Source: a virus
Taxonomy: Duplodnaviria > Caudoviricetes
Strand: one strand, 5' to 3'
Virus record (IMG/VR): IMGVR_UViG_3300020045_006069
Location: 1 to 34,970 of that record
DNA: 34,970 nt
Shown: positions 1 to 34,970 of the stretch, in pieces
How positions within the stretch are numbered: position 1 is the first letter of the stretch
How the letters are laid out: every line of letters starts with the position of its first letter
Notes under the pieces: generated by a model
What the model was told of the DNA's origin: nothing
The model's database searches: none
What the model saw: the letters and a program-made list of their open reading frames with translations, nothing else
Made by a program: the position numbers and the translations under genes

Positions 1-2
1 TC

Positions 3-107
3 CTTAATGCGGGGTGGGAAAAGATATTCGGCGCTGGCGCTGGCACCCCAATGGTGATGTCGTCAGACCCGGATACGCTGGAACTGCTCGCGGCAATGAA
101 CGATTGA
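3..107 (+). CDS. 3' end of a CDS truncated by the window edge (LNAGWEKIFG...AAMND*)
   Basis: Frame 3 is open from the edge to TGA at 105-107; same strand as the next gene. Confidence 0.35.
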   Translation, partial: LNAGWEKIFGAGAGTPMVMSSDPDTLELLAAMND

Positions 108-218
108 CGCGACGTTGCAATCGTGGTATTCTTTGATCCAAGCCGTCCCCCTACCAGTCCTGTAACCCCTTTCCGGACTAACGCCAGTCGGGGGACGGCT
201 CTTTGAAAGGAATCGAAA

Positions 219-461
219 ATGTTCGCACTTTTACTCGCATACTCGCTCACATTCGCCGATTGTCCTGGTGGCGTGTGCCCAATCCGAAATGTCGCGGCAA
301 CGGTCATTCATGCCGCTGGAAACGTCCTACCGCCTTACGGTTTTGCCAGATTGCCCGCCAATGGCCCGAATTCCGTCGCCAGACCGCAACCGGTGCGTAA
401 TCTGGTCCGATTCACCCTAAGCGTGCCGCGTCGATTGGCGTGCCGTTTACGCGGTTTCTGA
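219..461 (+). CDS. Small secreted protein with CPGGVCP motif (planctomycete-type)
   Basis: GAAAGGA RBS upstream; hydrophobic N-terminus followed by CPGGVCP; Arg-rich C-terminus. Confidence 0.65.
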   Translation: MFALLLAYSLTFADCPGGVCPIRNVAATVIHAAGNVLPPYGFARLPANGPNSVARPQPVRNLVRFTLSVPRRLACRLRGF

Positions 462-665
462 AGTGTATAGGAACTGTATAGTCTGCTTTACAGTTATACA
501 GTTCGGAAGGAATCACCACTGTTCCAAGAATCCAGTGGTGACGCTTTGGCGGTAAACGTTAGCAACCGCCTGCGGTCGTAAACGTGTGCCAAGTACGGGT
601 CAGATTCGGCGTTAGTGCTGACCATCGACCTAAGTGAAACGCGCCCTGTCTGGTTTCTTCATTGG

Positions 666-700
666 CCGCGTTCGTTCCCCAAGAGCGAACGCGGTTTTTT
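666..700 (+). terminator. Rho-independent terminator
   Basis: Stem CCGCGTTCGTTC/GAGCGAACGCGG followed by TTTTTT, at the convergence with the 700-903 gene. Confidence 0.75.
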
Positions 701-903
701 CATGCGAAGCCGTACCGCCGTCTATCGTCCGCCAACATGCTGGCATTCTGATCGACTTCATCGGCAATCGTGGCGTACACGCGCAAGCGGTCCTGAAGCT
801 CACGGATGTAGCGGTCTCGGTCTCGAATGGCGCGTTCGGCTTCGTTGAGTTGACGGCGAAGGGAACTCAAGATTTGGATTTCTACCCTTCCCAATGTGGA
901 CAT
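700..903 (-). CDS. Hypothetical coiled-coil protein
   Basis: AGGG upstream of ATG; heptad-like LRRQLNEAERAIRDRDRYIRELQDRL. Confidence 0.55.
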   Translation of the reverse strand: MSTLGRVEIQILSSLRRQLNEAERAIRDRDRYIRELQDRLRVYATIADEVDQNASMLADDRRRYGFA

Positions 904-987
904 TTTTCGACCCCTAGTGTTGCGGTGACATGGGCGTTTGAATTAGAATTGCAGCAATCGTTGTACCACTTTTACGGGCGAGCCTAC

Positions 988-1212
988 ATGATGCGGGCCA
1001 CTGTACTGAGAGTTGAGCGGAATCCCGATGAATCAGCGACGATTGAGATTCAATTTGAAGTTGGGAAAATCAAACACGAATTGACATTGCTCGAGGCGCC
1101 GTCGCATATCGAGGCGCTTGAGGGCACGCCACTGCACATTTCGGGTAGCGAGGTTCACATCCGAGGGGCGGCATGGGCGGTACGGGAAGGGCGATTCCTC
1201 AAGCTCGTTTAG
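988..1212 (+). CDS. Hypothetical protein (3' part of ORF 634-1212)
   Basis: Protein-like composition from ATG 988; divergent from the 903 gene. Confidence 0.45.
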   Translation: MMRATVLRVERNPDESATIEIQFEVGKIKHELTLLEAPSHIEALEGTPLHISGSEVHIRGAAWAVREGRFLKLV

Positions 1213-1360
1213 GCTTGGCACACTTGGGACAGAGCCAGACGAATCGTATGACCGCTTTGGCCTTGGTTAAATCGTTGGCTTGCTTTCGGACCCATCCCGC
1301 CTTGCGAAGATCGGGCAGCGGTCTATCGGGAACGGGTGTCTGGCAACGGGCACAGGTCAT
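1199..1360 (-). CDS. Small zinc-finger protein (53 aa, CARC...CPKC)
   Basis: Manually translated MTCARCQTPV...WLCPKCAKPKRA; GGAG RBS; ATGA overlap with the upstream mini-ORF. Confidence 0.6.
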   Translation of the reverse strand: MTCARCQTPVPDRPLPDLRKAGWVRKQANDLTKAKAVIRFVWLCPKCAKPKRA

Positions 1361-1446
1361 TTGGCGTACTCCCTAACTAATTGCGGCCCGTCTTCGTCGG
1401 GCGATTCTAGGACACGGGCCAAAAGGGCTTCGTAGGTTACGGGCAT
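1357..1446 (-). pseudogene. Truncated TIGR02996 domain remnant (29 aa)
   Basis: MPVTYEALLARVLESPDEDGPQLVREYAK*: first half of the TIGR02996 motif, lacking ADWLEE. Confidence 0.6.
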
Positions 1447-1644
1447 TTACTCGTCGCTTTCTTTTTCCAGATGCCTTGCCGCCAGCTTCAGGGTGTCGTT
1501 AATCCGTTGTCGTCGTTGATGCACCGCCGATGATTGGCCGCATGGTCCCGTGCAGATGTCGATGCGTATGGCTTCGAGCCTGTCAATGAGCGGCATGGCG
1601 TCCCATTCCGACTGTTCCGCGTATAGCTTGTTTTTCTTTGGCAT
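1447..1644 (-). CDS. Hypothetical protein
   Basis: GAGGA RBS; TAA stop directly abuts the next ATG. Confidence 0.65.
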   Translation of the reverse strand: MPKKNKLYAEQSEWDAMPLIDRLEAIRIDICTGPCGQSSAVHQRRQRINDTLKLAARHLEKESDE

Positions 1645-1750
1645 CGGTTCCTCAAGCCACCCAAGGCGGACTCCCCGTCCCGCAAGCAGACTGCCTCGCC
1701 GCGAGCGCGAAGCCTAGCGTAGCGAGCCGCCTTGGGGTGGGTCATTGAGA

Positions 1751-2119
1751 TTAGCTACGGACATGCTCCACTGGTTCATCGCTTGTTGGCTTTGGCCAAG
1801 ATCGAGTCTTGTTCTTGTCCAGCTTCGCCATGCACACCCTTGTTAGCTCCGCATAGCTCATTCCAGACCGCCGCGACGCATCGAAAACAAGAAAAAGGCA
1901 GTCAGCAATTTCTTCGCGGAGTTTGTCGCGACTCCAACCGGGAAGCGACTGAGCGGCCTTCTCTGCTTCCTCGATTGCTTCTTGAGCCTCTTTCGCTAGG
2001 TGCTTCAGTGGCCCAAGCGGTCCTCGCTCAGAATCCTTGCCGAATGTCTCTTGCGACCATTCAGCGTGACGCTCGTAAAAGTCGAGCATATCAACGGCTG
2101 TCATTGTGTACGGTCCCAT
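1751..2119 (-). CDS. DUF550-family dATP/dGTP pyrophosphohydrolase (MazG-like fold)
   Basis: WSQETFG..GPLGPLKHLAKEAQEA..EEIADCLFL..KLDKNKTRSWPKP..EPVEHVR; start refined to ATG 2119. Confidence 0.85.
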   Translation of the reverse strand: MGPYTMTAVDMLDFYERHAEWSQETFGKDSERGPLGPLKHLAKEAQEAIEEAEKAAQSLPGWSRDKLREEIADCLFLVFDASRRSGMSYAELTRVCMAKLDKNKTRSWPKPTSDEPVEHVRS

Positions 2120-2185
2120 CGCCTTCCCTCTCCCCGGCCTCCCTTTCCCGCTCACGCACCGACCGGGGAGTGCGTGGTGGGGAGT

Positions 2186-2449
2186 TTACTGCTGTCTCAG
2201 TTTGATTTCCGCCTCCATCGCGGATGCAGCCCAGTTCAGGACTTCAACCCATTCGTCACACACTTCATTGGCTTGCTCCCGCAGAAAAGCCACCGGGTCG
2301 AATGGCTGCTCATTGGCGGGCTTCGCGGTCAGTTCCGCGAGGCGGCGGGCGGCTTGTTCGGCAACTTCAGCGGTCACGAACAAAACATCTTCGCCCCATT
2401 TGCCTTTTGGGTTGCGCAGGGCGGCGATCAGTTCGGCGTCACTTGGCAT
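2186..2449 (-). CDS. Hypothetical phage protein
   Basis: Overlaps the upstream gene's stop; helical composition. Confidence 0.6.
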   Translation of the reverse strand: MPSDAELIAALRNPKGKWGEDVLFVTAEVAEQAARRLAELTAKPANEQPFDPVAFLREQANEVCDEWVEVLNWAASAMEAEIKLRQQ

Positions 2450-2948
2450 CGTCGGCCGCCAACGGTTCGGGGATGAGACACCATTCTCCGGGGATGTCCT
2501 CCACTCGTGTCATTACGCCGCGATAAACGGTTCTCAGTTTTTCGTTAACCACATATGCGGTGAACTCGTCATCGGTTCTATCGAATCGGTGCAAGTATTT
2601 TCCTACTACCTTTGGCGTCGAATCTTCGCCCGCCTTCGGCCAGCGGGGCAAAGACTTTTTCAGTTCTTCAAGCTCGTTCAGCAGCGTTGCCGCCGCTGTC
2701 TTCCATTCGTCGCGTTCCTTTGTGACGGCGGCCAATTGCGATTCGGATTCGCTAATGAGAATTTCCTGAGTTTTGTAAAGTTCTCTCCATGTGTCGCGGT
2801 CCGTTGTGACGGTGGCGAGTTCAGCGCGAAGGCGTGCGATCTCATCATTCTTTTCGTCCGCCCCGGCATTGACGCAACTGAGGCAGTAGCCCTTGTATTT
2901 ACGGTCCCATCGCGGGTCGTTTTCCTGCCCACAGTTCTTGCAAATCAT
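2439..2948 (-). CDS. Phage protein with N-terminal CxxC pairs and coiled coil
   Basis: CKNC..CLSC; internal repeat LATVTTDRDTW / LAAVTKERDEW; ATGA coupling. Confidence 0.7.
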   Translation of the reverse strand: MICKNCGQENDPRWDRKYKGYCLSCVNAGADEKNDEIARLRAELATVTTDRDTWRELYKTQEILISESESQLAAVTKERDEWKTAAATLLNELEELKKSLPRWPKAGEDSTPKVVGKYLHRFDRTDDEFTAYVVNEKLRTVYRGVMTRVEDIPGEWCLIPEPLAADDAK

Positions 2949-3259
2949 TCTTGTTTCTCCGCAATGAGTGATTCGATGCGTTGCCTGAGTTCGTTGGCCG
3001 TCTCCCTTTTAAGTGCGTAGTCATTGGAACGGTTCGCGTCGCCTCTGTTCTCGTGCCAGAGTTCACGTTGTCGATTTTCTGATTCCACTCGCTCGCATAC
3101 CGCCATAGCTTCCCGCAGCGCTGTCTCGCGTGCCGTGGCGAGAGCGGCTTCCAGTTCTTCAATTCGTTTGTGCTGATAATCAAGCAACTTGCGAGCATTG
3201 GCTACGGCCTCGCCTTGCTTGAGAATGACTTCGCGGGCTTTGGCAAGGGTGTCGGTCAT
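2945..3259 (-). CDS. Coiled-coil phage protein (Ead/Ea22-like)
   Basis: RIEELEAALATARETALREA; ATGA coupling. Confidence 0.65.
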   Translation of the reverse strand: MTDTLAKAREVILKQGEAVANARKLLDYQHKRIEELEAALATARETALREAMAVCERVESENRQRELWHENRGDANRSNDYALKRETANELRQRIESLIAEKQE

Positions 3260-3627
3260 TGGCTTTCAGGCTCCCATCCGGTTTGCAATGTGTGGAGTTC
3301 AGACGATAGCCGCACATTCTCCGTGACGAGGGCGGCGTTCTCGGCTTCCAGTTCGGCGATGCGGGCCGCTTGGTCGATGGCGAGTTGGGCGATGGCGGCG
3401 GCGTGATTGGCGGCATGTGCAACATACTTCAGAACATTTGGCACATTTATTGGAACGCACTCGATTATCGCATATCCGCCGTACACAATACAGGAACCGC
3501 GCCCGTCGCTTTGGCTTGTAACGACACCCCAGTTGAATGCGTCGCTATGATGCCATTCGCACGCTGGAACGCCCTGTTTGTTTCTCAACTCAATCAGCCG
3601 CTTCGCTGCGGCAAGCGTGTCGGTCAT
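3256..3627 (-). CDS. Ead/Ea22-like phage protein
   Basis: YVAHAANH..ARIAELEAENAAL; GGAGG RBS before ATG 3627. Confidence 0.65.
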   Translation of the reverse strand: MTDTLAAAKRLIELRNKQGVPACEWHHSDAFNWGVVTSQSDGRGSCIVYGGYAIIECVPINVPNVLKYVAHAANHAAAIAQLAIDQAARIAELEAENAALVTENVRLSSELHTLQTGWEPESQ

Positions 3628-3986
3628 TTCGCGGCCTCCCATTGACGTAACGCCGCTCGAATCGCAGCGATTAAATCATCGTCCTCGCCTTGCACGCATA
3701 CCGCTCGTGCATTGTCGCGAATCGTGACGTAGTACTCATGGCCGGCGTCGTAGCCCGGATTCGTCTCAATACGCCATGACTGGCCTTTGGCGTTGACGGC
3801 TGCGATCAGGTCATTGATGGCTTGCATGGCCCCACGGCGTTCGGCGTCACGGATGGCGGACGCCAATTGACGTTCGATCTTGGCAACGATTCGGACGGCT
3901 TCCATATGGGCTAGGTCGTCAGTCGGCGTCAACACCTCTCGTTGCATTTGATCTCGCAATTCGCCTTGCGGCATCGTGTCAGACAT
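3624..3986 (-). CDS. Hypothetical phage protein
   Basis: AAGGAG RBS; overlaps both neighbours. Confidence 0.65.
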   Translation of the reverse strand: MSDTMPQGELRDQMQREVLTPTDDLAHMEAVRIVAKIERQLASAIRDAERRGAMQAINDLIAAVNAKGQSWRIETNPGYDAGHEYYVTIRDNARAVCVQGEDDDLIAAIRAALRQWEAAK

Positions 3987-4335
3987 CGTCGGCTCCCTTT
4001 AGCATGCCAAGACGCATAGCGGCGGAACGGCACTCTCCCATTGAAGGCCATGCACGCGGCATTTCTTGCCACATTGGAGCATCGTTTGATGGACGTCTGT
4101 TTGGCGGCAGGGCATCTATAACATCCGCCACTCTTGCAAATGGCCGCAACGCTTCCCGCGTGGCGCGGAGTTCGGCGAGCAGCGTCATAAACGCAATCGT
4201 CGGAACCTTCCCCGTCCCATTGCAATGCTCACACCGAATACCCCTGCTGATCGAAATCATCCCGCTCGCGGGGCAAACAGTGCAAGGCATCACGCGGGCT
4301 GATTCGATTAGGTTGGTGAGTTCTTCATCAGTCAT
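3979..4335 (-). CDS. Phage protein with DnaJ-like zinc finger
   Basis: CTVCPASG..CEHCNGTG; LRATREALRPFA motif common in phage accessory proteins. Confidence 0.7.
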   Translation of the reverse strand: MTDEELTNLIESARVMPCTVCPASGMISISRGIRCEHCNGTGKVPTIAFMTLLAELRATREALRPFARVADVIDALPPNRRPSNDAPMWQEMPRAWPSMGECRSAAMRLGMLKGADDV

Positions 4336-4338
4336 GCT

Positions 4339-4536
4339 TCACTTATCTCCGTTCCAGTTCGGGAAGATCGTCGCCCGCGTCTCGCCCGTCAATCGCTCCA
4401 ACGTTTCCAGCATGCTCAACAAGGCGCGGCGTAGGTTCTCGTTGGTTTGGCGAACGTCAGCTATCTCTTTTCGCAGCGCCGCATTGGCTATTTTCATTGC
4501 CGACATCGAAGGGTGTTCCGGCTTCGCCTTCGGCAT
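4339..4536 (-). CDS. Small coiled-coil protein
   Basis: AAAGGA RBS; fills the gap in the operon. Confidence 0.6.
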   Translation of the reverse strand: MPKAKPEHPSMSAMKIANAALRKEIADVRQTNENLRRALLSMLETLERLTGETRATIFPNWNGDK

Positions 4537-4549
4537 GGGTGGAGTCCTT

Positions 4550-4732
4550 TCATGGCTTTATCTCAAATCTTGCGCACGCCAACTTAACCGCGTATTCCAC
4601 GGCGTCGGTCATCGTTTGGCGTTTGTCACGCTTCTCGGACAGGACCGCCGCCAGCTTTTCAACCTGACGACGCACCGACCGTGTCACACGGAACGATAAG
4701 ACCTCCTGACGTTCGCCTTTGATCTTCTTCAT
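4550..4732 (-). CDS. Ribbon-helix-helix DNA-binding protein, probably leaderless
   Basis: VLSFRVTRSVRRQVEKLA..TMTDAVEYAV pattern; ATG 4732 lies 7 nt after a -10 box. Confidence 0.7.
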   Translation of the reverse strand: MKKIKGERQEVLSFRVTRSVRRQVEKLAAVLSEKRDKRQTMTDAVEYAVKLACARFEIKP

Positions 4733-4739
4733 AGTGGTC

Positions 4740-4774
4740 ATCGTAGGAAATTCTTACTCTTACGTCAAGAGTAA
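4740..4774 (-). promoter_or_regulatory. Sigma70-like promoter with overlapping palindromic operator
   Basis: TTGACG-17-TACGAT; inverted repeat TTACTCTT-N5-AAGAGTAA (4754-4774) over the -35. Confidence 0.7.
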
Positions 4775-4818
4775 TATATAGGGGGTGGTAAAGGCATGAT
4801 TGGCGTGCTGAACAAGAG

Positions 4819-5379
4819 CTACTCATGGCTGAATTCCGTGTCGTGTAATGGCCAACCCGGCTTCAATGGCACAGGCCGTTTGCGTCTCTCTTTTTGTGCT
4901 TTGATCTTTTTCATTCGCTCGCGGCACACTCTCGCCAACCCGTATTCGCTCTTTTCGATGAACCACTTACAGACGAATTCTTTTATCCTTTGTTGGGCTC
5001 TGTCGGTCCAAAAAGTCCAAGCGGCTTCTTCATTCCTGACTCGCACCCAATACCGACGAAGTTGTTTGGCTCGCGGGTCGCCTTGTTCTTCGATGTAGTC
5101 CGCCAGAATCAAAGCGCCTTCGATGTTGTCAAAGAGGATGGTTTTGATGAATGGCAAGAGCGGATTCGTGGCCAGCGAAACGGAATAGTAGCCGAAATAG
5201 TTGGTTTCGTAAGTGATGTAGAAACCACTCATCCTCTCAAAACTAAAACAACCAGCACTGTTTGCCATGATCGAAACATGTCGCCCATAATTGGACGCCG
5301 TGGCTGGACCGCTTATGAAGTTCGGTTCCCAACGATTTAGACGAACGGCAACAACGTCGCCCATCGGATTGCGAGTCAT
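4819..5379 (-). CDS. Protein with an internal degenerate TIGR02996-like domain
   Basis: PFIKTILFDNIEGALILADYIEEQGDPRAKQLR. Confidence 0.7.
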   Translation of the reverse strand: MTRNPMGDVVAVRLNRWEPNFISGPATASNYGRHVSIMANSAGCFSFERMSGFYITYETNYFGYYSVSLATNPLLPFIKTILFDNIEGALILADYIEEQGDPRAKQLRRYWVRVRNEEAAWTFWTDRAQQRIKEFVCKWFIEKSEYGLARVCRERMKKIKAQKERRKRPVPLKPGWPLHDTEFSHE

Positions 5380-5702
5380 CGGTTATCCCCGCATCCTTTG
5401 AGTTTGCCGCGTTCCTGACGCGACTTGAGTTTGGCGATATTCTCCGTTGCCGCGTCGTCCATTGAAATGCTCAAGTCCTCGCACAACGCGGCGATGTACC
5501 AAAGCACGTCGCCGATTTCCTTTTTGATTTCATCGCGTTTCGTGGGGCCGAATATGCCGCACTCGTCCCGCAATACTTTCTTGATCTTCTCAGCCACTTC
5601 GCCGACTTCGCCCGCCAATCCGAGCGCCGGGTACACGATCCGGTGTGTCGATGGGTAAATGGCGGTCTTGATCGCTTCTGTCTGGTATTCATCGAAGGTC
5701 AC
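5376..5702 (-). CDS. mazG: MazG-like nucleoside triphosphate pyrophosphohydrolase
   Basis: YPALGLAGEVGEVAEKIKK..KKEIGDVLWYIA..NIAKLKSRQERG; GTG start after AAGGAG. Confidence 0.9.
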   Translation of the reverse strand: MTFDEYQTEAIKTAIYPSTHRIVYPALGLAGEVGEVAEKIKKVLRDECGIFGPTKRDEIKKEIGDVLWYIAALCEDLSISMDDAATENIAKLKSRQERGKLKGCGDNR

Positions 5703-6006
5703 GGGATCGCTCCTTAAATATCGCTTCAAGAAGAATTAGGTAGTTAATTGCATCACCAATTTTTTCGTCCACCTTATCAAGTTCTGGCGCACCATGATCA
5801 TCAACTAAGTCTTTGATTGAAACCAGATGCTTGACCAGCATTCCCCACAACGCACCGGCTTCACTGGTCCGAGACATTGCAGCGGCTTTCTTGAAGTTAT
5901 GCAACACATCGTCGTCAGTGGCGTATTCGTCCTGCTTTTTGGCGAGAACGTCTCGAATCAAAACTATTCTCTTTTCAAGTAAGTCGTCAAATACGGTTGG
6001 TCTCAT
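5689..6006 (-). CDS. DUF1599/nucleotide-modification-associated all-alpha protein (MazG-like superfamily)
   Basis: LAKKQDEYA..LHNFK..KHLVSI..EKIGDAINYLILL. Confidence 0.7.
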   Translation of the reverse strand: MRPTVFDDLLEKRIVLIRDVLAKKQDEYATDDDVLHNFKKAAAMSRTSEAGALWGMLVKHLVSIKDLVDDHGAPELDKVDEKIGDAINYLILLEAIFKERSRDLR

Positions 6007-6200
6007 TTCACTCCTCCGTCCCGCCATAGCGGGCGTTTATCGCTCTCCGCGTTTCGTGGATGTTGCAACGCGCCGTCGCAACTCCGCAACTTGTCGCCGG
6101 TGTAGTTCGGGTCAATGTGGTCGGGCACAAGGGCGAAGCCGTCCACGTAATCAGATGGGTTATAGAGCCAGCCACAATGGGGACATTTGTACTTAGTCAC
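6003..6200 (-). CDS. Small Cys/His protein
   Basis: GTG start after GGAGG; CPHC..H..C. Confidence 0.55.
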   Translation of the reverse strand: MTKYKCPHCGWLYNPSDYVDGFALVPDHIDPNYTGDKLRSCDGALQHPRNAESDKRPLWRDGGVK

Positions 6201-6430
6201 CGTCGCACCCTCCGCACGACTTCCACCCATCCCGCCAGTTCCTCTATCGGCACCGTCGCCATGACCGGGTACGCCATGCCGGGCCAATCGTAGGCGATGA
6301 TGGCGTACATCCGGTCAATGGCCTCGACGTAGCCTAGGCCGTATTGTGGCTTCCCTTCTGACTGACCGCACCGGACGCGAACAAGGTCGCCCGTGCGGGG
6401 CAATGTGTGGTGGGCGATAGTTTTACTCAA
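6197..6430 (-). CDS. Hypothetical protein, possibly SH3/KOW-like
   Basis: PRTGDLVRV..GLGYVEAI; overlapping neighbours. Confidence 0.55.
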   Translation of the reverse strand: MSKTIAHHTLPRTGDLVRVRCGQSEGKPQYGLGYVEAIDRMYAIIAYDWPGMAYPVMATVPIEELAGWVEVVRRVRR

Positions 6431-6650
6431 GTGGAAGACCCTCCCCGATCTTGGCGTCTAGTGGGTGGAATATCGCTTCGCCGTTCATAAACCGTTCCGA
6501 CATAATTTCAATCTTGCGCTGGCTTCCGGGAGCAGCCCGTGTCGGCTTACGACACGGCTTGATCGTCGTGGCCTTGTTCATGCAATCGCGGCACAAGATG
6601 CCGCTGAGTAGGCGAGTTTGAAGGCAGCGGTAGCACGGGCCGCGTTTCAT
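6423..6650 (-). CDS. Zinc-finger protein with planctomycete-type PT.A.PGS..KI..R..G..FHP.D motif
   Basis: CYRC..CRDC; PTRAAPGSQRKIEIMSERFMNGEAIFHPLD. Confidence 0.7.
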   Translation of the reverse strand: MKRGPCYRCLQTRLLSGILCRDCMNKATTIKPCRKPTRAAPGSQRKIEIMSERFMNGEAIFHPLDAKIGEGLPLE

Positions 6651-6662
6651 GATAGTTCCTGT

Positions 6663-6983
6663 TCAGAGAACATAAACGATTGGCTTGCCCAAGCGTTCGG
6701 CAATCTCAATTTCCGCTTTGATTCCCTTCGACTCATGCCAGCCGTTGAGCATGAGTACAACCACCTTATCGCACCGTTCGATGAACCATGTGTCGAGTTT
6801 CTCCCAATACGTCCAGTCGGTCGGTAGTTCGCCAACATCCGCGATTGGGTGTGTGTGCGCGATTGGAGAATACACCAGTTCTCCACCAGCCATGAGTGTG
6901 GCGGCATAGCGGCACACGTCGACGAATCGTTGTATGCGAACGTTACATTCGGGATGCGAGTAGGGCGATGCGAGGTAGATCAT
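6663..6983 (-). CDS. DUF1937 family, nucleoside 2-deoxyribosyltransferase-like fold
   Basis: MIYLASPYSH..VYSPIAHTHPI..CDKVVVLMLNGWHESKGIKAEI. Confidence 0.85.
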   Translation of the reverse strand: MIYLASPYSHPECNVRIQRFVDVCRYAATLMAGGELVYSPIAHTHPIADVGELPTDWTYWEKLDTWFIERCDKVVVLMLNGWHESKGIKAEIEIAERLGKPIVYVL

Positions 6984-7936
6984 TCTGAGTCAACTCCGAT
7001 CATATTCGGGATGCTGGTCATCATGTCGGGATGTTCGCCTTCGCCGACGATGGTAACACCGTCCTCAAAGAACCCTTCAAACAATCCCTTGTCGCCCGCT
7101 TCGCGTTTGCGAATCGCATCCTCAAGGTTCCTGATTGCCGTTGCATGGTACTCATCTTTAAGTTCGCACCCATAGAATCGACGGCTCAACTTCAACGCTT
7201 CATAGCCTTCCGATCCGATTCCGGTGAATGGCGAAAAGACCACTTCGCCGGGATTGGAGTACAGACGAATCAGACGGTTGATGACGCCAAGTTGAAGCGG
7301 GCATATGTGTTTCGTATCCCCTTCGCCCTTTGTGCCTCTCACATTCAGCGTGTCGGTTTCTTTGATGCCGGTCCAGCACCCTTCGGCCCATTCGATCCAA
7401 TCGTTCCGAGACACTTCGCCGGATGATTGAACCGCTGTTTCGTTGTCGCCCGGAACGCGGAACTTGATGAGATAGTCTTGCAGCGTGCCGCGAGACTTGG
7501 CCCGGTCGCTTTCGAGTCCAGAGAATTGCAACTCTCGCGACTTCGAGCGGATGGCTTGCGCTTGCGGGTTCTTGCGAACGCTCCAATCGTACTCGTAGAC
7601 CAGCCCGGCGCGTTCGCCAAGACGAATGTTCAGGCCGCGAAAGTCGAACAAGCCAACGCCGCCGCTTCGCTTCATGCGTGGTATTTGTGTCACATGAACG
7701 ACAACAACGCGACCCGGTTTAATCACTCGCGCCAACTGTCGATAGAAGAATGACAGATGGAGTTTCGTTTCCGACTTTAAGTCCTCACTGTTGCCAATGT
7801 CGGCGGCGGACGAAGTGTAAGCGTACAGTGACGGGAATGGCGGACTAAACACCGACATGTCGAAGCACGCTTCGGGAAGTTCCGCCATGTGGGTGATGCA
7901 ATCGCCATGATGCACATGGTATTCGCCTTCAAACAT
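6980..7936 (-). CDS. DNA amino-methyltransferase (N4-C/N6-A, beta class)
   Basis: HGDC, motif IV FSPPF, HICPLQ, motif I FSPFTGIGSEG, GCELK; start refined to ATG 7936. Confidence 0.9.
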   Translation of the reverse strand: MFEGEYHVHHGDCITHMAELPEACFDMSVFSPPFPSLYAYTSSAADIGNSEDLKSETKLHLSFFYRQLARVIKPGRVVVVHVTQIPRMKRSGGVGLFDFRGLNIRLGERAGLVYEYDWSVRKNPQAQAIRSKSRELQFSGLESDRAKSRGTLQDYLIKFRVPGDNETAVQSSGEVSRNDWIEWAEGCWTGIKETDTLNVRGTKGEGDTKHICPLQLGVINRLIRLYSNPGEVVFSPFTGIGSEGYEALKLSRRFYGCELKDEYHATAIRNLEDAIRKREAGDKGLFEGFFEDGVTIVGEGEHPDMMTSIPNMIGVDSE

Positions 7937-9419
7937 TGAGGAACTCCTTTGATTCTTCTTTGAAGATGGACTCTTGCTCGCGTTCGTCCTGCTCAACTTC
8001 GCGAGCTTTACGTAGAACGGTATCCACCATCGGACGTTCGATCTCGGTTATCGGCACATGAACATTGAGCGGAAGTTTAGACCCGACACGATTGGCACGC
8101 TTGATAGCTTGCCAGTATTCCTCATAACTGTCTTGAAGTGTTGAGAATACCATTCGCGTGCAAATCTGAAGGTTAAGGCCGAACCCGCATATCTTTGCTT
8201 TGGTGATGAGTGTTTTTTGTCTGCCGCTTTGGAAGTCACTAATCATTTCGATCCGTTTATCATCGCTGGTGTCTCCGCTCATGCTGGCCGCATTGGGCAT
8301 TTCCGACGCGAGCAAGTCTTGTTCGGCGTTGTAACGACACCAGACGATAGTGGACTCATCCGGCCATGATTCGATCATCTTGCGAATGTATTCCGGCTTA
8401 CTACTGCCGATGTGCTTCCCGTTATGAAACCCCTTCGCTATTTGCGCCAACTTGGCTCGCGAGGTGATCCCGCCCGCAACGGGGAACAACGACTTGGATT
8501 CCTGACTTGCCGCGTCGGTTTGTGCTTCGCTTAGGTCGATTCGCTCGATATGGAGATTGATCGGCGGCAATGGTTCACTGTTGTCCTTCCATCCATAAGT
8601 TCCGGGGTTGCTTACAAAGATGCACCAATGCGACAATGCTCGATAGAACGGACGCATGGCGTGTGGCTTCAATTCCCATCGGTTGTCCGTTTGCCCGCGA
8701 TTCACAAAGAATCGTGCGAGGAACGCATTAACGGTCGGGAAGTGGTCAAGAAACACCGCATGGTTGGCGTACTCGATTCGGTCATTGGGCGCTGGCGTTC
8801 CGGTTGCACATAACTTGTAGTCCAGCCCCTTGCCCATCTTGATAAGTCGTGTTCCCCATTTGCCGTAATGGGATTTCAGCATCGACGATTCGTCGAGGAC
8901 CAATGCACCCAACTTGTCGCATGGCAGGTCATCGACAATGGCCTCATAGTTGGTGATGCCGATGCGTCCGCCACCACCGCTAAGCCATTCGTCAAGCTGA
9001 TTGGCTTTCACTTGCTCAATGTGTAAACTGTCGCCGTAGAAGCGTTTGACTTCGCCAATGGTTTGTTTGATGACCATGAGAGGCGATACGATCAGGATTC
9101 TTTTTTGTTTGGGCAAAGCATCGGCAACGTGCCTGACATACTCGGTGATGACCAAAGTTTTGCCAAGTCCGCAAGCCATGAACAGAGCGAACTTTCTCTT
9201 CTCTATGGCTAATTTGGCGATGTCGGATTGATAGTCGAAAAGAAACGGCGACGGCTTAAATCGTATTGGCTTCTTGCGTTCTGTTTTGACGCCAAGAGTC
9301 TTGGCGTACTCGTCGGGGAATTCAGCAATGCGACCGTTGAATCGGAACTGCGGAAGCGATTTCACTTTCAAGAACGTCGCGTAATCGTCTACGCTGTTCA
9401 GGTCTAGATTTAGCTTCAC
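7929..9419 (-). CDS. SNF2-like superfamily 2 helicase
   Basis: CGLGKT, LDESS, ATGTPAPND, GFGLNLQ, QAIKRANRVG; GTG start 9419. Confidence 0.9.
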   Translation of the reverse strand: MKLNLDLNSVDDYATFLKVKSLPQFRFNGRIAEFPDEYAKTLGVKTERKKPIRFKPSPFLFDYQSDIAKLAIEKRKFALFMACGLGKTLVITEYVRHVADALPKQKRILIVSPLMVIKQTIGEVKRFYGDSLHIEQVKANQLDEWLSGGGGRIGITNYEAIVDDLPCDKLGALVLDESSMLKSHYGKWGTRLIKMGKGLDYKLCATGTPAPNDRIEYANHAVFLDHFPTVNAFLARFFVNRGQTDNRWELKPHAMRPFYRALSHWCIFVSNPGTYGWKDNSEPLPPINLHIERIDLSEAQTDAASQESKSLFPVAGGITSRAKLAQIAKGFHNGKHIGSSKPEYIRKMIESWPDESTIVWCRYNAEQDLLASEMPNAASMSGDTSDDKRIEMISDFQSGRQKTLITKAKICGFGLNLQICTRMVFSTLQDSYEEYWQAIKRANRVGSKLPLNVHVPITEIERPMVDTVLRKAREVEQDEREQESIFKEESKEFLNV

Positions 9420-9574
9420 TTCTTCTCCCCCTTCGCTTTCGCCCACCGCGCCTTCACCGCATGACGGGCCGATTCGCTACGCTGTTTGGCCGTCAGCTTC
9501 TTTGCACGGGCTTTGCCGCCCTTCAGTCCGCCCAATCGGCCCAGGGCGACGGCGTGTTGGTTCTTCTTTGGCAT
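9416..9574 (-). CDS. Small basic GRxGG..LT..QR..A..A..ARW protein (52 aa)
   Basis: Manually translated MPKKNQHAVALGRLGGLKGGKARAKKLTAKQRSESARHAVKARWAKAKGEKK; GTGA overlap with the helicase. Confidence 0.8.
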   Translation of the reverse strand: MPKKNQHAVALGRLGGLKGGKARAKKLTAKQRSESARHAVKARWAKAKGEKK

Positions 9575-9584
9575 GTTAGGGCTT

Positions 9585-9613
9585 AGTCTATACGTGAGCG
9601 GTCACGCTGTCAA
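9585..9613 (-). promoter_or_regulatory. Sigma70-like promoter with palindrome in the spacer
   Basis: TTGACA-17-TAGACT; spacer contains CGTGA-CCGC-TCACG; ATG follows 10 nt after the -10. Confidence 0.7.
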
Positions 9614-10403
9614 GGGAGAGTTTGCGGGCGAGTGTTTCGGCCCAGTCCCAAGCGGCGTTGCTGAGCGATTCTGTAGCTTGTTGTAGGTTGTTGAAAAAGT
9701 ACCATTTGCCTTGTTCAGTGTGATTACAAAAATCCAGAACTTCTTTGAAGTGTGCCGTGATTTCTTTTGCGATCCTGAATTGATGATTTGGTTGTTCTGG
9801 AAGGTCGCTATCATAAAACGCCCATGCTTTGCGCTGATCCCATTCATCTGCCAGTTTGTCCGTGAACTCCACCCGGCACCGTGGCCAATGGTGGGCAATG
9901 ATCGGGCCGTAGCCGTGCCATGCTTCAAGAATGCAATTGCAATTACATCGCTTTGCATGATATGGCCCTTGTCTTGTGTGGCATAAAGGGCAAATACTCA
10001 CTCCGTCGCTTACGCTCTCAACATTTCCATCTGCGAACCAATCGTTCATGCGGATGTGGATGCAATCGACGAAGCCGCGAGAGGTGGTGACTTGCATTAG
10101 ATTTATATTCCATCCTTCAGCGAATAGCACACTAGAACCGTCAACATACGGTCTACACTTGAGTCCAGGCAACGCGAACCATTCGGCCCCATGCTCCATA
10201 ATCAACTGCGATTGGCGCAATCTAAGATTCGTTTCCATGAATGACGGTAGGTGTCCACCATTGGCCAACTCAATCCCGTTGCGGATGAATTCCGCTCTAT
10301 CACAATCCCCATGCTCTTCCAGCCAATCGGCGAGTACTAATCGCGGGCCGTCATCGTCTGGCGCGTCGGAGATAGTGCGGATGAAGGCGGGTGGGATGCG
10401 CAT
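9588..10403 (-). CDS. TIGR02996 domain protein
   Basis: AFIRTISDAPDDDGPRLVLADWLEEHGDCDRAEFIR, followed by a typical RGFV segment. Confidence 0.9.
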   Translation of the reverse strand: MRIPPAFIRTISDAPDDDGPRLVLADWLEEHGDCDRAEFIRNGIELANGGHLPSFMETNLRLRQSQLIMEHGAEWFALPGLKCRPYVDGSSVLFAEGWNINLMQVTTSRGFVDCIHIRMNDWFADGNVESVSDGVSICPLCHTRQGPYHAKRCNCNCILEAWHGYGPIIAHHWPRCRVEFTDKLADEWDQRKAWAFYDSDLPEQPNHQFRIAKEITAHFKEVLDFCNHTEQGKWYFFNNLQQATESLSNAAWDWAETLARKLSLDSVTAHV

Positions 10404-10738
10404 TAGATGCCTTCCATTCGTAGGGCTTTATCCAACTCGTCAACACCGTGAACACATAACGCCAAGCCGCCGAAGCGTCTCACATCGTCGATGAACTGGC
10501 ACTGGTCCGGCGTCATCTTCTTGCCCGGCATCTTGCACTCCACCGCCAACAAACGGCCTGATATGGGCAGAATACCAAGAATATCGCTGACGCCCTTGCG
10601 CCCGGTAAACGTGCGGAACTTCATTCGCGACGGGTCGTATACCCCGGTTGTGTTGTTTCTCCATGCCATGATGCCGCGTAAGGCGAGTAGGTCGAGGCAG
10701 GCGCGGACGATAGCCGTTTCGTTGTTCTTGAGTTTCAT
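10403..10738 (-). CDS. VRR-NUC domain nuclease (Holliday junction resolvase-like)
   Basis: ETAIVRAC..WRNNTTG..GVSDI..AVECK..TPDQCQF. Confidence 0.88.
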   Translation of the reverse strand: MKLKNNETAIVRACLDLLALRGIMAWRNNTTGVYDPSRMKFRTFTGRKGVSDILGILPISGRLLAVECKMPGKKMTPDQCQFIDDVRRFGGLALCVHGVDELDKALRMEGI

Positions 10739-10836
10739 GTGAACCCCGGCACGTTTGTTGCACACTGTTTAGAAAATGAATGATACCGACCTAATCCGAT
10801 GGCTCTGTGATCCGACCGTCAGCAATGGCGAGGCGG

Positions 10837-11058
10837 TTACGTTGTCGCGTCGTCCGCGTGAATGTACGCCACCGGCTTGTTCGGATCGACTCCGACCGGC
10901 CCTTCGTACCATTCGCCGTGCCATTGTTCCTCTTGTATCAGACGGAACATTTCGTCGCTACACTGCTCGTAAGAGCCGCTAATAAGCCGACGCCATTGGC
11001 GGCGTGTTCCGGGCTTCTTATGCGGCCTATGCCAAAGCGAATGGGTTGGCGTACTCAT
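10837..11058 (-). CDS. Hypothetical protein
   Basis: ATGA overlap with the upstream TIGR02996 gene. Confidence 0.5.
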   Translation of the reverse strand: MSTPTHSLWHRPHKKPGTRRQWRRLISGSYEQCSDEMFRLIQEEQWHGEWYEGPVGVDPNKPVAYIHADDATT

Positions 11059-11636
11059 TTGGGCAACTCGATTGTTTTGGGTAAGAGCAAGCTCACCACT
11101 TGCTCGCCAATCTGCTTCTCGGTCAGGTTGCGAACGTACTCGGTTGTCTTGCGTCGGCTCCATGACGTGGCGCACGACCAGCATAGCCAACGATTGCCAA
11201 GCCGCGTTGCCGCTGTATCGTAGTGCGGCACTGACGAACTTCGCGCTATGGTATCGAACGCCAACGAAAACGTTTCAGACAACGGACGATTCCCAAACGC
11301 CTCGCGAAACTGTTGCTCAGACTCTTGCTCCCTCTCTTTGTCGCCCGGAATTCGTTCACACTTGATCGACGGGACCACGGCCCCGATCAACGCGCCATGT
11401 GTCTCTACGTTGAATCCTTCCCAAACGAGTAAACTTACTGGTTGGGTAGGCAGGTCGCCCATGATGGTACGCCGTGCTATCCGTGTTCGGGTCACAATCA
11501 CCCATCGCCCAGGCGAACGCAATGTAGCGGCCCGCTCGTCGCCCTGTTCTTCCAACCAGTCGGCGAACACAAGGCGGGGACCGGCATCGTCCGGGTTGTC
11601 GAGGATCGTTCGGATAAAGTCAGAGTGGCGTACCAT
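11055..11636 (-). CDS. TIGR02996 domain protein
   Basis: DFIRTILDNPDDAGPRLVFADWLEEQGDERAATLR; GGGGAG RBS. Confidence 0.88.
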   Translation of the reverse strand: MVRHSDFIRTILDNPDDAGPRLVFADWLEEQGDERAATLRSPGRWVIVTRTRIARRTIMGDLPTQPVSLLVWEGFNVETHGALIGAVVPSIKCERIPGDKEREQESEQQFREAFGNRPLSETFSLAFDTIARSSSVPHYDTAATRLGNRWLCWSCATSWSRRKTTEYVRNLTEKQIGEQVVSLLLPKTIELPK

Positions 11637-11667
11637 TTACTCCCCAAAGTTCGGTGTGTCGAGAAAT

Positions 11668-11920
11668 CTGCCACACTTGCCACACTTGAAACTAAGTTCA
11701 TGGCGCATCGAATCTTCCGAACTGTGGCACGCTCCACACTTGATTCCCCAGTTGCCACACTTGCCACACTTGCCACACTTGCCACACTTGCCAACTGTGG
11801 CAACTATCTGAATTCCACACTTCAAATGATTCTTGCCACAGTTGGGAACCACATATGCGATATCATGTTACGTCTCAAGTGTGGCAAGTGTGGCAAGTGT
11901 GGCAACGAAATTCCACAGTT
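11668..11920. repeat. Direct and inverted 9-bp TTGCCACAC iteron-like array (putative replication origin)
   Basis: Four tandem TTGCCACAC at 11752-11787, two at ~11668-11686, three inverted CAAGTGTGG at 11876-11902, plus scattered CCACA cores; immediately 3' of the primase-helicase. Confidence 0.75.
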
Positions 11921-14139
11921 CACCATTGCACCCCGCTGCCGCTTTCGTTGTCGTCTGATTCCAGGTCTTTGAGGTACGGCCAATCAGCCGGAACCCACCA
12001 AACCCACTTCGAGCTTCCGTCCATATCGGTACGCTTTTTGGCTTTAGGCAACCCTAATTCGGCCTTGGCGTCGAATATGGAATCGCGGCTTACGCCTTCC
12101 TCGCGAGCGGCCTTAAACAATTCATCACTATCCCACTCAAGTTTGAGCTTGAATGCGGCAATGAGCCAATCGCGAGCGGCTACCTTACGCGGCTTCGTGT
12201 CGCCCGAAACGGCTTCATCGGCGGTGATGTCTACGTCGCCAAGCCATTCGATACGTGCAGGTCCGCCCGGATCGTTTTCATTGGCGGACAGAATGCGATA
12301 GCTAAGCCCCTTGCGTTCCCTACCGTTGTTGTTTTTCATGCCGATGAATAATCGACGTTCCGGGTCTGCCGGGTCTCTGGTGAAGATATGCGCCGATCTA
12401 ACGGCATTGACCCAGGCCACGCTTCCCATGACACGCATCATGGCGGACACCTTGCCGCCGCTTCCCTTGTTGACGTGGGTAATGAACACCATCGCAACTT
12501 CGCGATCCTTGCACCATTCCTTGAACGGCGAAATCAGGCTTCGCAGTTCGGCGTTCTTGTGGTCGTCAGTTTCACCGAGGTAATTGGTTGGCGGGTCAAT
12601 AACGATCAGGCGCACATTGCCCAATTGACGCCACGCCACTTCGAGCAATTCCAGGTCCGCCAAATAGTACTTGTCCAGCCATTCGCCCTTGAGAAACGCC
12701 ACCTTGTTTAGATCGGCCTTAGCTTCGATCAGGCGGGGAACCAGCGTATCGTCGGGATCATCTTCGCCGCTGATGTACAGGACGGAACCGGGCGTTTCGC
12801 ACGGCGAAGAATCGGGCCAGTCTCGGCCTGTTGAAATTCTGGCCGCGATGTCGCACGACACAAACGATTTCCCAAGTCCGCCCATTCCGGCAAATGTCGT
12901 CATCTTCGCCGCGGGGATTCTGTCTTGCCACAACCACTTGACACGCTTGGGCGGAACTTCGCTCGCCAACAGGATAACTTTATCCCCAGGCTTAAACCGG
13001 CATTCATCCTTGTCCGGCGGCTTGCCGTTGCGTTCGTGCTTGTTCTCATTCAACAGGTTCCCACGCTCGCCACTACCCTTCTGAGCGTCCGCAATCTTGT
13101 GCCGCAACTCTCTTTCCGTCCACGGTGGGCTACACGTCTCATTCCACTCAGACAACACGACATACGCTTCGTCATCATTTAGGTCGAAGCCGCGTATCAC
13201 CTTGAGGGCCGCAACGAACGTATTCGTATGCCCTTGTTGGCCGCTTACTGCGCCCGGTATCTTCTTGAGATACGCTCGCGCCCTATCCATGATTGGCGTG
13301 TTCGGAACTGAGATAGCTCGACCACTGAAAGCATTGTCTACGAATTGCTCCAATTCGCTTGTTGGTTCCGGCTTGACATTCTCAACAGGTTCAGGTTGTT
13401 TGGTGGCTTGCGTCTTTGCATTAGGCGATAGGAACGAATGTAATTGGTCGAATGTTAGGATGCTAGGCGGCGATGGAGCGTAAACGATAGACGACATGCG
13501 ATGAGGACGTTCAGTAGTGTTCTCACCTTTCCTGACCCATGTTCCCGGCAGTTTGCTGATTCGGCTGCGATTATGTACGGCCCGATCTATCTCGACTTCG
13601 GGCGTCGAGAACATATCGGAAATCTTGTGTATCACCGCTCGTAGTGTAGCGTCTGTTAAATCGTCGCAAGGTAAGTCAATCCGGTAAAGCAAGTGATAGC
13701 CGTTGCCGCTGTCGATGGTGACGGGGATAGGCCATCCTTTGCCCGCCAATGAATTGCATATCGTCGTTGCCATTTCGCGGCACTTGGCGCGTTCGGCGTC
13801 TGTTGCCGATTGATCTTTGTTTGTCTCATCTTTGACCCGATCTATGTCAATGAGCAACCATCTACGTTTCGCAATATCTTCCTTGCGTGCCGAACGTGTT
13901 ATCTTTGAACTAAGTGGATTTAAACTAAAGTACACGCCTTGATAGTTCGATAGTTCATCTATGAATGAACATAACGAATCTAGTTCGTCGCCTTTGGCGA
14001 CGAAACTATTGGCGTATGGGAGTGTTCTAATTTCGATGTATAGGTCAGGATCGGCGAGAATGGCAAGGGCTTGGCGGCAAGCATCAACTTGAGAGGGCGG
14101 GGCCATGTTGACGGCCCGCATTCGGAATGCCGAGGTCAT
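11920..14139 (-). CDS. Primase-helicase (AEP/RepB-like primase, PriCT-like domain, AAA_25 RepA-type helicase)
   Basis: LLIDID, DSGNGYHL, SRISKLPGT; WNETCSPPWTEREL; Walker A GMGGLGKS, SGED, IVIDP, ITHVNK. Confidence 0.88.
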   Translation of the reverse strand: MTSAFRMRAVNMAPPSQVDACRQALAILADPDLYIEIRTLPYANSFVAKGDELDSLCSFIDELSNYQGVYFSLNPLSSKITRSARKEDIAKRRWLLIDIDRVKDETNKDQSATDAERAKCREMATTICNSLAGKGWPIPVTIDSGNGYHLLYRIDLPCDDLTDATLRAVIHKISDMFSTPEVEIDRAVHNRSRISKLPGTWVRKGENTTERPHRMSSIVYAPSPPSILTFDQLHSFLSPNAKTQATKQPEPVENVKPEPTSELEQFVDNAFSGRAISVPNTPIMDRARAYLKKIPGAVSGQQGHTNTFVAALKVIRGFDLNDDEAYVVLSEWNETCSPPWTERELRHKIADAQKGSGERGNLLNENKHERNGKPPDKDECRFKPGDKVILLASEVPPKRVKWLWQDRIPAAKMTTFAGMGGLGKSFVSCDIAARISTGRDWPDSSPCETPGSVLYISGEDDPDDTLVPRLIEAKADLNKVAFLKGEWLDKYYLADLELLEVAWRQLGNVRLIVIDPPTNYLGETDDHKNAELRSLISPFKEWCKDREVAMVFITHVNKGSGGKVSAMMRVMGSVAWVNAVRSAHIFTRDPADPERRLFIGMKNNNGRERKGLSYRILSANENDPGGPARIEWLGDVDITADEAVSGDTKPRKVAARDWLIAAFKLKLEWDSDELFKAAREEGVSRDSIFDAKAELGLPKAKKRTDMDGSSKWVWWVPADWPYLKDLESDDNESGSGVQW

Positions 14140-14179
14140 GGGTCTAAGCCAATCTGTTTTGTTCTCTGACGCGAGATTG

Positions 14180-14219
14180 AAAATGATGCCCGGTCAATCG
14201 TTCATGACCGACCGGGCAT
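14180..14219 (-). terminator. 14-bp hairpin with short U-tract (terminator or processing site)
   Basis: Minus strand ATGCCCGGTCGGTC/GATTGACCGGGCAT then CATTTT. Confidence 0.5.
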
Positions 14220-14233
14220 TGCCGACACGACGA

Positions 14234-14947
14234 TTAGTAAGCCACTTCATTCGGCTCATCAAACGGAACGCCGGAATCCTCTTGAGGCTTTCCGTTCCGT
14301 TGCGGCTTGGCAGTCGAGCCGCTCATCATTTCACGCCATTCCTTCGACTTGGCGATGTACTCGTGTACCTTCTCGCCATAGACGCGGGGCAGCCAGGGCC
14401 ATTCGGGAAGGTCCGCGTTCATCGCAGGCTCGAACTGCTTGGCCTTGTTCCTCAAGTACAACCCATCCGTGAGCGACCACATGAAGGGTTGCGTTTTCGG
14501 GGCAGGCGGCGCTGGCAAGCCACGCGGAAGCTGGCCGAAGTCTTCGAGCTTGGCGTAGTCGCGATCCTTCGACGTTTTCCCGTGGGTGATCGTCAAGAGG
14601 GCAGGATGACAGAGACGGGCGGAATAGTCGATCATTTCGCCGTCCGCGAACTTCTTGCCCATCCACTTCTCGTAACTGATGCGGAGCTTCGCCTTCTCAT
14701 GCGTGGATAGCGTGTACACGCCACCAATGATGTGATTGCGTGTCGGCTCTTTTGTCGTCGGCTCGCCCGTAAGTTCCCACACCAGCATGACCTGATGAGA
14801 TTCCGACGTTTCCCCTCCGTAGGTTCGCGTCTGAGTCCCTAAGTCGATCATGCCGACAAGCACGCCAGGGATAGCGCCCTCGGGTTGGATTTCAAAATCT
14901 TCCCCTTCGCCCTGACCGCTCTTAGCCTGTCCGCCAAACATAGCCAT
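14234..14947 (-). CDS. Phage replication protein, SSB-like (NGO0469-like family)
   Basis: IDLGTQ..VWEL..YTLSTHEKAKLR..W.GKKF; acidic PF-containing C-terminal tail; sits next to the primase-helicase. Confidence 0.7.
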   Translation of the reverse strand: MAMFGGQAKSGQGEGEDFEIQPEGAIPGVLVGMIDLGTQTRTYGGETSESHQVMLVWELTGEPTTKEPTRNHIIGGVYTLSTHEKAKLRISYEKWMGKKFADGEMIDYSARLCHPALLTITHGKTSKDRDYAKLEDFGQLPRGLPAPPAPKTQPFMWSLTDGLYLRNKAKQFEPAMNADLPEWPWLPRVYGEKVHEYIAKSKEWREMMSGSTAKPQRNGKPQEDSGVPFDEPNEVAY

Positions 14948-15011
14948 ACACTCTCTCTCTTTCTTTGGGTATACCCTTGTTTAGACACAGTAGGGGCGAC
15001 GTTGCCCCATT

Positions 15012-15054
15012 CGGCCTAGTGGGAGTCGAACCCACTTCCGATGCCGTTAGGCCG
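15012..15054 (-). ncRNA. tRNA-like minihelix (acceptor stem plus T-arm, no D or anticodon arm)
   Basis: CGGCCTA-acggcatcggaa-GTGGG-TTCGACT-CCCAC-TAGGCCG: 7-bp plus 5-bp stems with a canonical T-loop. Confidence 0.6.
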
Positions 15055-15061
15055 TTGACGT

Positions 15062-15152
15062 GCCAATCTAGCCTATTGCTCCCTGGCCCGACCCCGCCGC
15101 TTCAACACACAAAAGCCGCTTGAGTTTCCAGGGAGCAATGGGATAGATTGGC
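15062..15152. other. Long intergenic hairpin
   Basis: GCCAATCTA/TAGATTGGC and ATTGCTCCCTGG/CCAGGGAGCAAT arms. Confidence 0.6.
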
Positions 15153-15224
15153 TTGCTTCTTACCTGTCCTGTTTCGTGTGTTATTCAGACTGTTGAGCCA
15201 GTCGGGATGGCCGCAACAAGGTAA

Positions 15225-15253
15225 AGGTTACTTCCCTTCCGTCGCCGCGTCAA
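15225..15253 (-). promoter_or_regulatory. Possible sigma70-like promoter for the replication operon
   Basis: TTGACG-17-TAACCT upstream of the structured leader. Confidence 0.45.
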
Positions 15254-15267
15254 GGTCGGTTTTCTGG

Positions 15268-15597
15268 CTATCGCATTGAGTTCAGGTACGCCGCGTATTC
15301 TTCGTGGCAGTTGTCGGAACAGACCGTGCTACGTCCGCCGAAGATCGGGCCAGAACAATTGGCGCACTTGCCCGTTGGCGGTCCCAGGTCTTCGGTGTCG
15401 TCTTCTTTTGTGCATTCGTCGAAGCATTGCTCGCACATGCCGCTTATCGCGTACTCTCGCCGTCCGGCGTCTGAGTAGCACTTCGGCAATGCTGGCTGAC
15501 GACAAGAGATACACATGCCAGCGGGAATAGACGTTGCCGTATCTTCCAGGTTGGCATTCTTTCGTAGCATGGCTTTGAAGACTTCGAGTGAGTTCAT
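15268..15597 (-). CDS. Double zinc-finger phage protein
   Basis: CISC..EYAISGMCEQC; CANC..CSDNC; GGGAG RBS. Confidence 0.7.
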   Translation of the reverse strand: MNSLEVFKAMLRKNANLEDTATSIPAGMCISCRQPALPKCYSDAGRREYAISGMCEQCFDECTKEDDTEDLGPPTGKCANCSGPIFGGRSTVCSDNCHEEYAAYLNSMR

Positions 15598-16232
15598 GAT
15601 TGCGACTCCCAATAGGCCATAGGGTCGCGATTGTTCGGATAGTGTTCGTCCAACCATTTATTAGCGGCGTCACTATGTCTTCGGTAATTGGAATCGGCGT
15701 AATAGTCATCCCATGTCGGATAGGTGGCGACTTGATGAATCGGTGTGTTGTCTGAGTCAAACACGCCGATGATGACTGGTTCGCCGTCCTTTTGCCCTCC
15801 AGTGCTGCCCGATCCGTAACGACATTCCAGTCCAAACGTGTGGGCGTTGAAGTCGTAGAACGCGGCCTTGAAGAACACTTTGGCACGCTTGCGTCCTTGA
15901 TCGTCAACGACGCTCGACCACATGGAATGACCGGACGGCTTTAGCGACCATCCTTTCGGGAACGTTGCTTCAGCGAACACTTCTCGGCCACGCTGAGACA
16001 GTTCGGGGATCGGCTTGCCGAATACGAAGCCCACGGATTCCCACTGTGCCCGTTTAACCGGATCGTCTATGGTTCCTCGTATTGGAAGCCTATCGCAAAC
16101 GCTGTTGAGTTCGCGTTGTCCTTCGGCTTCTTGCGCTTCGATTCCCCCTGGCGTCATGGCGCGAATGCAATTGGCCATGTCTCCGTCGAGTGCGGCTTTA
16201 AGTGCTGCTGGTGTCATTCGTATTTGGTTCAT
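15594..16232 (-). CDS. Conserved hypothetical phage protein
   Basis: PGGIEAQEAEGQ..PKGW..HSMWS.VVD.QGRKRA.VFFKAAFYD; AAGGAG RBS. Confidence 0.75.
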   Translation of the reverse strand: MNQIRMTPAALKAALDGDMANCIRAMTPGGIEAQEAEGQRELNSVCDRLPIRGTIDDPVKRAQWESVGFVFGKPIPELSQRGREVFAEATFPKGWSLKPSGHSMWSSVVDDQGRKRAKVFFKAAFYDFNAHTFGLECRYGSGSTGGQKDGEPVIIGVFDSDNTPIHQVATYPTWDDYYADSNYRRHSDAANKWLDEHYPNNRDPMAYWESQS

Positions 16233-16492
16233 GATTGCTTGCTCCTTTCGGCGATCATGGCGTCGGCCACTTTGTAAGCGTGTTCCGCAGCGACACGGCA
16301 TCCTGACTCGGTATTGTCTAACGGGTCTCTATGCTCACTGTTGCCCATGATGCCGCAGAGGGCTTGACCGGCGAACCAGTCACGAAGCGACATGCCGCCA
16401 GTAAGTTCGGCGCTGATGTTGGCGCAATATCCCATTCCGCTGAATTGAAGATTCTTTGGGAACGCTGGTCCGCCGTCGTTGGTCTTTGTCAT
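16229..16492 (-). CDS. Conserved phage protein (GGPAFP / GMSLRDWFA family)
   Basis: GGPAFP..GMSLRDWFAGQAL..AYKVADAMIAER. Confidence 0.85.
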   Translation of the reverse strand: MTKTNDGGPAFPKNLQFSGMGYCANISAELTGGMSLRDWFAGQALCGIMGNSEHRDPLDNTESGCRVAAEHAYKVADAMIAERSKQS

Positions 16493-16860
16493 TGGTTTTG
16501 CTCCGTTGTTTCGTTGTCCTTTGCGTCGCAGTCAGGGCATTGCCACGCAACGGGAATATCTTCTCCGTTCTCTTTGGCAGTGAAGATTCGCCACCCATTC
16601 GGCAGTGTCCAATTATCATCACGCGGTCGGAAGTCCGGAATTGTTGCACCGCAATCCGTGCATTGACCAGCGAAGAATGCCCGGTCCATTTGCTCGCGTA
16701 TGGCGTCGAGTTGTTGTTGCACTTCAGGCGGCATTTCCGCCGTATTGTCGCCCGCGAATACGACTTTCATTCCGGGAAACGACTTGGCCAATTCGGCCTC
16801 AATGGCGGCAACGTCGTTCATATCGAAGTCGTCGCGGTGTGGTAGGTTGTTCGGCTTCAT
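16489..16860 (-). CDS. Hypothetical zinc-ribbon protein
   Basis: CTDC..CPDC; GGAG RBS; ATGA coupling. Confidence 0.65.
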   Translation of the reverse strand: MKPNNLPHRDDFDMNDVAAIEAELAKSFPGMKVVFAGDNTAEMPPEVQQQLDAIREQMDRAFFAGQCTDCGATIPDFRPRDDNWTLPNGWRIFTAKENGEDIPVAWQCPDCDAKDNETTEQNQ

Positions 16861-17348
16861 CGTATCTCCACGTATTCACTCACATTCACATCGAACCCGT
16901 CCGGTAACGCACCGGCCTTGTACATTTCCAATGCCTTGTCGCTGTTCAGTTCCACCTTCACCCGCTGTAACTCCGTTGGCAGTTCTTCGGGCGGGCGAGG
17001 CCATTTGATCGACGGCCGACTTGCTTTACGGACAGAAGCCGTACCGATGCCGACGTTTATCTTCGGGATGTTGGCGTGCTTGAGGCATGCCAACAGGTAT
17101 TCCTTGATCCACTTCATCGACTTGGTCTTGGAGCGTTTCTTTTCTTCGAGTCTCTTTATCTCGTCATCGAAACCCATTTCGTCAGTTTCCTGATGCCGGT
17201 AGAGCGCAATGAGGTTGCGCACTTTCGTTTGAATGTCGCCTTCGATGCTATCAAGGATGGCGGCTTGTTCGGCTGTTATTTCTTCGCAGTTCTCAAGCGA
17301 GTCCGCGAAGGCGCGGTATTCGGCGGATAGTTCGTAGAGTCTGGTCAT
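16857..17348 (-). CDS. Siphovirus Gp157 family protein
   Basis: LYELSAEY..LDSIEGDIQTKV..EIKRL..IKEYLL..SVRK. Confidence 0.85.
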   Translation of the reverse strand: MTRLYELSAEYRAFADSLENCEEITAEQAAILDSIEGDIQTKVRNLIALYRHQETDEMGFDDEIKRLEEKKRSKTKSMKWIKEYLLACLKHANIPKINVGIGTASVRKASRPSIKWPRPPEELPTELQRVKVELNSDKALEMYKAGALPDGFDVNVSEYVEIR

Positions 17349-17593
17349 TTGTCGGCCTCGCATTCGGCATAGATCAGGGCGAAGTACCGCAACGCTGCCA
17401 TGATGATAATTTTCATGGATTCATCGGGTAGGGTTTTAGTCAGTGACGACCACTTGTCGCACGGAACATTAAAAAAGACTTTGAGACAGGATTCGATGAA
17501 CTTGTCACCGTTCCGCATGGCGTCCTTGAGCGCCGTGTCCAACTGGTCAGACGCGGCAAGGATCGTGGCGTGTAGTTTGTTCGGGTCGCTCAT
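17345..17593 (-). CDS. Hypothetical protein
   Basis: ATGA coupling on both sides. Confidence 0.6.
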   Translation of the reverse strand: MSDPNKLHATILAASDQLDTALKDAMRNGDKFIESCLKVFFNVPCDKWSSLTKTLPDESMKIIIMAALRYFALIYAECEADK

Positions 17594-17862
17594 TGGTTAG
17601 CTTCGCTTTCTCCAGCTGCTTCACGCATCAGGTCGTTGATGTGTCGCGGGCCTTCGTTAGCGGCAAGCATCATTTCGGCCTTGGTCCGGCGCTTGCGTTT
17701 CGGTGCAGGCGGGGCTTCCTCGTCCTTGCCTGTCATGCGGGCGATGAATGCGTCGATGTCGTCAATGCGGGATTGTGCCGCGTCACGGTCGGCCTCGTGT
17801 GATTTCTTTCGTTCTTTCAATCGCTCGATCAGGTCGCGGTCATCGTCGGATAGTTTGGCCAT
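17590..17862 (-). CDS. Coiled-coil protein with KRKRRTKAEM motif
   Basis: AAAGGA RBS within a start-associated repeat. Confidence 0.7.
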   Translation of the reverse strand: MAKLSDDDRDLIERLKERKKSHEADRDAAQSRIDDIDAFIARMTGKDEEAPPAPKRKRRTKAEMMLAANEGPRHINDLMREAAGESEANQ

Positions 17863-17895
17863 TTGCGGGTGTCCTTTCGTTTGGGGGTTTAGAAT

Positions 17896-18099
17896 TCAAA
17901 TGTCGCCTTGCTCAACGATGTTCGTTACTTGCGTCTCGTTGCGTTTCTTTTCCCGGATCGCCTTGCGGTCGATGACCAGGGACTTCGGCGCATCGAATGC
18001 CAATCTTACTTTCCCCTTGCAGATTTGGGCTATGGTGACAACGATGTCATCACCGATTAGGAACTGCTCGCCCACCTTGCCGCTAAGCACCAATGACAT
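17896..18099 (-). CDS. csrA: Carbon storage regulator CsrA/RsmA-like RNA-binding protein
   Basis: LVLSGKVGEQFLIGDDIVVTI..GKVRLAFDAPKSLVIDRKAI matches the CsrA pattern LILTRRVGE.L.IGDDV.VTV..QVRIGV.AP..V.VHR.EI. Confidence 0.88.
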   Translation of the reverse strand: MSLVLSGKVGEQFLIGDDIVVTIAQICKGKVRLAFDAPKSLVIDRKAIREKKRNETQVTNIVEQGDI

Positions 18100-18120
18100 T
18101 TGAGTAGACTCCGTTCGTGT

Positions 18121-18594
18121 TTATTCTTCGTCGGGCACTTTGTAAGGCGTCAACAGATTGAACGCTTCATCAATTCGCTTGTCGAGTTCGTCGCGGTCAG
18201 CGATTAGTCCGCCGATCTTGAAGATGATCGAGTCGTTGTCAGGACCGAGAGGGTAACATAGCTCGGCTGCTGCTTTGGCGATTTCGCCTTCGGCGTGAAA
18301 CTTCCCTTTGCTCAGGTGCTTTATGCGTACCTCATCTTTAGTGCCATACGAGCGATACGACGACTTCGCGGCGATGCTGGTGATTTCAACTGGGTCGAGT
18401 CGCGAGCCGTAAACGGCTTTGACCCGCTCGAATGGCTTACCCTTCGGCTTTGACACCGGCTTGTCGATGGTGGCTTTGGCTTCCTTGAGGGAAACCGCTT
18501 CCTTCTCCCGACCGCGAAGCGTGAATAGCCATTTGTCCGTCACTTCGTTGTAGGTGATTTCAACGTCGTGATATGTAACCTTGACTTCGTTCAC
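18121..18594 (-). CDS. Hypothetical protein
   Basis: GGAG RBS before GTG 18594 (alternative ATG at 18609). Confidence 0.7.
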   Translation of the reverse strand: MNEVKVTYHDVEITYNEVTDKWLFTLRGREKEAVSLKEAKATIDKPVSKPKGKPFERVKAVYGSRLDPVEITSIAAKSSYRSYGTKDEVRIKHLSKGKFHAEGEIAKAAAELCYPLGPDNDSIIFKIGGLIADRDELDKRIDEAFNLLTPYKVPDEE

Positions 18595-18619
18595 TGCGGT
18601 TATCTCCATTGAAAGAAAA

Positions 18620-18725
18620 GAGCGGATAGCACCGTTTCATTGGCATGCAACGGTTCGCCAACCGTCGCACTTCACAGGGCCGGAGCCGGCAACGCACCGA
18701 TTCCGGTTTGCGGCGCTACCCGCTC
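18620..18725 (-). ncRNA. Structured RNA motif, copy A (three-way junction followed by U-tract)
   Basis: 15-bp closing stem with G-U pairs on the minus strand, two internal hairpins, then TTTTCTTT. Confidence 0.75.
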
Positions 18726-18744
18726 GTGGTCCGTAGTCAAAAAA

Positions 18745-18849
18745 GGCGGATAACGCCGTTTCATTCCGGGTGTGCCGGTTCGGCAACCGTCACATCACGC
18801 TGGCCTGCGCTGGCAACGCACCAGTGCAAAAGCCGCGACGTTATCCGCC
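18745..18849 (-). ncRNA. Structured RNA motif, copy B (three-way junction followed by U-tract)
   Basis: 14-bp closing stem, same loop TGCGTTG and junctions GTGA and AATGAAA as copy A, then TTTTTT. Confidence 0.75.
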
Positions 18850-19230
18850 CGTGGTTCGCTGGGCGAGTATCAGGTCGATTTCAGGCAGCAACAGTCTCCG
18901 CATTTCATTTCGCGGCGTGTCGTCGAACCAGTTCAGAAAGTGCCTGACGCCTGCCGGTTCCTTCAATTCCTCGTCGCACATATGGCAGCGTTCGGCGAAG
19001 AACTTTTCCACTTCGCCAACTGTTTTTAGGTCGTTGCCTTTCCAGCCGCACCATCCGGTAGCGCATGCGCCTTCAATCGGCCAGTCTTGTACACACATGA
19101 GCGGCGGTGATGTCGTCGCACCTTGGAGTAGTTTCGGATCATCGGTTTCGACTGCTTCTCGAAGCGAAACGAGGCCAGAGGTCGGTAAGAATTTGGCCAG
19201 CGCTCGCCAAGCTAGTTTCCATAGTTCCAT
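18841..19230 (-). CDS. Conserved hypothetical protein of Gemmataceae type
   Basis: DDPKLLQGATTSPPLMCVQDWPIEGAC..TVGEVEKFF..FLNWFDDTPR (family recalled, not searched); CAGGAG RBS before ATG 19230. Confidence 0.75.
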   Translation of the reverse strand: MELWKLAWRALAKFLPTSGLVSLREAVETDDPKLLQGATTSPPLMCVQDWPIEGACATGWCGWKGNDLKTVGEVEKFFAERCHMCDEELKEPAGVRHFLNWFDDTPRNEMRRLLLPEIDLILAQRTTGG

Positions 19231-19250
19231 TGCGTTCTCCTGTCTTGCCG

Positions 19251-19853
19251 CTAAGCATTCTTCGCGGTTTGCAGGTGGATCGGTAAATAACCGTGCCATT
19301 TCATTGACATACAGCCGAACGGCACGCGAGCGCCTTCAAGTATCGGTTCGCCGTATTTTGCGGACGTTCGGATAGACTTGGATTTGCCAGCCGCGAATTC
19401 AACCCATTTATCACCGCATCCGGTATCCAAAACTTCGCAGCATGGGTCGATAATCCAACCGTGTGCATGTTCGCTTGCCACATGGCCGACGAATACGCTA
19501 AAGCCGTAGCCGTGCGGGATAAATACGAGTGAGTTTTCGCCGACGATGAGCACGATTTGGTTCTCCGGTTTGAGTAGTCCGACGAGTCCGCCGAGTCCGC
19601 TGAGTCCGCCGCGTCCGACGAGTCCGCCGAGTCCGCTGAGTCCGACGAGTCCGCCGCGTCCGACGAGTCCGCCGAGTCCGCTGAGTCCGACGAGTCCGCC
19701 GCGTCCGACGAGTCCTAAGTCGTAGATTTGGCCGCGCCAGTATGCCGCTTGCGGGTCGCCGTGTTCTTCCAGCCAATCTGCATAGACCAATTGCGGGCCA
19801 CGGTCGCGCGGATGGTCGTTAATCATTTTCTGAAACGGTATGCGGTCGTGCAT
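19251..19853 (-). CDS. TIGR02996 domain protein with (Gly-X-X)16 repeat
   Basis: FQKMINDHPRDRGPQLVYADWLEEHGDPQA, then GLV-GRG-GLV-GLS-GLG repeats; AGGAG RBS. Confidence 0.85.
   Translation of the reverse strand: MHDRIPFQKMINDHPRDRGPQLVYADWLEEHGDPQAAYWRGQIYDLGLVGRGGLVGLSGLGGLVGRGGLVGLSGLGGLVGRGGLSGLGGLVGLLKPENQIVLIVGENSLVFIPHGYGFSVFVGHVASEHAHGWIIDPCCEVLDTGCGDKWVEFAAGKSKSIRTSAKYGEPILEGARVPFGCMSMKWHGYLPIHLQTAKNA
19575..19718. repeat. 9-bp tandem repeat x16 with a 45-bp higher-order period
   Basis: Units GAGTCCGCC / GAGTCCGCT / GAGTCCGAC / GCGTCCGAC; 19611-19655 equals 19656-19700. Confidence 0.95.
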
Positions 19854-19883
19854 TAAACTCTCTCCTGGGCTTGCCGCTAAGCA

Positions 19884-20087
19884 TTAGTTGAGCGTGCTTA
19901 TTTTCCCAATGCTGGCGGCTATCTTCACGTGCAGTTTCTTAAACTCGTTAATCGATTCCATGTTGCACTTGTCGCCTTCCGCGTCCGGGTTGTCGGCGTC
20001 GATAGCGAGCAACCTATCTCGGTGGGCGAGAGCAAGTGCAAATAGCAGGTGTTCTCGTTCAGCGAGAGACAATGCTAGACGTTTCAT
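19884..20087 (-). CDS. Hypothetical protein
   Basis: ATGA coupling. Confidence 0.6.
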   Translation of the reverse strand: MKRLALSLAEREHLLFALALAHRDRLLAIDADNPDAEGDKCNMESINEFKKLHVKIAASIGKISTLN

Positions 20088-20290
20088 GGCTGCCTATCCT
20101 TCTCGGCCCGGATCGTGGCTCGGGCGCGTTCGGCAATCCCGCCCGGTGCATAAATTTCGCTCATGGTTGGCGTTCCCGGCTTCACAACCACGTGCCGCGT
20201 TCGTCGGGCAATGTCGTCATCGTGCCGTGCGTCGTCGCGGTCGGGGTGGATGGAATGCTCTGGTTCGGTCAGGATGTCAGCGGTGGTCAT
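20084..20290 (-). CDS. Hypothetical protein
   Basis: ATGA coupling on both sides. Confidence 0.55.
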   Translation of the reverse strand: MTTADILTEPEHSIHPDRDDARHDDDIARRTRHVVVKPGTPTMSEIYAPGGIAERARATIRAEKDRQP

Positions 20291-20520
20291 TGGTTAGTCT
20301 CGCAGCGTTTCATTCCGAGCAGTTCGCGTACATCGTCGCGAACGTGAGCAGGTACGGCTAATCCACGTTCGTCGGGGTTTAGGAACGTCCGCAAGAAGGC
20401 GTGCAACTCGTCGAGGTTGTCCGCCGCATCGGTTAGTAGTCCCTGAACGTCCCAACTTAACGGGTTGTCGATGGCGTTTCGTAGTGCGATTTGGAGCGGT
20501 CTGCCGAATACGGTTTTCAT
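20287..20520 (-). CDS. Hypothetical protein
   Basis: GAGGGG RBS; ATGA coupling. Confidence 0.65.
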   Translation of the reverse strand: MKTVFGRPLQIALRNAIDNPLSWDVQGLLTDAADNLDELHAFLRTFLNPDERGLAVPAHVRDDVRELLGMKRCETNQ

Positions 20521-20693
20521 GTTCCCCTCAATGCGTTTGCTTCTTCTCTACTTTCGATTTTCAGAATCTCATATCCGCGTTTTGCGAGTTTCGTTGCCTC
20601 CGCTTTTGCAGCGGAAAGCGTGAGGTAATTCCATTGCGAGCAATTCACATTTGATCCGAGTCGGGCCGGTCGCTTGTACCATATACGGAACAT
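20517..20693 (-). CDS. Small early protein (58 aa)
   Basis: Manually translated MFRIWYKRP..AAKAEATKLAKRGYEILKIE..; AAAGGAG RBS. Confidence 0.65.
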   Translation of the reverse strand: MFRIWYKRPARLGSNVNCSQWNYLTLSAAKAEATKLAKRGYEILKIESREEANALRGT

Positions 20694-20704
20694 GGGCGGC
20701 TCCT

Positions 20705-20893
20705 TTAGTTGCCGTTGCGAATTCGCAATAGGGCGTCAACGAAGCACGTGTAACCGGGCATTGTGTTCCACAAGGCGATCACGTGATCGCGTTCGGCTTT
20801 GCTCATCACCTTGTCGAGTTGATCGGACCACGGGCCGTATTTGGCAGTGGCTTGTGCTTGCTGGACGATTTCAGCGGCGCGTTCGGCTGTCAT
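20705..20893 (-). CDS. Small early protein
   Basis: AAAGGGGAA RBS; YGPWSDQL..W.TMPG.TCF.DAL. Confidence 0.7.
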   Translation of the reverse strand: MTAERAAEIVQQAQATAKYGPWSDQLDKVMSKAERDHVIALWNTMPGYTCFVDALLRIRNGN

Positions 20894-20920
20894 TGGTTCC
20901 CCTTTGTGGTTCAGAGATTG

Positions 20921-20938
20921 GCGGGCGTCCTTGCCCGC
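20921..20938 (-). promoter_or_regulatory. CAAGGACG stem-loop (CsrA-type site) 1
   Basis: Minus strand GCGGGC-AAGGAC-GCCCGC. Confidence 0.6.
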
Positions 20939-20956
20939 TGCTTCCCGGTCGATGGA

Positions 20957-21139
20957 TCACCAGATTTCGTCAAGACGGCTCGCCATGCCTTCGAGTTCAT
21001 CCTCGAAGTCGGCGTACTCGTCGTTTTGGTTTTCGTCGGCCCATGTGTCCATTGCGATGGCAAGGGCGCGGAGTACGGCAGGCAGTCCGTTAGTTTCGAT
21101 CATGGACAGTAATTGGGCTTCGGTCGTTTGCGGCTTCAT
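20957..21139 (-). CDS. Small acidic early protein
   Basis: GGAGA RBS in the repeated linker; D/E-rich C-terminus. Confidence 0.7.
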   Translation of the reverse strand: MKPQTTEAQLLSMIETNGLPAVLRALAIAMDTWADENQNDEYADFEDELEGMASRLDEIW

Positions 21140-21174
21140 TGCAGTTTCTCCGGTTCGGGGTTAGTGGGAAAAAT

Positions 21175-21192
21175 GCGGGCGTCCTTGCCCGC
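21175..21192 (-). promoter_or_regulatory. CAAGGACG stem-loop (CsrA-type site) 2
   Basis: GCGGGC-AAGGAC-GCCCGC then ATTTTT. Confidence 0.6.
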
Positions 21193-21210
21193 CGCTTCCC
21201 GGTCGATGCA

Positions 21211-21543
21211 TCAAGACGGTTTCCAGTCACCGATTCCGCATGCCTCTAGGTCGATATGGCAAGCGGTCGCGGCTTGTTCCAGTTCGGCATTCTGAATGAA
21301 AATCGGCATGTTATCGAGGGTTAATTGGCATGCGGTCATACACTCGGCAAGGTCGCGGATTTCAGCAGCAAGATTGAATAGGTCTCTTGCCGGTTGTGAC
21401 GGTTTGCCCTTGTCCAGTTCGCCGCGAATCTGGAGACTCAGATCGTAAACCTTGCTGTTGCAAATCCGCACGGTGGTCTTGAGTTTCGCTTCGAGTTGTC
21501 GCCATTGATCGGCGGTGAGCATGAGTTGTTTGCGTCGGGCCAT
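21211..21543 (-). CDS. Helical early protein
   Basis: ATG 21543 follows the repeated linker with GGAGA. Confidence 0.7.
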   Translation of the reverse strand: MARRKQLMLTADQWRQLEAKLKTTVRICNSKVYDLSLQIRGELDKGKPSQPARDLFNLAAEIRDLAECMTACQLTLDNMPIFIQNAELEQAATACHIDLEACGIGDWKPS

Positions 21544-21578
21544 TGTCAGTTTCTCCGGTTCGGGGTTAGTGGGAAAAA

Positions 21579-21596
21579 TGCGGCGTCCTTGCCGCA
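21579..21596 (-). promoter_or_regulatory. CAAGGACG stem-loop (CsrA-type site) 3
   Basis: TGCGGC-AAGGAC-GCCGCA then TTTTT. Confidence 0.6.
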
Positions 21597-21609
21597 CGCT
21601 GCGAGCGGA

Positions 21610-21753
21610 TCAGGATGACCACACAACAACGTCCCATGCGCCAGCGTCCCAAGTCTCAGCGGCACATTGGCGGGCTTCGGCTTCGGTGAAGAACGTCACA
21701 CAATGCCCGTTGTCGTTTTGGCTCATCATGTAGGAAACGTGCCAGAATTGCAT
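21610..21753 (-). CDS. Small early protein (47 aa)
   Basis: Manually translated MQFWHVSYMM..FFTEAEARQCA..VVWSS; GAGGGAG RBS; first gene after a promoter. Confidence 0.65.
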   Translation of the reverse strand: MQFWHVSYMMSQNDNGHCVTFFTEAEARQCAAETWDAGAWDVVVWSS

Positions 21754-21797
21754 TGTCGGCTCCCTCATTTGCGTTTCGATCATTCACCACTACTTAC

Positions 21798-21826
21798 ACT
21801 ATAGTTTCGCTATAGCGTAGTGTCAA
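21798..21826 (-). promoter_or_regulatory. Strong sigma70-like early promoter
   Basis: TTGACA-17-TATAGT; palindrome CGCTATAGCG in the spacer; A-rich upstream region. Confidence 0.85.
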
Positions 21827-21839
21827 GTGGATTGTGGAA

Positions 21840-22037
21840 TTATTTTCCAAGTTTTTTTCGGTGCCGTTCGATCCATTGGCGGATTGCTTCGACGGCGCAT
21901 GATGTCATGGGTCGGTCAAGGGCGGTTGCGATCTCGCGTAGTTCGGCATGGATTTCAGGTAGCAAGCCAATCAACATCGGCTTGCGTCCGCTCGCCTTGA
22001 GACTCGCACCGCCGCTAGGTCGTTTAGTTGTTTCCAT
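21840..22037 (-). CDS. RHH/Arc-like DNA-binding protein, probably leaderless
   Basis: PMLIGLLPEIHAELREIATALDRPMTSCAVEAIRQWI; ATG 22037 lies 7 nt after TAATAT. Confidence 0.7.
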   Translation of the reverse strand: METTKRPSGGASLKASGRKPMLIGLLPEIHAELREIATALDRPMTSCAVEAIRQWIERHRKKLGK

Positions 22038-22044
22038 GCCGATC

Positions 22045-22073
22045 ATATTAGCATTCCTAAGTTGGCCGGTCAA
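22045..22073 (-). promoter_or_regulatory. Sigma70-like promoter (leaderless)
   Basis: TTGACC-17-TAATAT. Confidence 0.7.
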
Positions 22074-22435
22074 ATTTTTTTGACCAGTCCATCCCTCAAG
22101 GCTTGCGCCCAGGCAATCGGGCGTACCATGTAGCCCGCTCGCGATGTTCGCGTTTGGTCTTCGAACTGGTACGGGGATACGGTCGATAACCAGTCCAATT
22201 GAACGAGGGTTTCCAACATGCCGCGCGGCAGGCCGATTGATACGGGCGTGATGGTTCCGCCGATCTGTGCTCGGCGGTCATGTAGCACGCGAAGTAGTGC
22301 GGATCGTTCCGGGGCAGTGAGCCAGGGCCATCGCACGGGGCTGGACGTGGACTCATGGCGTTTCGCTGGCTTGTCATCGTGGTAAACGTCGATCATGCCA
22401 ACGGGCATATCGGCGGAGGTTGTAACTAAACGCAT
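22070..22435 (-). CDS. Hypothetical early protein
   Basis: GAGGA RBS in the repeated linker. Confidence 0.65.
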   Translation of the reverse strand: MRLVTTSADMPVGMIDVYHDDKPAKRHESTSSPVRWPWLTAPERSALLRVLHDRRAQIGGTITPVSIGLPRGMLETLVQLDWLSTVSPYQFEDQTRTSRAGYMVRPIAWAQALRDGLVKKI

Positions 22436-22457
22436 TGGCGGGTTCCTCGGTTCGGGG

Positions 22458-23060
22458 TTAGTTGGCGTTTGCGTAATGGCGTTTGACTAACTTCGTTGCG
22501 GCTTTGGTCGCGTTCTTTTGCACTCGATCGTATCGCGTTCGGTGTTGGCGGTGGTCGTTGTACCATAGATGCCAGTATTCGCACGCGACAGCGCCCAAGA
22601 TGAAAAGCACATCCCAATTGACTTGACTAATGACCCTGCCGATGGATGTATCGACGACATGGCGATTGATGTTTGATAAATCGCTGTCGATTCTTAGTTT
22701 CAATGCTGTCGAACAGTTGCGTATTCGTTGTGCTAGTTCACATTCTCCGCGCTCTTCCAGCCAGTCCGCCACTACGTCGGCGGCTCCCGGTTCGCCAGCA
22801 AACAGAGTTTTAACGAATGGCTTTAGCAGGGCTTTGCGTTCGTTCTCCGCGCGTCGTTCGGCGCTTAACGCTTCCTTCCTCTGTTGCGCCTTCGCGGTGG
22901 CGCGTTCGATCTTTCGATTGCGGCGCTTGGCTTCTTTCACCGCATCGGCCCGGTTCTTAAAGAGTCGCGACGATTTACGGGTCTCTCGATTGAACGCCGC
23001 CCATAGTGTCGGTTCGTCGTCGGATCGGCCAGGGATGCTAACGTGAATCCAAGGGTTCAT
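22458..23060 (-). CDS. Early protein with an internal TIGR02996-like domain
   Basis: PFVKTLFAGEPGAADVVADWLEERGECELAQRIR; start refined to ATG 23060 after the linker. Confidence 0.75.
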   Translation of the reverse strand: MNPWIHVSIPGRSDDEPTLWAAFNRETRKSSRLFKNRADAVKEAKRRNRKIERATAKAQQRKEALSAERRAENERKALLKPFVKTLFAGEPGAADVVADWLEERGECELAQRIRNCSTALKLRIDSDLSNINRHVVDTSIGRVISQVNWDVLFILGAVACEYWHLWYNDHRQHRTRYDRVQKNATKAATKLVKRHYANAN

Positions 23061-23083
23061 TTGCGGGTTCCTCGGTTCGTGGG

Positions 23084-23299
23084 TTAGTTGTAGTTTGGTT
23101 CGGGAGCGAATCGCGGAACTGGTCCGGGCGTTAGCTTTATTACTACGCTTCTGATCTCGTGGTTTGTTGTTGATCCTTCGGCTTTTTTGGCTTGCAATTC
23201 GGCTTTTTCGCGACTCTTGAAAGGACCGTACCAATCGGAAGAATAATTGCCTAGTCCATATCCAGAATCGTAAGTAGTGACGACTACAACATAATGCAT
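23084..23299 (-). CDS. Small early protein (YGPFKS.E.AE motif)
   Basis: AAGGA RBS in the linker. Confidence 0.7.
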   Translation of the reverse strand: MHYVVVVTTYDSGYGLGNYSSDWYGPFKSREKAELQAKKAEGSTTNHEIRSVVIKLTPGPVPRFAPEPNYN

Positions 23300-23323
23300 T
23301 GCGGTTTCCTTCATAGTTCGGGT

Positions 23324-23554
23324 TTAGTTGGCGTTGTACTCGAAACAGTCTGGAGGCATGGCCCCGTTTTGCTTGAAGCCGCGATTAGCAAGCCAGGTCT
23401 CGCAGGCTTTGAGGGATTCGGCACCACCCTGTTGAGGCCAGTATCCGCGAACTACGTCGCCAACTATCACCGCGTCCGGGTGATCGGTTGTAACAAACCA
23501 GTCTCTTTCGTGGGTGATCGGGTTTACAACCGATCCTAATGATGCTTGTTGCAT
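23324..23554 (-). CDS. Small early protein
   Basis: GGAG RBS in the linker before ATG 23554. Confidence 0.65.
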   Translation of the reverse strand: MQQASLGSVVNPITHERDWFVTTDHPDAVIVGDVVRGYWPQQGGAESLKACETWLANRGFKQNGAMPPDCFEYNAN

Positions 23555-23624
23555 TTGCGGGTACTCCGGTTTGGGGTTTAAGATCGGCCGCGCCCTGAAC
23601 GATAGAGCGCGGCAAGGGATCAGG

Positions 23625-24011
23625 CTAGATAACGGGCGGTGATTCTTCGATATTCTGGGCAGCATTGGCCCACGCTTCGGCCTCGGTATCGCACCAGTTG
23701 GAAATGTCGAAGCGTTGCATAGTATCGTAAATGCGGAATCGTCCAAAAAACGATTTCGTAACAGTGGCATCGGGGAACACTTCAAGCACGGCATCACGGT
23801 CAGCGGATAGCTTGCCTTCCGCCTCGACGTGGGCGTCAAGGCTCGCCAGTTGACGACGTAAGCCTTCGACGATTGGCCGCACGGCATCGGCTGCATTGGC
23901 GAGTCGGGTGAAGTCGGCCCGGTCTGAGTCGCGGCCAGGCTCCACGGTGATCGCGGAGTAGTAGAGGTTTTCCAGGGCGGACAGGTCGGCGAGGGAGATT
24001 GAGAGAGTCAT
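23625..24011 (-). CDS. Early protein
   Basis: GGAG RBS in the linker; C-terminal TEAEAWANAA motif. Confidence 0.7.
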   Translation of the reverse strand: MTLSISLADLSALENLYYSAITVEPGRDSDRADFTRLANAADAVRPIVEGLRRQLASLDAHVEAEGKLSADRDAVLEVFPDATVTKSFFGRFRIYDTMQRFDISNWCDTEAEAWANAAQNIEESPPVI

Positions 24012-24034
24012 TGCGGGTTGGCTCCGGTTTGGGG

Positions 24035-24274
24035 TTAAGAATCTTGGATGATGAACTTCGGGTCGTCGTTTTTGGCTCTTACTATGTAGTACCCGTTGAC
24101 GGCCGGGTTGTCGGTTATTTCCGAAAGTCGTCGCTCCGCGTTGGATTTTCGGCGATAAGCGTTGACGAATGTGTAACCGGATTCGTCAACGTCGCATTCT
24201 TGGACGGCGTAACGGTTGACGTTTACTTCGGCTTGCTGACGGATCACGAAAACATACTTCGGTGTGCTGGTCAT
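24035..24274 (-). CDS. Small early protein
   Basis: AAGGA RBS in the linker. Confidence 0.7.
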   Translation of the reverse strand: MTSTPKYVFVIRQQAEVNVNRYAVQECDVDESGYTFVNAYRRKSNAERRLSEITDNPAVNGYYIVRAKNDDPKFIIQDS

Positions 24275-24299
24275 TGCGGGTTTCCTTCATAGTTCGGGT

Positions 24300-24677
24300 T
24301 TAGTTGGTGAACGGGGTCGGTATTGCGGCCGGGGAAGCGGCGAAGATTTTTTCCAGTAGCGTTTGCGCCGCTCGTTTCAGCCCGGTCGGTGTGCAGGCGA
24401 AGGGCGCTAGTAGACTTTCGAGCGAGTGTACTATGTCGCTTTCGATTGGCGAGCCAGCGACCAGGGTAAGGCAATCATCCTCGATTGAACTGGCGGCGGC
24501 TTGTTCGACATGCATCCGCATTTCATCTTCGGTGCAATCGTTGTCCCAACAGTAGTCTTTGATTTCGTCCGGTTGCGGCGATTCGTATTGTTCGTAGAAT
24601 CCGAACCACGATTCCGCGTCCGAGACTTCGAGAGCCTCGAATTGTTTCAAGGTCAGTTTGATCGAGTAGGTTTCCAT
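24300..24677 (-). CDS. Acidic early protein
   Basis: First gene after a promoter; AAGGGGAA RBS; D/E-rich N-terminal half. Confidence 0.7.
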   Translation of the reverse strand: METYSIKLTLKQFEALEVSDAESWFGFYEQYESPQPDEIKDYCWDNDCTEDEMRMHVEQAAASSIEDDCLTLVAGSPIESDIVHSLESLLAPFACTPTGLKRAAQTLLEKIFAASPAAIPTPFTN

Positions 24678-24723
24678 TGTCGTTTCCCCTTTTGTTTGTG
24701 TCGTTCACTCATTCTACAACATT

Positions 24724-24783
24724 AATCTACCATATATACGTTCGCTGTCAAGCGATTGTTGCGGAATATTGTCGAAATATTCC
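24724..24783 (-). promoter_or_regulatory. Sigma70-like early promoter with upstream palindrome
   Basis: TTGACA-16-TAGATT with TGn extension; GGAATATT-GTCGA-AATATTCC at 24763-24783. Confidence 0.7.
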
Positions 24784-24797
24784 AAAATAGTTGCCGA

Positions 24798-25019
24798 TCA
24801 AGACGTAAGTTCCTTGTCAGGCTTCGGGTTGCGTTTACCCAATTTTCGACCGAATTTGATTCCCGGTAGTCGTTTTTCGGGGTAAGGCGTCGAATCGTCG
24901 ATCATGACGCGCCCCGTGTCATCGAGGGTGAACGGGATGCGGCCAGAGTTCACGTAAGCGTAGACCGATGCCGCGTTGCGTTCATGCAGTTTGGCGTATT
25001 GGCGGACTGTTACGAGCAT
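24798..25019 (-). CDS. Helix-turn-helix DNA-binding protein (excisionase/MerR-like)
   Basis: VTVRQYAKLHERNAASVYAYVNSGRIP; GAGGA RBS. Confidence 0.75.
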   Translation of the reverse strand: MLVTVRQYAKLHERNAASVYAYVNSGRIPFTLDDTGRVMIDDSTPYPEKRLPGIKFGRKLGKRNPKPDKELTS

Positions 25020-25053
25020 GGGTGGTAATCCTCTTGAGGGTGGAACGGATAAA

Positions 25054-25069
25054 GGGCCGTCCGTGGCCC
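25054..25069 (-). promoter_or_regulatory. CACGGACG stem-loop (CsrA-type site) 4
   Basis: GGGCC-ACGGAC-GGCCC then TTTAT. Confidence 0.55.
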
Positions 25070-25076
25070 ACCAGGC

Positions 25077-25559
25077 TTAACGCAAATAGCGAATGTACTC
25101 GGCACCGGGCTTGCCGAAGTCGATTTGGAAGATATTGCCGCGAGCATGTTTCGCTGGCGCTCGCCATGATGCCGGCTTGTGGATGTCGCCGCGTTTGACG
25201 TTGCCGAGGGCTTTGGTCCGATGATCGACCAGGGCGACAAAGCAGTGAACGGAGCGAGATAAAACTTGAACGCGGACCACTTTAGCCCATTTCGGCCCGC
25301 GTTCGACAATGATTTTCGTTTCGTTGATATCAGTTTGGTATTGTTGGTTGTAGGCGTTATCGCGTTCATCAAACGCGGCTTGCGTCCACGCGATATAGCG
25401 AGCCAATGCCGCGTCGAAGTCGTCACCGGCTAAAGCCCGCTGTTGTTCGGCCTTGTCGCATTCGCCGTTTTCTTCCAGGTAGTCCGCATAGACGGCGTGG
25501 GGTCCGGGCAGGCCGGGAGACTCTTTAATTATTTCGATGAATGGCGTTTCGTTCAGCAT
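25077..25559 (-). CDS. TIGR02996 domain fused to a GD..KPASW.APAKHARGNI phage domain
   Basis: PFIEIIKESPGLPGPHAVYADYLEENGECDKAE; C-terminal SVHCFV..GDIHKPASWRAPAKHARGNIF. Confidence 0.85.
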   Translation of the reverse strand: MLNETPFIEIIKESPGLPGPHAVYADYLEENGECDKAEQQRALAGDDFDAALARYIAWTQAAFDERDNAYNQQYQTDINETKIIVERGPKWAKVVRVQVLSRSVHCFVALVDHRTKALGNVKRGDIHKPASWRAPAKHARGNIFQIDFGKPGAEYIRYLR

Positions 25560-25599
25560 GGTCGGTTTCCAAGTTAGGGTGTGAAACGGGGATGGTAAG

Positions 25600-25613
25600 G
25601 GCCATCCTTGGCC
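25600..25613 (-). promoter_or_regulatory. CAAGGATG stem-loop (CsrA-type site) 5
   Basis: GGCC-AAGGAT-GGCC. Confidence 0.6.
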
Positions 25614-25621
25614 TGCTGCGA

Positions 25622-25840
25622 TCATTTGAACACGTTCACGAGCGAATTAACGCCGACAGTGGCCGTAATGCCGCGTTGGTTCAGGGTTGACATGGTGACT
25701 TTTACGGCTGGCTGCATGGTCATATCGATGCGCCGGCGGATAGTGGCGGGCTTAATGGAATCAACCGTCAAGAGCCCGCCATCACGTTCAACGATTTCCA
25801 TGCCTTGCATTAGCTCTTTGGCTTTAATGGTGACGATCAT
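25622..25840 (-). CDS. Small beta-rich early protein
   Basis: AAAGGA RBS in the linker; IKAKELMQGMEI. Confidence 0.7.
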   Translation of the reverse strand: MIVTIKAKELMQGMEIVERDGGLLTVDSIKPATIRRRIDMTMQPAVKVTMSTLNQRGITATVGVNSLVNVFK

Positions 25841-25875
25841 TGCGGGTTTCCTTTGTGGTTTGATGGTGGGGGTAA

Positions 25876-26103
25876 TTAGCTTTCCAAACTGTCGCCGTGA
25901 ATGGCAAAGTTGTATCGGCGGGCGTGGAGCCGGTCGGTGAAAACCTTGATAAGTCTGTTGCCGCGAGAGTTGATGACGGCGAATTTTCCGTCTGTCGTTT
26001 CTCTTACCCAAGTTCCGCCGGTCCGATGCCATCCGCAAGCCATCCCGTCCATGATGACTTCTGCTTGTTCGCCGTTGATGTTGGTGAATAGTTCGGTTTT
26101 CAT
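25876..26103 (-). CDS. Small early protein
   Basis: GGAGA RBS in the linker. Confidence 0.7.
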   Translation of the reverse strand: MKTELFTNINGEQAEVIMDGMACGWHRTGGTWVRETTDGKFAVINSRGNRLIKVFTDRLHARRYNFAIHGDSLES

Positions 26104-26168
26104 TGCGGTTTCTCCAGGTTAGGGGTTGAAGTGGCTTGCCCCGACACAAGGGCAAGCCAGGGGGGGGG

Positions 26169-26387
26169 TCACGAGAACTTGGCGAGTACCTTCAAAAACG
26201 TTTCCATTTCGTCGGCGGTTTGTGGGAGCTTGTCCCATCCACGATCGTAAGAAAAGGCCGTCTTGCCACTTTCGGACCAGCGCCCGTATAGCTTGCTGAC
26301 CCGACCGCCGTTAATCCCGAACTGAGAGCCAACTTCGTATACCTTCGCTTCGATCCGAAAATCGCCAAGGTCGAATGTCTGCCACAT
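26169..26387 (-). CDS. Conserved small phage protein (AKVY..GS.FGINGGRVSKL..YDRGWD family)
   Basis: Recognisable conserved motif; GAGGGG RBS. Confidence 0.8.
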   Translation of the reverse strand: MWQTFDLGDFRIEAKVYEVGSQFGINGGRVSKLYGRWSESGKTAFSYDRGWDKLPQTADEMETFLKVLAKFS

Positions 26388-26413
26388 TGTCGGTCCCCTC
26401 TTGCGTGTGTGTG

Positions 26414-26626
26414 TTAGCGAATCGTGATACGAACATGCAGGTACTTGTTTCCGCCCCAGGAAAGTTCCTCAGACTTCTTGCCGGCCTTGACATGCAGGTT
26501 TCCCGATTTCGACATGAAGAACATGCCAGCGTGCTTCGCCGTGTACTTCGTGCAACGATAAGCGGTCTGAATGAACACTTCGCGACCATTCGCCAGGGCT
26601 TCATTGATCTCGGTTGCGGTTGGCAC
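26414..26626 (-). CDS. Small early protein
   Basis: GTG start after AAAGGGGAA; first gene after a promoter. Confidence 0.7.
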   Translation of the reverse strand: MPTATEINEALANGREVFIQTAYRCTKYTAKHAGMFFMSKSGNLHVKAGKKSEELSWGGNKYLHVRITIR

Positions 26627-26660
26627 TTGTTTCCCCTTTGTTCGTTCACTAACTAAAATA

Positions 26661-26702
26661 ACTATATCCGACTATCGACAACGTGTCAAGTAATGTTGTC
26701 GA
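26661..26702 (-). promoter_or_regulatory. Strong sigma70-like early promoter with inverted repeat around the -35
   Basis: TTGACA-17-TATAGT; TCGACAAC (26675-26682) / GTTGTCGA (26695-26702). Confidence 0.85.
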
Positions 26703-26742
26703 AATTCTGAAAGATTTTCCAAAATTCTTTTTCGACTCAGAC

Positions 26743-26771
26743 TTGACAGACTCCCGCCAACCGATCAGAAT
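26743..26771 (+). promoter_or_regulatory. Possible divergent promoter for the terminase operon
   Basis: TTGACA-17-CAGAAT. Confidence 0.45.
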
Positions 26772-26857
26772 TGAAATCAGCGTGTGAACCGTATTTAGTC
26801 CACCCTAACTATAAATAGGGGGTCTAAAGCGGCCCGGTACGGCATGGAATCAGACGA

Positions 26858-27310
26858 TTGGAACAGGCACAACTAGCACACGATAAAAACGCTCCCCATA
26901 AAAAGCGTTTCATCGAAGTGTACTCGGAACTGGGGCACATCGGGAAAGCCGCTGAAGCATGCGGAATCCCACGACGCACCTTGTACGGTTGGCGTACTCA
27001 AGACAAGACGTTCGCGAAGGCCTGGGCAGACGCCGAATACGCCAGCACAGCCGTACTCGAAGACGAAGCCCAACGTCGCGCAATTGAGGGAACGGAAAAG
27101 CCAGTCTATCAAGGTGGAAAGCTAGTCGGAACCGTCCGCGAGTACTCCGATACCTTGCTGATCTTTCTACTCAAGGGAAAAAATCCGAAGTATCGCGACA
27201 ATCACCGGGTCGAGCTAACGGGCAAAGACGGTGAAGCAATTTCAATCCAAACAGTTGACGCCGTGGACCGCGACCTAATCCTGGGCAGCATGTTTGACAA
27301 GCGCAACTAA
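26858..27310 (+). CDS. terS: Terminase small subunit
   Basis: N-terminal HTH (GKAAEACGIPRRTLYGWR), LEDEAQRRAIEG..YSDTLLIFLLK, ELTGKDG; directly precedes terL. Confidence 0.88.
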   Translation: MEQAQLAHDKNAPHKKRFIEVYSELGHIGKAAEACGIPRRTLYGWRTQDKTFAKAWADAEYASTAVLEDEAQRRAIEGTEKPVYQGGKLVGTVREYSDTLLIFLLKGKNPKYRDNHRVELTGKDGEAISIQTVDAVDRDLILGSMFDKRN

Positions 27311-28604
27311 GCCACCCAACGAACACTATTCACCCCGCGGCGCTTGCCGCGAACTACTACACTCACAAGCGCCAGAGGTACTATGCTCCGGGCCAGCCGG
27401 AACGGGCAAGAGTCTTGCCTGCCTCTGGAAACTCCATTATTGCTGCACCCATGTTGCTGGCTTGCGTTGTCTCATTACAAGGAAAACAAGGGTATCACTA
27501 ACAGAATCGGCATTGGTGACATTCGAGCGGAACGTATTGCCTAAAGGTTCGCCAATCCTTGAAGGTCCGACACGCGCAACCCGCCATTCGTACAAGTATC
27601 CCAACGGCAGCGAAATCATAATCGGGGGCATGGACAACCCGACTCGGATCATGTCAACGGAGTATGACATCGCGTATGTTCAGGAAGCTATTGAACTGAC
27701 CGAAGAAGACTGGGAGTCTCTCACCACCCGTCTCCGAAACAACAGACTACCCTATCAGCAACTCATTGCCGACACTAATCCCGATAGGCCGACACACTGG
27801 CTCAAGATCCGTTGCAACACCGGCAAGACGCTACTGCTCGAATCCCGACACGAAGATAACCCGACATTGTGGGATGGCGCACAATGGACCCCTGAGGGAT
27901 TGCGCTATCTCTCCAAACTTGATGCCTTGACCGGCCCACGCAAGGCAAGACTAAGGCGCGACCAATGGGTACAGGCTGAAGGTGTTGTCTACGAAGATTG
28001 GGACAGCGCCCATAATGTCATCGACAGGTTTATCATCCCTGACTCGTGGGCAAGGTACATATCCATTGACTTCGGCTATCGTGACCCGTTCGTTGCTCAA
28101 TTTTGGGCAACGGACGAGGACCGCCGATCATACCTCTACCGTGAGATAGTCCGCACTGGCAAACTCGTCGAGGACATGGCACGAGAGATACGGCACTACA
28201 TAGGCATTGATGGCGTGCGCCCGCGCAAGATAGTGTGTGACCACGACGCCGAGGGCAGGGCAACACTAGAACGGCACCTTGATATTAAGACTCATCCTGC
28301 GATCAAAGAGATACTATACGGAATCGGTGTAGTGGCAGGCCGCATACGCAAACAGGGCGACGGCCGGCCTAGCTTGTTTGTCTTCCGTGATGCCCTGGTC
28401 GATCGCGATCAAACGCTATCGGATAGGAAAGAGCCGATAGGACTGGCCGAAGAAATCGAAGGGTACATATGGGAAGACCCGACAAGGAAAGAACTACCCG
28501 TCGATTGGGGGAACCATAGTTGCGACAGCACACGATACCATATCGCGACGAATGTAGACCCACCGAGGGGACTACTCAAGAACTGGCGGATTGAGAGAAT
28601 CTAA
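27294..28604 (+). CDS. terL: Terminase large subunit (PBSX-like)
   Basis: Walker A GPAGTGKS, YVQEAIE, DTNP, nuclease SIDFG and NHSCDSTRY. Confidence 0.95.
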   Translation: MTSATKPPNEHYSPRGACRELLHSQAPEVLCSGPAGTGKSLACLWKLHYCCTHVAGLRCLITRKTRVSLTESALVTFERNVLPKGSPILEGPTRATRHSYKYPNGSEIIIGGMDNPTRIMSTEYDIAYVQEAIELTEEDWESLTTRLRNNRLPYQQLIADTNPDRPTHWLKIRCNTGKTLLLESRHEDNPTLWDGAQWTPEGLRYLSKLDALTGPRKARLRRDQWVQAEGVVYEDWDSAHNVIDRFIIPDSWARYISIDFGYRDPFVAQFWATDEDRRSYLYREIVRTGKLVEDMAREIRHYIGIDGVRPRKIVCDHDAEGRATLERHLDIKTHPAIKEILYGIGVVAGRIRKQGDGRPSLFVFRDALVDRDQTLSDRKEPIGLAEEIEGYIWEDPTRKELPVDWGNHSCDSTRYHIATNVDPPRGLLKNWRIERI

Positions 28605-28951
28605 TCATAGTAGAACTTGCTCGCGCTCGCGGTCTCTTTGTTGAACCGAATCATCACGTATTTATCCGGCTCGTTAGTCTCAGGGTTGATCGTGATGCGA
28701 TTGTAAATCAACCCCTGGAACTCACCCTTGAGCGGAACGGCGCTATCAGCAGTCCCCAGGAACTTGTTCACTTGTTCCGGGCGCATGCCGCCGACAATCG
28801 CCTCAAACTGCTGTCTTGTATAAACACGCCCCAGGCGCTCACTGGCCGATTGGTTCATGCGCGGCTTGCTGGTGATAGTCGGCGGGGTTGGCGCATGACG
28901 GTGACACCCGACGATCAGGGACAGGGCGAGTATGGCGGCGGCGCTTTTCAT
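28601..28951 (-). CDS. Lipoprotein moron (SmpA/OmlA-like motif)
   Basis: MKSAAAILALSLIVGC lipobox; GMRPEQVNKFLG.AD; opposite strand between terL and portal. Confidence 0.75.
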   Translation of the reverse strand: MKSAAAILALSLIVGCHRHAPTPPTITSKPRMNQSASERLGRVYTRQQFEAIVGGMRPEQVNKFLGTADSAVPLKGEFQGLIYNRITINPETNEPDKYVMIRFNKETASASKFYYD

Positions 28952-29009
28952 GGTTGTACTCGGACACATATTTCTGTTAAGTGTAACCGGCAATAGCCAG
29001 AGGTGCAAT

Positions 29010-29186
29010 ATGACTCCGCAAGAGGTCATCGCGAAGTATTCATTGTCCACTGCTGCCGCGCAGCTAGGGCGACGGGGCGGACATGCACGCGCCCACAACC
29101 TGACCGCGAGCCAACGGCACAAGATCGCACAAGAGGCGGCGCAGGCCCGGTGGAGCGAAAAGAAGAAAAAGAAGAAAGAGGACTAA
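29010..29186 (+). CDS. Small basic GRRGG..LT..QR..A..AA.ARW protein
   Basis: GAGGT RBS; LGRRGGHARAHNLTASQRHKIAQEAAQARW; paralogous to 9416-9574. Confidence 0.75.
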   Translation: MTPQEVIAKYSLSTAAAQLGRRGGHARAHNLTASQRHKIAQEAAQARWSEKKKKKKED

Positions 29187-29190
29187 GCCA

Positions 29191-31824
29191 ATGGGATTGA
29201 TTAATTGGCTTGCGTCGAAGTTCAATCGACCCGTCGAGAAGGCGACTTCCAACGACACGCCGAACGCGCCCACTTCGATACGCGGCAAAGACCCGCGCCC
29301 ATTCCTTGCGGGTTCGGCCCCCGGCCTATGGTCGAGCAATCACTTAGATGAATCGAAGAATGTCACGTCGTTCCAGTTCGTTGCCATTCGCCAAAAGGCG
29401 ACGATGTGCAGCAACGCGGAACTGAAGGTACACCGCGTCGAGGACAAGGCGGATTTGTCGGCGCGATTGGCGAAGGTTGAACGGTCAATCCGCAAGTGTC
29501 GCACTATTGCTGACGCGGTAGAGCGAACGTACAAGACGGAGCGATTGGAACAGAAACGGCAAGCGTTATCCGACCGGCTTCACAAGATGTCAACGGGCAC
29601 TGGTCCGGAATCTGTGAAGGGCGATAGGACGCCAGTCGATTCCTCTCACCCGTTATACCGGCTCTTATCGCGTCCTAATCCTGAATGGTCAGGCTCGACG
29701 TTCATCTATGCTTTGGCTCAACAGATTAGTTCGACAGGTGTGGGTTTAGTTTGGGCCATTCGCAACGGTGCAGGAATCCCCGTTGAGTTGTACGTCATTC
29801 CTACTGGGCTTGCGATCCCGCGCCTTCCAACACCGGCGTACCCGAACGGAAGTTACTACATAACTCCGATCAGCACATGGGGCGTTGCTCCAAACGATGT
29901 TTGGTCAGACGGAGTTATTGGGCAAGCCATGTTGACCGGCGCTGAAGTAGACAAGCGCGATGTTAAGAAGATTTGCTGGCCTCATCCGTTCTTCTTAACA
30001 GACGGTCTGTCTCCGATGTCGGCCGGCTCGTTATGGGTTGACTTGGGCAATGAAATGGATCGGGCCTCGTGGTATCGGTTCCAGAATGCGGAACGTCCGG
30101 GAATGATCTTCAAACGGGACAAGGATATTGACCCTGACCCGGCGGACGTTGCACAGTTCCGCGAGGACTTGAAGGCCGATGCCGCTGGCACGCCGAACAC
30201 TGGGAAGCACTTGATTCTCCCACCGGGCATTGAGCCGGTGAACTGGAACAATACCGAACGGGAACTTGAGTTTGTTGACTCGCGTCCTCAAATCCGCGAT
30301 ATGAATTTAGCCCTTCACGGTCTGACGCCTATCTCATTCGGCTTTGCAGAGGCACAAGCATACGCGGCGTATTGGGCGGCGATCAAGCAAACTACCGAAC
30401 TATCGGTTCAACCGCTACTCGGTCTCATCGGTGGCGAACTGACGGAACTTCTAGGAACGGCGTTCCAAGACGGACGATATGAGATAACCTACAACGCGCC
30501 CGCTATCGACGACCCGCAATTACTAGAGAATCGTTTGCAAACGGACATCGACGCAGGGAATGTGCTATTGGTCAAAGAGTATCGGGCGATGCGTGGCTTG
30601 CCGCTACTTGGCGACGAACGCGACGACCAGTTCGTGGGCGAAGTGACTAACGTTCGCGTGCAGGCTCAAGACGCCGATCCCACAACGCCGGGCATTCAAG
30701 TCGAGGACAAAGGCGAGACCGGCGGTGGGGGCGGGAAGGATGAGGGCAAGGGAACTGGCAACGACAAGAAGGGCGAGGATAAAGGTCCGGGCGTGGAATC
30801 ACCGTTCAAAGCCGCTCCCGGTCGGTCAACCAAGTCACGTCGTCGTCTGACGATGATAAGAAAAGGTGTGTTCAGGGAAGAAGATCATCCAAGGGCGAGC
30901 GATGGTAGGTTCGGCGAGAAGCCCGGCGATAGTTCCGGTAGTGACGACAACAAAAAGCGCCCACCGAAACAATCGCCGGGGAATACGTTCCAAGATTCGG
31001 CGAAGTCAGCGCATGAAGCGTTCAGTAGCGGACAGATAGACGCGGATGAGTTCCGTAGTCGCGTTGAATCTATGGTCGAAGAATACGACGCGAGTTTGTC
31101 GGACGCCTTTGATACTTACCACTCCAAGGAAGTGAGCGCAACGCAGCACAGGGTTGGCGAGCAAATAGTCGATCATCCCGATGCGGCGAACGCATTCAAA
31201 GAATACACCAATGAGTTAGAATCCATTAGGTCTGACTTGTCCAATGCCGCTGACGCGATCATAGATAGCGCCGACGATGAAGATGCGTTTGCGTCATCCT
31301 TCGACGCATGGCAAGAGGAACGTCAACGGGCTTCCAAACGACTCGCGCAAGCGACGATGGAATACAACAATGCGGTCGATGCAGTGAACTACGAACTGTA
31401 TCAAGATGCAGAGTCGCGGACAGCGGACCTGAACAGCGACATGTACGAAGGCGACCCGGAAGGCGCAGAGGGCGACGCGAAGTTAATCAACTCGGAACTT
31501 GAAGCCGAAGGCAATCCGTATCGCGTTGTCTATGCCGAAGGCGATGACGACATGGAAGGCGAATGGGTTGCCGAATTGCCCAAGTCATCGGACAACATAA
31601 CCAAGACGATCAACGCCATGCGGCGGAAGTACACCAAGACGGTGAACCGTTTGAAGCGTCAGGGAAAATTAGACAAGACGCTGGCTGACTTACCGTCTAA
31701 GATTGGCGAGCAGTTAGCCAAGGTTATGGAAGTCAAGACGAGCGCCCCCCGTAAGCGGCATGTGGCGTTGGTTGTGGACCCGGAGACGGAACGGGTGAAG
31801 GGCATGGACATCACAGAGGAATGA
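29191..31824 (+). CDS. Portal protein (HK97-like) with long C-terminal extension
   Basis: HPLYRLLSRPNP, PVELY, GLSPM, FQNA.RPG, N.GK.LILP.G, EYRAMRGLP; follows terL. Confidence 0.9.
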   Translation: MGLINWLASKFNRPVEKATSNDTPNAPTSIRGKDPRPFLAGSAPGLWSSNHLDESKNVTSFQFVAIRQKATMCSNAELKVHRVEDKADLSARLAKVERSIRKCRTIADAVERTYKTERLEQKRQALSDRLHKMSTGTGPESVKGDRTPVDSSHPLYRLLSRPNPEWSGSTFIYALAQQISSTGVGLVWAIRNGAGIPVELYVIPTGLAIPRLPTPAYPNGSYYITPISTWGVAPNDVWSDGVIGQAMLTGAEVDKRDVKKICWPHPFFLTDGLSPMSAGSLWVDLGNEMDRASWYRFQNAERPGMIFKRDKDIDPDPADVAQFREDLKADAAGTPNTGKHLILPPGIEPVNWNNTERELEFVDSRPQIRDMNLALHGLTPISFGFAEAQAYAAYWAAIKQTTELSVQPLLGLIGGELTELLGTAFQDGRYEITYNAPAIDDPQLLENRLQTDIDAGNVLLVKEYRAMRGLPLLGDERDDQFVGEVTNVRVQAQDADPTTPGIQVEDKGETGGGGGKDEGKGTGNDKKGEDKGPGVESPFKAAPGRSTKSRRRLTMIRKGVFREEDHPRASDGRFGEKPGDSSGSDDNKKRPPKQSPGNTFQDSAKSAHEAFSSGQIDADEFRSRVESMVEEYDASLSDAFDTYHSKEVSATQHRVGEQIVDHPDAANAFKEYTNELESIRSDLSNAADAIIDSADDEDAFASSFDAWQEERQRASKRLAQATMEYNNAVDAVNYELYQDAESRTADLNSDMYEGDPEGAEGDAKLINSELEAEGNPYRVVYAEGDDDMEGEWVAELPKSSDNITKTINAMRRKYTKTVNRLKRQGKLDKTLADLPSKIGEQLAKVMEVKTSAPRKRHVALVVDPETERVKGMDITEE

Positions 31825-31825
31825 T

Positions 31826-32209
31826 ATGCCGACGCTGGCAAAATCAGTAAGACTAGCGGCTCTTTACTACACCGTGCGGGATTGCACGATTCGCTTGTTC
31901 GTCAACGATCACACGCCAACCGACGAAGACACGCTCGATAACTACATCGAAGCGAACTTCCCCGGTTACGCTCCCATCGCGACTAAATTCGACGACTGGC
32001 AAGTATCGGGTTTAGTCCTGAATTACCCGCCCCAGTTGTTCCAACTGACAGCGGATTTGGATACGCGGGTGACGGTGTACGGTTGGTTATTGGCTCGCGG
32101 CAATGACTTTGTGATGGGGCATCGGGACGCGAAAGCGCCGCACAAGCTGATGAACAAGGGCAGTGTAATTAAAGTCCCGAACGTCACTATCGGCGACAAG
32201 GGAGGCTAA
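31826..32209 (+). CDS. Putative virion structural protein
   Basis: IRLFVNDHTPT..YIEANFPGYA..W..TVYGW motif typical of phage tail-associated proteins. Confidence 0.65.
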   Translation: MPTLAKSVRLAALYYTVRDCTIRLFVNDHTPTDEDTLDNYIEANFPGYAPIATKFDDWQVSGLVLNYPPQLFQLTADLDTRVTVYGWLLARGNDFVMGHRDAKAPHKLMNKGSVIKVPNVTIGDKGG

Positions 32210-32211
32210 CA

Positions 32212-32421
32212 ATGGGCGTCCTCGTCAACATCGGCGGATACACGTACACGCTTCCCAGTGACGGCGACCCGCCTCAAGAGCAAGCCAACACAGACACGAC
32301 GGAACTTCCCGCACCGATCATTCGACCCTGTAGCAAGTGCGGCGTTGAACACGAACTGGAAGAATTGACGCTGATTGTGGATCAGTATCGGCGAAGGCTG
32401 ATTTGCCGGAAGTGCAAGTAA
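32212..32421 (+). CDS. Small zinc-finger protein
   Basis: GGAGG RBS; CSKC..CRKC. Confidence 0.65.
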   Translation: MGVLVNIGGYTYTLPSDGDPPQEQANTDTTELPAPIIRPCSKCGVEHELEELTLIVDQYRRRLICRKCK

Positions 32422-32507
32422 CGGATTTTGTAGAATAAACGACGGGATTGGATGTATGTGGCATCGCAACCCCGTCTAACACCGAAACGCTGAAAGGAGC
32501 GTTCGCA

Positions 32508-33389
32508 ATGTCTGAATCGAATTCTATGAAACGTAGAACCGGCTGGACCTTACTTGAGTTGCTCGTCGTAATCGCAATCATCGCGATTCTGATTGGCTTG
32601 CTCTTACCCGCGATCCAGAAGGTGCGGGAAGCGGCGGCGCGGATCAAGTGCGCCAACAACTTGAAGCAATGCGGACTCGCGGCGTTGAACTACGAATCGG
32701 CCCGCAAGGAACTGCCCAACGGCGGCGCATACGGTGCGAAGCATAACGTTGGCTTGTTCCATCACATTCTGCCATTCATCGAAGCCCGCGTCACGCTGAA
32801 TCACAACGGCGTCACGATTGACACGTCGCCGATGTTCTTTTGCCCGACGCGGCGCGGCGTCACGGTGATGGATACGCCCTGGGGACCGGCTTCGCTGAAT
32901 GACTACGTTTGGCCCACTGAGCCGCATTACGGTAACCCGGCTGACCCGTTCCATGCTCACGGATTCTGGACCGGCGAATGGACAACGGCAGTTTCGCCGA
33001 CGTGGTTCCCAACGTGGTTCAATTACAAGTCGATCTATCACCGCATTCCGCCGCAACGAACGACCATTGCCATGATCACCGACGGCGCGTCATCGACGAT
33101 GCTGCTATCGGAAAAGAGCATCGACCCGAACAAGTACAGCGGCGGCAGCAATGGGGACTACGGCAGCGTCTATCTGTCGTTGAATCCGCACGTGTCGCGA
33201 GTCATCACTCGCACACCACTTCGGGACCGACCAGGATACAGCGACGAGTATTTCGGCAGTGCTCACCCGAACGGTCTGAATGTCTTGTTCGTCGATGGGC
33301 ACGTTGACCATGTGAGTTATTCGGTCAACGGCAAGGTGTGGAAGGCACTCGGCACACGCGCGGGGCGGGAGGTCATCAACGGTGAATGA
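32508..33389 (+). CDS. DUF1559 family prepilin-type protein with H-X9-DG domain
   Basis: [43 protein letters not shown]; [14 protein letters not shown]; [18 protein letters not shown]; AAAGGAG RBS. Confidence 0.95.
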
Positions 33390-33486
33390 CCGGCGATTCA
33401 CGGCGATATTGATTCTCGGATCGTGCATCATCGGCGGCGGGTTGCTCGTTGGGCTCGCTGCCGTGGTTCAATTATTGAAAGGGTGA
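33382..33486 (+). CDS. Small membrane peptide (34 aa)
   Basis: Manually translated [34 protein letters not shown]; GGGAGG RBS. Confidence 0.55.
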
Positions 33487-33489
33487 AGC

Positions 33490-33741
33490 GTGCAATTCAC
33501 CATAAGCGCCATTCGCCAATGTGCGGGCGGAAACCATGTTGAGATTGATGTTTCAGTAGGCGGCGGGCCGACGAAAACGCACAGCATCTTGCGTTCGGAT
33601 TTGATTGGTCAAGATGAAAATTTCTCAGTGAGAGAAAGAATTATCAATCGCATGATTTCCGCTGTTCTCGAAGCGACAACAGGGCAGCCAACGAATGCCC
33701 AAATCGTTAATGCTCTTGTGAACAAGACATTTGAGGTTTGA
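33490..33741 (+). CDS. Hypothetical protein
   Basis: GTG start after AAAGGG; TTGA coupling to the next gene. Confidence 0.65.
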   Translation: MQFTISAIRQCAGGNHVEIDVSVGGGPTKTHSILRSDLIGQDENFSVRERIINRMISAVLEATTGQPTNAQIVNALVNKTFEV

Positions 33742-34850
33742 AGCTAATGGCTTATGTGAATGTGTTTCCGCTTCACTGGCCGCGATTTCCTGGGAGCGTG
33801 TCGCGCATTGGATTTGGTCAGCTTCTCATTGATGCAAGCGGAGAAAAGGCCGGATTTACGATTCGCGTTCCTAAAACCGGGACGTTGAATAAAGTTGGCT
33901 TTTTCACACATACGGTTGTGCAGGCACAAACAATTCGTGTTTCATTTCAGGACTTGGACGCGAACGGATTTCCTGATGAAACACAGGATCAATACCGAGA
34001 CGTTTCGATTGCCGACACCGATGATTCGGTTTGGAAGGAAACAGGAATCATTTCGAGCGACGGCACCGACACAGGAACGAAAAGATCGGTCACAAAAGGG
34101 CAATTCCTTGCCGTTGCCTTTGAGCATCCTTCGTTTGCTGCCGGTGATGTTTTTCGCGTGCAAATGTTCAACGGCTCGACAATAATTCCAGCCAATGAAT
34201 ACGTTTCTCTGAAAACTGGCGGATCATGGGCGAAACAAGCAAACGCAATTCCGAACATGGCGCTTCTTTACGACGATGGCCTTGTTTACCCGATGTCCGA
34301 TTGCCCGCCATTTACCGCAGCCGGTTCCCAGTCATTCAATGTCGATACGACGGCTGGTAGTGGTGGTGACGAACGCGGCAACAAATTTCAGGTTCCTTTC
34401 GCGTGCAAAGTTCAAGGGATGTGGGCGGCGCTGCTCGACACGAGCGGCGATTTTGATTTGGTTCTTTACGACTCAGATGGAACATCGGTTTTGGAGTCGG
34501 TCAGCATCGACAAAGATTACAAGCCGCTGGCTTCTGACGCATTCATTTGGGCTGGTTACTTCGACACCGAAATCACATTGACTCCAGGCACAAACTACTA
34601 CGCGATGATCAAGCCGACGACGACAACGAATGTTTCAGCCTATCGTGCGTCAGTCAATACAGCGGCTTATCTCGACCAGATTCTGGGTGGACAAAACGTC
34701 CATGCGGCAATTAAGACCGATGGCGGATCGCCTACGCCAACAACAACTCAGCGTTACAATTGCGGCATCATTATTTCGGCCCTGAGTGACACAGCCACAG
34801 GCGGCGGAATTTTAATTCATCCCGGAATGAGCGGAGGAATGGGCGCGTGA
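33738..34850 (+). CDS. Putative virion/tail-associated beta-rich protein
   Basis: Two internally similar beta domains (EKAGFTIRVP / ERGNKFQVP); C-terminal GGGILIHPGMSGG. Confidence 0.7.
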   Translation: MKLMAYVNVFPLHWPRFPGSVSRIGFGQLLIDASGEKAGFTIRVPKTGTLNKVGFFTHTVVQAQTIRVSFQDLDANGFPDETQDQYRDVSIADTDDSVWKETGIISSDGTDTGTKRSVTKGQFLAVAFEHPSFAAGDVFRVQMFNGSTIIPANEYVSLKTGGSWAKQANAIPNMALLYDDGLVYPMSDCPPFTAAGSQSFNVDTTAGSGGDERGNKFQVPFACKVQGMWAALLDTSGDFDLVLYDSDGTSVLESVSIDKDYKPLASDAFIWAGYFDTEITLTPGTNYYAMIKPTTTTNVSAYRASVNTAAYLDQILGGQNVHAAIKTDGGSPTPTTTQRYNCGIIISALSDTATGGGILIHPGMSGGMGA

Positions 34851-34963
34851 AACTTGCGTATAAGTCGGGCGTCACTTCCGTCATCCTTCGCGTGATGATC
34901 CTCGACAGCACGTCGACCACAGGCGGGCAATCGGACATCGGGGAAACAAGGCCATCGTCGTAA
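34847..34963 (+). CDS. Short or truncated structural-protein-like ORF
   Basis: GGAGGA RBS, GTGA coupling; MKLAYKSGVTSVILRVMILDSTSTTGG, stop after 38 aa. Confidence 0.45.
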   Translation: MKLAYKSGVTSVILRVMILDSTSTTGGQSDIGETRPSS

Positions 34964-34970
34964 AGAAGCG

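Follow-up and report, generated by a model that had tools for sequence, protein, structure and literature searches.

Five hairpins in the leaders of small early genes of an uncultured phage are supported, from the sequence, as CsrA-type binding sites, because they match the consensus exactly, lie in leaders, stand 30–37 nt from the Shine-Dalgarno (SD) GGA and recur with other stems in unrelated phages. They lie in a 34,970-nt stretch of viral DNA, hereafter the window. We tentatively favour the explanation that they are putative CsrA operators, most likely for CsrA of the host, which sit in early-gene cassettes and lower translation. The original prediction was of a CsrA switch on the early genes; consensus and leader position uphold the CsrA-type sites, but the phage-encoded part of the switch is weak, because co-occurrence with csrA is borderline, phage T4 has the element without csrA, and the phage CsrA is without the R6-E46 pair.

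Hairpins and leader cassettes

All five hairpins were located where they had been predicted, on the minus strand (Table 1), each as a single hairpin within an intergenic gap of 57–71 nt. They share a C-ANGGAY-G hexaloop on the coding strand, ahead of five small early genes, and by sequence 5 of 5 place the GGA of CANGGANG, the reported CsrA/RsmE consensus (PMC6692469), in the hairpin loop. Their distance from the start codon, predicted at about 25–40 nt, measures 27–40 nt. The leaders repeat a single order of parts: stop codon, hairpin, pyrimidine-rich spacer, SD.

Table 1. Features of the window that bear on CsrA-type regulation
Feature	Position	Strand	Description
csrA	17896..18099	-	67 aa; PF02599 55.5 bits (cut-off 27)
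ACGGA in csrA ribosome-binding site	18110..18114	-	possible autoregulatory site
Gene after site 1	20705..20893	-	62 aa; no family match
Hairpin site 1	20921-20938	-	6-bp stem, AAGGAC loop; 27 nt 5' of ATG at 20893; loop GGA to SD GGA 30 nt
Gene after site 2	20957..21139	-	60 aa; no family match
Hairpin site 2	21175-21192	-	6-bp stem, AAGGAC loop, then A and five U; 35 nt 5' of ATG at 21139; loop GGA to SD GGA 33 nt
Gene after site 3	21211..21543	-	110 aa; no family match, no usable Atlas match
Hairpin site 3	21579-21596	-	6-bp stem, AAGGAC loop; 35 nt 5' of ATG at 21543; loop GGA to SD GGA 32 nt
Predicted sigma-70 promoter	21798..21826	-	11/12; upstream of sites 1-3, and of csrA if read through
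Gene after site 4	24798..25019	-	73 aa; probably a small helix-turn-helix protein (lead only)
Hairpin site 4	25054-25069	-	5-bp stem, ACGGAC loop; 34 nt 5' of ATG at 25019; loop GGA to SD GGA 31 nt
Gene after site 5	25077..25559	-	160 aa; TIGR02996-like N terminus and DUF7717
Hairpin site 5	25600-25613	-	4-bp stem, AAGGAU loop; 40 nt 5' of ATG at 25559; loop GGA to SD GGA 37 nt
Predicted sigma-70 promoter	26661..26689	-	11/12, hexamers as at 21798..21826; upstream of sites 4-5

The bare 8-mer CANGGAYG is not enriched in the window: its 17 matches compare with an average of 11.6 after shuffling, and 9 of 100 shuffles yield at least as many. The hairpin form, with a Watson-Crick stem of at least 4 pairs, occurs five times, whereas 300 shuffles average 0.2 and never exceed 2. 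Grouped by loop triplet, hairpins were found for 5 of 23 CANGGANG and 24 of 1280 other triplets (p = 6e-5), and a leader position is occupied by 5 of 5 GGA-loop and 2 of 24 non-GGA hairpins; such p-values overstate the case, because the site copies descend from perhaps two ancestors. Sites 1 and 2 have 39 nt in common at 95% and sites 2 and 3 have 37 nt in common at 100%, with one G-C pair lost on both sides in site 3 relative to site 2, and sites 4 and 5 have a common 17-nt core. The prediction had counted four different stems around one core; the hairpins are real, but repeats of 95–100% mean that the copies are not independent, and the five are partly duplicates.

The predicted probability that the GGA-loop fold forms in context is 0.98, 0.38, 0.78, 0.02 and 0.00 for sites 1 to 5. 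At sites 4 and 5 a competing 6-bp helix, predicted to be about 3 kcal/mol more stable, would conceal the GGA. Constrained folding was also used to look for an allosteric effect on the ribosome-binding site, and none was found, the change in opening energy being at most 1.8 kcal/mol. A second GGA, predicted for four of the leaders, is present in all five, but it carries no weight, since 18 of 20 other early leaders share it; it is the SD itself and at none of the five is it ANGGA, so that the partner of each loop at 30–37 nt is a non-consensus site. U-runs had been predicted after several hairpins, and the 8 nt that follow sites 1 to 5 hold 3, 5, 5, 4 and 3 U, which leaves runs at sites 2 and 3 and not at the other three. 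After these controls, both the second GGA and the U-runs were discarded as evidence. An intrinsic terminator's GC stem with an immediate U-tract was not seen at the five hairpins, and a terminator scan called one of the five (site 2, terminator-like). An Rfam search of the window returned one weak tRNA-like arm and no match at the hairpins.

A scan of the five hairpin gaps detected no promoter-like site, and the placement in a sigma-70 spacer that we describe below for T4 and for another phage fragment was rejected for these hairpins. Over the whole window, promoter-like sites show no excess (7 versus 7.9 in shuffles). The lead for the gene after site 4 comes from an Atlas feature score of 0.90 to an HTH_17 cluster, the structure rows falling below the bar for naming. 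The window also encodes an Arc-like protein.

The phage CsrA and the host

The csrA gene is real, as predicted, by its PF02599 match, and it scores 53.4 against the TIGR00202 equivalog, below the cut-off of 70.1. In alignments, R45, L3, L5, K8, K39, I43 and I48 of the phage protein correspond to R44, L2, L4, R7, K38, V42 and I47, and the RNA-contact residues of beta1 and beta5 and R44 are kept. The expected replacement of the usual RNA-binding arginine by glycine was confirmed at R6; E46 is replaced by alanine, and the R6-E46 salt bridge is thus absent. Both residues are present in 179 of 194 homologous domains and 80 of 82 viral domains, and homologues tend to lose them jointly (Fisher p = 3e-4, with no correction for kinship). 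In Campylobacter jejuni CsrA, R6A and E46A are reported among the strongest losses, and for RsmE the salt bridge is described as indispensable (PMC6692469). The structure model of the phage CsrA has a pLDDT of 91.5. Its homodimer prediction scored 0.43, at the mark, against 0.00 for the best control, and the runs agreed in at least 93% of contacts with pLDDT of at least 70; 20 of 30 solved pairs attain this mark, as does 1 of 23 single chains. Because solved CsrA dimers exist, the pass may come from likeness to them. The gene lies downstream of two terminator-like RNAs. The ACGGA predicted in its ribosome-binding site is present but not distinctive, ANGGA occurring in 9 of 32 curated leaders.

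The host of the phage is likely a planctomycete: host markers point to Planctomycetota, and 59 of 78 genome matches carry such titles. Five of five planctomycete genomes have csrA, with 3–15 copies each, and R6, R44 and E46 are all kept in each of the 20 best-scoring among 39 host copies. A longer hairpin pattern searched in five host genomes gave no match, and host DNA around TIGR02996 genes showed no excess of the hairpin (19 of 712 versus 15.7 expected).

The element in other phages and its known counterparts

Among planctomycete phages, the hairpin counts are 28 of 505 in 12 csrA-positive records and 14 of 453 in 15 csrA-negative records. The enrichment foreseen for csrA-positive phages is thus seen as a 2.7-fold versus 1.4-fold excess, but it is borderline (p = 0.081 and 0.059); its direction favours some role for the phage copy. 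T4, in whose genome a search found no csrA, has three intergenic hairpins at early-gene boundaries with the same loop on other stems, in leaders at 2429-2457, 50944-50972 and 49894; for two of the three the distance to an SD GGA is 29 and 32 nt. An unrelated phage fragment (record G043), in which no csrA was found, has 20 copies in early promoters, where they fill the -35/-10 spacer, and another record (L329) has 4 copies in its early region. In coliphage PTXU04, which has csrA, the count is 3 of 24 versus 0.38 expected, with leaders at 30446, 35884 and 48748. F116 showed no excess (1 of 50), and KVP40, Aeh1 and RB49 had no promoter-embedded copy.

Among 41 viral matches to the core of sites 4 and 5, 25 lengthen the stem by a G absent from the query, and csrA is present in only 5 of 39 records that match. 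An SD and ATG follow within 75 nt in 13 of 39 distinct viral matches, 16 of 105 metagenome matches and 29 of 125 terminator controls. The loop is not a generic terminator loop: it was absent from all 136 U-tailed hairpins that were sampled for having the same stem. PF02599 matches occur in 68 cultured phage records. At 80 other viral csrA loci, a single strand carried at most three hairpins of this kind within 10 kb. Searches with the CsrA and the 14234-14947 protein found no close relatives of the window, word-index protein searches with CsrA and with the TIGR02996 segment recovered no protein other than that of the window itself, and the 12 matches to the site 1/2 hairpin included none that is homologous.

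The leaders resemble those of Escherichia coli glgC and Pseudomonas fluorescens hcnA, in which a CANGGANG hairpin loop lies upstream of an SD GGA within 10–63 nt, the bridging range given for CsrA together with a SELEX consensus (PMC7652899, PMC6692469), and the 30–37 nt of the window fall within that range; a CAAGGAUG stem-loop is likewise reported to be bound by OspCsrA (PMC13418256). Unlike those leaders, the sites in the window are on phage early mRNA, in a repeated cassette, with a non-consensus second site and with two sites predicted to be masked. As in F116 and PTXU04, the PF02599 gene lies among small early or accessory genes; unlike other phage homologues, its product is without both R6 and E46, and candidate cis targets in a phage's own genome, such as those proposed here, are described for no phage in the available text of PMC7366521, PMC8450108 and PMC11879866. 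The csrA-tldR loci were ruled out as phage-borne, being chromosomal according to PMC13418256. In T4-type PeSL cassettes, too, a unit with a stem-loop and an SD is repeated in the gaps between small, variable early genes (as described in PMC2839356 and PMC4122927), but the five units here are without a promoter and without a consistent terminator tail, and their loop sequence is conserved. CsrB and RsmZ sponge RNAs share the GGA-loop hairpins, whereas those of the window are single, spread over coding operons, with no non-coding array and no Rfam match.

Candidate operators and the alternatives

In the explanation that we favour, the hairpins would dock CsrA dimers with high affinity, most likely those of the host, and a dimer would bridge the loop and the ribosome-binding-site GGA 30–37 bases downstream, cutting translation of the five small early genes. 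The hairpin is an optional module of the repeated leader cassette, spread by duplication between gene boundaries, as shown for sites 1–3. Sites 4 and 5 would respond only at higher free CsrA, because they are predicted to be masked by the more stable helix. Host CsrA likely tunes the genes and phage CsrA may not be needed, because the design also occurs in T4. The phage CsrA, for which folding and dimerisation are predicted, would come into play later, modifying the control without being its necessary partner, because its R6-E46 pair is absent and its gene lies downstream of two terminator-like RNAs.

A self-contained switch, in which the phage's own CsrA builds up once the first early genes have been expressed and then turns off the five genes and itself, seems unlikely. 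The phage protein keeps R44, K7, K38 and hydrophobic contacts, its predicted fold and dimer suit such a role, the joint loss of R6 and E46 in homologues fits a compensated variant, and csrA-positive records show the greater hairpin excess; in PTXU04, which has three such hairpins, csrA is reported to affect plaque size (PMC11879866). The strong effects of losing R6 or E46 elsewhere argue against it, as do the borderline comparison between csrA-positive and csrA-negative phages, the other viral csrA loci and the T4 element. We give somewhat less credence to the idea that CsrA bound to the hairpins diverts host CsrA from its own targets or shields early mRNA while the next gene is not blocked. 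The weak, non-consensus second sites would suit this, and in G043 and T4 the hairpin occurs inside the promoter spacer, up to 20 times per region, and would therefore be on read-through RNA only; CsrA is reported to protect flhDC mRNA (PMC7652899), and CsrB to be stable during T4 infection (PMC9697503). Against this, the window offers only five sites on two transcripts, with masking predicted for two of them; it has no dedicated non-coding unit, and the spacing to the SD is tight.

We likewise think it improbable, to about the same degree, that the loop is incidental, the hairpins being generic stem-loops of a shuffling, PeSL-like cassette, acting as weak terminators, as nuclease blocks or as recombination joints, with a GGA loop that duplication carried along. 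The leaders are made of repeats, two of seven long promoter-free gaps have hairpins with non-GGA loops at the same position, the U-runs and the terminator-like call at site 2 would fit, and bacterial sequences carry the same short hairpin in many settings. Yet three of the five sites have no U-run, the stems are short, the cassettes have no built-in promoter, and the loop is missing from the sampled terminators and recurs on unrelated stems in T4 and PTXU04. Very improbable is a DNA-level operator, with the inverted arms, spaced by roughly one helical turn, as half-sites for a phage DNA-binding protein: the element fills promoter spacers in G043, and one Arc-like protein and one likely HTH protein are encoded in the window, but all five copies share the coding strand, it is the asymmetric loop that is conserved and the arms that vary, and no promoter overlaps the five sites.

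A broader reading of the candidate operators, which we regard as speculative and rather doubtful, is that unrelated phages, from T4 to planctomycete phages, read the Csr state of the host through early operator hairpins; high-copy arrays would be CsrB mimics on read-through mRNA, and the salt-bridge-less CsrA of the window would heterodimerise with or displace host CsrA and reset control in mid-infection. Phage csrA genes are known, and their role is called untested, or assumed to be on host mRNAs, in the literature cited here. If the operators are genuine, cis targets in early leaders would give phage and host CsrA a concrete job in the infection programme, and they would offer a handle on Csr regulation in planctomycetes, which hold many CsrA copies. 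T4 and PTXU04 carry the same element, and the idea is therefore testable in E. coli. One copy, with a 5-bp stem, is also present in phiM12, whose host species is reported to be without a chromosomal csrA (PMC7366521).

Number, position and kinship of the leader hairpins

All five hairpins and csrA lie where the original prediction had placed them (see table). Without a stem requirement, the CANGGAYG core showed no enrichment in the window (17 matches versus 11.6 in shuffled sequences); with a stem of at least 4 pairs, we detected five copies versus 0.2 in 300 shuffles, in which the maximum was two. Hairpins formed at 5 of 23 GGA-type loops versus 24 of 1280 motifs with other loop triplets. The five sites are all on the coding strand, within gaps of 57-71 nt and 27-40 nt upstream of an ATG. 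Seven promoter-free gaps of this kind occur between 20.7 and 26.2 kb; five have a CsrA-type hairpin, and the remaining two have longer hairpins whose loops lack GGA. Long repeats common to sites 1 and 2, and to sites 2 and 3, indicate that the hairpin copies are related; relative to site 2, site 3 has lost one pair on both sides, with the stem kept. We conclude that the five-hairpin feature is real. A C-rich leader cassette shared by most early genes in this region is likely a gene-shuffling joint.

Coordinates of the features discussed
Feature	Position	Strand	Remark
Hairpin, site 1	20921-20938	-	
Hairpin, site 2	21175-21192	-	
Hairpin, site 3	21579-21596	-	
Hairpin, site 4	25054-25069	-	
Hairpin, site 5	25600-25613	-	
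csrA	17896-18099	-	
Tandem structured RNA	18612-18738	-	just upstream of csrA gene pair
Tandem structured RNA	18738-18862	-	just upstream of csrA gene pair
Pseudo-palindrome	19870-19883		
Pseudo-palindrome	19244-19257		
Pseudo-palindrome	18076-18089	-	
Pseudo-palindrome	17654-17667		
Pseudo-palindrome	14068-14083		
C-rich leader cassette	21136-24311		Shine-Dalgarno at its end; repeat families D2-D4, D9, D16
DUF1559 prepilin-like gene	32448-33389	+	within head-gene block
TIGR02996-type motif	19540-19742		gene 19251-19853
TIGR02996-type motifs, four further genes	25559, 23060, 11636, 10403		
9-nt repeats, both orientations	11671-11902		adjoining primase/helicase gene end

Phage CsrA and its possible association with hairpins

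The phage CsrA scores above the Pfam cut-off and below that of TIGR00202. Gly replaces the usual Arg (R6), and we also found Ala in place of E46; R44 and the main RNA-contact positions are kept in the alignment. R6 and E46 are both present in 179/194 homologous domains and 80/82 viral domains. Candidate hosts carry CsrA, and the 20 best-scoring of their 39 copies, which were those inspected, all have both residues. R6A and E46A are reported among the strongest losses of function, and the R6-E46 salt bridge is described as indispensable for RsmE (PMC6692469). The two residues tend to be lost jointly in homologues (p = 3e-4, uncorrected for kinship and among hits selected for similarity to the query). 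This pattern suggests that the protein is a compensated variant and is not decaying. The structure model has a pLDDT of 91.5. The predicted homodimer scored 0.43 (best control 0.00; contact agreement at least 93%, pLDDT at least 70), a mark reached by 20/30 solved pairs and 1/23 single chains; this score is probably owed to likeness to solved dimers. A pseudo-palindrome, TGCTT-NNCGNN-AAG, occurs five times in the window versus 0.28 in shuffles: two copies are just upstream of Shine-Dalgarno (SD) sequences, two lie within other genes and have a reversed centre, and a 14-nt copy in csrA codons 4-8 contains the Gly codon replacing R6. It is a candidate DNA operator.

Each tandem RNA upstream of csrA has a long closing stem, two inner hairpins and a U-tail (folding z -4.9 and -2.8). 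All 36 pairs are kept in both copies, seven being changed on both sides, in a comparison of two sequences only. Rfam gave no match, and searches of 167 loci, 101 genomes of the host order and viral contigs yielded no convincing homologue. These RNAs are possible attenuators or antiterminators of csrA.

The collections searched held no close relative of this phage; hence, virus records with TIGR02996 served as a stand-in panel. A csrA-like gene was present in 13 of 36, and 27 were analysed after removal of a 354-kb record, a near-duplicate and seven records shorter than 20 kb. Co-occurrence of hairpins with csrA was borderline, with 28 hairpins among 505 motifs (2.7x expectation) in 12 csrA-positive records, four of them below the cut-off, versus 14 among 453 (1.4x) in 15 mostly incomplete csrA-negative ones (Fisher p = 0.081; per-record test, 0.059). 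Every one of the 27 records had at most two hairpins in leaders. Viral csrA loci from mixed hosts (n = 80) held 31 hairpins among 849 motifs versus 16.9 expected, with a single-strand maximum of three; we looked for an excess in host loci and detected none.

Recurrence in other phages and metagenomes

The core of sites 4 and 5 matched 41 viral loci, with the stem extended by an unsearched G in 25, and csrA was seen in 5 of 39 records. The order stop, hairpin, pyrimidine spacer, SD recurs in the early-gene arrays of two viral loci (L329, L334) and four metagenome loci (L479, L497, L499, L535); most matches lack this design, and an SD with ATG within 75 nt follows 13/39 distinct viral and 16/105 metagenome matches versus 29/125 terminator controls. 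Of 136 U-tailed hairpins sampled for this stem with any loop, none had an ANGGAN loop (120 loci of about 2100); 7 of the 41 viral matches would fit the U-tailed pattern.

In the AT-rich phage fragment G043, locus L298 (G043:39079-46912) has twenty near-identical early promoters preceding almost every small gene, each with a 17-nt spacer filled by a CsrA-consensus hairpin. Its read-through RNA would resemble CsrB; no csrA was found in this 26% complete record. T4, which has no csrA gene, has two early promoters with the same loop on a different stem and a third hairpin nearby, all intergenic; in two of the three the distance to the SD GGA is 29 and 32 nt. In KVP40, Aeh1, RB49 and six T4-like phages that infect cyanobacteria or alphaproteobacteria, no promoter contains the hairpin; host groups are therefore not distinguished by this small panel. 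The hosts of those six are not known to carry CsrA; for one of them, S. meliloti, the lack of a chromosomal csrA is reported (PMC7366521). PTXU04 (MK373772; L661/L662), the one phage for which a csrA-knockdown phenotype is on record (PMC11879866), has intergenic CsrA-consensus hairpins at 30446, 35884 and 48748, one in the holin leader (3 of 24 motifs versus 0.38 expected); its CsrA keeps R6 and R44 and lacks E46. In F116, 1 of 50 motifs is a hairpin, inside a gene. The hairpins probably belong to a wider phage design, not unique to this genome. They would be a variation on known CsrA-site regulation. In a literature search mostly outside subscription journals, we found no paper that places operator hairpins for CsrA in the leaders of early phage genes, and alignment figures of PeSL cassettes (repeated stem-loop units between T4-type early genes) may show such loops.

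Regulatory readings and host setting

Repression of the early genes by host CsrA, which would bind the loops and bridge to the SD, is the reading we favour, at slightly below an even chance. Predicted promoters lie upstream of sites 4 and 5 (at 26689) and of sites 1-3 (at 21826); csrA is about 2.8 kb past site 1, beyond the two U-tailed RNAs, so that host CsrA would meet the early mRNAs first. A switch run by the phage's own CsrA we regard as unlikely. The second GGA of the ribosome-binding regions is present at the SD of all hairpin leaders, but also in 18/20 other early leaders, and in none of the five is it ANGGA; this, the counts of U after the stems and the predicted folds of sites 4 and 5 all weaken the original prediction.

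A sponge or stabiliser, to which a read-through RNA of L298 would be a parallel, is rather improbable, as is, to a similar degree, an incidental hairpin carried by the cassette; the repeats joining sites 1-3 suit the latter, and the loop's absence from the 136 sampled U-tailed hairpins does not. U-rich runs, said to follow several hairpins, follow the stem (five U) at sites 2 and 3 but not at the other three. At sites 4 and 5 a competing 6-bp helix, pairing the GGA with the downstream pyrimidine tract, is predicted to be preferred by 3.2 and 3.5 kcal/mol, a U-A pair of this helix at one site being replaced by C-G at the other; in constrained folding, the energy needed to open the ribosome-binding site hardly changed when the hairpin was forced. 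That the hairpins are a DNA operator is very improbable, given their coding-strand placement.

The window comes from a linear virus genome record with an estimated completeness of 44%. It has a block of small early and replication genes on the minus strand and, on the plus strand, the start of the packaging genes. The DUF1559 gene, of a family of planctomycete hosts, and the five TIGR02996-type motifs suggest that the host is a planctomycete; when genomes were searched with the TIGR02996 alignment, 59 of the 78 best hits had Planctomycetota titles (mostly Gemmataceae) and 19 had others. One of these motifs is followed by a tandem repeat of 9 nt that encodes GLG/GLV/GRG units. The 9-nt repeats clustered beside the end of the primase/helicase gene, which occur in both orientations, are a candidate replication origin.

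Follow-up and report, generated by a model that had tools for sequence, protein, structure and literature searches.

What are the two side-by-side, structured RNA-like segments at the boundary between the small early genes and the csrA/Gp157/primase block of this phage genome, and what might they do there? The window, meaning the whole stretch of DNA that was analysed, spans all 34,970 bases of a linear virus record. It encodes a terminase, a portal, an SNF2-type helicase, a DNA methylase, an AAA_25 primase-helicase-type protein, Gp157, CsrA and a DUF1559 protein. A preliminary description had proposed a tandem pair of three-way-junction RNAs on the minus strand at 18612..18855, upstream of the csrA, Gp157 and replication genes; both copies were found there, and the gene order was borne out.

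Place and fold of the tandem RNA

The genes and the promoter around the two copies, termed A and B, are as follows:

21798..21826, minus strand: sigma-70-like promoter TTGACA-17-TATAGT (11/12), the nearest strong one upstream of the element
18841..19230, minus strand: upstream gene of 129 aa, from a conserved Planctomycetota/Gemmataceae hypothetical family (the ORF finder opens it at 19299)
18121..18609, minus strand: first downstream gene, hypothetical phage protein, best relative 41% identical
17896..18099, minus strand: csrA, second downstream gene (Pfam PF02599, E 5e-15)
11920..17363, minus strand: recombination/replication block downstream of csrA
16857-17363, minus strand: Gp157
14234-14947, minus strand: phrog_862 protein
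11920-14139, minus strand: AAA_25 primase-helicase-type protein

The TAA stop of the upstream gene falls within the 5' strand of the closing stem (P1) of copy B, and the gene is without the tail of about 20 residues typical of most of its relatives. Its family gave 749 matches and, since the named relatives are Planctomycetes/Gemmataceae, the phage host is likely a planctomycete. On the other side, a GGAG lies 3 nt past the U-tract of copy A, and the probable start of the first downstream gene is a GTG at 18594. None of the 13 early ORFs between 18121 and 21783 matched PHROGs; the best identity to the N-terminal part of the primase is 47%, and the nearest relatives of the primase (43-47% identity) are on ENA/Logan contigs.

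Strong minus-strand sigma-70-like promoters occur at 26689, 24751 and 21826, and those at 26689-26661 and 21826-21798 have identical hexamers (TTGACA-17-TATAGT). From 20100 to 18560 no such promoter was found, also when the pattern was relaxed, and the downstream genes thus likely depend on read-through. There are five minus-strand U-tracts between 21826 and the primase start at 14139, two of them being those located directly after the P1 stems.

An Arc-like repressor gene (phrog_3431, E 4e-4; 21840-22073) ends just upstream of the 21826 promoter. The repeat GCTTAGCGGCAAG occurs at 19885-19870, 19259-19244 and 18091-18076 (minus strand), in two cases directly 5' of a CAGGAG ribosome site and in the third within the opening codons of csrA, and is possibly an operator or a small hairpin. 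A 9-bp tandem repeat of about 16 units (19567-19724) codes for Gly-Leu-x tripeptides; the protein has 200 aa, and its N-terminus is similar to the planctomycete TIGR02996 domain. Over the window ARAGORN found no tRNA or tmRNA genes, nor does it call a tRNA-like minihelix at 15044-15012 (minus strand), upstream of the phrog_862 gene. The canonical T-arm of this minihelix (GTGGG-TTCGACT-CCCAC, 15035-15019; a tmRNA model fragment, E 0.046) adjoins a possible acceptor-like stem of 6-7 pairs, and the wider region folds no better than shuffles. The phage-borne DUF1559 (SBP_bac_10) protein (32448-33389, plus strand) is of host type and has an N-methylation motif.

The element itself consists of two diverged copies side by side on the minus strand, B at 18856-18738 and A at 18731-18612, with a spacing of 124-125 nt. 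The closed units measure 107 nt (B, 18850-18744) and 106 nt (A, 18725-18620), and have these parts:

18855-18850, minus strand: copy B, leader ACCACG (from sequence, folding and alignment)
18850-18836 with 18758-18744, minus strand: copy B, P1
18830-18804, minus strand: copy B, P2, with loop (L2) TGCGTTG at 18820-18814
18803-18795, minus strand: copy B, J2/3, with GTGA at 18798-18795
18794-18771, minus strand: copy B, P3
18770-18759, minus strand: copy B, J3/1, with AATGAAA at 18765-18759
18744-18739, minus strand: copy B, U-tract
18730-18725, minus strand: copy A, leader ACCACG (from sequence, folding and alignment)
18725-18711 with 18634-18620, minus strand: copy A, P1
18706-18680, minus strand: copy A, P2, with loop (L2) TGCGTTG at 18696-18690
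18679-18670, minus strand: copy A, J2/3, with GTGA at 18675-18672
18669-18646, minus strand: copy A, P3
18645-18635, minus strand: copy A, J3/1, with AATGAAA at 18641-18635
18619-18612, minus strand: copy A, U-tract TTTTCTTT

Each copy folds as a three-way junction of 34 pairs, with 15 in P1, 9 plus an A.C mismatch common to both copies in P2, and 10 in P3. This retains the junction as first drawn, except that P2 of copy B runs two U-G pairs further. Minimum free energies are -62.7 kcal/mol for A (z -6.5) and -55.5 kcal/mol for B (z -3.7), and none of 200 shuffles folded as well for either copy; the plus-strand fold is weaker for A (z -2.7) and about equal for B (z -3.9). In both copies the U-tract lies directly 3' of the closing stem, and the P1 base adjoining it is G-C rich. 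Sequence inspection suggests a possible contact of two CG:CG pairs between L2 and L3, and a candidate CGUU-AAUG pseudoknot would have only four invariant pairs, without covariation. A profile of both copies gave no third match within the window.

The stems had been said to keep their pairing despite divergence, which holds for 33 of the 34 pairs. Between the copies 19 pairs are identical, 6 have changed on both sides and 8 on one side, and the single broken pair is an A-U in P3 that has become A.G in B. Altogether 21 of the 68 paired positions differ. Random placement of 21 substitutions breaks a mean of 7-10 pairs and gives at most one break with a probability of 1e-5 to 3e-3, depending on transition bias, values that are somewhat optimistic because the very sequences being compared supplied the structure. 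When pairing partners are slid, pairing falls from 98.5% to 36-45%. Wobble positions comprise 8 G-U on the minus strand, which is the transcribed strand, versus 2 A.C.

Identity between the copies is 7/7 in L2, 3/4 in L3 and 5/6 in the leader. For the junctions it is 8/11 in J3/1, 1/4 in J1/2 and 4/9 in J2/3, where the alignment misses the GTGA present in both copies; for the stems it is 22/30 in P1, 11/20 in P2 and 16/20 in P3. Invariant parts are L2, AATGAAA, GTGA, the A.C mismatch and the upper five P3 pairs; the distance of GTGA from P3 differs by 2 nt from one copy to the other. The motifs TGCGTTG, AATGAAA, GTGA and ACCACG occur in both copies, as initially listed. With a structure model drawn from two sequences on one genome fragment, the compensated stems and the strand preference of the wobbles give good support to the proposal that the element is a genuine RNA fold of the minus strand, maintained by selection.

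Known RNA families and further copies

The element did not reach the gathering score in three scans against Rfam 15, the best scores over it being 12-14 bits (E 4-6) in one scan and the other two giving no match there, in agreement with the early impression that no known family fits. The motif is not described in the available portions of PMC5320573, PMC2864571, PMC5737381 and PMC12197685, and supplements or subscription journals might hold one. As far as the available text of PMC5737381 extends, drum, FuFi-1, skipping-rope and DUF3800-I are orphan structured RNAs with 3' terminators and a proposed nearby protein partner. Our element is likewise a conserved structured RNA ending in a terminator signal; unlike those RNAs, as described there, its U-tract follows the closing stem itself and it has no linked partner gene. 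The portion available of the PMC2864571 motif table gives STAXI as a tandem motif near DNA-handling genes. The element is an orphan structured RNA in tandem, outside every family tested.

A covariance model built from the two copies scores them at 135 and 134 bits. The covarying homologues sought with it did not emerge, a weak result for a phage that is without close relatives in the collections. Pattern searches of IMG/VR gave no matches in one set, 0/39 that fold like the element by eye in another, and 0/37 in a third; of these 37, the top candidate (L400) forms a closing stem and no P2/P3 junction, scores 12.9 bits, and is apparently antisense to a coding frame. In 39 of 64 metagenome parts, 118 matches were found and all were folded. 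None was right among the 25 most stable, and of the 118, 100 were run through the covariance model, which scored them at 15.8 bits at most.

Phage records with relatives of the upstream gene held the element in 0 of 28 cases, and among 11 records with relatives of the downstream gene there was one weak match, inside a methylase ORF, and no true one. Thus, neither flanking gene is regularly accompanied by the RNA. Across 80 loci with primase relatives the best score was 16.7 bits, with none in the whole records of 50 of the 80, and a single-protein scan found no relative.

Genome matches at family level (1/151) and at class level (1/151) are the same plain hairpin terminator. Other genome searches yielded 12/401 pattern matches, none with the stems by eye, and 15/267 short BLAST matches; of the 10 examined, the best is without P1 and apparently antisense to a gene. 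GenBank phages gave 2 short matches and plasmids 13, all by chance. A sequence-free descriptor (a long stem plus U-tract) was run over 0.41 and 1.66 Mb, and among 30 of its 117 candidates listed there was one lead, in the phage record L299, with CGTTG in a loop but without P3, and it was not accepted as a copy.

The early region of L299 has, at 2816-2910 (plus strand), a long closing stem and U-tract around a hairpin with loop CTCGTTG. At 2742-2802 (plus strand) it has a hammerhead-like motif with a core recognized by eye and not scored by Rfam.

A third copy was not found in IMG/VR, the 39 of 64 metagenome parts, sampled planctomycete genomes, GenBank phages or plasmids. This absence is weak evidence of rarity, given a two-sequence model, exact-match patterns and a phage with no close relatives.

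Start regions and intergenic hairpins of the early genes

Beyond what had first been noticed, a pattern shared by the start regions of four early genes, CGAACCG-N9-11-AATG, is also present in the 3' half of each RNA copy. The start regions are located as follows:

21137..23079, minus strand: early-gene start regions with CGAACCG-N9-11-AATG, at 23079, 22454, 21562 and 21157

The remaining two matches are the segments of the RNA copies that span the 3' side of P3 and J3/1 (18782 and 18657). The six matches in the window compare with 0.14 expected and with none in 100 shuffles, and because the pattern was picked post hoc and start regions are AACC-rich, the true significance is less than the shuffle figure. 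The four early starts have GGAG/AGGA in the spacer, whereas in the RNA copies this purine run is replaced by P3-paired bases. Most simply, an early-gene start module would have given rise to the 3' half of the RNA; it could alternatively reflect mimicry, as in a decoy, or contain a live start codon.

Start regions between 26626 and 19230 (minus strand) contain a repeated module, …CCCCGAACC-GGAG/AGGA-ACCCGCAATG, and ACC(C)GC(C)A(A)RTG occurs ten times on the minus strand and never on the plus strand. Five intergenic hairpins on the minus strand (25613-25600, 25068-25055, 21594-21581, 21190-21177 and 20936-20923) have the hexaloops AAGGAC, ACGGAC or AAGGAT (ANGGAN), and two are then followed by T-runs. 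The five matches to an ANGGAN-loop hairpin compare with 0.26 expected for a pattern made post hoc. CsrA sites have the consensus ANGGA in hairpin loops, and the phage encodes its own CsrA; from their loop sequences, the hairpins look like CsrA-type sites that would control early genes. Together with the T-runs after two of them, they suggest RNA-level control in the operon.

CsrB/RsmZ-type RNAs are CsrA sponges, and the element resembles them as a small structured RNA near csrA. It differs in that GGA occurs once in A and twice in B, at no shared position and in no hairpin loop of either copy, and a CsrA sponge was rejected.

Candidate functions of the pair

The reading that we consider most likely, with a probability of about 40%, is a pair of leaky intrinsic terminators in which a protein bound to the conserved loop and junction would set the extent of read-through; two small RNAs are nearly as likely. 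A transcript from the promoter at 21826, the presumed source, would carry both RNAs, and the 15-pair closing stem with its U-tract would stop part of this early transcript. By default termination would be slow or leaky, with the 5' strand of P1 held in alternative helices in the nascent RNA, and a factor that stabilises the native arrangement of P2 and the junction would release this strand and make termination tighter. The invariant loop and junction would likely bind a putative protein that sets polymerase passage into the csrA, Gp157 and primase genes, with two serial units multiplying the effect.

The U-tracts and the surrounding genes are consistent with a role as terminators. Regulated termination is favored by U-tracts that directly follow P1 despite substitutions at 21/68 paired positions, by the location at the boundary of early and replication genes, and by the invariance of L2, AATGAAA, GTGA, the A.C mismatch and upper P3, which, next to a J1/2 of 1/4 identity, exceeds the needs of a plain terminator. 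As in intrinsic terminators, the U-tract comes at once after a G-C-rich stem. In place of their short loop (3-8 nt) there is a 76-nt two-hairpin domain, an atypical loop for a terminator stem to close, and a standard terminator scan does not call the element. Arguing against termination, a 15-pair stem that joins the ends is equally typical of a stable small RNA.

Prefix folding indicates that the P1 5' strand is trapped by 11.5 kcal/mol in A, in helices with L2 and the P2 3' strand, and by 7.9 kcal/mol in B, with J2/3 and the P3 flank; among 500 pair-shuffled controls, 8% (A) and 52% (B) have a trap of equal strength. Because the two copies have different traps, neither of which outdoes the controls, no conserved switch is demonstrated, and gating by a ligand, which had been put forward at the outset, gained no direct support. 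A conserved antiterminator was likewise not supported: each copy has alternative folds, but these are unlike one another and no better than those of the controls.

Lambdoid phages have early terminators between the immediate-early and the replication/recombination genes, which are overridden by N/nut or by HK022 put. The element is like these in that its signals stand between the early and replication genes of a long early operon. However, lambdoid terminators are simple hairpins with separate utilisation sites, whereas the element would carry its conserved surface inside the terminator stem; an N-like protein was not found, nor was an antiterminator or RNA-binding partner in the early ORFs of this record, which is estimated to be 44% complete. 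The pair might even represent a novel type of phage regulatory RNA. Its terminator loop would consist of a complete three-way junction that binds a ligand or protein, and the two units, built from the early start module or mimicking it, would act in tandem as a gate between early and replication genes, a proposition that we regard as rather unlikely.

Alternatively, the early transcript might give rise to two stable trans-acting small RNAs, serving as protein decoys or as C4/CI-like antisense RNAs through L2 and J3/1. Their 3' end would lie at the U-tract, and a host nuclease would cut the 5' end at the base of P1. We hold this possibility tentatively. It agrees with a closed, stable fold that shows no conserved switch, with the retained ACCACG leader, and with the likeness of J3/1 and the P3 3' side to early-gene start regions, as might be expected of a decoy. 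C4 RNA, in the available text of PMC5320573, has three stems, RNase P processing and a'/b' loops. To the extent covered there, the element resembles C4 of phages P1 and P7 (RF01695; P1 record AF234172) and the P4 CI type, with a long closing P1, two hairpins and, in the topology of phage P1 C4, a 7-nt single strand just before the P1 3' strand. As in the C4/CI design, the closing stem and two hairpins leave single-stranded seeds, and like C4 the element is part of an early phage transcript, with a ribosome-binding site a short way downstream.

Several differences weigh against this analogy. RF01695 gave no match at E <= 1 and cmscan none, the conserved loop is that of P2 in the element and of P3 in C4, the unit has 106 nt versus 77 nt, and, unlike C4, it occurs in tandem with a U-tract straight after P1. 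Flanking complementary boxes of the C4 type (a/b) were not found in the contig, and cis targets of this kind were rejected: the imperfect sites just 3' of A rank 330/890, 701/883 and 348/897 among peaks for three seed pairs, in the middle of the field. L2 was rejected as antisense to early start codons, its complementarity to 24 early start regions being marginal and equalled by 4-15% of permuted seeds. Nor was a promoter of the RNAs' own found. A 3' end at the U-tract would be the first step common to the attenuator and the small-RNA models.

Tandem riboswitches with three-way-junction aptamers include the purine, TPP and c-di-GMP-I types. The element shares with them a three-way junction, long conserved junction strands and tandem copies each with a U-tract, here ahead of replication genes, and the equal 10-pair arms P2 and P3 of both copies and the possible L2-L3 contact might also suit an aptamer. 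A metabolite or ion riboswitch, in which the entire aptamer would make up the terminator loop (ligand bound = off), is nonetheless improbable: no Rfam riboswitch matches, there is no separate expression platform, a conserved alternative fold did not emerge, no metabolic gene lies downstream, and the element was not found in the sampled planctomycete genomes.

We give even less credence to an attenuator in which the AUG of J3/1 is a real start and a loaded ribosome blocks P1, leading to read-through. This AUG has the CGAACCG-N9-11-AATG context of four real early starts and opens frames beginning MKR, of 30 aa in B and 26 aa in A. The B frame stops at the TGA of A's GTGA, the A frame overlaps the start of the next gene, and the upstream gene stops inside P1 of B. 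However, the GGAG/AGGA Shine-Dalgarno sequence of real starts is absent from both copies, in which this stretch is paired in P3, the distance from the AUG to the end of the U-tract is only about 29 nt, and the two peptides differ by non-synonymous changes. Very little weight falls to remaining functions, such as a processing or stabilising site.

The hammerhead type III consensus has a CUGANGA core, GAAA directly after stem II and an NUH cleavage site. The element has the same stem order, with UGA (in GUGA) before the second hairpin P3 and GAAA before the closing stem, and a hammerhead-like motif was seen by eye in the comparable early region of L299, a phage with a related primase. However, the catalytic core is absent even at one mismatch, 7-8 extra nucleotides precede GAAA, position 22 is C and not U, no Rfam ribozyme matches, and a hammerhead was rejected. 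That the pair is a new self-cleaving ribozyme processing the early transcript is highly improbable; 3' terminators are at odds with self-cleavage, according to the text available of PMC5737381. The least probable reading is a single-stranded DNA structure, such as a priming or recombination signal, for which the tolerance of DNA for G-T wobbles, the folding of both copies as DNA (-29.6 and -34.3 kcal/mol) and the nearby replication genes could be cited, against a favored strand that is the transcribed one and strand-specific U-tracts after both stems.

Gene control in planctomycete phages is barely described in the literature searched. The extent of internal covariation, together with the lack of a family match, marks the pair as a real orphan RNA motif. 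If the closing stem terminates transcription under the control of its own junction, this would broaden the concept of the intrinsic terminator to include a form that current terminator finders would miss. If the copies are instead free small RNAs, the reach of the C4/CI design, or of RNA decoys, would widen to a distant phylum.
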